DNA from: Macrostomum lignano
Lineage: Eukaryota
Assembly (NCBI GenBank): GCA_002269645.1
Contig: NIVC01001731.1
Coordinates: forward strand, 124,001 to 188,000
Direction: 5' to 3'
DNA: 64,000 nucleotides
The notes below the pieces were generated by a model that saw only the letters and a list, made by a program, of their open reading frames with translations, did not search any database and was not told the origin of the DNA. The translations under genes were made by a program, and so were the position numbers. This document shows, piece by piece, positions 1 through 64,000 of this stretch. The number at the start of each line of letters is the position of its first letter. Position 1 is the first letter of the stretch.

Positions 1-59
1 CTAGACAGTCCCGTTTATGAGTCCCTAGACAGTCCCGATTCTGAGTCCCTAGACAGTCC

Positions 60-722
60 CAATCCTAAGTCCCATGGCGGTCCCGATCCTAAGTCCCATG
101 TTGCTCCCGATCCTAAGTCCCATGATGGTTCTGATCCTAAGTCCCATGTTGGTCCCGATCCCAAGTCCCATGTTGGTCCCGATCCTAAGTCCCATGATGG
201 TTCTGATCCCAAGTCCCATGTTGGTCCCGATCCTAAGTCTCATGTTGGTCCCGATCCTAAGTCCCATGTTGGTCCCGATCCTAAGTCCCATGTTGGTCCC
301 GATCCTAAATCTCATGTTGGTCCCGATCCTAAGTCCCATGTTGGTCCCGATCCTAAATCTCATGTTGGTCCCGATCCTAAGTCCCATGATGGTTCTGATC
401 CTAAGTCTCATGATGGTCCCGATCCTAAGTCCCATGATGGTTCTGATCCCAAGTCCCATGTTGGTCCCGATCCTAAATCTCATGTTGGTCCCGATCCTAA
501 GTCTCATGATGGTCCCGATCCTAAGTCTCATGTTGGTCCCGATCCTAAATCTCATGTTGGTCCCGATCCTAAATCTCATGTTGGTCCCGATCCTAAATCT
601 CATGTTGGTCCCGATCCCAAGTCCCATGTTGGTCCCGATCCTAAGTCTCATGATGGTCCCGATCCTAAGTCCCATGATGGTCCCGATCCTAAGTCTCATG
701 ATGGTCCCGATTCTAAGTCCCA
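60..722 (+). repeat. 24-bp minisatellite (GGTCCCGATCCTAAGTCCCATGTT)n in NAA25 intron
   Basis: Directly visible tandem units; explains ORFs 15-212, 49-723 and 74-778 with 8-aa periodicity. Confidence 0.95.
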
Positions 723-728
723 AATTAG

Positions 729-2504
729 ACCAGCTCCGCCGGAATTGCTCAGGTCCCCGAGCTCGTCGCCCTGACTGACCGGGTGAGCTCGAGTCTGGAG
801 TCGGTCTTCTGCGGCCTGGAGCTGCGCCACCAGTCCCTGCTGCTCAGCGGGCCCAACATTGTCGAGGGCGTCTACGAGATGGGCGCCCCGCCGGAGTCCT
901 CCAGCAGCGCCGAGTCGCCGCAGCCCGCCTTCGACGGCCTTGTCGATGGTCGAGACTTTCGATTGGTTCGCGAGTTCCGCTCCGACCTGCTGGCCGCCAC
1001 GGCCGACGCCAGCCGGTTGCTGGAAGACGAGCGCGCCTGGCTGCTGTACCGGTCTCTGGGCCTGCGCTGTGTCAGCCATCTGACCCGCATGGCAACTGAG
1101 ATGGCTTCCACCGGCTCCGTTACTAAGCAGGCCGACGCGGCTAGGGCGTTGAAGCAGCAGCTGATGGAGCAGTCCGCTGGGTCGACTGGCGACTCATTGC
1201 CGGCCTTCGACATCGAGCCGCATCCCTGCCTGCCGTACCCGGCCTGTCTGCCCGCTCACTTTGCGGCAGGATCCCAGGTTTGTTTAGGGAGCTTTATTAT
1301 ACTGGGATTCTCTAACTCTTTTGGTGGCAATGGAACATGTGTTTATGTGCTTTTTGTAGCTTGGCATTCCTGTTTAGAGATGTAGCATTCTTAGCCTCCT
1401 GTTTTGGGATTTTAGGATTTTAAGATTTGGGATTTTAGCCTTCTGTTTTGGGAATTTTTTATTTATTGCTTTGGGATTTAAGCCTCGTGTTTTTGGATTT
1501 GGGATTTTAGGAATATTAGGATTTGAGATGTAAGGGATTTTGGGATTTTTTTGGATTTGGGATTTTAGGAATTTTAGGATTTGGGATTTTAGGGATTTGG
1601 GAATTTTTTGGATTTTATGAATTTTGGGGATTTTGGGATTTTAAAATTTGGGATTTCAACTTCCGGTTTGGAAGTTTGGGGTTTCAGGTTTTGGGATTTT
1701 TCGAATTTTAGGATTTGAGATGTTAGGGATTTGGGGATTTTTGGATTTGGGATTTTATGATTTTAGGATTTGGGATTTTGGAATTTTAGGATTATGGATT
1801 TCAGCCTCAGGAAAATCCCAGGGATTTCGGGATTTTCAAACTTGTGTAGCTGATACAAGCCCCATCCCCTCTCCATTCGCCAGGCGCTCCTCGCCCCAGC
1901 CATCGACTACTTCTTAAACTTGCTGCCACCGTCAACCGACAATTCGTCCGCCGGCGTCGCCGACGCATCCTCAATCGACCCGCTGTTGGAGTCATTCGAC
2001 GCCCAGCTGGCAGCCGTGGAGGTCATCAACGCCGATGGCGGGTCAGCAGCGACCGCCCCCGTTGAGCCGCTGTTCGGCCAGCAGCTGCAGCGGCTCTCCT
2101 GCCTGTGCGAGTCGGTCTGCCTGCTCAGCTTGGTGCACGAGCTCACCGCCGTCGCTCTGGCCGGCAAGCTGGCGATGTCGAAAAAACAGCGCCGACCCTA
2201 CGAAACGTTTTGTCGGACAGTCCGAAGTCGAATCGGCGACCGGATCAATCGGGCAGCCACCGCTCTCGAAGCGCTGGAGGCCGTCTGGAAGGCGAAGATC
2301 GGCCAGGCCTGGACCGACGCCGATGGCCAGGAGGAGACCGTCGGCGTCGGTGGCGATGACGGCGGCCAGCCGAAACGACGCTGTCGGGCCAAAGTTGACG
2401 AGCTGCTCTGCCAGTCCCGCTGCCGCTGCCTCGGCGAGATGCTCAACCTGCTGAGAGTGAAGGCGCGCCTGTCCGAGACTGGAAGGGCCGGCGGCGCCTC
2501 CTGA
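729..2504 (+). CDS. NAA25: NatB auxiliary subunit (NAA25/MDM20), last two coding exons; gene starts upstream of the window
   Basis: Exons 729-1277 (ttag|ACC...CAG|gtttgt) and 1884-2504 (cgccag|GCG...TGA) join in phase 0. DGRDF...LEDERAWLLYRSLGLRCVSHL, HPCLPYP, LQRLSCLCESVCLLSLV and KV...LGEMLNLLR align by eye with recalled human NAA25 blocks DNRDL...LEEETLWLRIRSLTLRLISGL, YPFLGP, LENLVFFVETISVILWV and KV...LLEMGELLK. The acceptor could instead be at 734. Confidence 0.72.
1400..1840 (+). repeat. Degenerate (TTTTGGGA)n-type low-complexity repeat in NAA25 intron
   Basis: Repeated ttttgggatttt / ttttaggatttt words. Confidence 0.85.
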
Positions 2505-2510
2505 GTACTG

Positions 2511-2619
2511 TTGTCTGTCTGCCTGTCTGCTTGTCTGTCTGCCTGCCTGCCTGCCTGCCTGTCTGTCTGCCTGCCTGTCTGTCTGTCTGTCTGCCTGCCT
2601 GCCTGTCTGTCTGCCTGCC

Positions 2620-2678
<59 letters not shown>

Positions 2679-2679
2679 G

Positions 2680-2722
<43 letters not shown>

Positions 2723-2741
2723 TGATTTGTGTGTATTTCTA

Positions 2742-2800
<59 letters not shown>

Positions 2801-2801
2801 G

Positions 2802-2888
<87 letters not shown>

Positions 2889-2889
2889 G

Positions 2890-2932
<43 letters not shown>

Positions 2933-2951
2933 TGATTTGTGTGTATTTCTA

Positions 2952-3032
<81 letters not shown>

Positions 3033-3090
3033 GCCTGCCTGTCTGTCTGCCTGTCTGTCTGTTGATTTGTCTGTATTTCTATGTCTGTCT
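2511..3090 (+). repeat. (CTGT)n microsatellite immediately after the NAA25 stop codon
   Basis: Tetranucleotide array with recurring gttgatttgtgtgtatttctat interruptions; source of the LSVC and TDRQ ORFs. Confidence 0.97.
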
Positions 3091-3822
3091 TCCTCCGTGG
3101 CCGCCGCAGTTGTTTCCAGAATCGCGCAGGTGACCATTGTTCGCTCGATTCGCTGTTCCCCTTCAGCCATGAGACGGTGTTTCTGTTTTTTGTCAGGTGC
3201 CGAATTCTGAGCTGCCACCTGCCCTGTTTACTGTAACCGCCAACCATAAAAATCAAGGTCGCATTCTGTTTAAACCCTGTCTGCCCTGTTCCATCTCTCT
3301 GTCAGCCAGGCAGTTCCGGTTCTCTAATTGAGTTTATTTGGTTATTTGTATTGAACAGGCTCTGCCGCCCTGCTCATTCGCTTCATTCACGCTGCTTATT
3401 TCATTCACGTAGGCCAGGAGTCGGCAAGCTACGGCCCGCGAAGCCTCTCTTTCCCTCTCCTGTCTCCCCCCGTCTCTTATCTCTTTATTAGTCTCTAATC
3501 TCTTCTCTCCCTAGTAGGCCATATCAGGCAACCATCGGAATTACAGCTAACCTGTGCCCGCCATCCGTTCAACTCTTGTTGTTTTGATTGAAGAAGTAAA
3601 TTATTTATTTCTTTAATGCTAAATATATAATAGTTAAATTATTAATAGTAATAATTGCTATCTTTTTCTACCGCGTTGTTTTCCTCGCCGAGGCGAGGCG
3701 GAGTAGAATTTGATTAACCGAAAATGACCGAGGTTGTTGCTTTTTTATTCGATGCTTTCAAGTATCTGTTAAAAGACTTTCGTGAATGTGCTTCACTGCA
3801 GTTCTTGAAGGCAATGTCAATC

Positions 3823-4450
3823 AGATTCTCAGTTGCTGGGCCAGCCTCCCAGATCCTCAGTTGCTGGGCCAGCCTCCCAGATCCTCAGTTGCTAGGCCAG
3901 CCTCCCAGATCCTCAGTTGCTGGGCCAGCCTCCCAGATCCTCAGTTGCTGGGCCAGCCTCCCAGATCCTCAGTTGCTGGGCCAGCCTCCCAGATCCTCAG
4001 TTGCTGGGCCAGCCTCCCAGATCCTCAGTTGCTGGGCCAGCCTCCCAGATCCTCAGTTGCTGGGCCAGCCTCCTAAATCCTCAGTTGCTGGGCCAGCCTC
4101 CTAAATCCTCAGTTGCTGGGCCAGCCTCCTAAATCCTCAGTTGCTGGGCCAGCCTCCCAGATCCCCAGTTGCTGGGCCAGCCTCCCAGATCCCCAGTTGC
4201 TGGGCCAGCCTCCCTCGGTTGCTGGGCCAGCCTCACAGATCCCCAGTTGCTGGGCCAGCCTCCCAGATCTCCAGTTGCTGGGCCAGCCTCCCAGATCTCC
4301 AGTTGCTTGGCCAGCCTCACAGATCCTCAGTTGCTGGGCCAGCCTCCCAGATCCTCAGTTGCTGGGCCAGCCTCCCAGATCTCCAGTTGCTTGGCCAGCC
4401 TCACAGATCCTCAGTTGCTGGGCCACCAGCCTCCCAGATCCTCAGTTGCT
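3823..4450 (+). repeat. 28-bp minisatellite (GCTGGGCCAGCCTCCCAGATCCTCAGTT)n
   Basis: About 22 visible units; the same family recurs inverted at 59291-59470. Confidence 0.95.
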
Positions 4451-4674
4451 CGTCAAATATTGTAACTTGTATATTTCACGATGCAAGTATGATTAATATT
4501 AATATTCTATCCGTTTATTTCAGGCATAAAGCAGCTCCAAAGCATTTTTTACTCCAAGCCTGGGGTGGGGGGGGGCATTTTGAAAAGCAAGGAAATTCAC
4601 AGTTTCACTTGAAAACGCAAATGTCATGAAGCCAATAATTGTTTGTTTATTTTGCCCAAGCCAAGTTGATTGAC

Positions 4675-5811
4675 TCAGGCGGCCACTTGGCTTCCGGCTT
4701 TGCCAGACACCATCGGATGCAGCTCCATCGGCTCCTCAGCCTCTTCTATATTGGCATTGTTGTTGCCGTTGTTGTCGTTTCTGTCCATTTTACCGTCCTC
4801 ATCATCGTCGCCTTCGATTCGTTTGTCCTTCAGCGACTGGCTGTGCAGCAGGCGGGCCTTGCGCTCTTTGTTTAGGCAGCTGCAGAACGAGTCCAAGCAC
4901 ACCTCTAGAAATATGGTGTTGAAGAACATGTAGAGGAAGAAGTTGTGCGCTGAATTCAGCGTCAATAGCAGGTCGGTGACCTCGCGGGCGATCCGCTGTG
5001 CGTCTGTGCTGACCTCGTGATAGCCGAGGCCGTACAGAGTCATGGCCGCGTCGGGCAGGGCGAACACTATGAAGATGCAGATCACGATGATGAGCATGAG
5101 GGTGATGCGGTTCCGAGCAGCCAGTCGCCTGTTCGCCCTGGTCCGTCGCACGTTGACGATGATGCAGGCGTTCAGCACGATCAATAGCGCCAGAGGGGCG
5201 ATGCAGCGGAAGCTGGACTGGAAAATTGAATAGGCTCCGGCGAAGTGATTCTTCCACAGGTCCGTCACGTTCAAAGTGTAGCCGCCGTCAATCGCTGGCA
5301 CCTTGCGGTAGCGCAGGCCGATTGGCACGGTGAGCAGCAGGACGGTCAGGCCGATCACCAGGCACGCCGTGGTCGCCTTGGCAACGGTGAGGACGCCGCG
5401 ACACTCCGTCGGATACACAATCATTAGGAAGCGTTCGAAAGCGACTGCCACGGTCATCCAGGCTGCCACAGAGGAAGAATACTGCGACAGGAAGTAGCCG
5501 AACTGGTAGTAGTTGACGTAGATAAAACTGTCGCCACCGACGGTGAAGTACTTGCACAGTACGCTTGCGGTGTACATGAGATCGTTGATCAGCTTGATGA
5601 GGTCTCCGAATGCTAGCACCAGCAGGTAGATGTTAGTTGAAGTTCTCATCTTGGGCTTGACGAACACCATCAGGCAGAGAGTGTTGCCGGCGATGCCAAG
5701 TAGGCAGGCCAGCGGCATCAGGCCCGTGCCGATCACCAGCTGCACTATGGAATAGGCGCTGCTCTCGTTGCCATTGTCCGAGCTTCTGTTACTGTCGATC
5801 GGTGCCAGCAT
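4675..5811 (-). CDS. Intronless class A (rhodopsin-like) GPCR, FMRFamide/sex-peptide-receptor-like orphan peptide receptor, 378 aa
   Basis: Seven hydrophobic segments; GN in TM1 (GIAGN), LAFGD in TM2, ERF at the DRY position, TM7 NSAHNFFLY; N-terminal N-glycosylation sequons NRS and NES; GCCATG start context. Confidence 0.9.
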   Translation of the reverse strand: MLAPIDSNRSSDNGNESSAYSIVQLVIGTGLMPLACLLGIAGNTLCLMVFVKPKMRTSTNIYLLVLAFGDLIKLINDLMYTASVLCKYFTVGGDSFIYVNYYQFGYFLSQYSSSVAAWMTVAVAFERFLMIVYPTECRGVLTVAKATTACLVIGLTVLLLTVPIGLRYRKVPAIDGGYTLNVTDLWKNHFAGAYSIFQSSFRCIAPLALLIVLNACIIVNVRRTRANRRLAARNRITLMLIIVICIFIVFALPDAAMTLYGLGYHEVSTDAQRIAREVTDLLLTLNSAHNFFLYMFFNTIFLEVCLDSFCSCLNKERKARLLHSQSLKDKRIEGDDDEDGKMDRNDNNGNNNANIEEAEEPMELHPMVSGKAGSQVAA

Positions 5812-6784
5812 GGCTCCCAGAGCTTTCTCAAAGGCTAATTACTGTAGTTAGGAATATCGTGACTGCGGCAGAGTCTCCTGTTGATGCTTTATTTTTATAG
5901 TCGAGCCGCCATTCGTCTTACGAGCTCAAATCCTAGTGCTCCTGCAGATTCCATTGGCTCGCATTTAGACTTGGGGACTTTCTATACTTGCTCTCCCTCC
6001 CAATGCCCGTCAGGCTGTCGATCTGCCTTGCTCAGTTAGGCCTGAATCCGCCCCGCGGCCTGCAAGCTACTCGTATATCTTTTCCTAGGCGATTCTTAGT
6101 TTCGTTAATTATCAGGCGCATGCTTTTAGAATAGCCGACTTGTGATTACAGATTCAATTTCCGTATTACTCTTAATCTCTGTTCAGACGTTACTGGGCGC
6201 TTTGATGTCAGTTGCAGTCGTACTCCTTCCTGCACTGCGCTGGATCGGGGGAACAGCGTCTTCTTTGAGCTCGGTTCAATTAAGCGGTGCTGTTGAACAC
6301 GACATCCACGCTAGGTTTAGAATTTCTGCTTTCTTCGCCCAGCCGGGAACGTGAATTAATTGAATTTAGTGAACTCTGTGATTCTCTCATGTCTGACATG
6401 CAGCCCCATGGCTTGTTTATCTTTCTCATTATCCGATATATGCCTTTGATTAGACATTGGACATAGTGCAGCAGGTGTTCTAGGTGCGGAATACATTCTA
6501 GCTACTTATTAATTAAATCCCAGTTCTTTCGTCTCTCTACGCAGCACAAAACAGCTGATTAGACAGTGGCTCTCGTAGCAACTAGCTAACTGAAATTCCT
6601 CATACTCGTATTTCAAAGGTGTTATTTTCCAAGCGACTACACTCGAATCTCACTTATTCAATTATTTAATATTCGAGATTCGCTAGCGAAGAGCCATTAT
6701 TAGTGATGAACATGAAAGACAAGTGACGAACACAGCACCCTTAGACCTTAGTAGTAGTAGTCATGCACTACCTACATGTACCTC

Positions 6785-7077
6785 CCAAGGACAACTTAAG
6801 TAGAAGGACGCAACACTCGAAATCTATGGTAAATGTTTTGAAGGCAACATTTCGCCGAAAAAGCTTTATGAATATTGATAGAGCAATAACAAAGACACAA
6901 CATATAAAAAGATGAACACTGGATCTGCCTCCTATCGAAAGCAATAACAATTTTTGTGCTGAAAAAATTTAAACCTATCTCTGTAGTGTATTTTTCGGCG
7001 AAAAGTTGCCTTCAAAACATTTACCTTAGATTTCGAGTGTAGAAGCGTCCTATATATGTTACTTGAGTAGTCCTTGG
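6785..7077. mobile_element. Palindromic MITE-like element with about 80-bp inverted arms
   Basis: Left arm 6785-6862 (CCAAGGACAACTTAAGTA...ACACTCGAAATCTATGGTAAATGTTTTGAAGGCAACATTTCGCCGAAAAA) is the near reverse complement of 6991-7077. No TSD identified. Confidence 0.55.
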
Positions 7078-7699
7078 TACCTACTCCAGGTTGATCACAA
7101 AGTTCCTTTGCCTTGTCAAACGGGTTCATCTAGAGATAAAAATGTTTCACTTTTTTCCCTTGATGTCTGGCGAGCAAGAGCTCGAGATGATAATTACATT
7201 GATGTTGCCCGAAGATTTGCGACGGGTTTAAGCAGCCCCGATCAGCCATCAAAAACATCAATTTAACCCAACCTCTAGTCATCCACGCTTCTTTATGAAC
7301 GTGCCCTTTATATGCAGCATAAAGGCGTTTGTATTTATGTACGAGTACTGTACATCATGTACACCAGGTTTGCAAACTTTTTTAAGCCTTAAGGCTAGAT
7401 AAATAATCCAGCTCGTGACCGCGGGTCAGACGGGAGGACAGGAGAGGAAAGAGGAGATGAGTGAAGAGAGGAGAAACCGAAGCGAGAGAGGACAAATAGG
7501 ATGAGAGAAAAGCTGATAGAGAAGATATAGGATCGGAGAGATAGAATGAGAAATTAAATTAGGGAGAGAGAAAAAAGAGGAGAGGAGAATGAGATAGAGA
7601 AGAAAATGTTGCTGTTGCTAGCTTAACGTCCCCAGCCTCTGTGCAGGAGCATCGACCCTGCTCACGGTGGCAACTGACTGTCGATTGCCTTGAGTGTGG

Positions 7700-7900
7700 T
7701 CCGGCCGCGCCCCTGCTGCTTTCGGCGCCCGCCTCACGCCCCTGCCGCCTTCGGCGCCCTGCTGTCTTCAGCACCCTGCCGCCTTCGGTGCCCTGCTGTC
7801 TTCGGTGCCCGGCTGTTTTCGGCGCCCGGTTGTTTTCGGCGCCCGCAGCTCCGCGGTCTTCGGCGCCTCGCCGCCTCCGATGCTTTCGGCGCCCGCTCCT
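7700..7900. repeat. GC-rich degenerate repeat of CTTCGGCGCC-like words
   Basis: Repeated ttcggcgcc / ttcggtgcc motifs; produces several spurious overlapping ORFs in both directions. Confidence 0.6.
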
Positions 7901-8229
7901 CGGCACTCTCGCTGCCTCGGCTATCACCCGACGTTCGGGGCCTACCTGGGTGCTGGGGGGAGCTGTGTGGCGGCCGGACTGTACGCGACCGGCAAGCACC
8001 AGTGCAGCCGCACTGGAAACCCCCCAACCTCTGTCCAGCTGAGGTGGGGTGGGGTGCGCACCGAGCTATAGACGGCTCGCTAAGCCGGGGGGGGGGTTGG
8101 CACAGCCTATCACGCACGCCACCTTTTCGCACCTCCCTAGGCCCGTCAATCTTGTAAATATAAATAAATACGCAAAGCAGCACAAAACCTTCGCTGCCAT
8201 TACATCTACGAGGTAAAAGGCCTTCCGCC

Positions 8230-8745
8230 TCAGAGAGAGAGAAAAAAAGGGGAGAGGAGATAGAGAAGAAAAGAGATGACAGAGAAGAGAGGAGAGGGCA
8301 GCTGAGAAGAGAGGAGAAAAGGGAGAGGACAGAGAAGAGAGGAGAGAAAAGGGAGAGGACAGCTGAGAAGAGAGGAGAGAAAAGGGAGAGGACAGAGAAG
8401 AGAGGAGAGAAAAGGGAGAGGACAGCAGAGAAGAGAGGAGAGAAAAGGGAGAGGACAGAGAAGAGAGGAGAGAAAAGGGAGAGGACAGCTGAGAAGAGAG
8501 GAGAGAAAAGGGAGAGGACAGAGAAGAGAGGAGAGAAAAGGGAGAGGACAGCAGAGAAGAGAGGAGAGAAAAGGGAGAGGACAGCTGAGAAGAGAGGAGA
8601 GAAAAGGGAGAGGACAGAGAAGAGAGGAGAGAAAAGGGAGAGGACAGAGAAGAGAGGAGAGAAAAGGGAGAGGACAGCAGAGAAGAGAGGAGAGAAGACA
8701 GTGAGGAGACAAGAGAAGAGGGAGAGAGGACAGATCTGAGACGAG
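8230..8745 (+). repeat. AG-rich minisatellite (GAGAGGACAGAGAAGAGAGGAGAGAAAAGG)-type
   Basis: Visible tandem units of about 30-33 bp. Confidence 0.9.
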
Positions 8746-9777
8746 ATAGAAAACTCTTACCTAATATATTAGGTTGTGAAGCTAACAAAAATAAAAAGAC
8801 CCGAGGGCCGGACAGAGCTGCAGCTTCGCGGGCCGCATGTTGTCTAAATGGCCTGCAAACTCCGGCCCATACAAACTAATAAGCCAACTGAAAAGTACCG
8901 TAAAGTCCGTTAATTAGTGAAATCAAATTCAGTGAAAGATCAAATAACTCGCCTATAAAAAATTGTCAGAGCCGCTAATTCAGTTCCGTCAGCAGCAAAA
9001 AGGACATGAATTATAGTGAACTCAGACCTTACTGCGGTCTGGTGCAAAGCTATTGCAGTCTAGTAATATTCGAGTAGCTAATTATAACAACTTATAGTTA
9101 TTAACAACTAATAGCAAAACAGTCAACATAAATTTTAATTAAGCTCGCTCGCTACAAAGCAGTAAAAGTGGAATACCGCGTAAATGTGCTGAATTATAGC
9201 GTCCTTATACATGCTTGGACTTGACTGTAAAAACACGGGGGATTGGAGAGACAGAGGCAAAGCTGAAGAATTTCCTTTGACCATCAAAGGGAAAAAGCCA
9301 ATTCAATTCTGCTAGAAGCAGAAGTATCGATTTTCACAAGCTGCAGTTCCTATTTACTTCATAGGCTTGCGTTTCCTATTTAAATTTTGGCCCATTGGTT
9401 TGTTTTTTCAAATGTTTCTTCACGTTTCTTCTTGTTGTCTCTTCAAATGCATAGTTGACTTTTGATTTTCATCAAGCCACTGAACTGAATCGTTTGGCGG
9501 CACTCTGGTGGTGTCAGGAGTGAGGCATGGCCGCATGTGGCACTCTGGTGTGTCAGGAGTGAGGCTAGTGGCGGCACTCTGGTGGTGTCAGGAGTGAGGC
9601 TGGTGGCGGCACTCTGTGGTGTCAGGAGTGAGGCATGTGGAGGCACTCTGGTGGTGTCAGGAGTGAGGCATGTGGCGGCACTCTGGTGGTGTCAGGAGTG
9701 AGGCATGTGGCGGCACTCTGGTGGTGTCAGGAGTGAGGCATGTGGCGGCACTCTGGTGGTGTCAGGGGTGAGGCATA

Positions 9778-11431
9778 CAGTCATGCACAAAAGTAAGCAC
9801 ACCCCAAGCAAAAATTGAGAAAAACTGTTAAAATTTCTGAACCGTCAGCTGTATTACAACAAAACTGCATCACAATCATCCTTATTGACTGGCATTTATT
9901 TTGACACATCAAGCTTTGAAAAACTCTTTGTGGCTACGGAGCTACGGCAAAAAATGCTCAAACACACCTGTGCAAAAGTAAGTACACCCTGCCCTTTACT
10001 ACCAGTATAACCTCCTCTGTGCAGATGCGAGCCACCATAAGTACATTGCCAGCCGCCTCACTGCCTGTTACGTCACCAGCGACTTTAGTCCTGCTTGCCC
10101 TTGCCCTCAATCGGCTCAGCTACTGGTTTTCATGCTACTATAAAGCTCATGTGCAATGCAGCCGCATCATTGACTTGATACACGCCAGGACAATGCCAAG
10201 AGGCCAGGAGCTGTCAGTTCAGTTAAGAAATCGCATTGTAGCAGCTCACAATAGTGGCGATGGCTACAAGCGGATATCTGCTGCCTTCAATGTGCATGTA
10301 TCAACGGTTAGGCGCATCATCGCAAAGTACAAGCAGCACGGCACCACAGCATCTCTGCCTCGCAGTGGCCGGCCGAGTAAAATTTCAGCTCGCGCGCTGC
10401 GCAAACTCACGCAAGAGGTCAGCCAAAACCCGAATGCAACATCAGGCGAGCTGCAGCAGATGCTGAATGCAGCTGGCTTATTGCCGCACAGGACTACTGT
10501 TCGCCGAGCCCTGAACCGCGCGGGCCTCCGCAGCTGCATTCCAAGAAAAAAGCCTCTGATGCAGCAGCGACATCGCGATGCCAGGCTGCAGTTTGCTAAT
10601 GCGATGCTGAGCAAGCCAGACAGCTACTGGCAGTCAGTGCTTTGGACTGATGAAACCAAGATTGAGCTGTTCGGCAGGAATGAGAAGCAGCGCGTGTGGC
10701 GCAAGCCGAACACCGCATTTGAGCAGAAACACCTGAAGCCGACAGTCAAGCACGGAGGCGGCAGCATCATGCTGTGGGGCTGCTTTGCAGCTGCTGGCAC
10801 CGGCAGGCTGATGCACATCACCGAGAAGATGAATTCGGCTGTGTATCAGCAGATCCTTGATGAAAACCTGCAGCCATCAGTGCATGACCTCGGTCTTGGA
10901 CGAGCTTGGACACTGCAGCAGGACAATGACCCCAAGCACACGAGCGCTGCAACTCGGCGATGGCTGCAGCAGAGGCGCATCAAGGTCATGGAGTGGCCAA
11001 GCCAGAGCCCTGACCTGAATCCGATCGAGATGCTGTGGACGGATCTCAAGAAGATGGTTCACGCGAGGAAGCCGAAGAATCTGCGGGAATTGGCCGAATT
11101 CTGCATCGAGGAGTGGCGGAAAGTGCCCGCTGAGAGGTGCGCTGCGCTGGTGAATGGCTACCGCAAGCGGCTCTTGGCTGTGGTGGCTGCACGAGGTGGA
11201 GCTACAAAGTATTAAGACAGGGTGTACTTACTTTTGCACAGGTGTGTTTGAGCATTTTTTGCCATAGCTCCGTAGCCACAAAGAGTTTTTCAAAGCTTGA
11301 TGTGTCAAAATAAACGCCAGTCAATAAGGACCACTGTGATGCAGTTTTGTTGTAATACAGCTGACGGTTCAGAAATTTTAACAGTTTTTCTCAATTTTTG
11401 CTTGGGGTGTACTTACTTTTGTGCATGACTG
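9778..11431 (+). mobile_element. Full-length Tc1/mariner DNA transposon of IR/DR (Sleeping Beauty/Frog Prince/Passport-like) type, 1654 bp
   Basis: TA at 9776-9777 and 11432-11433. TIRs 9778-9991 and 11218-11431 (214 bp each, a few mismatches), each with an outer and inner direct repeat (core TGCA(C)AAAAGTAAGYACACCC). AATAAA in the right TIR. Intact transposase between the TIRs. Confidence 0.97.
10193..11215 (+). CDS. Tc1-family DD34E transposase, 340 aa, uninterrupted
   Basis: ATG at 10193 (MPRGQELS...). HTH region with GRPSK linker and RKKP; catalytic LWTDETK, QQDNDPKH and SPDLNPIE with 34 residues between the second D and E; ends ATKY-stop as in Sleeping Beauty. Confidence 0.96.
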   Translation: MPRGQELSVQLRNRIVAAHNSGDGYKRISAAFNVHVSTVRRIIAKYKQHGTTASLPRSGRPSKISARALRKLTQEVSQNPNATSGELQQMLNAAGLLPHRTTVRRALNRAGLRSCIPRKKPLMQQRHRDARLQFANAMLSKPDSYWQSVLWTDETKIELFGRNEKQRVWRKPNTAFEQKHLKPTVKHGGGSIMLWGCFAAAGTGRLMHITEKMNSAVYQQILDENLQPSVHDLGLGRAWTLQQDNDPKHTSAATRRWLQQRRIKVMEWPSQSPDLNPIEMLWTDLKKMVHARKPKNLRELAEFCIEEWRKVPAERCAALVNGYRKRLLAVVAARGGATKY

Positions 11432-12179
11432 TATGTGGCGGCACTCTGGTGGTGTCATGAGTGAGGCATATGTGGCGGCACTCTGGTGGTGTCATGAGTG
11501 AGGCATATGTGGCGGCACTCTGGTGGTGTCAGGGGTGAGGCATGTGGCGGCACTCTGGTGGTGTCAGGAGTGAGGCATGTGGCGGCACTCTGGTGGTGTC
11601 ATGAGTGAGGCATATGTGGCGGCACTCTGGTGGTGTCATGAGTGAGGCATATGTGGCGGCACTCTGGTGGTGTCAGGAGTGAGGCATGTGGCGGCACTCT
11701 GGTGTGTCGAGAGTGAGGCAGATAGCCGAAGGAGCCTGTTCAAGTGGCATTCTGTATGCTCGCCCACACAATAGCATATATAGCAAGAATTTGCATATCT
11801 TACTGATGTGGAAGCAAAATGAAGTAGCTAATTCTATTTTTAACGGCAAGCCAGATTTCGCTTGCTCCAATCAATCAGTATGTTAATTACAGCCTAGTGT
11901 TCTAGGAATAGAATTGCCTATTATAATACCGCGCTACATATATAGCCGGAGAAGCCAATTGACAATATTTCCTAATCTAAGGTATAGTTAGATTAGGTTT
12001 AGATTTAGTTACTGAATATCTTGAATTATTTCAATCAATTAGTTATAATTAGTTCTACTATTAGAGCTACTAGTCCATTTTCCATCAAAATTTAACATTA
12101 TTGCACAATTGCACTATAGCATTTTCCAAGCCAAGCTGAGCCTGAGAGCAAGCCATCAATCAATACTTATTGGCTTATG

Positions 12180-12501
12180 GAAGCAAGCCATTGAAAACTT
12201 GCTTTTCATTGTCTATGGCCATAAAGGGTGTCTGTGGAGCAGCCGATTTTGGAATGTTGGGCGCGCAATCAGTCTATTGAATCTATGGACATTTATCGGG
12301 ACCTTGGATCCGTCCAGCTCTGCTTTTGAGAGGCACACGGGATTTGGGCCATAGACCCATTCTGGGCCAAAGACCCCCTCTGGGCCATAGACCGACCCTC
12401 CTTTTTCCATAGACACCACTTTGAGTCATGGAACCATTCTGGGCCATAGACCCCCTTTTGGGCCATAGACAATGAAAAGCCAGACTTCAATAGCTTGATT
12501 C
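12180..12501. mobile_element. Old MITE-like element with about 50-bp imperfect TIRs and internal GGCCATAGAC repeats
   Basis: 12180-12229 (GAAGCAAGCCATTGAAAACTTGCTTTTCATTGTCTATGGCC...) is the near reverse complement of 12452-12501. No TSD found. Confidence 0.5.
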
Positions 12502-12655
12502 TCCCATTGAGGAATCAACTGCTCCGTTTCAAGCTATAAATTAACAATAACTCTTTAGATTGCATTAAATAACAAGGAATTAACAACTATAGAAGCAGTA
12601 AAAACTTGATCCACTGGGTCAGCGAACGATTGTAGGTCAATAAAATTTCATCTCG

Positions 12656-12883
12656 CTATTTCCTCAGAGCTCCGGTGTATTCACGTTTCTTCTCCCTGGT
12701 GTAGGTGCTACCGTCCGCGCTGCGATAGCGCTCAACCAGGGTGACCACCTTCTTGAAGCCCTCGATTCTGGTGATCTTAGAGGCTTCAATCAGCACGTCC
12801 TCCGGGTGCTTGCCGCCGATTGTGGGCCTCGGGTCGTCGATTTTCTCCACGATTTCTTCTGCGATGGATATCAGCTGAGCCAC
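12656..12883 (-). CDS. Coding-like terminal exon (VAQLISIAEEIVEK...REYTGALRK-stop), probably a C-terminal extension of the CAP protein
   Basis: GC-rich codon usage like neighbouring exons. The nearest acceptor (gcacag|12894) puts an in-frame TGA at 12892-12890 ahead of it, so the connection is unresolved. Confidence 0.5.
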   Translation of the reverse strand: MAQLISIAEEIVEKIDDPRPTIGGKHPEDVLIEASKITRIEGFKKVVTLVERYRSADGSTYTREKKREYTGALRK

Positions 12884-12899
12884 CGTCAGTCAGTCTGTG

Positions 12900-13260
12900 C
12901 TCTACTCTTTACCTCAGTGCTCTACTCTCTACCTCTCAGTGTTCTACTCTCTACCTCAGTGTTCTACTCTCTACCTCTCAGTGTTCTACTCTCTACCTCT
13001 GTGCTCTACTCTCTAACTCTACCTCTCAGTGTTCTACTCTCCCATATTCTACTATCTACCTCACTGTTCTACTCTCTACCTCTCAGTGTTCTACTCTCTA
13101 CCTCAGTGTTCTACTCTCTACTCTGTGTTCTACTCTCTACCTCTGTGTTCTACTCAACATCTGTGCTCTACTCTCTACCTCTGTGCTCTACCTCTACCTC
13201 TCAGTGTTCTACTCTCTCATATTCTACTCTCTACCTCTCTGTGTTTTTCTCTCTACCTTA
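12900..13260 (+). repeat. About 22-bp CT-rich minisatellite (CTCTACCTCTCAGTGTTCTACT)n
   Basis: Visible degenerate tandem units. Confidence 0.88.
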
Positions 13261-13380
13261 TCTACCTTCTCCTGGTCCTGACAGTGACACCCTATCCGTT
13301 CCCTTTTAAATAGTACTTATTGTACTTTTGAAAATATTTTTTACCCACTTAACGAATCTAGCGAATCTTTCAACCCTATT

Positions 13381-14417
13381 CTACTTCAAGTAGGCTGTAT
13401 CGAGAAACACGTAAATTTAATTCTAGTTAGCAAAAAACTCACGGCCATCTCCGCCAGCCTGTTTAGTGACAAAATCGGGCAGCTTTCCGTCCCTGGTAGG
13501 CAGGACATTGTCAGCGAACTGGCCAACACAGTTGCCGCCGGGGCTGTAGCGAGCCACGGCGTACACCTTGCCGGTCTTGGAGACGGCCTTGCCGGCGCCC
13601 ATTTTAGTGGAGCTTTTCCACACTAGCTGGGAAAATGACAGCACTGGCGAGCCTTGGAAATTGGAACACGCGAGTTAGATCAGGTTCATTAGTGAGGCGT
13701 CATTTCATTTGAGGGGGCGCCATTTCATTTAAGGGGCGCCCGCGCTATTTCATTTAATGGGCGCTATTTCATTCAAGGGGTGCCATTTCATTTGAAGGGC
13801 GTGCCATTTCATTTGAAGGGCACCATTTTACTTGAGGGGGGGCGTCATTTTTTGACAGGGCGCCATTTTTTGAGGGGGCGCCATGATACATCAAAGTTTA
13901 TAAGAAAGGATATCCCAGATTCCCAATTTAAAGTACGTACCTGGCTGCACAGGTGTACTACCGCTGAAGTCGTATTTTGCCACAGTCGCGTACCAGTAGT
14001 CAGTGAACTCTCCGCCTGTGTGGGTATTTTGGGTGTAAGTAAAAGTGCGTGAAGAAAATTATAGATGGTCGCAGTTACACTGGGAGAGAATCATCACTCA
14101 CCACCCAAAAGATTTCAGAAATTCGATCATTTTTAATAGACAAGATAAAGACAAGATAAATAATTAGTGTATGAAGCATTCATGATCATTAATTCACCTG
14201 GAAAGTCTTTCTTAACCGAGCTAAACTTCATAGCCACATTCTCGCCCATCTCGCTACGGCAAGCCAGGTCGCTCTCAACGTCGTCCTTCTCAGCTAGCCT
14301 ATCGGCCCATTTCTGGGCGGCCTCGGCCAGGGCCTGGTCAAATGTTAACGGCGGTGTCTGGTGCAAATCGCGGTATTTGTTGTGCGAATCCAGCATCTGT
14401 TTGTTGAAGTTGTTCAT
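13381..14417 (-). CDS. GAPR-1/GLIPR2-like intracellular CAP (SCP/TAPS) domain protein with degenerate His/Glu tetrad
   Basis: Exons 14417-14198, 14015-13941 and 13643-13443 join with phase-1 GT-AG introns to give HNKYRDLHQTPPL...GENVA...WY...YDF...FSQLVWKSSTKMG...VARYSPGGN. No signal peptide. The simplest last exon is 13394-13381 (PYLK-stop) after a 48-nt intron with CTAAC branch point; the 3' end is uncertain. Confidence 0.82.
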
Positions 14418-15942
14418 CCTTCTCGGAGTTGTGTACTTTCTGAGTTTATTTAAGGGTTAGTAAGTTGATTGACTATTAGTCACAGACAAGGTCGTGAAGT
14501 TATAAAAATGGATCAAAAGCGTCTGTCTGGGGGGTTATAAAATATATAGCTCGTATTCTTCACTTGAATTCACGCCAAAATAGGCAGACAGAGAAAACTG
14601 AGCTTTCGTTTCAACCCCCTTCTCCCCCAGACTTGATTGAATGTACACTCCTGACCTGGCTGGGGGGCCAAAGACAGTGAATGTACTTACACTTCCTGAC
14701 TTGGGGTGGGGAAAGATAGCGAGTGTACACCGAGGCGCGCGTCTACAGTCGGAAAAGTTAGGGGTGGTGGTGGGTTTGTCTGAAGGCCACAAGTACGAGT
14801 ACATAGAAGGGAGATTAAAAAGACAGACAAGAAGGGTTGAAAGCGAATAAGAGCGGGCAGAGAAAAAATGCTGGGATAGCGCGGAACTACGAGGCCAGCC
14901 AGTGAGTGTACAGAAAGGCCGTGTATTCACCAATCTGGGCGAATTATAACTGGTTGCTTGAGTGAATTGGTGGCCTGCGCCTGCGCCCGCGACGCAATCC
15001 ATATGAAGTGCGCATACACTGTTAAGACTGACTCTCTCGGCATTAAACTCTCGGTGTTTATGTTTGCCAATCCGTCCTGCTAGCTAACTGCTAGCTAGCT
15101 AATCACTTGTATTAGCGTGGGCGTATGTCTTGCGGCTTGGGCTTGTGACATGGCAAGCTTTATTCGTACAGCAGAAAGTAATTCCAACAGAATGTATCAT
15201 CTTAATGCGTATAAACTTAACCAACAGTCAGAACGGATATCTCGTTTCTTAACATACAGATCTTAAGCAACTTTACCCTACATGTAGGTATGGTATATGC
15301 ATGCAACTATAAATAAGAAATACTGTAACACATGTGAACGTTGACTTGCAAAATCAAGTAATATAATATAAATTAATAATGATAATTCTTCGTCTTCAAA
15401 ATCTTTATTTTTGTGTACGATTCAAATTGTAAAATTTTCGCAGTTCAATTGGCAAATAATCTTGAATTGCTTTTTCATTTGTATTACTGCTATTAACCAA
15501 TATAGCTGGGTTAAAAAATTGCCGAAATTTCCAGTAGTAAAAAAACCCCAAAAAAGAGTAAAAGTTTGATATGGCGCAGAAACCGCATTAAAATATTACT
15601 GTGTGTAGCTACTAACAGTAGGCGCAAAACAAAATAATTTCATTTGCTACAAAAATGCCAGCTATACGATTTAGCATCCCCTATTTTGTTAGTTTTAATC
15701 GCAAATTTTTTTGTAAAGATATTAATAGTTGAACAAAATCTGGCGCTAACACGTTTATTGGTCGTTCCACGGTTGGAAATTTAAAATAAAATTAGAATTT
15801 CAATCGTAGCACAAAAGTTTTATAACAAAATAAACCCGGAGGTCGTTAATTTATATTTACGGAATTACAGAGATCAAGTTTAAACAAATTAATATAATTT
15901 AATGATATTTAAAATTTTAATAGTTTTTCTCGACAATTCGTG

Positions 15943-17549
15943 TTAAACAGTCAAGAACATCTTATTCCGATGCAGTATCCAGGCAACCAGAGTCCAGAAG
16001 CTGGCGCCCCACAGGTGCATGGGCAACAGGAAGGCGTGCGTGCCGGCCGGCTGCCAGCTGCTCGGCGGCAGCCAGGTGATTGGCAGGTAGTATTCCAACA
16101 ATTCGTGCCCAACGTACACCAGGATGCTGTTGGTGCCCGGATAGTGAAATGGGCTGCCAGACCACAGCGGCTCGGCGAGTCTGGGATAATCGTTGATGAG
16201 GAACAGTGCGGCTAAGAGGATGAAAGCCAAGCCAGACAGGGCCAGGATGAAGGACAGAGACCACAGGTTCTTGTTGATCGGGATGGCTCCGGTGTCGCGG
16301 GACAGGCCGCTGAGACCCGCCGCGATCGAGCCCTGCATGCGGGGATCGGGTGGGAAAGTTGCCTGTCAGCTTTGATTTATTACTTACCTAGTTAATCTGC
16401 TGGGAAGTGGAGTCTACTCTAATTAATATATAGCACTGAACCCAACTTACCTAACTGGTGTACGGGAGCTACGTGACTACTGAATCTACCCAAATACTCT
16501 ACCCAACCTACCCAGCTACTCTGCTTAACCTACCCAGCTAATCTACCTAACCTACCCAGCTAATCTACCTAACCTACCCAGCTAATCTACCTAACCTACA
16601 CAGCTAATCTACCTAACCTACGTAGCTAATCTACCTAGCCTACCCAGCTTATGTCCCTATCAACCTACCCAGCTTATCTACCTAGTCTACCCAGCTTATG
16701 TCCCTATCAACCTACCCAGCTTATCTACCTAGTCTACCCAGCTTATGTCCCTATCAACCTACCCAGCTTATCTACCTAGTCTACCCAGCTTATCTACCTA
16801 GTCTACCCAGCTTATCTATCTAGTCTACCCAGCTTATCTATCTAGTCTACCCAGCTTATGTCCCTATCAACCTACCCAGCTTATCTACCTAGTCTACCCA
16901 GCTTATGTCTCTATCAACCTACCCAGCTTATCTACCTAGTCTACCCAGCTTATCTACCTAGTCTACCCAGCTTATCTATCTAGTCTACCCAGCTTATCTA
17001 CCCAACCTACCCAGCTTATCTACCCAACCTACCCAGCTTATCTACCCAACCTACCCAGCTTATCTACCTAACCTACCCAACTCACCCTACGGAACCCGAG
17101 CTCACCGTGACAATGCCCCAGAAGCATAGTCGCACTACAATAGCCCTATATTCGGCGCCTTTGAAGTGAGCAAAAATCCTTCCAGCCACAAAGCCCAGAT
17201 AGCACATGAAGGTGGAGGTTAAGCAGCCCAGCAGGCCCTCGGGATCGTAGGGAACGTAAGTCAGATAGGTCCGCCTGCAGGTGGGATTCCGGTACATGTG
17301 CCAGTCACCGAACACGAGCCGATCGATGTAGCCGGCGGCGCCGCCGGTGCAGTTGGAGCGGCTGCCGTTGGCCTGGATACCGCCCGGGCCCAGGTAGCCG
17401 GTGGGGCAGCCGGGGACCGGCAGGAACAGGCTGAGCAGGGTGTGCGCTACCGGCATGGTCAGGAATATTGCCCAGTGGCCCAGCAGCTGGCCCTGCTCCT
17501 CCACTATGCGGCACGGCTGCGGCTGCGGGATAGTGGCGTAGCAGTTAGT

Positions 17550-17617
<68 letters not shown>

Positions 17618-17620
17618 CTA

Positions 17621-17662
<42 letters not shown>

Positions 17663-17664
17663 GC

Positions 17665-17718
<54 letters not shown>

Positions 17719-17794
17719 GCAGACAGACAGACAGACAGACAGACAGGCAGACAGAGACAGACAGACACTAAGACAGACAGACAGGCAGGTAGGC

Positions 17795-17843
<49 letters not shown>

Positions 17844-17846
17844 GGC

Positions 17847-17884
<38 letters not shown>

Positions 17885-20800
17885 GCAGACAGACAGACAG
17901 CCTCACCTCCGGCTGGCCGGCCCTGACCAGGGCGATCTCCACGGTAGCAACACAGAAGTAGGCGACAGCCAGGCGTTGCAGAACGCCAGGAATGCGCAGC
18001 TGATCGAGTGGGACGTCTGAAAATGTTTTTTTTGGCGTAAATTCGTTTGACGTTTGATTTGTATGACAGATTGAGCTGCAGATTGCTCAGGGTTGCTCAG
18101 GATTGAATTAGGAATTTTCAGTTTGGAAACTCGGATTGAAGTTTAGAGAGGCTCTGCTCAGTGCTCACTTCGCGATGTCAGGCAGACTCCCAGCGCGAAC
18201 AGGATGGCGCTTCGGCGGCACACAGACAAGAAGGCGTCGCGCTTGCTGGCGCCGCGTCTCAGACTACGGCGCAAGGTGTAGCCTATGGCGGTGCCCATGA
18301 TGAACACGAACCTGAAGTTTGATCCGATTAAAAACAGTCAGTGCACCGCAACTGTCAGACCCTAGATCTCCGATCCCAGATCCCAATCCAGATCCCAGAT
18401 CCTAGACCCCAAACCAGATTCCAGATCCTAGATCCCAGATCTCCGATCCCAGATGTCAGTACCCGATGGGGACTAACCCCAGTTACTAACCAGGGAAAGA
18501 CCAAATCAGCCACAGTCAGCCCATTCCAGGTGCTGTGCTGAAAGAACCAATACCCGCCGCCGCCGTAATTAACGAACACCATCACGATAAGGCACAGGCC
18601 GCGGAAAGTGTCAAGACAGCGGAGCCGGCCAGGCCGACGGCCGCCAGAATGAGCCGACTGGGAGGACTGCGGCTGCTGGCTGCCCTGACCAGATGCCCGC
18701 TGGTACTGGCTGTGAATTGCCAGCGAGTCGGACTGGTTAATGTTGGCGTCAACGCTGCCCAGGTCTTGCTGGAATTCGAAAATGCTTGGGTGTCGTTTTA
18801 AAGGTGAAAATGCCGCTTTGAAGCTGCCCGGGTGCCCGTAGGCGGAAAATAAGAGTCAGATGTCAGGTGTGAAAGGCATCAGGAAACCGAGGTATCAGAA
18901 ATTCGAAGCGTCAGGAGTGCCAGAACTCGGGCGTCAGGAGTGCCAGAACTCGGGTGTCGGGAGTGCCAGAACTAGGGTGTCGGGAGTGCCAGAACTCGGG
19001 TGTCAGGAGTGCCAGAACTCGGGTGTCAGGAGTGCCAGAACTAGGGTGTCGGGAGTGCCAGAACTAGGGTGTCGGGAGTGCCAGAACTCGGGTGTCAGTA
19101 GTGCCAGAACTTGGGTGACAGGAGTGCCAGAACTCGGGTGTCGGGAGTGCCAGAACTCGGGCGTCAGGAGTGCCAGAACTCGGGTGTCAGGAGTGCCAGA
19201 ACTCGGGTGTCGGGAGTGCCAGAACTCGGGCGTCAGGAGTGCCAGAACTCGGGTGTCAGGAGTGCCAGAACTCGGGTGCCAGGAGTGCCAGAACTCGGGT
19301 GTCAGGAGTGCAGGGCGAACTAGGATTTCAAAAGTGTCATTACCTGGGTGTCAGGAGTGCCAGAACTCGGTTGTCAGGAGTGCCAGAACTTGGGTATCAG
19401 GAGTGCCAGAACTCGGGTATCAGGAGTGCCAGAACTTGGGTATCAGGAGTGCCAGAACTTGGGTATCAAGAGTGCTAGAACTCAAGTGTCAGGAGTGCCA
19501 GAACTCGGGTGTCAGGAGTGCCAGAACTTGGGTATCAGGAGAGCCAGAACTCGGGTGTCAGGAGTGCCAGAACTATATGGTATTAACTTTACCTGAGCCA
19601 CATACTCAACCTGCGAGCCGGCCTGCATACGACGCCAAAAGTCGTACCTGAATAGTAAAAAAATAGAAATGAGTAACGCAACTGTACGTGTATACTAGAA
19701 TATTAGATTGATTAAAATTAGCGGATACCACAGCAACTCACTCTCTGATGGTGTAGAAAGCAGCTCTTAGTAGAAAAAATAGCAGAATAACGCTGAGACA
19801 GATATAGAGGGCTGCAAAATGGCACACTTTGCAAACTGTGAGTAGCTTATTGAATCGGTTCTATGCAAGCTTTGTTTAAGAATCTTACGATTCTGTAGAT
19901 TCGCATTTGAAATAAAAAAAAATACTACAATTTATACACTGTATATCCCTACTTTTAGGGCGTGTATCTTAGGGTTTGGAATCTGGGATCTAGGATCTGG
20001 GATCTAGGATCTGGGATCTAGGATCTGGGATCTAGGATCTAGGATCTGGGATCTAGGATCTTAGGGTTCGGAATCTGGATCTTAGGGTTTGGAGTCTGGA
20101 TCTTATGGTTTGGAATCTGGATTATAGGGTTTAGAATCTGGATCATAGGGTTTAGAATCTGGACCTAAGGGTTTGTAATCTGGATCTTAGGGTTTGGAAT
20201 CTGGATTTTAGGGTTCGGAATCTGGATCTTAGGGTTTGGAATCTGGATTTTAGGGTTTGGAATCTGGATCTTAGGTTTCGGAATCTGGATCTTAGGTTTC
20301 GGAATCTGGATCTTAGGTTTCGGAATCTTGATCTTAGGTTTCGGAATCTGGATCTTAGGTTTCGGAATCTGGATCATAGGGTTTGGAATCTGGATCTTAG
20401 GGTTTGGAATCTGGATCATAGGGTTTGGAATCTGGATCTTAGGGTTTGGAATTTGAATATTATATTTTGGTGTCCTAGAATTTTAGACCCAATTTCACGG
20501 AAAAAGTTTCGAATCTCACGGATCAGAAAGTCGGGCCCATCTGAACGGGTCACCAGCGCGCAGAGGGGGCCGAGCGGGTCGGGTCCCAGGTCTGAGTTGT
20601 TGCTTGGCCCAATATTTAACTCGTAGGAGCCCGACTCGTGGAAACGAAAGTCCTTACTGAAAAGTTGATATTTAAATTAGCAGTATAAGTTATGCATAGG
20701 CAGTTATTGAAGACCTATTAAAGAGCTAATTAAAGCATGTCTATATGCTGGTGGCCCAATCTTTGCATATATTAACCAAAATTATGACACATTCAGATTT

Positions 20801-21137
20801 TTACCTGCAGATAGTACTATTGATGCCAGTTGTATTCACATAGGACACCATCAGCTGAGACATGAAGTTGGTTTGCACATCCAGTAGGCTGCTAGACATT
20901 GGTGACACCAGCCTTGTAAATAGCAGTGGGCAGTCATAACAATCTGCAGTCTGATACCAGACTGACAGATTAACGTTCAGTGCATTGGAAATATTGAGGA
21001 CTGCTGAGTCCATTTTGCCGTCAATGCTAGACTAGACCTTGCTTTGCACTTTCCAAGAGTTGCTTTGAGCCAAGCACAAAAGCAAATATAACTATCAATA
21101 TGGCAATTACACTGCTGAAACCCAAAACATCTGGCAT
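15943..21137 (-). CDS. HGSNAT: Heparan-alpha-glucosaminide N-acetyltransferase (TMEM76)
   Basis: Phase-consistent GT-AG exons: ~21013-20805, 20656-20520, 19811-19742, 19647-19593, 18768-18491, 18311-18169, 18016-17907, 17522-17106, 16332-15943. Diagnostic blocks [89 protein letters not shown] signal-peptide-like reading from ATG 21137 is 1 nt out of frame, so the start is uncertain. Confidence 0.95.
16520..17080 (+). repeat. About 22-bp minisatellite (CCTACCCAGCTTATCTACCTAG)-type in last HGSNAT intron
   Basis: Visible tandem units. Confidence 0.9.
17548..17900 (+). repeat. (GACA)n microsatellite filling a 384-nt HGSNAT intron
   Basis: Lies between donor 17906 and acceptor 17523. Confidence 0.95.
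18905..19575 (+). repeat. 23-bp minisatellite (AGGAGTGCCAGAACTCGGGTGTC)n in HGSNAT intron
   Basis: Visible units; explains the RVSGVPELG ORFs. Confidence 0.93.
19975..20450 (+). repeat. 14-bp then 21-bp minisatellite (GGATCTTAGGGTTTGGAATCT)n in HGSNAT intron
   Basis: Visible units; the 21-mer embeds TTAGGG. Confidence 0.92.
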
Positions 21138-22151
21138 ACAAATAGCATGAAATATAGGATCTGGAAATTCATTGAGGTAGCAAGGCATTGATTAGTAAAA
21201 TTAAAAATATTGCAATACATCTATGAATAGGATTATACAATTTTACCTACTCTTACAAAGTAAATAAAAACTAGATAAATCAAGTCTACTAATTGCTACC
21301 AAAATATATAAGTTTATAATAAGAACCTAGAGTTTAAGGTTCTATAAAAAGTCAAAATGCCATTGGTAAAAATATTGATAAGCAAGTTTCAGTAAACTCT
21401 AAAACAAATATTTTTGATCCAACTTTTTTGGACTAGATTATAATGTGTAATATGTTAAATGTATATTTAAAACAATCTTTATATAATTTTAACCATTTTT
21501 ATCATTACTATTTTACTTTTTTCATCACACTATCATTCAAAAAAATAAATCAAGATTGTAATTTAATATTAAATTAGTGTAATAGACTTTGTTTGTTTTC
21601 TTAGAAACTGCATTTTTTATATTTCCACCAATTTGATATATAGCATGAATATTAAAAGTATTTTGTACATTATAAGTTTTATTGTATAATTTGTTTTAAA
21701 TAGCAAAGAAAACTTTTAGTATAAATAGGAGAAAGTTATAAGCTAAATTAAATAAAACCCAGTTTGATAATTTTTTCTTTTCTCAATCAATTGAGCTTTT
21801 AATATCTTTTTAACAATCTTATTTTGAGATAAAATTGATAATCAGCCTCAGGGCTAGTGCTTACTCTTGTGTTACTTATTTTGAGTAGTATATAGTGGTA
21901 TAGGAATAGCACCAGAGATTAGGAGAATAAACTATTCAGAATGAGAGCTCTAGATTTAGACTCTAAGAAATTGCCTTAGAAGGCAGAATATCTACCACAT
22001 GGTAGAAAGATCTACTAGAGTGTAAGCTATGACCCTCTGATCCTAAGACAGAATGATTAGCCCTTTAACAACTTGGTGATAGCATTTATGATTTAAAGCA
22101 AGAGAAGTATACCTTCAATAGCTTAGTAGAATCAGTAAAAAGTCATACATA

Positions 22152-22306
22152 TGCAACCTTAGGAATCCACTTAGCCATTTCTATTGGTAACACACACATG
22201 TAAGTCACTATTGGCTAAGAGCAATCATGTGACTACTATTCCATCCAATAGCAACTTACATGTGTGTGTTGTCAATAGAAACAGCTGGGTGAATCCCTAG
22301 GTTGCA
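22152..22306. other. About 155-bp imperfect hairpin (MITE-like palindrome)
   Basis: Arms 22152-22213 and 22244-22306 are near reverse complements (TGCAACC...AACACACACATGTAAGT..CTATTGG), about 30-nt loop. Confidence 0.6.
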
Positions 22307-24161
22307 CCCAAACATGAAGAAAGTTTTAAATAGGGATAAACTATGATTTTTTCATGTATGATTGGAACTAGACTATGCCTAAAACCACGTGTAACCATGA
22401 ATTTTTATAACATACTATTAAATTTAAACATATCCAACTATTAGTATTAATACTACCAAGTCTAATTTTCTTTTAAGCTTTGTTTTATCATGTTTATTGT
22501 TTGACCATATTTTATTATGTCGCTTTGTTATATCTGCACTGATTTGTTGCAATTTTGGTTTGCTTTGGTTGTGCTATGACTTAAGTAAGGACTAATTCCA
22601 AAAACTCACAAATTGTGATTGGCAAAAGACCATATATGAATTTTTTCTTTGTGATCATGGTTTTTATGATCTTGACAATGATCATAGTCGATCCCTAGCT
22701 TTAAAGACAGAACTAACATCCTTTCCATATTAGAATTACTAGGTCTAGCAATACTCTATAACTAGTACAACTCATTCATAGTATTGGTAGGCATATGCTG
22801 CAATAAAAATTCTAGTTTTTTATTCTATATAAATTTAAATTAAAAAAATATGTCAAAAAAGTTGATTATACCTCAACTTTTATAATGTACTCTTTTAGCA
22901 ACAAGAGAATTTTACTTAACTGAATAAAGTATTAATTGTTGTTTCATTTTCATTTTTTTTATAAGTTGCAAAACATTTTTATTCAAGCTTTTGTTTATTC
23001 TTAAAGTTTCTTTTGGTATAAAATAGCTTTACCATGTATACCATAGTCCTGCCTGAACTAAAATTGAATAATTATAGATGCATACCAAAAAAATTAAATG
23101 CACATCCACACTCTAAAATCTAGGCCAGTGTTGCTACAATAAATGACCTTGACCTTTTTACCTTTTTTACATTGCATAAAGGACCCATTGATTGCTTATT
23201 TTTGTCTATACTATTTATAATGCAAAATTGATATGAATAAAAATTGTTTAAAAGATAGATAGATAGATACTGACAAACCATTTACAATATATGGATTTAT
23301 TATAAGCTTAAAAACTAGAAAGCTAAAAACTTTCAAACATTTTCCATTTAACACAAACTTGTCTATGTGATTCTATAAAGTGTATACTAGGTGTTGGGTG
23401 TGTATATACATTATTTTTTAAGTCATGTATGCCAATTTGTGCATGGCTAGGCTAACTTTTGCCATGCAAGTGTAAGCCCAATGCACACCCAAATTTTTGG
23501 GCATATACTACATGATCTGGAGTGTGACATAGGGTATGGTCAAAATTGTAATATTCTAAATTGTCATATGATGATGACGACTTGGCCAATCTATAAGACT
23601 TTACCATTTGAATATGATGAATTTGTCAAATTTCTTGGAATTGAAACTAAGTTAATATAAGGATGTTAATCAACTGATATTTAGGGACTATTGTAGGAAC
23701 TATTAGGAATAGGACTTAGGATTTAGGAAATTAGGGAATTGCATTGTTATCAGAGTGTGGTGGAGTGTAGCAGTTGTGGACAGCTGCACTCTTACAAAAA
23801 GCCACAAGCGCTCGAGGACGGCAGTGCAAAGGGCGAGTGTAGGCTGCCCTAAAAGTCTGCTTCCACTTTAGAGGGGTTGTATGCCTTTATGTGGGGCATG
23901 GTTCAACTACATTTTAAACAGAGACATTTCAGAAATCGCACGAGAGAGGGGAACCGTGAGAATCGGCCGGAATAATGCAGACAGTTTCACAGGGACTTCA
24001 TTGGGGAAATTTACTATAAATAAGCGAGGGGTTAAATGTCTAAAACTTTACCTTTCTCTCACTCTCTTTTCACTCTTTTACATGCCTTGTATTAACTTTT
24101 GGATTGCTTAAAATAGTTTGTAAATCGCGACGACTGCTTCTGCAGACACCTGTGACTAGAG

Positions 24162-24711
24162 GGTAAGACTGAGCACTGCCATGACTATAGATTTATGAAC
24201 AGTAGCGTATCGGTCTCAGACCAAGTAGATAGGCGTAACTTATATATATATATATATATATATATAATAGATTAATAGGAGTATTTGAGTAGCTTAGTTA
24301 TACTGTAGTGTCTCAGACTTATTCTCTCTGCTTGTAGCTTGCTTATTTGCTTATTGACTTATTTATACAAACATTGAAAATGCAGTAGTAAATATAATTA
24401 TATGGTTGATCGGTAAATAACATCCAAGCATATTCTACCTCGTTTGAGTTACTATTAATCATATGTAAGGTTCTAGTTAGCGGCCGGCTAGAGTCTTATA
24501 TTTGGCGACCACACCAGGTTATAGAGTTATCAAACCATTACAACACAATCTTTCTATCATTCATTCCTTGTTAAACCTTGAAATTCAGCTAGACAAGCTG
24601 TTGAAACCCGCGGATTTTGAACCCGGGGAATTCCAATCCCTGGAACTATTTTTGCATGTAGCTCGTATTCTGAAATCTGAGCCCACAGCTACTCAAACAA
24701 AAACTTGTTAA
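24162..24711 (+). mobile_element. Degenerate Gypsy-like LTR retrotransposon 5' remnant (LTR, PBS, start of gag)
   Basis: Putative LTR 24162-24500 with near-inverted ends GGTAAGAC / GTCTTATA, PBS TGGCGACCACACCAGG at 24503, then LDKLLKPADF resembling gag N-termini of the MDKLLRP(D/E)RF type. Confidence 0.45.
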
Positions 24712-24919
24712 TAGTTAGTAGGAATAGAGGTAAACAAAATGGAGTACATTCGTGTAAAATTAGGATTTCAGGCAAACATTGATATTGTTGGCTGGGTGCT
24801 TTTTACTTTAAATAGGCAATTAATGTCTGTCTGACTCTAAAACATGTATTGGCAAACTCTGGCTTCTGCCTCTGACTCTCCCTATGTCCTTTGGATCCTT
24901 TGAAACTTCTATCTTCTCT

Positions 24920-25830
24920 TCTGTTTTCTCTTTGCTTCCCCCCTCTCTCTCTGCTTCCCCCCTCTCTCTGCTTCCCCCCTCTCTCTCTCTCTCTCTCTCT
25001 GCTTCCCCCTCTCTCTTATCTCTCCTCTCCCATCTTTCTTCTCCTCTCTACTCTCTCCCCTCCATTCTCCTCTTTTCTCTCCTCTCGCCTCACTCACTTC
25101 TCTCTCCCTTTGTCTCTCCTCTCGTCTCTGTAATCTCTTCTCTCTTATCTCTCTTCTGTTCTCTCTACTCTCCCATCTCTCGTCTGTTCATTTTCGTCTC
25201 TGCTCTCAGCTCATCCCCCCTCTTTTATCTTTTATCTTTACTGTCTTAATGTTCTCTCATTCTGTCCTCTATACTCTTTTCTTTTACCTCTTTTGTCTCC
25301 TCACTTTCCTTTCTCCTTTCTTCTCTTCTCTTCTCTTCCCTCTTCTACATATATACTCTCTCCCTCTCTTGTCTCGTCTCTTCTCTCTCAACTCTCCTCC
25401 TTTATCTCTCATCTCTCATTTCTCCTCTCTCCTTACACCTCTCTCATCTGTACAACCTTATCTCTTCTCTCTTCCATTTACTCTCTCAGCTCTCCTTTCT
25501 CCTCTTTACTAACTCCTCTCTGCTCTTCTCTCTGCTCTCCTCTCATCTGCAGCCCTCTGCTCTCTCCTCTCTACTCACTCCTCTACTCTCTCCTCTCTAC
25601 TCGCTCCTCTACTCTCTCCTCTCCTCTCTACTCGCTCCTCTCTCCTCTCTACTCGCTCTTCTCTCCTCTCTACTCTCTCCTCTCTACTCGCTCCTCTCTA
25701 CTCTCTCCTCTCTACTCTCTCCTCTCATCGTCCTCACTCCCTCATCTCTCCTTTTATCTTTTATCTTTTATCTTATTCCCTCTCCTCTCTTTTCGAGTAG
25801 TCTATTCCTTCTTCTCTCCACTCTGAACTG
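24920..25830 (+). repeat. CT-rich low-complexity tract
   Basis: Polypyrimidine composition with short (CT)n and CTCTACT units. Confidence 0.85.
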
Positions 25831-26301
25831 CCCCTCAGCCATAAGCTGGATTCTTTTCTGGCCTTTGAGGTAAGTCTGCCCATTCCTGCTTGGAAAGCCA
25901 GTTTGTGGGACGTAGTACTCTCATGGCTGTTCTCATGCTTTGATCATGTCATCTTTCTTGCCAATTTGCAAGCCCTGAAAAGAATTTGTGTATCTTCTGA
26001 ATCTTCAGCTCCATTGCAGTCTGCATCAGTCTAACAAACAAGTAAATACACATTTCTTAGGAGGCCATCTAAATTTTAAGGTACCTTTAAGAGAAACCTT
26101 AAATTTCCATGGTGTGACTTGCTGCATTGCAATGCATTGCCGTTTCATAAATCTTTTGCTTTTACAAACCATGCTGGATCCAGCTAGTGGATTGCCTTGA
26201 TTTGCCAATTGCCATTGCCATCTACTGCATATAGGCTATACAGAGGGCAGTGGTTAGAATTTCTCACTAAACTGTCATGGCTAAACGTAGCCTCTCCACG
26301 C

Positions 26302-27166
26302 TAGGGATTCCAAAATCCTGACATTTTACAATCCCGGGATTGAATAGTCCCAGAATCCCAATGCTGTTGAAATCCCGGGATTCAAAATCCCGGAATCCCG
26401 GTGCTTTTGAAATCCTGGGATTCGATCCCCAAAAAAATCCTGGGATTCAAATCCTGGATTTTTGGCCCAATCCCGGGATCCCGGGATTGGAATCCCTAGG
26501 TCTCTTGAAGATTAGGTATATAGCTAAATTTTGTAAGTTTTTATTGTTGACTTTTGTTACTGTATCCTAGAAAGATGTCTCTGTGCAATCTCATGATTTT
26601 TGCACAATTTGGAATATTTTAAATACCTAAACTTCAAGATGCCCGAGGACAAGACTAAGTAACAACTAACAAGAGTAAAATCTTTGTAGGTAAGTGTCAA
26701 AATATTAAAATTTAAATTATAATACATGATGGACTGTGCGGCGTGCCGCACGCAGTAGTCATGTTCTCGCGACTCTCAGAGTCTCAGTCTTGTCTCGTGG
26801 TGGAAAACGAAAAAAAGTTTAAATTATCCATCATTTACAGTTCACATTAACAATTTTTAGCTCAATTAGGACAGGAGCTTTGCAAATGTTTAACGTTTCA
26901 TTGAGAAACAGCAAAAACAAATAAATGTTTTATTATTCAAATAAACGTTTGGACTTTAAATTATCTAATTTAGGCATTAAAAGGTTGTTCTAATCCCGGA
27001 CTAATCCCAGGATTAAGGCCTTGAAATCCCGGGATCCCGATCCCGGATGTTTGCAATCCTGGGATTAAAAATCCTGGGATTCGATCCCCAAAAAAATCCC
27101 GGGGTTCAAATCCCGGATTTTTGGCTCCAATCCCGGGATCCCGGGATCCCAGGATTGGAATCCCTA
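26302..27166. mobile_element. Non-autonomous hAT-type element, composite with an internal extra right end
   Basis: TIR TAGGGATTCCAA at 26302, and TTGGAATCCCTA ending at both 26498 and 27166. Exact 8-bp TSD CTCCACGC at 26294-26301 and 27167-27174. ATCCCGGGAT subterminal repeats. Confidence 0.85.
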
Positions 27167-27234
27167 CTCCACGCGCGGGGGTACAGAGAAGGCTATTAAA
27201 TAGTTATTCTAAAACACTGTAGATTTGCTATGTA

Positions 27235-27942
27235 CATTCAGCCCTATCGCCTGACCCTTCGTCTGGGCTGGGGAATGAGTGAGTGAGTGGCACAAACAAC
27301 AGAAAAAGCAGACAAACTTCACATGCTTACAGTTTCTTTTTCGGTTGAGTTACAGAGTTGAAACTTTACATTTAGATAGAGAATGAGTCAATGAAGAATT
27401 GTGTCAAGTTTGAAGTCAATCGCTTTACGTGGAGCAAACTTTTGGCAGCTGAAAGTTAGTCAATTTTGAAACCCAATTTACACATCTGGGCCCAGATCGG
27501 GATTGGGAAAGAGAGGCAGGTGGGCGGAGGTTGGGGTGGTTGCTATGCTGAAAAAACAGCCTAACTTTAAAAGTGCACAGCAGCTTTCAGGATTAACTTT
27601 GAGATTTGAAATTTTACACGATTGTGTCAAAATAGTTGAAGATTGATTGTGTTAAATTTGAAGAGAATCGGTAGAAGTGGAGCGGCGCTATGGATGATTT
27701 AGTGAAAAAATCGTGCATTTTGACAAAAAATCCCAACTCGAGCAAAAAATCCAACTTTTAGGTGGGAAGACTCAATTTTAGGAAATTTAAAGGTAGCCTA
27801 AGACATTCTCTGTAGTAAGTTTAGGGCGGGTGTAAAGTTTGGTGTCATTTGGTTGAGTGGTTTGGGAGTCCATAGCAAACGAAATTGTCCACAGACAGAC
27901 AGACACACAGACAGACAGAGTTTTGATTTTTATATGTAGAGA
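27235..27942 (-). mobile_element. Non-autonomous Helitron-like element
   Basis: Minus strand starts A|TCTCTACATATAAAAATC followed by (CTGT)n, internal AAATTTG...AATCG modules, and a 3' CAGCCC...GGGCTG hairpin. No clean CTRR terminus seen. Confidence 0.45.
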
Positions 27943-28146
27943 TTATTAACTTATAGGAATTAGTCCAAGGCTTTATATCTTTTAAGCAGATAGTATAAAT
28001 GTAATTTAATATTTCATATTGTTTTCAAACAAGGAAATGTTGCCGCTATGAGAGCTAAGATCTTTGCACAGACAGTGAAACATAATATGATGATTTAGTG
28101 AATCCAGCATTGTCTAAATGCAGAGACAATGATGATTTAGACAATT

Positions 28147-29010
28147 GGTATAGGACCAAGACCGCCACACACCAAGACCGCCACACTTGGGAGAGCTAAG
28201 CCTAAGGAAAAAAATTGACTTGGGCCTAATGTGTTATTAGATGGTGCTAGAAGAGAGGAGATGAATGGGTAGGAGAGCCAGCAGGACAAGGCTACGAGAA
28301 AACCAGGGTCAGGATCGTGTACCACTGTACACCAGAACGAAAATTGCTTTTGTAGCTCATGCACGCCAATGTACGCCAACGAACTTTCTATTGCCTACAA
28401 AAATATGCCAAAATAAAAGTTACAAATTACAACTAATATTAAAAGCATGAAAAATTTTAATATACAAACAACTTATGTGTTAAAACTGAAAATCTTCTTA
28501 CTAAACTGTAGAGAACTAGCTTATTTTAACTATTTTTGTTTTACTTTTACTTACTTGGAAAACTTAAACCCGGTTTTTTAAATTTAGTTTTCCATTTTTT
28601 GTAAAGGGCCCGATATATTCTTTTTGATGAAATTTAGCTATTGTAACTATGTACATAGAGACTATGCCAAATGCAAACTTAATCATTTTTGTATACTAAT
28701 TATGTAGATTGATTGTTGGGACTCGGAACTTTTGGTCCCACCTGCTGGTCTTGGCAATCTCTATACGCCAAGCTGTATGCCAAGAGGGCATGCCAGGCCC
28801 CTTTGTACACCAAGTTGTACGCCAATGTGTAATCTAGATTCTAGGTCCCTCTGTATGCCGGAAAATTTCGGCGTACATGTATACCATCCGGAGTCTGGCG
28901 AGAAAAGAACCTATAAGAGGAATAGCAATGCTAGAAGATTGGTAGCTCCCCCTCAATAAGCCAGCAATAGCTGTGGTGGTCTTGGTGTGTGGCGGTCTTA
29001 GTCATGTGCC
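28147..29010. mobile_element. Non-autonomous DNA transposon with about 38-bp TIRs, superfamily unassigned
   Basis: Left GGTATAGGACCAAGACCGCCACACACCAAGACCGCCAC versus right reverse complement GGCACATGACTAAGACCGCCACACACCAAGACCACCAC; flanks AGACAATT / AGATAATT (7 of 8 match, likely TSD). Confidence 0.7.
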
Positions 29011-29976
29011 AGATAATTTAGTTGTTTTTTTTGTAACCTGCATATGATGATCTTGAATATGACAATTATATACAAAACCTAAAATTGAATTGGCCACTTT
29101 GTATGCCAGAGTTGGACCTGAAAATTTTATATACCAAGACCAAGACCCAAATATATAACAAGACTCTCAGTGAGAGGCAAAAAGATGTTAGAATTTCCTA
29201 CTTCTAACATACAGGTAACCTTTAGGACTATGGGCTAAAATATTACTGGAACCAAGACCATTATTATTTTTTGATTCCTTTTTGTTTTTTGCTCAATAGA
29301 AATCATAGGCACTAGTATCAAAATGATCTAGACATAAGAGATTATAGGGGTCTAGCATTTTTTTTCAAGACTAAGAATGAATATAACAAAAGTTATAAAA
29401 ATTCACCATTTATAAATCCATGTCCCATGAAAAGATGTAGTGGTGACTCGTAAGTAATAAAAATATAATCAAAAAAATTACAAATATAAAGCATCCACAC
29501 TCAGACGACTAGCTAGGCCAATAAAACGTGTCAATACTATAATTGATTAATTGCCTATCCTATGTAGACTATGCTTTGTTCATCACAATCTTTAAACCCT
29601 CCGCTTAAAAATATACTAATCATATTTTTTAAATTATCCTACTTATAACTAAATGTTGTTTTTTATACTGTAAAGACGAGCCAATGTACGTTTGAAAGTA
29701 ATTTATTAAATATAATTACATGAGTGTATTTCTTACATTTTGAACATTTGAATAGTCGCCGACTAAATAACTAAAACAAACTTTGCATATTCTTTACTTA
29801 TGCTGCAAATACGCAGAATTTATCACACAAAGCATATAAATTAGCGGGCTCAGCATATTTTAACTGTCTGGCTTCATAAAATTTGATGCTAGGACTCAGT
29901 AAGTACTGAGCAAATGTTACGTTAAAAGTCGTATATTTTAGACCAACTTTCATTTATATAATTTGAACAGCATTTG

Positions 29977-31249
29977 TGTAACAAAATGAATACCGAGGAG
30001 CCTGTTTTGAATTCTCAGCCGAAAGTGCCAAATCAGAGCGGCGAACTCTTACGAACAATGATTGATTATTATATTTATTTAATTAATATTGGTCATTAAA
30101 ACAAATAAAGTTACACTATAAAGTATATATGCAAAATAACAATTACATACAGTAGAAAGTACAATAAAAGAGAAATACTATATACAGTACAGCAGACATA
30201 AAGTAAATACGAAATTGTTTACTTTTAAATTTGATACACATGTTACATTATCCTCCTCTTGGAAAGGACAATGTCCACATTGTCAATAAAAGTACAAAAG
30301 AGTAGAATATAAAAGTAAAGAAAATAACTATTAAATATACAGTACATGCTAAATTTTAAGGAAAAATATTGAACTCGCATTCCCAACTAGATATTCGCAA
30401 TGAGGTGACAGAACACATTTTAAAAAAATGGTCTACTGGACCAAAAGAGAAGCCAGTTAACCAACACAAAAACCAGAACCCAACAGGGTTAGCAGAGCCC
30501 CGGGTTCTCCCCACCACAACCAGCGCAGAGCACAGCATGAATCAAGCAAAAACACTTAAAGCGAAAGGAATTACTTGTACACTTTTTTGTGATGCACTGC
30601 CATTGGGTGACCTTTACAACAAGCAAGAAAATACAGTACAACATTGAAATAATTATTTGAAAAGTAAAGTACATCATGGCAATTGCCAAAATACAGTATA
30701 AAGTACATATGAAGAATTACAGTAGGTACAAATGATGTGCAATTACATAAAAGTCATTCAACACAGCATTGAAATGGGAAGATGCAGCTCCTGGACTGTA
30801 GAACAGCAAAATTATCTGCACCTGCGATTTGATTGGCCAAGCTGATGTCGGCTATAGCCTATAGCTGTGCGCGCTCTGCTGATTGGCTGTAACTTAACTG
30901 TAATAATACATTTGCAGTCGATCAGTAGATCCAGCGGAGTCCTTCCTGGAATTCGAGTTCTGGTGTGGTCGCCATTGTAACGAAATGAATACCGAGGAGC
31001 CTGTTTTGAATTCTCAGCCGAAAGTGCCAAATCAGAGCGGCGAACTCTTACGAACAATGATTGATTATTATATTTATTTAATTAATATTGGTCATTAAAA
31101 CAAATAAAGTTACACTATAAAAGTATATATGCAAAATAACAATTACATACAGTAGAAAGTACAATAAAAGAGAAATACTATATACAGTACAGCAGACATA
31201 AAGTAAATACGAAATTGTTTACTTTTAAATTTGATACACAGATGTTACA
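29977..31249 (-). mobile_element. Non-autonomous LTR retroelement (TRIM-like), 1273 bp
   Basis: LTRs 29977-30247 and 30976-31249 (TGTAAC...GTTACA; 1 substitution and 2 small indels). 4-bp TSD TTTG. PBS TGGCGACCACACCAG 1 nt inside the minus-strand 5' LTR, PPT AAGAGGAGGA next to the 3' LTR. 728-bp interior with no gag or pol recognised. Confidence 0.92.
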
Positions 31250-33574
31250 TTTGCAAAAGAGTTGACGTTTTTTATAAGAAAAATCTAGAATGTCTTTTTT
31301 TAAGGTAAAATGCAATATGATTTGTTATTCTGTTTATTTAACTTCTGTCTGAAGTTCAATTTGATTAAATTTCTATGAAGTGTCAATAATCTTAACCGTT
31401 AGGCGAAAAGTTATCTCTGGTTCTTCATCTATTTACTTTTTATTTTTGTTAGACCTAGGGTGATATCTGAGTTTTTAAAGAGTTGTTCTAATTCAAAAGT
31501 TAAATTTAGCTTGGTTGAATTTAACTAACAATATTATTTTTTTCGCTTCAGCACATTAAAATTGGGTGGGCCAGGAGTCCGAATTCTTTTAAAAAAGTTT
31601 TATAGTTTTACTAAAACTAAACTAAATTAAGTTTTGTAAAACGTCTTCAGTAAGTGTAATTTTTTGCAGTGTTCTGACACGTTCTGTTCTAAAACGTGTT
31701 CTGAATTGCGTAGCCTATTGAATTTCTTTATTATAGATTTTAAAGTGACGATCAAGTGAAAAAATGAATGGCATGTTTCAAAATGATATGAGACTTTGGC
31801 CAAAAGTTGTTGTTATCAACTGGGTAAAAAGTAAGTACAATCTCAAATTAGGATATAAATACTTTAGCAAAGATATAAATACATTGTATCATATGTACAT
31901 ATCCATAAGATAGCATATTTAGTTAACTTTGAGTCCTAAACATATTGTATTGCATAGTATTAGAATGAATAGTAGTTTTGCTGGCCAAATTGGTGAAAAA
32001 TTTTGCATGGCTATACTAAAAGAAAAAATATTTTTAGTATATTACTTATTAGTAATAGTATGTTTAAACAATGTAATACATTCTAATCTAAATTTAGTTT
32101 TTGATCTATGACTATGCTATGCTATAACATAAGTATAATTTTAAATGTATTAAGAGCCAAGACAAAAGTTGAATTTTATCACATTTGCAAGATTTTCTTT
32201 ATTGATAATTGAACTTTGATTGAATTTAATTGAGATTTAAAAGTATACACCTAATTATACATCTAGTAAATATATTTACACAATTCTATCTATCAAGTTA
32301 ATAATGCAAATTATTTTTTTTTAAATTTATCAAATGATTTTCTAATAATAAAACTAAACATACTATAATAATCAAAAATAGTTATATAGTTATAGATCTT
32401 GATTTTTTTCTTGAGATTTCAAAACAAAGATCAATATTAAAAAAGTTTTGTAATCTTGATAATTGAAATTAAGATTAACATCTTGTCTGTCTATTTGACC
32501 CATAGTCCAAATCATGACAAATGTATGCCAAAGTAATGAAAATTGTTGTTATTTTATTCTATGCTAATATAAATAAAAATTTTCTAACTATAAAGTTGTT
32601 TATACTTTAAGAAGGTGTCTAGTATATATCAGAGTTTTTTGGGCAAAATTTTTGGTATATACCAAGTATACCAAAAGATTGAAAATATGACTGTCATGTA
32701 TGCCAAAATTTCAAAATTATGAAACTTTACTTTTGCACTGCAATAATAAACAACTTTTTTACATTGAAACAATCAAGGACCTTTATTCCTATGTTATGTC
32801 TGATGTTTATATGTACATTATAACAAAATAAGCATTGTATCTATTACTACTTAAAATAGTTTGCAGTTATATAATGTTTTGGTACCTAAATTCTTTAAGA
32901 TAGCACTATTGAATTCAAATATTTTTGTTCACACTTCTGTCACTTTGTAATGACTATCTTTTTCTTTAAAATGTTCTACCTTTTGTTACAAAAACTGGAA
33001 GATACTTTTTTAAAAATAGCTTATATGCCAAATACAACTTTTTAAGATTCAAGCATGCCAAATAATATATACCAATGAACTAGGAAAGGCTAATGTATGC
33101 CTGAAAATTCTAGCATATGGGATTCCTTCCTGAATATGAACTACATGTTAACTTTTTTAAAGAATATATTTTTTTAGAAATAAGAACTTTATTTAAATTT
33201 AAAGTGTTTCTTATTTGCTAGAAACTATTATTCTTTGTTTCACTTTTGTTTCCCTAATAACATTTATTGTTATTTTCAATTTTAAAATTTATTTTTTAAC
33301 GAGCTTTCTTATTCAACTATACTATATATATAAAGCCTGAACTATGCTATTTTTGTACACTAACTATGTATGTCAAGACATGAAGATAAGCTAGGGCAAA
33401 AATATGCCAGAATTGTCTTGCATTAGAGCCACCTAGACTATGGTATCTTCTAACCCATAACTTTTAGATGAACACTTATAAACAGCTTATTTGTTTACAT
33501 TTATTTGATATTCTAGTAAACTAATCTATGAGTAACTTAGTGATTATGTTACTTCACTTACTTTCTTTTTGTAG

Positions 33575-33737
33575 ACTTGGATCCTAGCTTTGCAGAGTAT
33601 ATGCACGTATTTATTGAGCATGGCATTACTGGTGATCAACTATTAAATATGACCACGATGACCTGGTGCAACTTGGCATTGACAAGGTTGGGCCTCAGGC
33701 CATCTTACTAGAGGCTGTGGACTCTGTTAAACGACTG
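33575..33737 (+). CDS. CNKSR: Connector enhancer of KSR (CNK/CNKSR) SAM-domain exon with a 1-bp frameshift
   Basis: tttttgtag|..LDPSFAEYMHVFIEHGITGDQLLNMT[H]DDLVQLGIDKVGPQAILLEAVDSVKRL|gtaatg matches recalled CNKSR2 [54 protein letters not shown], with phase-1 start and phase-0 end. The exon is 163 nt where 164 is needed (ACCACGAT for ACC CAC GAT). Confidence 0.72.
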
Positions 33738-33746
33738 GTAATGAAC

Positions 33747-33911
33747 NNNNNNNNNNNNNNNNNNNNNNNNNNNNNNNNNNNNNNNNNNNNNNNNNNNNNN
33801 NNNNNNNNNNNNNNNNNNNNNNNNNNNNNNNNNNNNNNNNNNNNNNNNNNNNNNNNNNNNNNNNNNNNNNNNNNNNNNNNNNNNNNNNNNNNNNNNNNNN
33901 NNNNNNNNNNN
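33747..33911. other. Assembly gap (165 N)
   Basis: Run of N. Confidence 1.
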
Positions 33912-35686
33912 ACTTTCTCCGCTCGGCCAGCTCAATGGCCTCTTTTTTCTTCACGGCTCCTGCTGCCTCTGCTGCAGGTCGGCCTCCTGGCTCTCCCGGT
34001 CCAGCTGGCCAGCCCTCCTGCGAGTGGTGAGGTGCAAAAACGGCTCAAACGGCGGATAGTGGCGCCGATTCAAACTGTAACTGGCGCTGTTGTGCCGGCG
34101 GCAGAGTTGGCGAATCATTGCGAACTTTCTTTTCCTAGTTGCTAAGGCGCCTGACACCGACTACTGGGGAGGATTTGAATTATATATGCGCACAGCCAGC
34201 CTCAACTCTGACACTGACCTGTCGGACTGAGAGCCGCATGCGCAGAATGATTATACAAGCTGGTCTAAAGCTTTGCCTTAGCTTTCTTTTCTCTTGGCTC
34301 TCGCCGCGAACAAAATTATGCAAGTGAAGGTGTGCGAGAGAGAAATGGAAGGTTAGAGACAGTAGGAACACGAAATAAGGTCAGAAAAAAGCTAATATGC
34401 TCGAAAAAAGTTGCCATGCCGTGCGCATGTGATAAAAGTTTAAAGCGCTTGGCTCGATGGAACATCGAAATACTCGAGACAGAAAAATGAGATAGAGTGG
34501 GAGATAGAACAACGGATAGAACAAAAGATAGAACACAGGATAGAACGAAGAATAGAACGGATTTACCGAAGGATTAAACTATCCGAACTACCGAAGGATA
34601 GAACAAAGAATAAGACAAAGAGTAAAACGAAGGATAGAGAAAAGAAGAAAAGAAAAGGAGAGAAGAAGTAGAATAAAGGATATAACAAAGAATAGAAAAA
34701 AAATAGAACGCAGTATAAACAAGAGATATAACATTGGGTAGAACAACGAATAAAACGAAGGTAGAAAATGATAGAACAAGTAGAACAAAGGATATAACAG
34801 AGGATAAAAACGAAGGATAGAGAGAAGGATAGAAGGAAAGGATAGAACAAAGGATAAAACGAAAGGATAGAACGAAGGGTAGAGGAAGGATAGAACAAAG
34901 GATAGAACGAAAGGATAGAACAAAGGATAGAGAGAAGGATAGAACAAAGGATAAAACGAAAGGATAGAACGAAGGATAGAGAGAAGGATAGAACAAAATG
35001 ATAGAACAACAGATAGAAAGAAGGATAGAACTAAGGATAGAGAACGATAGAACAAGTAGAACGAAGGATAGAGAGAAGGATATAAAAAAGGAAATATATA
35101 AATGTAATGAATGATAGAACAAAGGACAGCACAATACCAAACTGAGAAGTAGAACAAGAGACAGAATCAAAAGCATAAACTACAAGCAGGATAAAGTAGA
35201 GCAGGAGCCAGCAGCAAAACAGAACTGACCCTGTGCGCCTTCTCAGCCTCAATCTTAGCCTCCTTCGATCCTTTCTCTCGTTTCAGCCGCTCCTCCATCT
35301 CGCGTTTCAGCTTCTCAGCCTCCACCCGTTTCCCGTGACGCAGTCGCAGATTGGCGTAATTCTTCTGCGCAATAAACCGGCGGATGTTGGACTGCAGTTT
35401 GATCACGGAGGCCAGCCGGCCGTGGCAGCGACGCCTCGCCAGGTAGCCGCGAGCGTAGCGCTGCAGGTTCACCACCAGGACTCGAGAGCGCTGGAATGCG
35501 GCGTTCAACTGGCGGGCTCGGAGCACCGCCTGCATGCGCAGGAAGCCGGTCCGCTGCCTGCGGGAGGCGAGACGATAGGTCGGAGTGTACTTTCACAGCT
35601 GAGCTAGTTTCGAATGGCTCGCACAAACATTATTCTACTGCCGTTATCTGATCTGTTTATCACCATCAACTCTCTACTCTTGAGCC

Positions 35687-35740
<54 letters not shown>

Positions 35741-38700
35741 CCTTCTAACTCCAGTCAACACTTTCTCTACCCTCACTCCACCACTCCATCTTACCCTAAC
35801 CTACTCTTATCTACTTATTCATCTATCTACCATTCTACCTTCATTTATCTAACCTCATCTATTTACCCTCATCTATCTACACTTATCTACCCTCATCTAC
35901 CCTCATCGATCTACTCATCTACTCTCACCTATGTACCCTTATCTATCCTCATCTACCTTCATCTATCTACCATTATCTACCTTCCTCATCCACCCTCATC
36001 TCCCTTCATCTATCTACCCTCATCTATATAAGACTCATGTAACGCATAAACAAAAAGCAGAAATGCAGCGCCAGCCTCACCGCAGGTAGCGCCTCCGAGC
36101 CAGGAACATGCGCACCCAGGCCTGGATTCGGCAGGAGGCCCGTCGCATCGCCAGGTAGCGCTTGCGATAGAAATAGCCGCGCCAGCGCTTCTGAATCACT
36201 ATGATCTTCTTCGTGAGCTGCCGGTCGCGCTCCTGTCGGTCGCAGAATGGTGATTCACATGGCGTGATGGATTGTGGAATTCCTAATATTCACACATCAC
36301 ATATTCACATACTCACACAGCGTCGCACTCACAAAAATGATTCATTGATAAATACTTTCTGTGATTTCACACCCCTTTGGGTTCACAGATTAACACAACT
36401 ATAACTATGGCTTCACAGATTCACAAAAATATGGGTTCACAGATTCACATAACTATGGGTTTACAGATTCACACAACTATGGGTTCACAGATTTACACAA
36501 CTGTGGTTTCACAGATTCACACAACTATAACTATGGCTTCACAGATTCACAAAAATATGGGTTCACAGATTCACATAACTATGGGTTCACAGATTCACAT
36601 AACTATGGGTTTACAGATTCACACAACTATGGGTTCACAGATTTACACAACTGTGGTTTCACAGATTCACAAAACTATAACTATGGCTTCACAGATTCAC
36701 AAAAATATGGGTTCACAGATTCACAAAAATATGGGTTCACAGATTCACACAACTATGGGTTCACAGATTCACACAACTGTGGGTTCACAGATTCACACAA
36801 CTGTGGGTTCACAGATTCACACAACTATAACTATGGCTTCACAGATTCACAAAAATATGGGTTCACAGATTCACAAAAATATGGGTTCACAGATTCACAT
36901 AACTATGGGTTCACAGATTCACACAACTATGGGTTCACAGATTCACACAACTGTGGGTTCACAGATTCACACAACTATAACTATGGCTTCACAGATTCAC
37001 AAAAATATGGGTTCACAGATTCACAAAAATATGGGTTCACAGATTCACATAACTATGGGTTTACAGATTCACACAACTATGGGTTCACAGATTCACACAA
37101 CTGTGGGCTCACAGATTCACACAACTATAACTATGGCTTCACAGATTCACACAACTATGGGTTCACAGATTCACACAACTGTGGGTTCACAGATTCACAC
37201 AACTATAACTATGGCTTCACAGATTCACAAAAATATGGGTTCACAGATTCACAAAAATATGGGTTCACAGATTCACATAACTATGGGTTTACAGATTCAC
37301 ACAACTATGGGTTCACAGATTCACACAACTGTGGGTTCACAGATTCACACAACTATAACTATGGCTTCACAGATTCACAAAAATATGGGTTCACAGATTC
37401 ACAAAAATATGGGTTCACAGATTCACATAACTATGGGTTTACAGATTCACACAACTATGGGTTCACAGATTCACACAACTGTGGGTTCACAGATTCACAC
37501 AACTATAACTATGGCTTCACAGATTCACACAACTATGGGTTCACAGATTCACACAACTATGGATTCACAGATTAACACAACTATGGGTCCACAGATTCAC
37601 AAAAATATGGGCTCACAGATTCACATAACTATGGGTTTACAGATTCACACAACTATGGGTTCACAGATTCACACAACTGTGGGTTCACAGATTCACACAA
37701 CTATAACTATGGCTTCACAGATTCACACAACTATGGGTTCACAGATTCACACAACTGTTGGGTTCACAGATTCACAAAACTATAACTATGGCTTCACAGA
37801 TTCACAAATATATGGGTACACAAATTCACAGAAATCAAGGTTCACAGATTTACAAAATATGGGTTCACAAATTCAGAATTCAAGGTTCACAAATTCACAG
37901 AAATCAAGGTTCACTGATAATTTATTCACAAACCTAACAACAACCCTCACCTGCTCCAAGAAGACATCGTGAGCGTCCTTGAGAAACACCTTAGTCTTGC
38001 CCAGCTGCACATCCTGGCCGGACAGCACCTGCTTGCAGATAGTGGCGCAGGCCTCCCGAAGATTCCTGCACACTTTAGAAGTTGGAATCCCGTCCACTAG
38101 GACCCGGTACCGATCCACAAAGTCGGCAAACTGATGCCGGATGGGATAGCCAGCCCGGCGGATTCTGATGGTCTCCATCATGCCTGAGTACCTGAGCTGG
38201 CGGACGCACAGCTCCCGGTCAAAGGTCAGTGGCTTCTTCAACTCGTTCGGCTTGATGCAGCGAACAAAGAATGGCTGACACTGGGTGAGAGTCTTCATCA
38301 GGGCTTCCAGAGATTTCTTGAATTGCAAACTCAAAGTCGGAGCTCGCTTCCTGGTCTCCACACCCTGCGGGAATGGCATTGTTCTCAGTAAGATCTTTGT
38401 TAATAAAAGTACATCAATGACAGACAAAAGTACATCTTTGTATTGCTGTCTTAAATTTTATTAAAGCAGGACAGGACAGAGACAGAAAGAGAGAGGAGGG
38501 ATTTAGTGCAGAAACTTTCAGTATTTGCATTGCACACTACTACTGAGCTGAGCAATCAGTAGTATATTTAGTGCATCCGTTTATATATATACGCACATGT
38601 ATTTTTAGTAACTCAAAACAAGAAATTTGACAACAAAAGCTGCATAAAAATGTTCCGTTAAAGACAAACGCGACACCCACTCTTTGTTGGCCATCCTGGA

Positions 38701-41700
38701 ATTACACGAATATTTCAGCAAATCTTTAATCAATTATTATCGAAGCATTTCAAATATGCTAAGCTTACTACTACTTACATTGTATTTGTAAGTAGCAATC
38801 CATGTTTACATTTACACCTTTAATATTCGAGAATCGTTTAGTTTCAAAAATTAAATGCAGTAAAAATAATTAGAAATACTTACAAACTAGTTTGAGATAC
38901 TTCACCAACACCACTGGCTACTGAGAGTAATAAGCAGAGGGTTATGATTGACTACAAGGTTAGTGACTTGAAAAAATATTTAATTAAAAGACCAATAAAG
39001 GAAATAAGTGTAAAAAAACAAAAGGTAACTCTAATTCGTAACCCTTTTTACCCGATATTCCATGAACCCGATATTCCACGAACCCAATACTTCATGAACC
39101 CGATAGTCCATGAACCCGATATTCCACGAACCCGATACTTCATGAACCCGATAGTCCATGAACCCGATACTTGATGAACTCGATACTTGATGAACCCGAT
39201 AGTCCATGAACCCGATAGTCCATGAACCCGATAGTCCATGAACCCGATATTCCATGAACCTGATACTTGATGAACCCGATAGTCCATGAACCCGATATTC
39301 CACGAAACCGATACTTCATGAACCCGATAGTCCATGAACCCGATAGTCCATGAACCCGATAGTCCATGAACCCGATATTCCACGAACCCGATACTTCATG
39401 AACCCGATACTTGATAAACCCGATAGTCCATGAACCCGATATTCCACGAACCCGATACTTCATGAACCCGATATTCCACGAACCTGATACTTGATGAACC
39501 CGATAGTCCATGAACCCGATATTCCACGAACCCGATACTTGATGAACTCGATACTTGATGAACCCGATACTTGATGAACCCGATACTTCATGAACCCCAT
39601 ACTTCATGAGCTCGATATTCCATGAACCCGATATTCCACGAACCCGATACTTCATGAACTCGATACTTGATGAACCCGATACTTCATGAACCCCATATTT
39701 AATGAACTCGATACTTCATAAAACCGATACTTCATGAACCTGATATTTAATGAACCCGAGCTTCCATAAACCCGATATTTAATGAACCTGATACTCCATG
39801 AACCCGATATTTAATGAACCTGATACTCCATGAACCCGATATTTAATGAACCCGAACTTCCATGAACCAGGACAAACGGCAGTTTTCAACACTCACCATA
39901 GCAAAGTCCCTGGCAAACAGACTCTTCAGGAACTTATTGCTGCTCTCCTGAATCAGCTTGACCAGATCAGCGCTGAAGGTGTCCCTGTTCTTGTCCAAGA
40001 ATCCCTGGGCACTGTAGTACACGTCTCCCGCGAAATGCCGCAACCCGAAAGCTTTGGTAACGGCGGCTCTCGGCTGCAGGTAGAGCGAATTAGACGAGTG
40101 ATTCTGGTGCAGCTTGTGCAGCATCGTGTCGTCTGTGCCCTTGGGGAACTTGGCCTCCTCATCAACCAGCGACAGGATATTCATAGGCTTAACAGCGATC
40201 AAATCCAGCGTGTCCTGGTTATCAATGAACTCGATGTGTTTCCAAGAAATGCCCTCCGAGTTGTACTCCTCCTGCTCCAGTTTGAAGATGTGCCTAACAA
40301 AGAACTGCTGCAAATTCTCGTTGGCAAAGTTGATGCACAACTGTTCAAAGCTGTTAACGCCGAAATTTTCGAAGCCGAAAATGTCCAGCACGCCAATAGA
40401 GTTCTGATAGTACTTCTCGGCGGACCGGCCCTTGTAGATCGCCGCGTTGATTTTGATAACAATCCACACAAACAGTCTGCCATAGATACCCTTGACCAGG
40501 GCGTCCTTGACATCCGTGGCGTAGTCTACAGACATCGGCGAGGTGACTGTGTCGCCTCTAGTGAAGATGGTCTTGGTGGTCAGGGCGTCGCGAAGGTTGA
40601 CGGGGTTGCAGCCCAGGAGCCGGGCCGCTCTGGCCAGCTCCCTGTCGCCGACCACCTCGCTGGCATCGATGTTGTCCACCACGGTCGATGCGTAGCGAAC
40701 GTTGCCTAGGTGCAGAATTGCGGCTAACAAGCCGTGGATGTCCAAGGAGTCCCCGTCGCTGAAGTTTAACACCTGGATTGGAAGGATAGGTAGATTGTGG
40801 AAAATAGCACATAATGAACCCCTAGACAATCCCAACCCCAATCCCACAGAATCCCACACGCAATCCTACAGAATCCCAACCCCAATCCTACAGAATCCCA
40901 CACCCAATCCCAGAATCCCACACCCAATCCCACAGAATCCAATACCCAATCTCACACCCAATCCCACAGAATCCCACACCCAATTCCCTAGAATCCCACA
41001 CCAATCCCAACAGAATCCAATACCCAATTTCACACCCAATCCCACAGAATCCCACACCCAATCCCAGAATCCCACACCCAATCCCACAGAATCCCACACC
41101 CAATCCCACAGAATCCAATACCCAAATCCCACACCCAATCCCACAGAATCCCACACCCAATCCCACAGAATCCAATACCCAAATCCCACATCCAATCCTA
41201 CAGAATCCCACACCCAATCCCACAGAATCCCACACCAATCCCACAGAATCCAATACCCAATCCTACAGAATCCCACACCCAGTCCCACAGAATCCCACAC
41301 TCAATCTCACAGAATCCCACACCCAATCCTACAGAATCCCACACCCAATTCCCTAGAATCCCACACTCAATCTCACAGAATCCCACAGAATCCCACACCC
41401 AATCCCACAGAATCCCACACCCAATCCCACAGAATCCCACACCCAATTCCCTAGAATCCCACACCAATCCCAACAGAATCCAATACCCAATTTCACACCC
41501 AATCCCACAGAATCCCACACCCAATCCCAGAATCCCACACCCAATCCCACAGAATCCCACACCCAATCCCACAGAATCCCACACTCAATCTCACAGAATC
41601 CCACAGAATCCCACACCCAATCCCACAGAATCTTATACAAAATCCCACAGAATCTCACAGAATCGCCAACCCCAAGCCCCAGCCTTGCGCACCTTCATGG

Positions 41701-44700
41701 CGCTCTTGATGCCAGCGTACTCCATAGCATCGTCGCGGCCGTCAACACAGACATCACCACCCTGCACCAGGTAGTGGTACTCGCTGGCCTGGCCCAGCTC
41801 CAGCGCTGACCGCTCCTGAGGTGTCATGCCGGCCAGCATGCAGTAGAAGATATGATAGTTCCTCTCGCCCTGGGCCTGAGTAACTATGCGCGACTTCTCC
41901 AGCAGGTACTGCTCAATCTTGGCGCCCTCTATGCACCACTTGGCGTTGAAGTGGATGTCGATGTACTTGCCGAAACGAGACGAGTTGTCGTTTCGGATCG
42001 TCTTGGCGTTGCCGAAGGCTGAGAAGATTGGAATCAATGTTGAGAATTAAGGATCTCAGAATCTCACTCACAATATAGGAAATTAGATCTCAGAATCTCA
42101 CTCACAATATGCGAGATCTCAGAATCTCACTCACAATATGCGAGATTAGATCTTAGAATCTCACTCACAATATGCGAGATTAGATCTTAGAATCTCACTC
42201 ATAATATGCGAGATTAGACCTTAGAATCTCACTCACAATATGCGAGATTAGATCTTAGAATCTCACTCACAATATGCGAGATTAGATCTTAGAATCTCAC
42301 TCACAATATGCGAGATTAAATCTCAGAATCTCACTCACTCACAATATGCGAGATTAGATCTTAGAATCTCACTCACTCACAATATGCGAGATTAGATCTC
42401 AGAATCTCACTCACTCACAATATGGAAGATTAGATCTCAGAATCTCACTCGCTCACAATATGCGAGATCTCAAAATCTCACTGAAATCAAGACAAATGGC
42501 AAAGAATCCTCACCTTCCATAATAGGATTGGAGTCTAAAATCTGCTGCTCAATCCAGGAGTGCTGACCAGACACGGCCGCTAGGAACTGCAGGATCAATT
42601 TGGTGCTCTCGGTTTTGCCGGCGCCGCTCTCGCCGCTGATGATGATGCACTGGTCCCGCTGGTACCGCCGCATATTGTTGTAGGCGTTGTCGCCGATCGC
42701 GAAAATGTGCGGCGGCAACTCGCCAATTTTCTTGTCGCGATAGGCCTGGGGGGGGGGGTTCGGAGGTTTACAGGGAGCGATTTCAATGGGGTGTCAGTGG
42801 CCTGGTCAGGAGGCTGATTCTAACGATGTGTCAGGAAAGAGTTTTTTAGAATTCATTAAGAAAGCGTCAGAAGGCGATTTCTAAGAAGTGTGTCAGGAAG
42901 CGATTTCTAAGAAGTGTGTCAGGAAGCGATTTCTAAGAAGTGTGTCAGGAAGCGATTTCTAAGAAGTGTGTCAGGAAGCGACTTCTAAGAACTTCAGAGG
43001 GTTCTTAGAAAATGTCTGGAAGCGATTATTTCTAAGAAAGTAAGAAGACGATTTTTAGAAAACGTCTGGAAGCGATAATTTTTAAGAAAGTAAGAAGACG
43101 ATTCTTAGAAAGTGTCAGGAAGCGATTTGTTAGATATTGTCAGAAAGTAATTTCCAAGTATCAAAAGACAATTTCTTAGAAAGTGTCAGGGAGCGATTGC
43201 TAAGAAGTATCAGAGGTATTTCTTGGAAAGTTTCTGGAGCCGACTTTAAAGTGTCAAACGATTTCGAAGAAATGTGTCAGAAGACGATTTCTCAGAAACT
43301 ATTAACACATGCCGTTTCTAAGAAACGAGAAAGATGCAATTTTTAAAACTATCGGGATGCAATTTCTAGGAAACTGATAACAGTTTCAAAGAAACTGTCG
43401 ACACGCAATTTCTAAGAAACAGACAATACGCTATTTTATTTGAAAATCTTTAAGGCTGTCAGAAGACATATCAGTACCTGTCAATCAGTCAAATGCTCAC
43501 CTTAATCTGCTCAGCCGTGTAAATTGGCAAGACCTGATACGGATTAACTGCCACCAGAATGGAACCCGTATAGGTGTAGATCAGTTTCTGATTGTATCTA
43601 ATTAGCAGGTTGCGAAGAATGCCGCCCTCGTTGAGATCTGTCAAACTGATCATGTCCTCGACTCCGTTGACTACAGAGGCGTGCATGTGCCTGATCTTCA
43701 TGCCGGGCCGCAGCCAGAATTCCTGTGGTGGAATCGGGGTAGCAGTGGCAGTCTACAGCCTACCGTAATGTACTTTTACAATAATGATGTAATGTAGGGC
43801 GCTAATTAGCTAAAATATAGATGTAGATATATGCCTAAACACATCCACAGAACACTACCAATCTACCCTAGACACTAAAAATCTACCCGAAACACTACCA
43901 ACCTACCCTAAAACTACCAACCTACCCCAAACACTACTATTCTACCCCAAACACTACCAATCAACCCCAAACACTACCAACCTACCCGTAAACACTACCA
44001 ATCTACTCTAAACACCAGCAACCTACCATAAACACTACCAATCTAACCCAAACAGTACCAACCTACCCCAAACACTACCAATCTACCCTAAACACTACCA
44101 ACCTACCCCAAACACTACCAATCTACCCTAAACACTACCAACCTACCCCAAACACTACCAATCTGCCCCAAACACTACCAATCTACCCCAAACACTACCA
44201 ACCTACCCCAAATCCTACCAATCTACCCCAAACCCTACCAATCTACCCCAAACCCTACCAATCTACCCTAAACACTACCAATCTGCCCCAAACACTACCA
44301 ATCTACCCCAAACACTACCAACCTACCCCAAACACTACTATTCTACCCCAAAACATGACCTATCTACCCCAAACACTATCAATCTACATCAAATTGCTGC
44401 TAAACCTCTTAAACCGATACTCACCTTGCCATCATCGTCAATGACCTGAATCTGGCCAGACGCTGAGTACTTCACTCTGGCGCCAATCGGTACATCGAAA
44501 GGACCCGGCTTGTCCGGCTCAATCCAAATGTGATCGCCCTGTGAAAATTGTTTTGATTAATTCAAATGGATTTTAGAGGTCTGAAGTTCTAGAACAGCTA
44601 TTTAAAGCAGAACATGCAGATTTTCAAACACTAAATAGACCACAGAATATATTCTGTGAAATAGACTTTAAAATGGAAATAAATGAAGGGGTTTGGTTTT

Positions 44701-47277
44701 TATACTACTTTCTTTCAAGGGCGTATCGTAGCAAATAACCGTCGGATTTTGCAATAAGACGTCAAAAAGTCGGTTTTGGCCATAGACTAAAACTCCATCA
44801 CAGAAGCTTTACATCCAGTGTTTTGGTGGTACAGCGTTTTGCCATGCTAAGCTGAAATCCTATAAAGTAAAATGAGGTTCTACCATAGACTTAAAGACTA
44901 CAGACACAGTAAACTTCCCTAGCTCTTAAAAACCAAATCTAATATAGATAAAAATGATGTTTTAATGTTAAAATTGTTTAAAACCTATATTTCCTATAGA
45001 CTTACAACTTTGGATATCAGTTTTCTAACTTTTAAGATCAGAGTTTATTAGTAAGTTTTTTTTCGAAAAATGGTTGACGAAGCAAAAAAACAACAGAAAA
45101 CTCATACTAACAAGAATATTATCATACCGGCCTTCAAAAAATTCTTAGAAACCAGCCATCTACGGAGAAGTCACAGTTTTTAACTAACCTGGCGAATAAT
45201 TACAGTTTTAGCAGACAGAGGCAACCGATGATGCCCCAGCGTGGATGCTGAGCTTGAAGAAGCTCGAGAGGACGTCCGCTTCACCAGCTGCAGCATCTGT
45301 GAGCAAACCAGGAAGCTTGGGGAGGGGCCGCAGATTCTGTCCAAGAGTTCTAATCTTTCAAACCGGTGCGATAGAGCTGCCCAAGGCTGCACCAACTTAT
45401 ATATTCAGGATTGCGACCTTGCAGCCTTGAATCTCCGCTGTCTAAACCAGGCACCGCTTCTACCGAGAGCCTATAAAAAAGATCTTCAATTATTTAGGCT
45501 GACTAGGGGCTAATTAATTATTTATTTATGCGGCGACGGCAGAGACTGGCTGAGGAACAGAGGTAATTGAGTTTTGGCCACCTGTCTATCTCTGCCTGTT
45601 TCTATTTCTATTGTATTCTGAAACTCTCAAGCAGACACTGAAACCCTGACAAGGACTGGTTCCAGCGATTCCGACAGAGTCATTTTATCATTTTAGTCTT
45701 AAAGAGATTAAAAAAATAGCTAAACAAATTTTGGCATCACGTGACACTAGATTAAACACTACAGTTTCTTCAACTCGACCTTTTAAGCTTTACTACTGTA
45801 AGTTGTATCACTAGCTTGTGCGACTAAAATATCCTATGTAAACTCATTGCAATGAGCTGGTTGAATGATCAACTTCAGATCCAAGGTATATGACCAACTT
45901 TTGATGAATGACAATGGATAGACTGACAGGCTGATGACCAACACAAATGACCAGTTGATGACCAACACAAATGACCAGTTGATGACCAACTAAATGTGAC
46001 CGGTGGGTGACCAACTAAATTTGACCGGCTGATGACCAAATAATATGACAGATTTATGAGCAATTCTAAATGACTAGCAATGGATCGCAATATAAAATCA
46101 GACAGTGTGGTCAGCATAAAAAAACGCTAAGAGCATTAAAACTTCGAGTGCTACAGAAATATCGATAGAGCAACTCAATTTAATGGTACGCTCGCTACAA
46201 GACATTCGATATTAACTATATGGCCCACTGTATATTAGAACTAGCAGTTGAAAAAAACTATAAGGGCTGACAAAAGCTTTTAAGCATTTAATGCTTGGGT
46301 TAGGGTAGGCAAAACAAAAGTACAAGCTAGGGGGGGGGGCAGCCCAGCGGTAAACTTGTCCGACTCTCCCGCCAGTGACCCCTGGTTCGATTCCGGAGCG
46401 GCCACGTTTATTTGGGGCTTGTGGGCATGAAAACTGGCTAACCACCAAAGCACAGAGAGTAAACAAGCCGCTGAACATGTGTGAGCGATGCCTGCATGTG
46501 TATTCGTGCGCGTGGGGCTGCTCAGGTGGGCTCAGGCGGAATGAGCATGACTACTTGCCTCCTAGCTAGCTAACGAACGAACAAACAAACAAACTGACTA
46601 ACTACCTGACTAACTGACTAACTAACATACTAACTATTTAACTAGCTAACTAATTAACTAACAAACATACTAACTAATTAACTAGCTAACTAACTAACTG
46701 ACTAACTAACTAGCTAACTAACTAACTAACTAACTAACTAACTGACTAACTAACTAGCTAACTAACTAACTAACTAACTAACATACTAACTAACTAACTG
46801 ACTGACTAACTAACTAACTAACTAACTAACTGACTGACTAACTAACTAACTAACTAACTAACTGACTAACTAACTAGCTAACTAACTAACTAACATACTA
46901 ACTAACTAACTAACAAACATACTAACTATTTAACTAGCTAACTAATTAACTAACAAACATACTAACTAATTAACTAGCTAACTAACTAACTGACTAACTA
47001 ACTAGCTAACTAACTAACTAACTAACTAACTAACTGACTAACTAACTAGCTAACTAACTAACTAACTAACTAACTGACTGACTAACTAACTAACTAACTA
47101 ACTAACTGACTGACTAACTAACTAACTAACTAACTGACTAACTAACTAGCTAACTAACTAACTAACATACTAACTAACTAACTAACAAACATACTAACTA
47201 TTTAACTAGCTAACTAATTAACTAACAAACATACTAACTAATTAACTAGCTAACTAACTAACTGACTAACTAACTAG

Positions 47278-47311
<34 letters not shown>

Positions 47312-47325
47312 GACTAACTAACTAG

Positions 47326-47358
<33 letters not shown>

Positions 47359-47899
47359 ATACTAACTAACTAACTGACTGACTAACTAACTAACTAACTA
47401 ACTAACTGACTAACTAACTAACTAACTAACTAACTGACTAACTAACTAGCTAACTAACTAACTAACATACTAACTAACTAACTGACTGACTAACTAGCTA
47501 ACTAACTAACTAACTAACTAACTAACTGACTAACTAACTAACTAACTAGCTAACGAACTAACTTATTAACTTACAGACTAACTAGCAAGTTAATTGATTA
47601 AGCAGCGAAACAAAAACCCGATATAACATTTATCCATTCCCTACAGGAAAACTGTCATATTTCCAGGCATTTAAGCATGCTCTTGATTTTTAGAAAACAA
47701 CAATTAAACACACGATAGCAAATAAATGGAAAAAGTGACTTATAAAATCATAAACGGGAAACCAACTGCTAAAGCTACAAAAGCACTGCCTACACAGATT
47801 CAAAAGTGCATTCAGCCGCGATAATAACGGTGTTAATTAAACTTTTGAAATAAAAACGAAACACACATAGGTAATTCTTACCTCGTGAAGCACAACCAT
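33912..47899 (-). CDS. MYO7A: Unconventional myosin VIIa: motor, IQ motifs and start of coiled coil; truncated by the gap
   Basis: Phase-consistent exons 47899-47882 (MVVLHE), 44538-44425, 43722-43501, 42745-42514, 42018-41693, 40772-39897, 38364-37951, 36232-36081, 35557-35230, 34017-33912. GDHIW..FDVPIGA N-terminus, GESGAGKT P-loop, [14 protein letters not shown] (class VII signature), [23 protein letters not shown] and tandem IQ motifs. Confidence 0.96.
34490..35140 (+). repeat. AAGGATAGAACAA-type purine-rich degenerate repeat in MYO7A intron
   Basis: Visible recurring units. Confidence 0.85.
36380..37920 (+). repeat. 24-bp minisatellite (GGGTTCACAGATTCACACAACTAT)n with higher-order variant blocks, MYO7A intron
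   Basis: About 60 units; explains the 531-aa [11 protein letters not shown]. Confidence 0.96.
39060..39860 (+). repeat. 16-bp minisatellite (CATGAACCCGATAGTC)-type, MYO7A intron
   Basis: Visible units. Confidence 0.92.
40820..41660 (+). repeat. About 22-bp minisatellite (AATCCCACAGAATCCCACACCC)n, MYO7A intron
   Basis: Visible units; G-run rich on the transcribed (minus) strand. Confidence 0.93.
42050..42480 (+). repeat. 34-bp minisatellite (GAGATTAGATCTTAGAATCTCACTCACAATATGC)n, MYO7A intron
   Basis: Visible units. Confidence 0.92.
42860..42990 (+). repeat. 26-bp minisatellite (AGGAAGCGATTTCTAAGAAGTGTGTC)n with degenerate continuation
   Basis: Four to five clear units, decaying towards 43400. 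Confidence 0.8.
43850..44390 (+). repeat. 20-bp minisatellite (CCAATCTACCCCAAACACTA)n, MYO7A intron
   Basis: Visible units. Confidence 0.92.
46335..46600 (+). mobile_element. tRNA-derived SINE
   Basis: Head with A-box-like GGCAGCCCAGCGGTAAA and B box GGTTCGATTCC (46384-46394), no acceptor-stem pairing, about 180-bp body, ending in a simple-repeat tail that runs into (ACTA)n. Confidence 0.6.
46590..47575 (+). repeat. About 1-kb (ACTA)n microsatellite
   Basis: Tetranucleotide array with actg/agct/acat variants in recurring blocks. Confidence 0.96.
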
Positions 47900-49344
47900 G
47901 CTTGCTGGCGCTTGACTTCTAGATTTTTTTCTAAATCTTTTAAATAATCTTTAATAGGTGACTGCCAGACAGATGGTCGCCTGTAAAAAAACAGCGATAA
48001 GAAGATGTTTTGGAATAAAAAAATATGTTTTTTGCCAATAATTTGCAAATTCAATGGTGAAAAAATATCTATCTAGCCGGCACACAAGGGCGGTCCGGTC
48101 TCTCGAGTGTAGGCGTTGACAAAATCTGGGTGTGTTGCAGAAAATTTGAAAAAGAAAAAGAGAGAATATAAGGACAGAATTCTGAATGAGAGTCTGAGAA
48201 CTAAGTTGGCACAGCCTCACAGCTCAATGACCAATATGCCAGAATACCAGTGTACTCTGCACTGCCGTTGCGGGGGTAGAAATGGGGACGGGGTAGACAG
48301 AGGGAGAGAGAGAGAGAGAGAAAAGAAAAGGGCGAGTCGAAAGAATTGATATAACAAAATATGAAAACGTTTCTTAACAATTCAGCATTGTAAGAGCCGA
48401 GTGCAGAGCTGAAACCGGCCATATAAGCTTTGCATTCACTCTGTGCTCACCGAGTAGCTCACATAAATAAGTATAGATCGCAGAGTATGCTCCACAACTG
48501 GACTCAGAGCACAGCCTTGGATTTTCTGCACGCCCAATTCTCTCACACACTGAGCAATGCAGCAGAGGCCCTTCAAGCCTTCAGCTCAGCAATACAATTT
48601 AACGAACATTCTTCTACAAGAAGCAGCGCGTATTAAGAGTTAAACCGCCACCGCCTCACTCCATTTTTTCTAACCCATGCTGAGGGCCGCAGCGGTCTCT
48701 CACGGCTAATGTGTGTGCGTATTTAACGCACTTTTGCATTAAGAACAGCTCGAAGAAAAATCTCGACAAAAGAAAAATAGTTTTGAGCAAGTGATCCGAA
48801 ATGCAGTTTTCAATCATGTTCGAAGTTTTAAAATATATGCTCAAATTCACAATTTTTCAACACAGACGAATCAAGTACATCTGCATTAAACAGATTAGCA
48901 TCAGTAAATTTGCAGAACAAGTGACATCATTATCTAGAACAGTAGTCGGCAAAACTTTTTTACTTCAAGGGCCAGATAGAGAGCCTAGCGCATGACTGCG
49001 GGTTAGAGAACGGGAGAGAGGAGACTCAGGAGAGGGAACAGAGATTAGAGAGTAGAGATAGGAGAAAGGAGAGGTGAGAGAATAAATGAGAAGTAAGGAG
49101 ACGAGAGTAGGGGGGGGAAGAAGAGAGGAAAGGAGTGGAGATAAGAGAAAGGAGAAGGGAGAAAAGACAAGAGAGAGGAGAGAAGAGAAAGAAGAGAGGA
49201 GATTAGAGAGAAGAGAGCTGAGAAGAGACGCAAACCCTAAGTGAACCAGATTGCCATTGTGAAGTTTTAAAGAAAACGATAGTCATAGAAGCTGATGAGG
49301 TCTGGTTTACCGACACCTTTAACACCTTGGCTTGGCTTCTTCAG

Positions 49345-49625
49345 CAGTTCTCCAGGAGCTTTTGTGCATCTGAGCCGTTCTCCAGGAGCTTTTGTGCATC
49401 TGAGCAGTTCTCCAGGAGCTTTTATGCATCTGAGCAGTTCTCCAGGAGCTTTTGTGCATCTGAGCAGTTCTCTATGAGCTTTTGTGCATCTGAGCAGTTC
49501 TCTATGAGCTTTTGTGCATCTGAGCAGTTCTCCAGGAGCTTTTGTGCATCTGAGCAGTTCTCTATGAGCTTTTGTGCATCTGAGCAGTTCACAATAAAGT
49601 CATGAACTTTATGTGCATCTGAGCA
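49345..49625 (+). repeat. 30-bp minisatellite (CAGTTCTCCAGGAGCTTTTGTGCATCTGAG)n
   Basis: About 9 units; explains the FCASEQFSRS ORFs. Confidence 0.92.
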
Positions 49626-49984
49626 AATCAACAGGAGCTTTTTGCGTCTAAATCAGGAATAAATAAAATTTACAGCTAATATTTGAAGACTACAAAAACA
49701 TCTCAGACAGGCATATTCCGATGCTAAGAAATTTCATGAGCCCAATGCTTCAATTTCGGGGTTCGAAGACAGAAATCGATCTGGAAAAAAGTGCGGTTAA
49801 TGTGCTAAGGTATGGATAAAAAAATAGAAATGCCATAACTGCTTTCCAACTCGCTAGCAGGTGGACAGCTGCCTCGATCTGCAGCAACGCCCAGAGCTCC
49901 ATGTCAGCGTGTGTAACTACGTAATGAATCTGCAGAAATTATAAATGAGACTGAGCATGAGACGACTGAAAGATCATAGACGAA

Positions 49985-50228
<244 letters not shown>

Positions 50229-53200
50229 CCATGCAAAGCAAGAAAAAACACAGAAAAAACAGCCCACGGAGAAAACTTATCCAATGCAATCAATAAATAT
50301 TTCGATGATAAACTCTAAACATTTGTGCGTTTATACAAAGAAAATAAAGGACACGAAATAAACGCCATCCTATAATATTATCTCAATCAAAACTTCAGCT
50401 CGCTTGACTTCTCGATTGAACAAAAAAGCAGATAAAGCAATAAGAACACTGATCTGCAGGAGAGAGAATATTGGATTTGCACAGTTAGACACTGCTCTGT
50501 CCAGCCAGCACAGGGCGCACACTATAATCCAGTGGATTAATGAGCAATGAGTCAGCGGCAAATCAGCCCATTTATTAGATCAATAACAGCGCAACTGGAC
50601 ACCCAGGGGTTGGGCTTCTCGATCTAGACTCAGGTTAGAAGCCTCCTGCACTTCCCTAGTAACTATTGCGAATGGAAGACATTGGAGCTTATAGGAATTA
50701 TCCCAAAGCTGGGTATTGAATGGCATTTATGCAATGCAAGCAATAAGAAGTTTTGCATACAAAGGGATAATGCAAAATAAGGTAATAGTCTATAAAACTT
50801 CTTAGGCAAATACAGAAACTGATAATTTTGATATTAATTATATGCTGATTAAAAGCATGACAATGTTTACATAGCTCAGCATTCTTAGCAAACCATCTTT
50901 ATTAAACTATATAAAAAAGCTAACTATAATTGATTCCAAGAAGCTAATCCAATGACAACATAAAAATTGCATTTCAAACTGATATTAGTTAAACAAATCG
51001 GTAAAATGTTTTCTAGCGAAAACAATTTGTAGCTAACATATAGCTTGTATCAAATTGGTAAGTTGGACTCGCAAAAGTACGAGTATTTGAAATTGAAATA
51101 TAAGAGATAAGCAATAAACCGTCTAAAACGCTTTTACAACTACTTAGTAGTATACTAAGTGATGCTTTGTACTTTAAGTAATGCAAAATATAAACTTAAG
51201 TTAATAAAGTTATCTATAGATGTATAATCATAATTCACAAAGGACTGCTAGATAACATCAGTACTATATGCTACTAACTAGTAGTATCTGTATGTGATTA
51301 TAAGTAATACAATAAAAGAGGTAGGTCTTAGCTTTATGACTAATGCTATAATAGTATAAAAAACAAAATTTAATGCTACAAATTCAAGTTATTTTATAAA
51401 GAATTAATATGAAATTGTTTTAATGATATTACTTTTATCTATATTTAATTTCTGGATAAAAATAAGTATAATAGAAAATTCTTGCTACATGGGCAAAATA
51501 GATATAAAAATGCTATATCTTATCTAAGGAAATAATAAAACACAATGACTTAAGAACCTTGATTTTAATTGCAATATGCTATATTGATAGTTATACATAT
51601 AGTTAACCCTTTATAGTCTATTTGACTTTAAACTTTAAATTAAACTCCAACTAAAGGAAAAATAGATAGCATTACTTAATAATACAAAAATAATGGCAAA
51701 AACAATACTTAGATTAACTTTTAAGAATCACCATTCTAACCACAATGTGCATAGTCTATCATAAAAATCTCTATTTGACTATTGTTTGATATTCCAACCC
51801 CAGAGACTAGCTTCCTTGCCTAGCAATTTTATTTCAAATGTACACTACAAAATTAAATAATTTAATTACTTAAAGCATGGGCAACTACTAAGTCTAAAGA
51901 TAATTAAATCTATATAGTAAAATATAGGCCTAGCAAATGGCAAAAACAGTTGATAATAAATGAAACTGGAAAAATTCTCTCTTACTTCTTACACAACAAC
52001 ACCACTACAAATAATTAAAAATATCAAGGAGGAACATAAAATTAAACTAAATATTACAGTAGCTAGCTAGATTCTACACAGCCGGGAATATAGAATAAGA
52101 ACAAACACAATATAGGCATATGAAACAAAACGGAGCAAACATGATTTTAAAATTCCAAGACTATAGGCCTGAATTTTAACTTTAAGGAATCTTCGAATTC
52201 GAAAGATAAGAAGACTTAAAGAAATGAAGAGAATGCATGCGAGAAATTAAATATTGATAAGAAATACAATTGTAACGTGATAAATGTACTAACAGAGTTA
52301 AAGTAAAGAAATAGCAAGCAGTTATTGAGTTATTGGCTCCTAATTGAAGCGGCCTACAGGCTGAGCCTGAGCCACACCCAGTTTTTCCCACGCCCTTCTA
52401 ATAAAATTGCAATTTTAAAATAGTTAAGCACTTTAACAACCTTTAAAGCTGCAATTACTTAAAATTACGGAAGGGCTATATGCTAACAGTGGAAGCCTAT
52501 AAGACTGCAAAAAGACAAGAATGGCAAAATACTTGCTTCTGTTTTTACTTTCTTTAGATCACAGAAGTAGCCGTAGGTTTCCCACTGACAGATTTGCAAT
52601 ACGCTACAGTCTAAGGGCATAATTTTCATATAATTTAATTGATAATTTACCTCGCGAATAGCAGATGATTTTAGGCTTGCTCTTGAAATACCCATCAACA
52701 CTAATCCGACGTGGTTTACGTGTAAAATTCAATAATAATTTAGCAAGTTTCCTGCATGGTCTGTACCAAAATTACTTTAAAACGTTATTACTTATCCTCA
52801 ATTGTAGATTGCAGATTGCATGTAGATAGCAAACTATGTGTAGATTATGAGGTATAATAACATGTAAATTACCGTACAAAATATCAAGAGGAAATTTATC
52901 ACCGATTGGATCAGCTCGCTTGTTGATGCAGACTGCAGATGGTATTAATAAAATCCGAACCATTAATATCAAGCTTAATTTATTCGTCATTCTCATTCAA
53001 ATGATATATTGTGGCCAAAGCAAAGCAAGTGCGGATGTTATAAATATCTAACGACATTTAATGCGGCTCAAAAAGTGATTTACAATTGTCGGGATTAAAA
53101 TAAGCAAATTATTTAGAAAATGGTTAACACAGAATCACAAAATGTGCACAACAGCCAGACTGAAGTTTGACGATATTAGACTGAAAAAAATCAAAAAATA

Positions 53201-54067
53201 CAAATGGATCGATAAGATGCAGTACAGTATACGTGCAAATATGGTTTAAATATTCACACGCGAAATTAGAAACTGTGCCAGGCTAAATATAAGCTTTGTG
53301 AAACTATTTGGGACACCTGATTAAAAGAGGAATAAGAACTAATATTTGCTTAGAAGTGTGACCTAAAAAATACTAATTCGATTGCGAATAAACAAATCGA
53401 ATCAATAAAGCTGAAGCCGACAAATAGCAAAAACTAACCATATAAAATATGCAAGCAAAATGACATGCTGTGTAAAATATTACTTATTTAGGATTATTAA
53501 TAAAAATACTATATACAACAAAGGGTGTGTCCACCATGTACATTACAATAAGCCTGTTTGTTTTATCACTTGCTATACAAATAAGCGTCAAAATTCCGGG
53601 TTTTAGCAATAATTTAAATAGCAAAGTTTCGTTAAAGAAACAAAAACTTGTCGAATTAAAACTTACACAAATATCGGGCAGATAAAGGTTGGTTTGAAAA
53701 AACGGATATTCAATTTTTTTAATATTTGAATTCGCGCGCGATTCCAACGATTAAAACAATTTTGGGAAAAAAGTTCACAAACTTTTCTGTTTTTTTTGCA
53801 TTAATTCAAATAGATGAATGACAAAAAATTTTTAATCTATTATAGTTATTCAATGAAGTTAAAACGAAACGTATTTTCGTTTAATATTTGCATTCGCGCC
53901 ATTTTTAGACGATTATGAAACAGACTTCCAAAAAAACTTTTGGATGTGGCGTGAATTTAAATACAAAAACTGACCATTTAAAACTTTAATAGATTTTCCC
54001 GGCTTTCTTAAAATTAAAAAAACCAACCCGATTGTAAACATACTCAAACTAATCGCTTTCGTTGATC

Positions 54068-55312
<1,245 letters not shown>

Positions 55313-55529
55313 GGCCGCTGAATTGTTGCGAACAACCAAATATGCGTGCGCCGGTATTGTAGAAATAAGTGATGAAGCCGCTATGGAAGCTGAGTGTTTA
55401 CTGGGGCTGTAAGAGAAATAATTTAGCAGCAGATGAGTTTAATTAAATGTATAATAAAGAGTGCAGATATTAAGGTTTACTAGCTAGACCATTGCAGGAT
55501 CTAGAGATGTTGTAACTGCCTGTAGATCG

Positions 55530-56890
55530 ATAACCATCTAGTCTGTAGATTTATAAACATCTAGTCTGTAGATCTATAAACATCTAGTCTGTAGATCTAT
55601 AACCATCTAGTCTGTAGATCTATAAACATCTAGTCTGTAGATCCATAAACATCTAGTCTGTCGATCCATAAACATCTAGTCTGTAGATCCATAACCATCT
55701 AGTCTGTAGATCCATAAACATCTAGTCTGTCGATCCATAAACATCTAGTCTGTAGATCTATAACTATTTAGTCTGTAGATCCATAAACATCTAGTCTGTA
55801 GATCCATAAACATCTAGTTTGTAGATCCATAAACATCTAGTCTGTAGATCTATAAACATCTAGTCTGTAGATCTATAAACATCTAGTCTGTAGATCCATA
55901 AACATCTAGTCTGTAGATCTATAAACATCTAGTCTGTAGATCTATAAACATCTAGTCTGTAGATCTATAACCATCTAGTCTGTAGATCTATAAACATCTA
56001 GTCTGTAGATCCATAAACATCTAGTCTGTCGATCCATAAACATCTAGTCTGTAGATCCATAACCATCTAGTCTGTAGATCCATAAACATCTAGTCTGTCG
56101 ATCCATAAACATCTAGTCTGTAGATCTATAAACATCTAGTCTGTAGATCTATAAACATCTAGTCTGTAGATCCATAAACATCTAGTCTGTAGATCTATAA
56201 ACATCTAGTCTGTAGATCTATAAACATCTAGTCTGTAGATCTATAACCATCTAGTCTGTAGATCTATAAACATCTAGTCTGTAGATCCATAAACATCTAG
56301 TCTGTCGATTCATAAACATCTAGTCTGTAGATCCATAACCATCTAGTCTGTAGATCCATAAACATCTAGTCTGTCGATCCATAAACATCTAGTCTGTAGA
56401 TCTATAACTATTTAGTCTGTAGATCCATAAACATCTAGTCTGTAGATCCATAAACATCTAGTTTGTAGATCCATAAACATCTTGTCTGTAGATCTATAAA
56501 CATCTAGTCTGTAGATCTATAAACATCTAGTCTGTAGATCTATAAACATCTAGTCTGTAGATCCATAAACATCTAGTCTGTAGATCCATAAACATCTAGT
56601 TTGTAGATCCATAAACATCTAGTCTGTAGATCTATAAACATCTAGTCTGTAGATCTATAAACATCTAGTCTGTAGATCTATAAACATCTAGTCTGTAGAT
56701 CCATAAACATCTAGTCTGTAGATCTATAAACATCTAGTCTGTAGATCTATAAACATCTAGTCTGTAGATCTATAACCATCTAGTCTGTAGATCTATAACC
56801 ATCTAGTCTGTAGATCTATAACCATCTAGTCTGTAGATCCATAACCATCTAGTCTGTAGATCTATAACCATCTAGTCTGTAGATCTATAA
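55530..56890 (+). repeat. 23-bp minisatellite (CATCTAGTCTGTAGATCTATAAA)n
   Basis: About 58 well-conserved units between RPS10 and the WBP1-like gene. Confidence 0.97.
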
Positions 56891-57185
56891 AAAAACTAAT
56901 TTTTATTCCAGCCTCTACATTGCAATAAAACAAGCCACGCACTAAACTTTGCTATATATAAGAACAAAATGTGAAAAATAATGCAAGACAAAGCCGCAAC
57001 TAATTTTTTGTCTCCAATGAAATCCAGAGCGCGAACAAGCGCCAGGCCAAAATTGTTTTTATTTAGTTTTAAATAACTCCCGGCTCAAACATCAAACCCC
57101 GCTGCTATTCGATGCCGGCAGGGCATCGCTAAGCACGCATCCCAGTGAGTCATCAGTTTCTAAATTATTTCCATTCGAGAGTTTC

Positions 57186-57638
57186 TCAAGCCTCGGCTGG
57201 AGGCTGCTGCGGAGCCGCAGGCTGAGTCTTGCGATAAGCCAGCCGGTCGCCAAATCGACCGCCGCTGCGTTCGCCGCCTTCGCCTCGCTCGCCGCGTCCG
57301 CCGGCGCCGGGTCCGCGCGCGTCGGTGGCGCCGGCGCCGCCTGGACCGGCGCGCCTGCTCAGAGTGGCTGGCACGCACTCGGTGGGCAGGTGCAAATACT
57401 TGCGCAGAAATTCGATACCCTCGTTAGTCAGAAACCAGTAGTAGTGACGCCAGGCAAACTGTTCGCGGACAAAGCCGCGCGACTTCAGGCTGATCAGCGC
57501 CTTCACCACGTGCAGATTGCGCACCCCAGTGACCTGCGGATGCGTCACATTCGGTCGAGGATCTTTTTTAGCCACCATGACGCCGTCGGAGAACAGGCGC
57601 TCGTAGATGGCAACGGTTTCTTTCTTGGGGATCAGCAT
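57186..57638 (-). CDS. RPS10: 40S ribosomal protein S10 (eS10), intronless CDS, 150 aa
   Basis: MLIPKK...[61 protein letters not shown] and VPATL are the S10_plectin signature; RG-rich C-terminus; AATAAA signals downstream on the minus strand (about 57063 and 56907). Confidence 0.97.
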
Positions 57639-57809
57639 GGCTGGCTGGGTTGCGGCACTGGCTGCGGGATGGCAATTGCGTTAGGCGAACTTGAACTCCC
57701 GATCTCTATATCGCGCTGTGCTTGTCTTATGCCTCTTCAACCATACCCTGGCACCAGTACCGACCTTATTTCACCTCCGGTTTCCTAACCTTGCCTCCCT
57801 CTTCTGTTC

Positions 57810-58230
57810 TACGCATTTCTATCTTCAGTTCTACCCTTCCTCCTTCAGTTCTATCCTTCCTCCTTCAGTTCTATCCTTCCTCCTTCAGTTCTATCCTTTC
57901 TCCTTCTGTTCTACCCTTCCTCCTTCTGTTCTACCCTTCCTCCTTCTGTTCTACCTTTCCCCCTTCTATTCTACCCTTCCTCCTTCTGTTCTACCCTTCC
58001 TCCTTCTATTCTACCCTTCCCCCTTCTATTCTACCCTTCCTCCTTCTGTTCTACCCTTCCTCCTTCTGTTCTACCCTTCCTCCTTCTGTTCTACCCTTCC
58101 TCCTTCTGTTCTACCCTTCCTCCTTCTATTCTACCCTTCCTCCTTCTGTTCTACCCTTCCTCCTTCTATTCTATCCTTCCTCCTTCTATTCTACCCTTCC
58201 TCCTTCTGTTCTACCCTTCCTCCTATTCTA
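57810..58230 (+). repeat. 20-bp minisatellite (CTACCCTTCCTCCTTCTGTT)n upstream of RPS10
   Basis: Visible units. Confidence 0.93.
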
Positions 58231-58955
58231 CCTTTCCTCCTTCTTATATTTTCTGTTCTACTCTTCCCCACTTTATCTGTTCTACTCTTCCTTTCTTCCT
58301 CTGTTCTCCCCTTCCTCTCCCTTTGTTCTACTTTTCACTCTTTCTCGGTTGTACCCTTCCTCTCTCACCCATCTTTTATCTATCCTTTTTACTTCTTCCT
58401 CATCTAACGTATCAGATTCAGCAACCTTTTTGCTAAGAATTTAAAATTTATTGATTAAAAAGCAGTTGAAAACTCAATCAACAATAAAAATGTGGCTTAA
58501 GTATATATTTATTGTAAGTATACATAGTAATTTTTAAATATTTACTATATGCGCTCGTGATAGCAATAAACCGGCAGCAACTATTGACAAGTTAGTAGGA
58601 AAAGTGAATCAATCAATCAATCAATGAAAAAACTGGAATATTTATAGGTCTGCATAGTGAAACCGCTGGTAATTAAGATAAAGTAACTATCAGCATCATG
58701 ACAATTAGCTCGTAAAATTACTGAGTAAAAATGTAAGCAAGAATATTATATGCAGTCACATGACAAATAATAATTAGTCTAGGATATATGCAGGCTCAGC
58801 AGGGTACTGCAAAACCTCCCGTTTATCATTGAGAATATTGAGTGCATAGATGGAGCAGGACAATTTAATGGAAGCTTCGCAGCATTCTGCCTATCTAAAA
58901 ACCACACGTATTGTTTGCAGTTTGCGGTCAATCCACCGACTGTCGTGTCGTCAAC

Positions 58956-59760
58956 TCACACAGCCTGGCCAGGCCTAGTAAGGGTCTGGTCCATGAACTT
59001 GCGCTTTGAGAAGCAGATCCACCATTTGCTTGGCTTCTCGTTCGGATTGCCGGGGAACAGTCGCTCCAGCAGGCGCTGACCGGTCTCCTGACGCAGCTGC
59101 TGGATGTACTGCCGCATCGCATCGTCTTCGGCGCGATCGCGCGGCTTCGCGTACATCGCGTTGAGCTCGCGGGGGAATCCGGGATCGCCGGGGATGTCAA
59201 ACTTGGCGATGCCCATCGCGTTTATCTCCTTGGCGGCCTTAAGAAAACCGGGTTGGGTTCAATGTGCATGGATAGTTATTGGCTATTAATTACTGAGGAT
59301 CTGGGAGGCTGGCACAGCAACTGAGGATCTGGGAGGCTGACCCAGCAACTGCGGATCTGGGAGGCTGACCCAGCAACTGCGGATCTGGGAGGCTGACCCA
59401 GCAACTGCGGATCTGGGAGGCTGACCCAGCAACTGAGGATCTGAGAGGGTAGCCCAGCAACTGAGGATCTCAAAAAGCATCAAGACTTACCTGATTTTTA
59501 TTTTGGCAGCGGTGAACTTTTTTCAGCACATCCAAAATGTACAGAGTCAGGTAGATGAGGACGCGGTCAGCCTCAGACTTGATCTCGTAGTTCTTAAAGA
59601 AAACGTTGGCCTTAAAGTAGAACAGAGCCTCGTCAATGATGTCCTTTTCTAGGTTGGCCTCCTGCGGTGCCGGGCCACGAAACTTGGTTCGCAGCGGCAG
59701 CAGAGCCATGTTGCCAACCAGCTTGGGTGGCTGCACGAACTCAGAATGATAGGCTGGCAT
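58956..59760 (-). CDS. ARPC3: Actin-related protein 2/3 complex subunit 3 (p21-Arc)
   Basis: Exons 59760-59491 and 59237-58956 (phase 0): [89 protein letters not shown]. Confidence 0.97.
59291..59470 (-). repeat. 28-bp minisatellite in ARPC3 intron, same family as 3823-4450
   Basis: Reverse complement reads CCTCCCAGATCC(T/G)CAGTTGCTGGGTCAG. Confidence 0.92.
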
Positions 59761-61117
59761 AACTAGCAGCTATGGAATAGGTCAACACCATGCAGTTAAG
59801 CAGAGACGGCTGCGGTTAGTACTCAGCTAAATAAAAGAACTCTAGCATACGGTTCTATGATAGAAATAGAGCTTGAAAGGCTAGGCTTAGGCCATTTCTA
59901 GGATCTCTACGAAATGAGAAAACAAGCGCTCTCAGGAATGCAAAGAGGAAATATGGCAAAGAGCAGAAAAGTATATTTATTGATTAATATTCTTACTAAA
60001 TCATAAATTTTTTAATCTGGCATTTGTTTGTGTAGTTAATCGCGACGCAATAAAAATTATTGTACTCTTATTTTCGTCGATACTACTGCCTGTCGTATAG
60101 AGACACGAGTAGTATAAACACGCACAAGGATACATATAGAAGCTATGTATTGATAGGTACAATGGACAGCAACAGAACTGCTTGATTGACAACAATATTA
60201 ACTGATTCAATTCGGAGCTATAATTACACAGGGAAATGTATAGATATGCAAAAATAGCTTTCTCTACTAACCAAATAAATCATGTTCAAAATGAAAATCA
60301 TTGATGTTATTAACCCGCTGTTAAGAGCCCAACAACATACAGGACTTTATTAAAGTATTGGAATTGGAAACATTTTAATTGGCAGCTAATGAAGATAGAT
60401 AGACAAACTAATTATAATTACCTGGCAACTGTAACTATTAGCATCATAAAAATACGCACAGAGTAGAGGAAGCCATCGGTAATGAAATAATAGCTACAAC
60501 TGAGAGAGTCATTTAATATAAGAAATTACACTGGAATAAATGGGCAAATATGTTACAGAAATTATTTTGGCAATTCAACTATTATTTATCAATGAACATT
60601 AACTAAATAAAGCGCGAAAGACCCCAAATTAACAAAAGCCCGTAAATTATACATATATATATGCTTAATAAAGATGATCACGCAACACATTCTAGTTCTT
60701 AGTTAAGCACAGCCAAAAATATCATTAATTTCATTACTTTAGCATGAATTTAATGTTTTGAAAACATATCCAATAATGAATGAGAAAATACAAGCAAGCC
60801 AGTGTAAATATGCTTACAGAAAGTACATCGAGTACTTCTGTTATTCGGCTTGTGCGCATACTACTGCCAACTTAACAGTAGCAAAGCGGGACAGGATTTT
60901 AACACATTGTTGTTGGCAGATAAATCTGTGGTCGGGGCTGGAGACATGCTCTTAGCTAAGCTGCAATTAATTCTATTAACTGAACTCCTACTGGATTAGG
61001 CTCTCTTGTAAGGCATTAGCAAGTTGAAATGAACGATTAGCTAATTTTAATTACGATTCATAGAAAACACCAATTTTCTTTTTCATACTATGACAGCTTA
61101 CGTTGTAAAATGATTAT

Positions 61118-62140
61118 ATGAGTTCGTGGACAGCTAATCATAGAGGTTCGTGGACAGCTAATCATAGAGGTTCATGGACAGCTAATCATAGAGGTTCGTG
61201 GACAACTAATCATAGAGGTTCGTGGACAGCTAATCATAGAGGTTCGTGGACAGCTAATCATAGAGGTTCGTGGACAACTAATCATAGAGGTTCATGGACA
61301 ACTAAAAATATAAGTTCATGGACAACTAATTATAGAGGTTCATGGACAGCTAATCAGGGGTTCATGGACAACTAATCATAGATGGTTCATGGACAGCTAA
61401 TCATAGATGGTTCATGGACAGCTAATCATAGAGGTTCGTGGACAGCTAATCATAGAGGTTCGTGGACAGCTAATCATAGAGGTTCATGGACAGCTAATCA
61501 TAGAGGTTCGTGGACAGCTAATCATAGAGGTTCGTGGACAGCTAATCATAGAGGTTCGTGGACAGCTAATCAGGGGTTCATGGACAACTAATCATAGATG
61601 GTTCATGGACAACTAATCATAGAGGTTCATGGACAACTAAGAATATAAGTTCATGGACAACTAATTATAGTGGTTCGTGGACAGGTAATCTGGGGTTCAT
61701 GGACAACTAATTATAGATGGTTCATGGACAGCTAATCATAGAGGTTCATGGACAACTAAGCATATAAGTTCATGGACAGCTAATCATTGATGGTTCATGG
61801 ACAGCTATCCATAGGGGTTTGTTGTCAACGAATTATAGAGGTTCGTGGACAACTAACCATAGAGGCTCATGGACAACTAATCATAGAGGTTCATGGACAA
61901 CTAATCATAGAGGCTCATGGACAACTAATCATAGAGGTTCATGGACAACTAATCATAGAGGTTCATGGACAACTAACCATAGAGGCTCATGGACAACTAA
62001 TCATAGAGGTTCATGGACAACTAATCACAGAGGCTCATGGACAACTAATCATAGAGGTTCATGGACAACTAATCATAGAGGTTCATGGACAACTAACCAT
62101 AGAGGCTCATGGACAACTAATCATAGAGGTTCAAAGACAG
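61118..62140 (+). repeat. 24-bp minisatellite (TCATAGAGGTTCRTGGACARCTAA)n
   Basis: Visible units; explains the GSWTANHR ORFs. Confidence 0.95.
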
Positions 62141-62335
62141 CTAATAGGTTTATTTTAAACATATAATCTTAAACTTTGCTGATTAATATATTTAAATCTT
62201 CTAAAATGAACTCTCCACCTCAGGTGCTGCAATAAAAGTACAGTTAATCTATAACAGAAAAATTGAAAGCAAGCAGACGACAGAGAAAACAAAGTGCGCG
62301 CAAGCCACCTTATAACTATCCAAATTATAAAATGG

Positions 62336-64000
<1,665 letters not shown>

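What the first reader, a model, noticed from the sequence alone, without database searches (positions are those of the whole stretch)
9778..11431. Apparently intact Sleeping Beauty-like IR/DR Tc1 transposon in an invertebrate-style genome
Seen: perfect TA TSD, 214-bp TIRs each with inner and outer direct repeats, an uninterrupted 340-aa DD34E ORF and a poly(A) signal in the right TIR. Known: this IR/DR architecture and blocks such as DETKIELFG, PTVKHGGGSIMLWGCFAA, DNDPKHTS, EWPSQSPDLNPIE and terminal ATKY characterise Sleeping Beauty/Frog Prince/Passport, which come from vertebrates; the first two had to be reconstructed from dead copies. Inference: a naturally intact, possibly active member with its own DR core (TGCACAAAAGTAAGYACACCC) is a candidate new gene-transfer tool and a candidate horizontal transfer. 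The few TIR mismatches mean it is not brand new.
Basis: partly seen in the sequence, partly recalled or inferred. Interest (0 to 1): 0.72.

Follow-up and report, generated by a model that had tools for sequence, protein, structure and literature searches.

The report
Intact Tc1 transposon in flatworm genome
This is a complete, structurally intact copy of an ordinary cut-and-paste Tc1-type "jumping gene" sitting in a repeat array of what is most likely a Macrostomum flatworm genome; it is a new member of a very well-known kind, is not a true Sleeping Beauty, and nothing points to a recent jump from vertebrates.

Summary
Window 9778-11431 is a 1654-bp element flanked by a TA duplication. It has 214-bp inverted ends (6 mismatches), each with an outer and an inner direct repeat 185 bp apart.

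It is a Tc1/mariner element of the DD34E/Tc1 family, long-end IR/DR group. The only near-identical sequence found is a second copy in Macrostomum lignano (96.3% over the whole element), so the host is probably that flatworm or a close relative.

- The transposase is 56.7% identical to the SB100X catalytic domain and never groups with it, so it is not in the Sleeping Beauty clade.
- IR/DR elements are already known from invertebrates (Minos, S, Paris, Bari).
- Naturally intact and active relatives are common (ZB, hundreds of intact fish copies).
- The "own" repeat core is shared with metagenomic relatives.
- The nearest non-Macrostomum relative is only 66% identical, and the codon composition looks like the host's, so there is no sign of recent horizontal transfer.

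Whether this copy can still move is untested; I put it at about 35-40%.

The parts
9495..9775 (.). Host 35/37-bp minisatellite array, left part (insertion target)
   Evidence: TRF rows 9495-9776 and 11432-11720 describe one array split by the element.
9776..9777 (.). TA target-site duplication, left copy
   Evidence: Read directly from the sequence. The joined flanks recreate the CATATG junction of neighbouring 37-bp units.
9778..11431 (+). Whole Tc1-type IR/DR transposon, 1654 bp
   Evidence: It is 96.3% identical over its full length to a second TA-flanked copy in M. lignano contig NIVC01003507.1 (L001).
9778..9991 (+). Left terminal inverted repeat (214 bp), starting CAGT
   Evidence: Reported by the repeat finder as pair I1. 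It has 6 mismatches in 214 positions against the right end.
9784..9804 (+). Outer direct repeat, left end (TGCACAAAAGTAAGCACACCC). C9798 is a change specific to this copy.
9969..9989 (+). Inner direct repeat, left end (TGTGCAAAAGTAAGTACACCC)
   Evidence: It lies 185 bp from the outer repeat.
10139..10144 (+). TATAAA, 54 bp upstream of the start codon. Putative core promoter in the 201-bp leader (9992-10192); this is an inference.
   Evidence: It is conserved in the second copy: no difference is listed there.
10193..11215 (+). Transposase reading frame, 340 aa plus TAA
   Evidence: Pfam finds HTH_SB (aa 1-52), HTH_Tnp_Tc3_2 (aa 70-137) and DDE_3 (aa 149-300). The AlphaFold model has mean pLDDT 87.9.
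10649..10651 (+). Codon for catalytic D153
   Evidence: The column is invariant in the 40-sequence alignment.
10922..10924 (+). Codon for catalytic D244
11027..11029 (+). Codon for catalytic E279 (34 residues after D244)
11218..11431 (-). Right terminal inverted repeat (214 bp)
11220..11240 (-). Inner direct repeat, right end
11309..11314 (+). AATAAA hexamer, a possible poly(A) signal 94 bp after the stop codon
   Evidence: Its function is inferred only.
11405..11425 (-). Outer direct repeat, right end
11432..11433 (.). TA target-site duplication, right copy
11434..11720 (.). Host minisatellite array, right part

Best explanation
Window 9778-11431 is one full-length, structurally autonomous copy of a Tc1/mariner DNA transposon (DD34E/Tc1 family, long-end IR/DR group). 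It belongs to a lineage resident in Macrostomum flatworms.

Inferred from what is known of Tc1-family elements: the 340-aa transposase binds, through its paired-like PAI+RED domain, the outer and inner direct repeats in each 214-bp end. It pairs the two ends, and its RNase-H-like DDE domain (D153/D244/E279) cuts the element out. It then pastes the element into a TA, which becomes duplicated.

Shown by the sequence: this copy landed in the TA of a CATATG variant of a host 35/37-bp minisatellite.

The copy is moderately young, at about 1.4% change per site in its ends. It keeps the family-conserved residue at eight of the nine amino-acid differences from the second copy that can be polarised. 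It could therefore still encode a working enzyme, but that is untested; my estimate is about 35-40%. The 0.9 confidence given for this explanation refers to what the element is, not to its activity.
For: Anatomy:
- TA duplication, 214-bp ends at 97.2% identity, four repeat cores, a 340-aa frame and DD34E spacing.
- The empty site can be reconstructed from neighbouring repeat units.

Protein:
- Pfam finds HTH_SB, HTH_Tnp_Tc3_2 and DDE_3.
- There is a gap-free 224-aa alignment to the SB100X catalytic domain 5CR4, E = 3e-82.
- The AlphaFold model has pLDDT 87.9. Its best structural matches are 5CR4 (TM 0.85 on the target), then full-length Mos1 transposase; Pax paired domains match the N-terminus.
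- All 46 invariant columns of a 40-sequence alignment are kept.

Mobility as a family:
- A second TA-flanked copy sits at an unrelated site in M. lignano, 96.3% identical.
- Between the copies dN/dS = 0.23 and dS = 0.066, similar to the 5-6% non-coding divergence. The coding region was therefore under purifying selection during part of the divergence.

State of this copy:
- Of 12 amino-acid differences, this copy has the family-conserved state at 8. The other copy carries G196V in the glycine box and P61L in the GRPR-like motif.

Host:
- A GPCR in the window is closest, among named proteins, to a planarian receptor (42%).
- The M. lignano contig around the second copy shows the same dense minisatellite architecture as the window.
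Against: - Activity is untested.
- This copy has L123M, a change of its own, in the otherwise invariant PLL interdomain linker.
- It has one change in its left outer repeat (C9798) and 6 mismatches between its ends.
- It shares five deviations from residues conserved in at least 85% of relatives with the other copy: P98, C115, E211, M266 and R334.
- An in-frame upstream ATG at 10025 could add 56 residues to the DNA-binding end if it were transcribed.
- Only two copies could be examined, and copy number is unknown.
- No protein identical to this one is on record in the public assemblies searched, so there is no evidence of expression.
- The host species rests on the transposon itself. No Macrostomum protein was found for the three host genes tested.
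Confidence: 0.9

Rival explanations
1. The copy is an intact-looking but dead or severely weakened relic. The frame is open only because the insertion is fairly recent, and the enzyme, the ends or both no longer support transposition.
For: - 6 mismatches in 214 positions between the ends, one of them in the left outer binding repeat.
- L123M in the invariant PLL linker, and five family-specific departures from highly conserved residues.
- The sister copy also has an open frame yet carries clearly damaging changes (G196V, P61L), so an open frame alone proves little.
- No identical protein is on record in public assemblies.
Against: - All invariant residues and the DDE triad are kept.
- 8 of 9 polarisable differences are in the conserved state in this copy.
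- dN/dS of 0.23 shows recent selection for function in the lineage.
- All four repeats are present.
Confidence: 0.55
2. The element arrived recently by horizontal transfer from a vertebrate (fish or frog) Sleeping Beauty-type element.
For: - The closest named relatives are fish Tc1-like transposases, and the closest solved structure is SB.
- 55-59% identity to fish elements is about as high as the host's myosin-VIIa motor domain is to vertebrates (60-68%). That is high for a transposase if inheritance had been purely vertical, so some ancient transfer somewhere in the family is plausible.
Against: - No relative above 66% identity exists outside Macrostomum among 5.8 billion protein clusters, in the JGI metagenome contigs or in the viral contigs.
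- Its closest relatives are metagenomic or read-assembly sequences of unknown host. Bootstrap support is 84% for the sister P0004, which comes from a brackish microbial mat; the wider grouping with P0014 and P0051 has 42%.
- The element's GC3 (0.65) lies at the low end of the range of the host reading frames (0.64-0.80).
- Two diverged sub-lineages already exist in Macrostomum.
Confidence: 0.03
3. It is a domesticated transposase gene of the host rather than a mobile element.
For: The frame is intact and dN/dS is below 1.
Against: - Both 214-bp ends with their binding repeats and the TA duplication are retained.
- It sits inside a minisatellite whose empty site can be reconstructed.
- A second copy lies at an unrelated locus, antisense within an importin-11-like gene.
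Confidence: 0.01
4. It is an assembly contaminant, for example fish DNA.
For: Fish-type Tc1 sequences do contaminate other records, for example a transposase labelled E. coli IS630 (P0069).
Against: - The element is embedded with exact junctions in a host minisatellite that continues on both sides within a 64-kb window.
- The best fish hit is below 60% identity.
- An independent M. lignano assembly holds a 96% copy.
Confidence: 0.01

Closest known systems
Sleeping Beauty (SB10/SB100X), the reconstructed salmonid Tc1 IR/DR element
   Same: - 340-aa transposase with identical numbering of the catalytic residues (D153/D244/E279).
- Gap-free alignment of the catalytic domain, and the best structural match.
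- PAI+RED DNA-binding domain (Pfam HTH_SB).
- Ends of about 214-230 bp with an outer and an inner repeat, a TA target, and CAGT termini.
   Different: - Only 56.7% identical in the catalytic domain, and never groups with SB (0 of 100 bootstraps).
- The repeat core differs: TGYRCAAAAGTAAGYACACCC here. From memory, and not compared with a tool, SB's repeat is of the GTTGAAGTCGGAAGTTTACATACAC type.
- It is a natural copy, not a reconstruction, and the host is a flatworm.
Unnamed metagenomic and read-assembly Tc1 elements: P0004 (IMG 3300040801, brackish microbial mat), P0014 (Logan SRR12900990), P0051 (ENA ERZ27264416), P0009 (Logan)
   Same: - Closest relatives, at 60-66% identity. P0004 is sister with 84% bootstrap support.
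- P0004's contig starts TA|CAGTGCTGCTCAAAAGTTAGCACACCCCC and has its inner repeat exactly 185 bp further in.
- P0009's contig has TGYKCAAAAGTAAGTGAACCC repeats 186 bp apart.
   Different: - 34-40% protein divergence.
- Hosts are unknown.
- The contigs are too short to show both complete ends.
ZB (native zebrafish) and the SB-like / ZB-like clades of Jia et al. 2022; Passport; Frog Prince
   Same: - Same DD34E/Tc1 family, total length of about 1.5-1.7 kb, a transposase of about 340 aa and ends of 180-300 bp (PMC9777934).
- Natural intact or active copies exist (PMC7913693 abstract).
   Different: - Identity to every fish or amphibian hit is 59% or less.
- Platyhelminthes is not among the hosts listed for SB/ZB homologues in the text read (Arthropoda, Mollusca, Echinodermata and Cnidaria only), and the held supplements contain no mention of Macrostomum or Platyhelminthes.
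Invertebrate IR/DR Tc1 elements: Minos, S, Paris, Bari3 (Drosophila)
   Same: Ends of about 250 bp with direct repeats, a DD34E transposase and invertebrate hosts (PMC4120734).
   Different: They did not appear among the 120 best hits, so they are presumably more distant than the fish-type elements. They were not compared directly.
DD37E/Mosquito (MS) element already described in Macrostomum lignano
   Same: Same superfamily, and the same host as the second copy (PMC10379824).
   Different: It is a different family: DD37E spacing, about 1.3 kb, and ends of variable length (19-203 bp).

Membership tests
Tc1/mariner superfamily, DD34E/Tc1 family | TA target-site duplication | tested here: met
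   TA at 9776-9777 and 11432-11433. The empty site is reconstructed from neighbouring repeat units. The second copy is also TA-flanked.
Tc1/mariner superfamily, DD34E/Tc1 family | DDE catalytic triad with 34 residues between the second D and the E | tested here: met
   D153, D244 and E279. All three are invariant columns in the 40-sequence alignment. Pfam DDE_3 matches at E = 3e-16.
Tc1/mariner superfamily, DD34E/Tc1 family | Bipartite paired-like (PAI + RED) helix-turn-helix DNA-binding domain with a GRPR-like motif between the halves | tested here: met
   HTH_SB covers aa 1-52 and HTH_Tnp_Tc3_2 covers aa 70-137. The model has six helices in aa 9-109 and matches Pax5/Pax6 paired domains structurally. 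SGRPSK lies at aa 58-63.
Tc1/mariner superfamily, DD34E/Tc1 family | RNase-H-like catalytic fold | tested here: met
   Foldseek best matches are 5CR4 (SB catalytic domain, TM 0.85 on the target), then Mos1 and SETMAR.
Tc1/mariner superfamily, DD34E/Tc1 family | Cut-and-paste transposition activity | not testable with these tools
   This needs an excision/integration assay or insertion-polymorphism data.
IR/DR structural group of Tc1 elements | Long terminal inverted repeats of about 200-250 bp | tested here: met
   214 bp, 97.2% identical.
IR/DR structural group of Tc1 elements | Two direct repeats (outer and inner) within each end | tested here: met
   Four cores, 185 bp apart within each end, against a chance expectation of 0.01. 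The arrangement is conserved in the second copy and in relatives.
IR/DR structural group of Tc1 elements | Transposase binds the direct repeats | not testable with these tools
   This needs a band-shift or footprinting experiment.
Sleeping Beauty clade in the strict sense (Jia et al. 2022) | High identity to SB (more than 80% coding-sequence identity within the clade; 68% DDE-domain identity even to the sister SB-like clade) | tested here: not met
   56.7% identity to the SB100X catalytic domain. This falls just below the 58-61% DDE-domain identity Jia et al. report between the SB and ZB groups, i.e. no closer than between clades.
Sleeping Beauty clade in the strict sense (Jia et al. 2022) | Groups with SB100X in a phylogeny | tested here: not met
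   Neighbour-joining tree of the catalytic domain: 0 of 100 bootstraps group it with SB. It groups with P0004 in 84 of 100.
ZB, ZB-like, SB-like, Passport and Frog Prince clades | Groups with the named reference transposase | not tested
   No usable reference protein was at hand; the held supplement is a gapped DNA alignment. No fish or amphibian hit exceeds 59% identity, which makes membership unlikely.
Already catalogued repeat family (Repbase/Dfam) | Identity to a deposited consensus | not testable with these tools
   No repeat library is available. Literature searches found no DD34E IR/DR element described from Macrostomum.

The most novel reading that the evidence does not exclude
The family is still transposition-competent in Macrostomum. 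This near-consensus copy would then encode an active enzyme and be the first native IR/DR Tc1 element from a flatworm. Such an element could be used as a homologous vector for transgenesis or insertional mutagenesis in the regeneration model M. lignano. In addition, the matched changes in both ends between the two copies would reflect a real end-to-end conversion process that keeps long Tc1 ends identical.
Probability: 0.3. Interest if true: 0.5.

Novelty: new member of a known kind. Interest (0 to 1): 0.28.

Why it matters
- If active, it would give the Macrostomum community a native cut-and-paste vector, and a warning that endogenous transposase might mobilise related vectors.
- It would extend the documented host range of fish-type IR/DR Tc1 elements to Platyhelminthes.
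- As a general gene-transfer tool it is unlikely to compete with SB100X, piggyBac or ZB.
- As biology it is ordinary: intact Tc1 copies with this architecture are known in hundreds of genomes.
- The one mildly unusual point is that seven differences between the two copies occur as matched complementary changes in both ends. That implies concerted evolution of the ends.

Tried and rejected
- Exact-sequence look-ups of the window's transposase, GPCR and RPS10 found nothing on record. The window is therefore not from an annotated assembly in the collection, or the gene models differ.
- Homologue searches with the GPCR and a myosin-VIIa exon were meant to pin down the host species. They returned no Macrostomum protein. 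The best named GPCR hit was planarian (42%) and the best myosin hits were 63-68%. The host rests on the transposon match plus shared genome architecture.
- Scans of JGI metagenome contigs and viral contigs for close relatives gave at best 56-59% identity and nothing in viral contigs. This rejects the idea of a recently shared element or a viral vector within those data.
- A search of the literature for the sample accessions of the nearest relatives identified only one: IMG 3300040801, a brackish microbial-mat co-assembly. The hosts remain unknown.
- The supplements of Jia et al. 2022 contain no mention of Macrostomum or Platyhelminthes and no usable reference proteins; the file read is a gapped DNA alignment.
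- A search of the window and of 21 kb of M. lignano sequence for further copies or derivative fragments found only one unexplained 31-nt fragment.
- The upstream-extended gene model (424 aa in M. lignano; the listed window ORF runs 398 aa from a GTG) was rejected as the real protein. All relatives start at the MPRG/MPRS methionine, and the M. lignano model starts at an ATG created by a substitution inside the left end.
Full report
**Observation.**
The element runs from C9778 (CAGTCATG...) to G11431 (...CATGACTG) and is 1654 bp long, with TA on each side at 9776-9777 and 11432-11433.

It interrupts a 35/37-bp minisatellite that spans 9495-11720. Removing the element and one TA gives GAGGCATATGTGGCGG. 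That is the junction found four times in neighbouring 37-bp units, whereas the 35-bp units read GAGGCATGTGGCGG. The insertion and its target TA are therefore directly supported.

The two ends (9778-9991 and 11218-11431) are 214 nt each with 6 mismatches. A 21-nt core, TGYRCAAAAGTAAGYACACCC, occurs exactly four times: once outer and once inner in each end, 185 bp apart. Shuffled sequence gives an expectation of 0.01 matches.

AATAAA lies at 11309-11314.

**What it is.**
- Pfam finds HTH_SB (aa 1-52), HTH_Tnp_Tc3_2 (aa 70-137) and DDE_3 (aa 149-300).
- The catalytic residues are D153, D244 and E279, which gives DD34E spacing.
- The catalytic domain aligns without a gap to the Sleeping Beauty SB100X crystal structure 5CR4, E = 3e-82.
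- An AlphaFold model built on 40 homologues has mean pLDDT 87.9. Its N-terminus holds six helices in two helix-turn-helix halves, followed by a mixed alpha/beta core.
- The best structural matches are 5CR4 (TM 0.85 on the target), then full-length Mos1 transposase, SETMAR, and Pax5/Pax6 paired domains for the N-terminus.

It is a Tc1/mariner element of the DD34E/Tc1 family with the IR/DR end architecture.

**Host.**
The best protein hit is a 424-aa Macrostomum lignano model, 96% identical. Its locus in assembly GCA_002269645.1 holds a second complete, TA-flanked copy at an unrelated site. That copy lies antisense inside an importin-11-like gene and is 96.3% identical over the whole element.

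The window's own proteins are not on record. Searches with a GPCR and a myosin-VIIa exon from the window found no Macrostomum protein. The best named GPCR hit is planarian at 42%.

The 21 kb around the M. lignano copy shows the same unusual architecture as the window: minisatellite arrays every few kb and a tetranucleotide (ACTA/CTAA)n array of 1.4 kb, against about 1.0 kb in the window. I conclude that the host is probably M. lignano or a close relative, but this rests mainly on the transposon itself.

**Relationship to known families.**
- Outside Macrostomum the nearest proteins are 66% identical (P0004, a brackish microbial-mat co-assembly), 63% (a Tara metagenome) and 60-61% (read assemblies). 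Named fish and amphibian Tc1-like proteins are 59% or less.
- Identity to the SB100X catalytic domain is 56.7%, no higher than to any other fish-type element. None of the 120 best hits exceeds 62.5% identity to SB.
- In a neighbour-joining analysis of the catalytic domain, the two Macrostomum copies group together in 100 of 100 bootstraps, with P0004 in 84 of 100, and with SB in 0 of 100.
- Jia et al. 2022 give more than 80% coding-sequence identity within SB, 68% DDE-domain identity between SB and SB-like, and 58-61% between the SB and ZB groups (PMC9777934). This element is therefore a separate lineage and not a Sleeping Beauty in their sense.
- The repeat core is not private to it. P0004's contig begins TA|CAGTGCTGCTCAAAAGTTAGCACACCCCC and has its inner repeat exactly 185 bp further in. 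P0009's contig has equivalent repeats 186 bp apart.

**State of this copy.**
The two Macrostomum copies differ at 61 alignment columns (58 substitutions and one 3-bp insertion/deletion): 12 of 214 in the left end, 11 of 201 in the leader, 27 of 1023 in the coding region and 11 of 216 in the right end.

In the coding region dS = 0.066 and dN = 0.015, so dN/dS = 0.23. Synonymous divergence matches the non-coding divergence, while replacement sites were constrained. Part of the divergence therefore happened in functioning lineages.

I polarised the 12 amino-acid differences using 118 relatives:
- The window copy has the conserved state at eight: H19, P61, R167, R170, A175, G196, P228 and R298. 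The evidence for R167 and R298 is weaker than for the others.
- It has the derived state at one: L123M, in the otherwise invariant PLL interdomain linker.
- Three differences cannot be polarised.
- The M. lignano copy carries G196V in the glycine box and P61L in the GRPR-like motif, so it is probably impaired despite its open frame.

The window copy keeps all 46 invariant columns. It shares five family-specific departures from highly conserved residues with its sister copy: P98, C115, E211, M266 and R334.

With the sister copy as reference, all six mismatches between its ends are its own changes, four in the left end and two in the right. One of them (C9798) lies in the left outer repeat. That is about 1.4% change per site since the two ends were last identical.

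**Expression signals (inference only).**
- TATAAA at 10139-10144 lies 54 bp before the start codon and is unchanged in the sister copy. A start site about 30 bp downstream would exclude the upstream ATGs at 10025 (in frame), 10132, 10149 and 10156.
- The frame stays open upstream to 9920. This explains the over-long gene models.

**Horizontal transfer.**
I found no evidence for a recent event:
- There is no close relative in any other named organism, in JGI metagenome contigs or in viral contigs.
- The element's GC3 of 0.65 lies at the low end of the range of host reading frames in the window (0.64-0.80).
- Two sub-lineages already exist in Macrostomum.

The 55-59% identity to fish elements is comparable with the 60-68% of the host's myosin-VIIa motor domain to vertebrates. 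That is high for a transposase. Older transfers somewhere in this clade are therefore plausible, as is usual for Tc1/mariner.

- IR/DR architecture is not vertebrate-specific. S, Minos, Paris and Bari of Drosophila belong to the group, and SB and Frog Prince are indeed reconstructions (PMC4120734).
- Naturally intact and active relatives are common. ZB is a native active element (PMC7913693 abstract), and about 350 intact SB/ZB-type copies are reported.
- Invertebrate hosts reported for that group are Arthropoda, Mollusca, Echinodermata and Cnidaria. Platyhelminthes is not listed there, and the supplements do not mention it.
- A different Tc1/mariner family (DD37E/MS) is already described from M. 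lignano.
- Literature searches found no description of this DD34E element. Repbase and Dfam could not be consulted.

**Verdict.**
The feature is real and was accurately described. It is a new member of a well-known kind, not a Sleeping Beauty, and not a demonstrated horizontal transfer. Structural intactness gives it a moderate chance of activity, which I estimate at 35-40%. Its practical interest lies mainly in flatworm genetics.

**A side observation.**
Seven of the twelve left-end differences between the two copies are mirrored by the complementary change at the matching right-end position (chance P about 3e-10). Each copy's own ends are meanwhile 97-99% identical. The ends of this family therefore evolve in concert. 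The mechanism is unknown.

Noticed in passing
window 9826/11383, 9831/11378, 9851/11358, 9858/11351, 9895/11314, 9937/11272, 9949/11260 (compared with L001 2835-4491): Seven differences between the window copy and the M. lignano copy occur as matched complementary changes in both ends (chance P about 3e-10). Each copy's own ends are 97-99% identical. The long ends seem to evolve in concert; the mechanism is unknown.
   Followed up: partly
whole window (for example 56-722, 3822-4450, 18910-19574, 36366-37875, 46562-47584, 55520-56891, 62610-63662); L088: The window is exceptionally rich in minisatellite arrays (units of 12-160 bp) and long tetranucleotide arrays: 72 tandem-repeat rows in 64 kb. 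The M. lignano contig around the second copy has the same architecture.
   Followed up: partly
window 33747-33911: A run of 165 N, which is an assembly gap.
   Followed up: no
window 4675-5811 (-), 57186-57638 (-), 37873-38427 and 39843-40859 (-): Host genes: a single-exon rhodopsin-type GPCR (best named hit planarian GCR046, 42%), ribosomal protein S10, and myosin-VIIa-like motor-domain exons separated by an intron filled with a 16-bp tandem repeat. None has a Macrostomum protein on record in the collection.
   Followed up: partly
protein P0069 (hit list): A typical fish-type Tc1 transposase (339 aa, 55% identical to the query) is labelled 'IS630 family transposase [Escherichia coli]' in NCBI. 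This is probably eukaryotic contamination of a bacterial record.
   Followed up: no
L001 3001-4275 / L088 10001-11275 (M. lignano NIVC01003507.1): The annotated M. lignano protein (424 aa) starts at an ATG created by a C-to-T change inside the left end and reads through the leader. This is an annotation artefact. The copy lies antisense inside an importin-11-like gene.
   Followed up: yes
L088 8468-8498: A 31-nt fragment, 97% identical to the element's leader (window 9993-10023), lies 1.3 kb upstream of the M. lignano copy. Its origin is unexplained.
   Followed up: no
proteins P0002, P0003, P0071, P0073 (Hemibagrus guttatus): P0002 (sequence read) is a chimaera of two different Tc1 transposases fused in one model. 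P0003, P0071 and P0073 are similarly over-long (550-576 aa) and probably the same kind of artefact. These look like gene-prediction artefacts over nested transposons.
   Followed up: no
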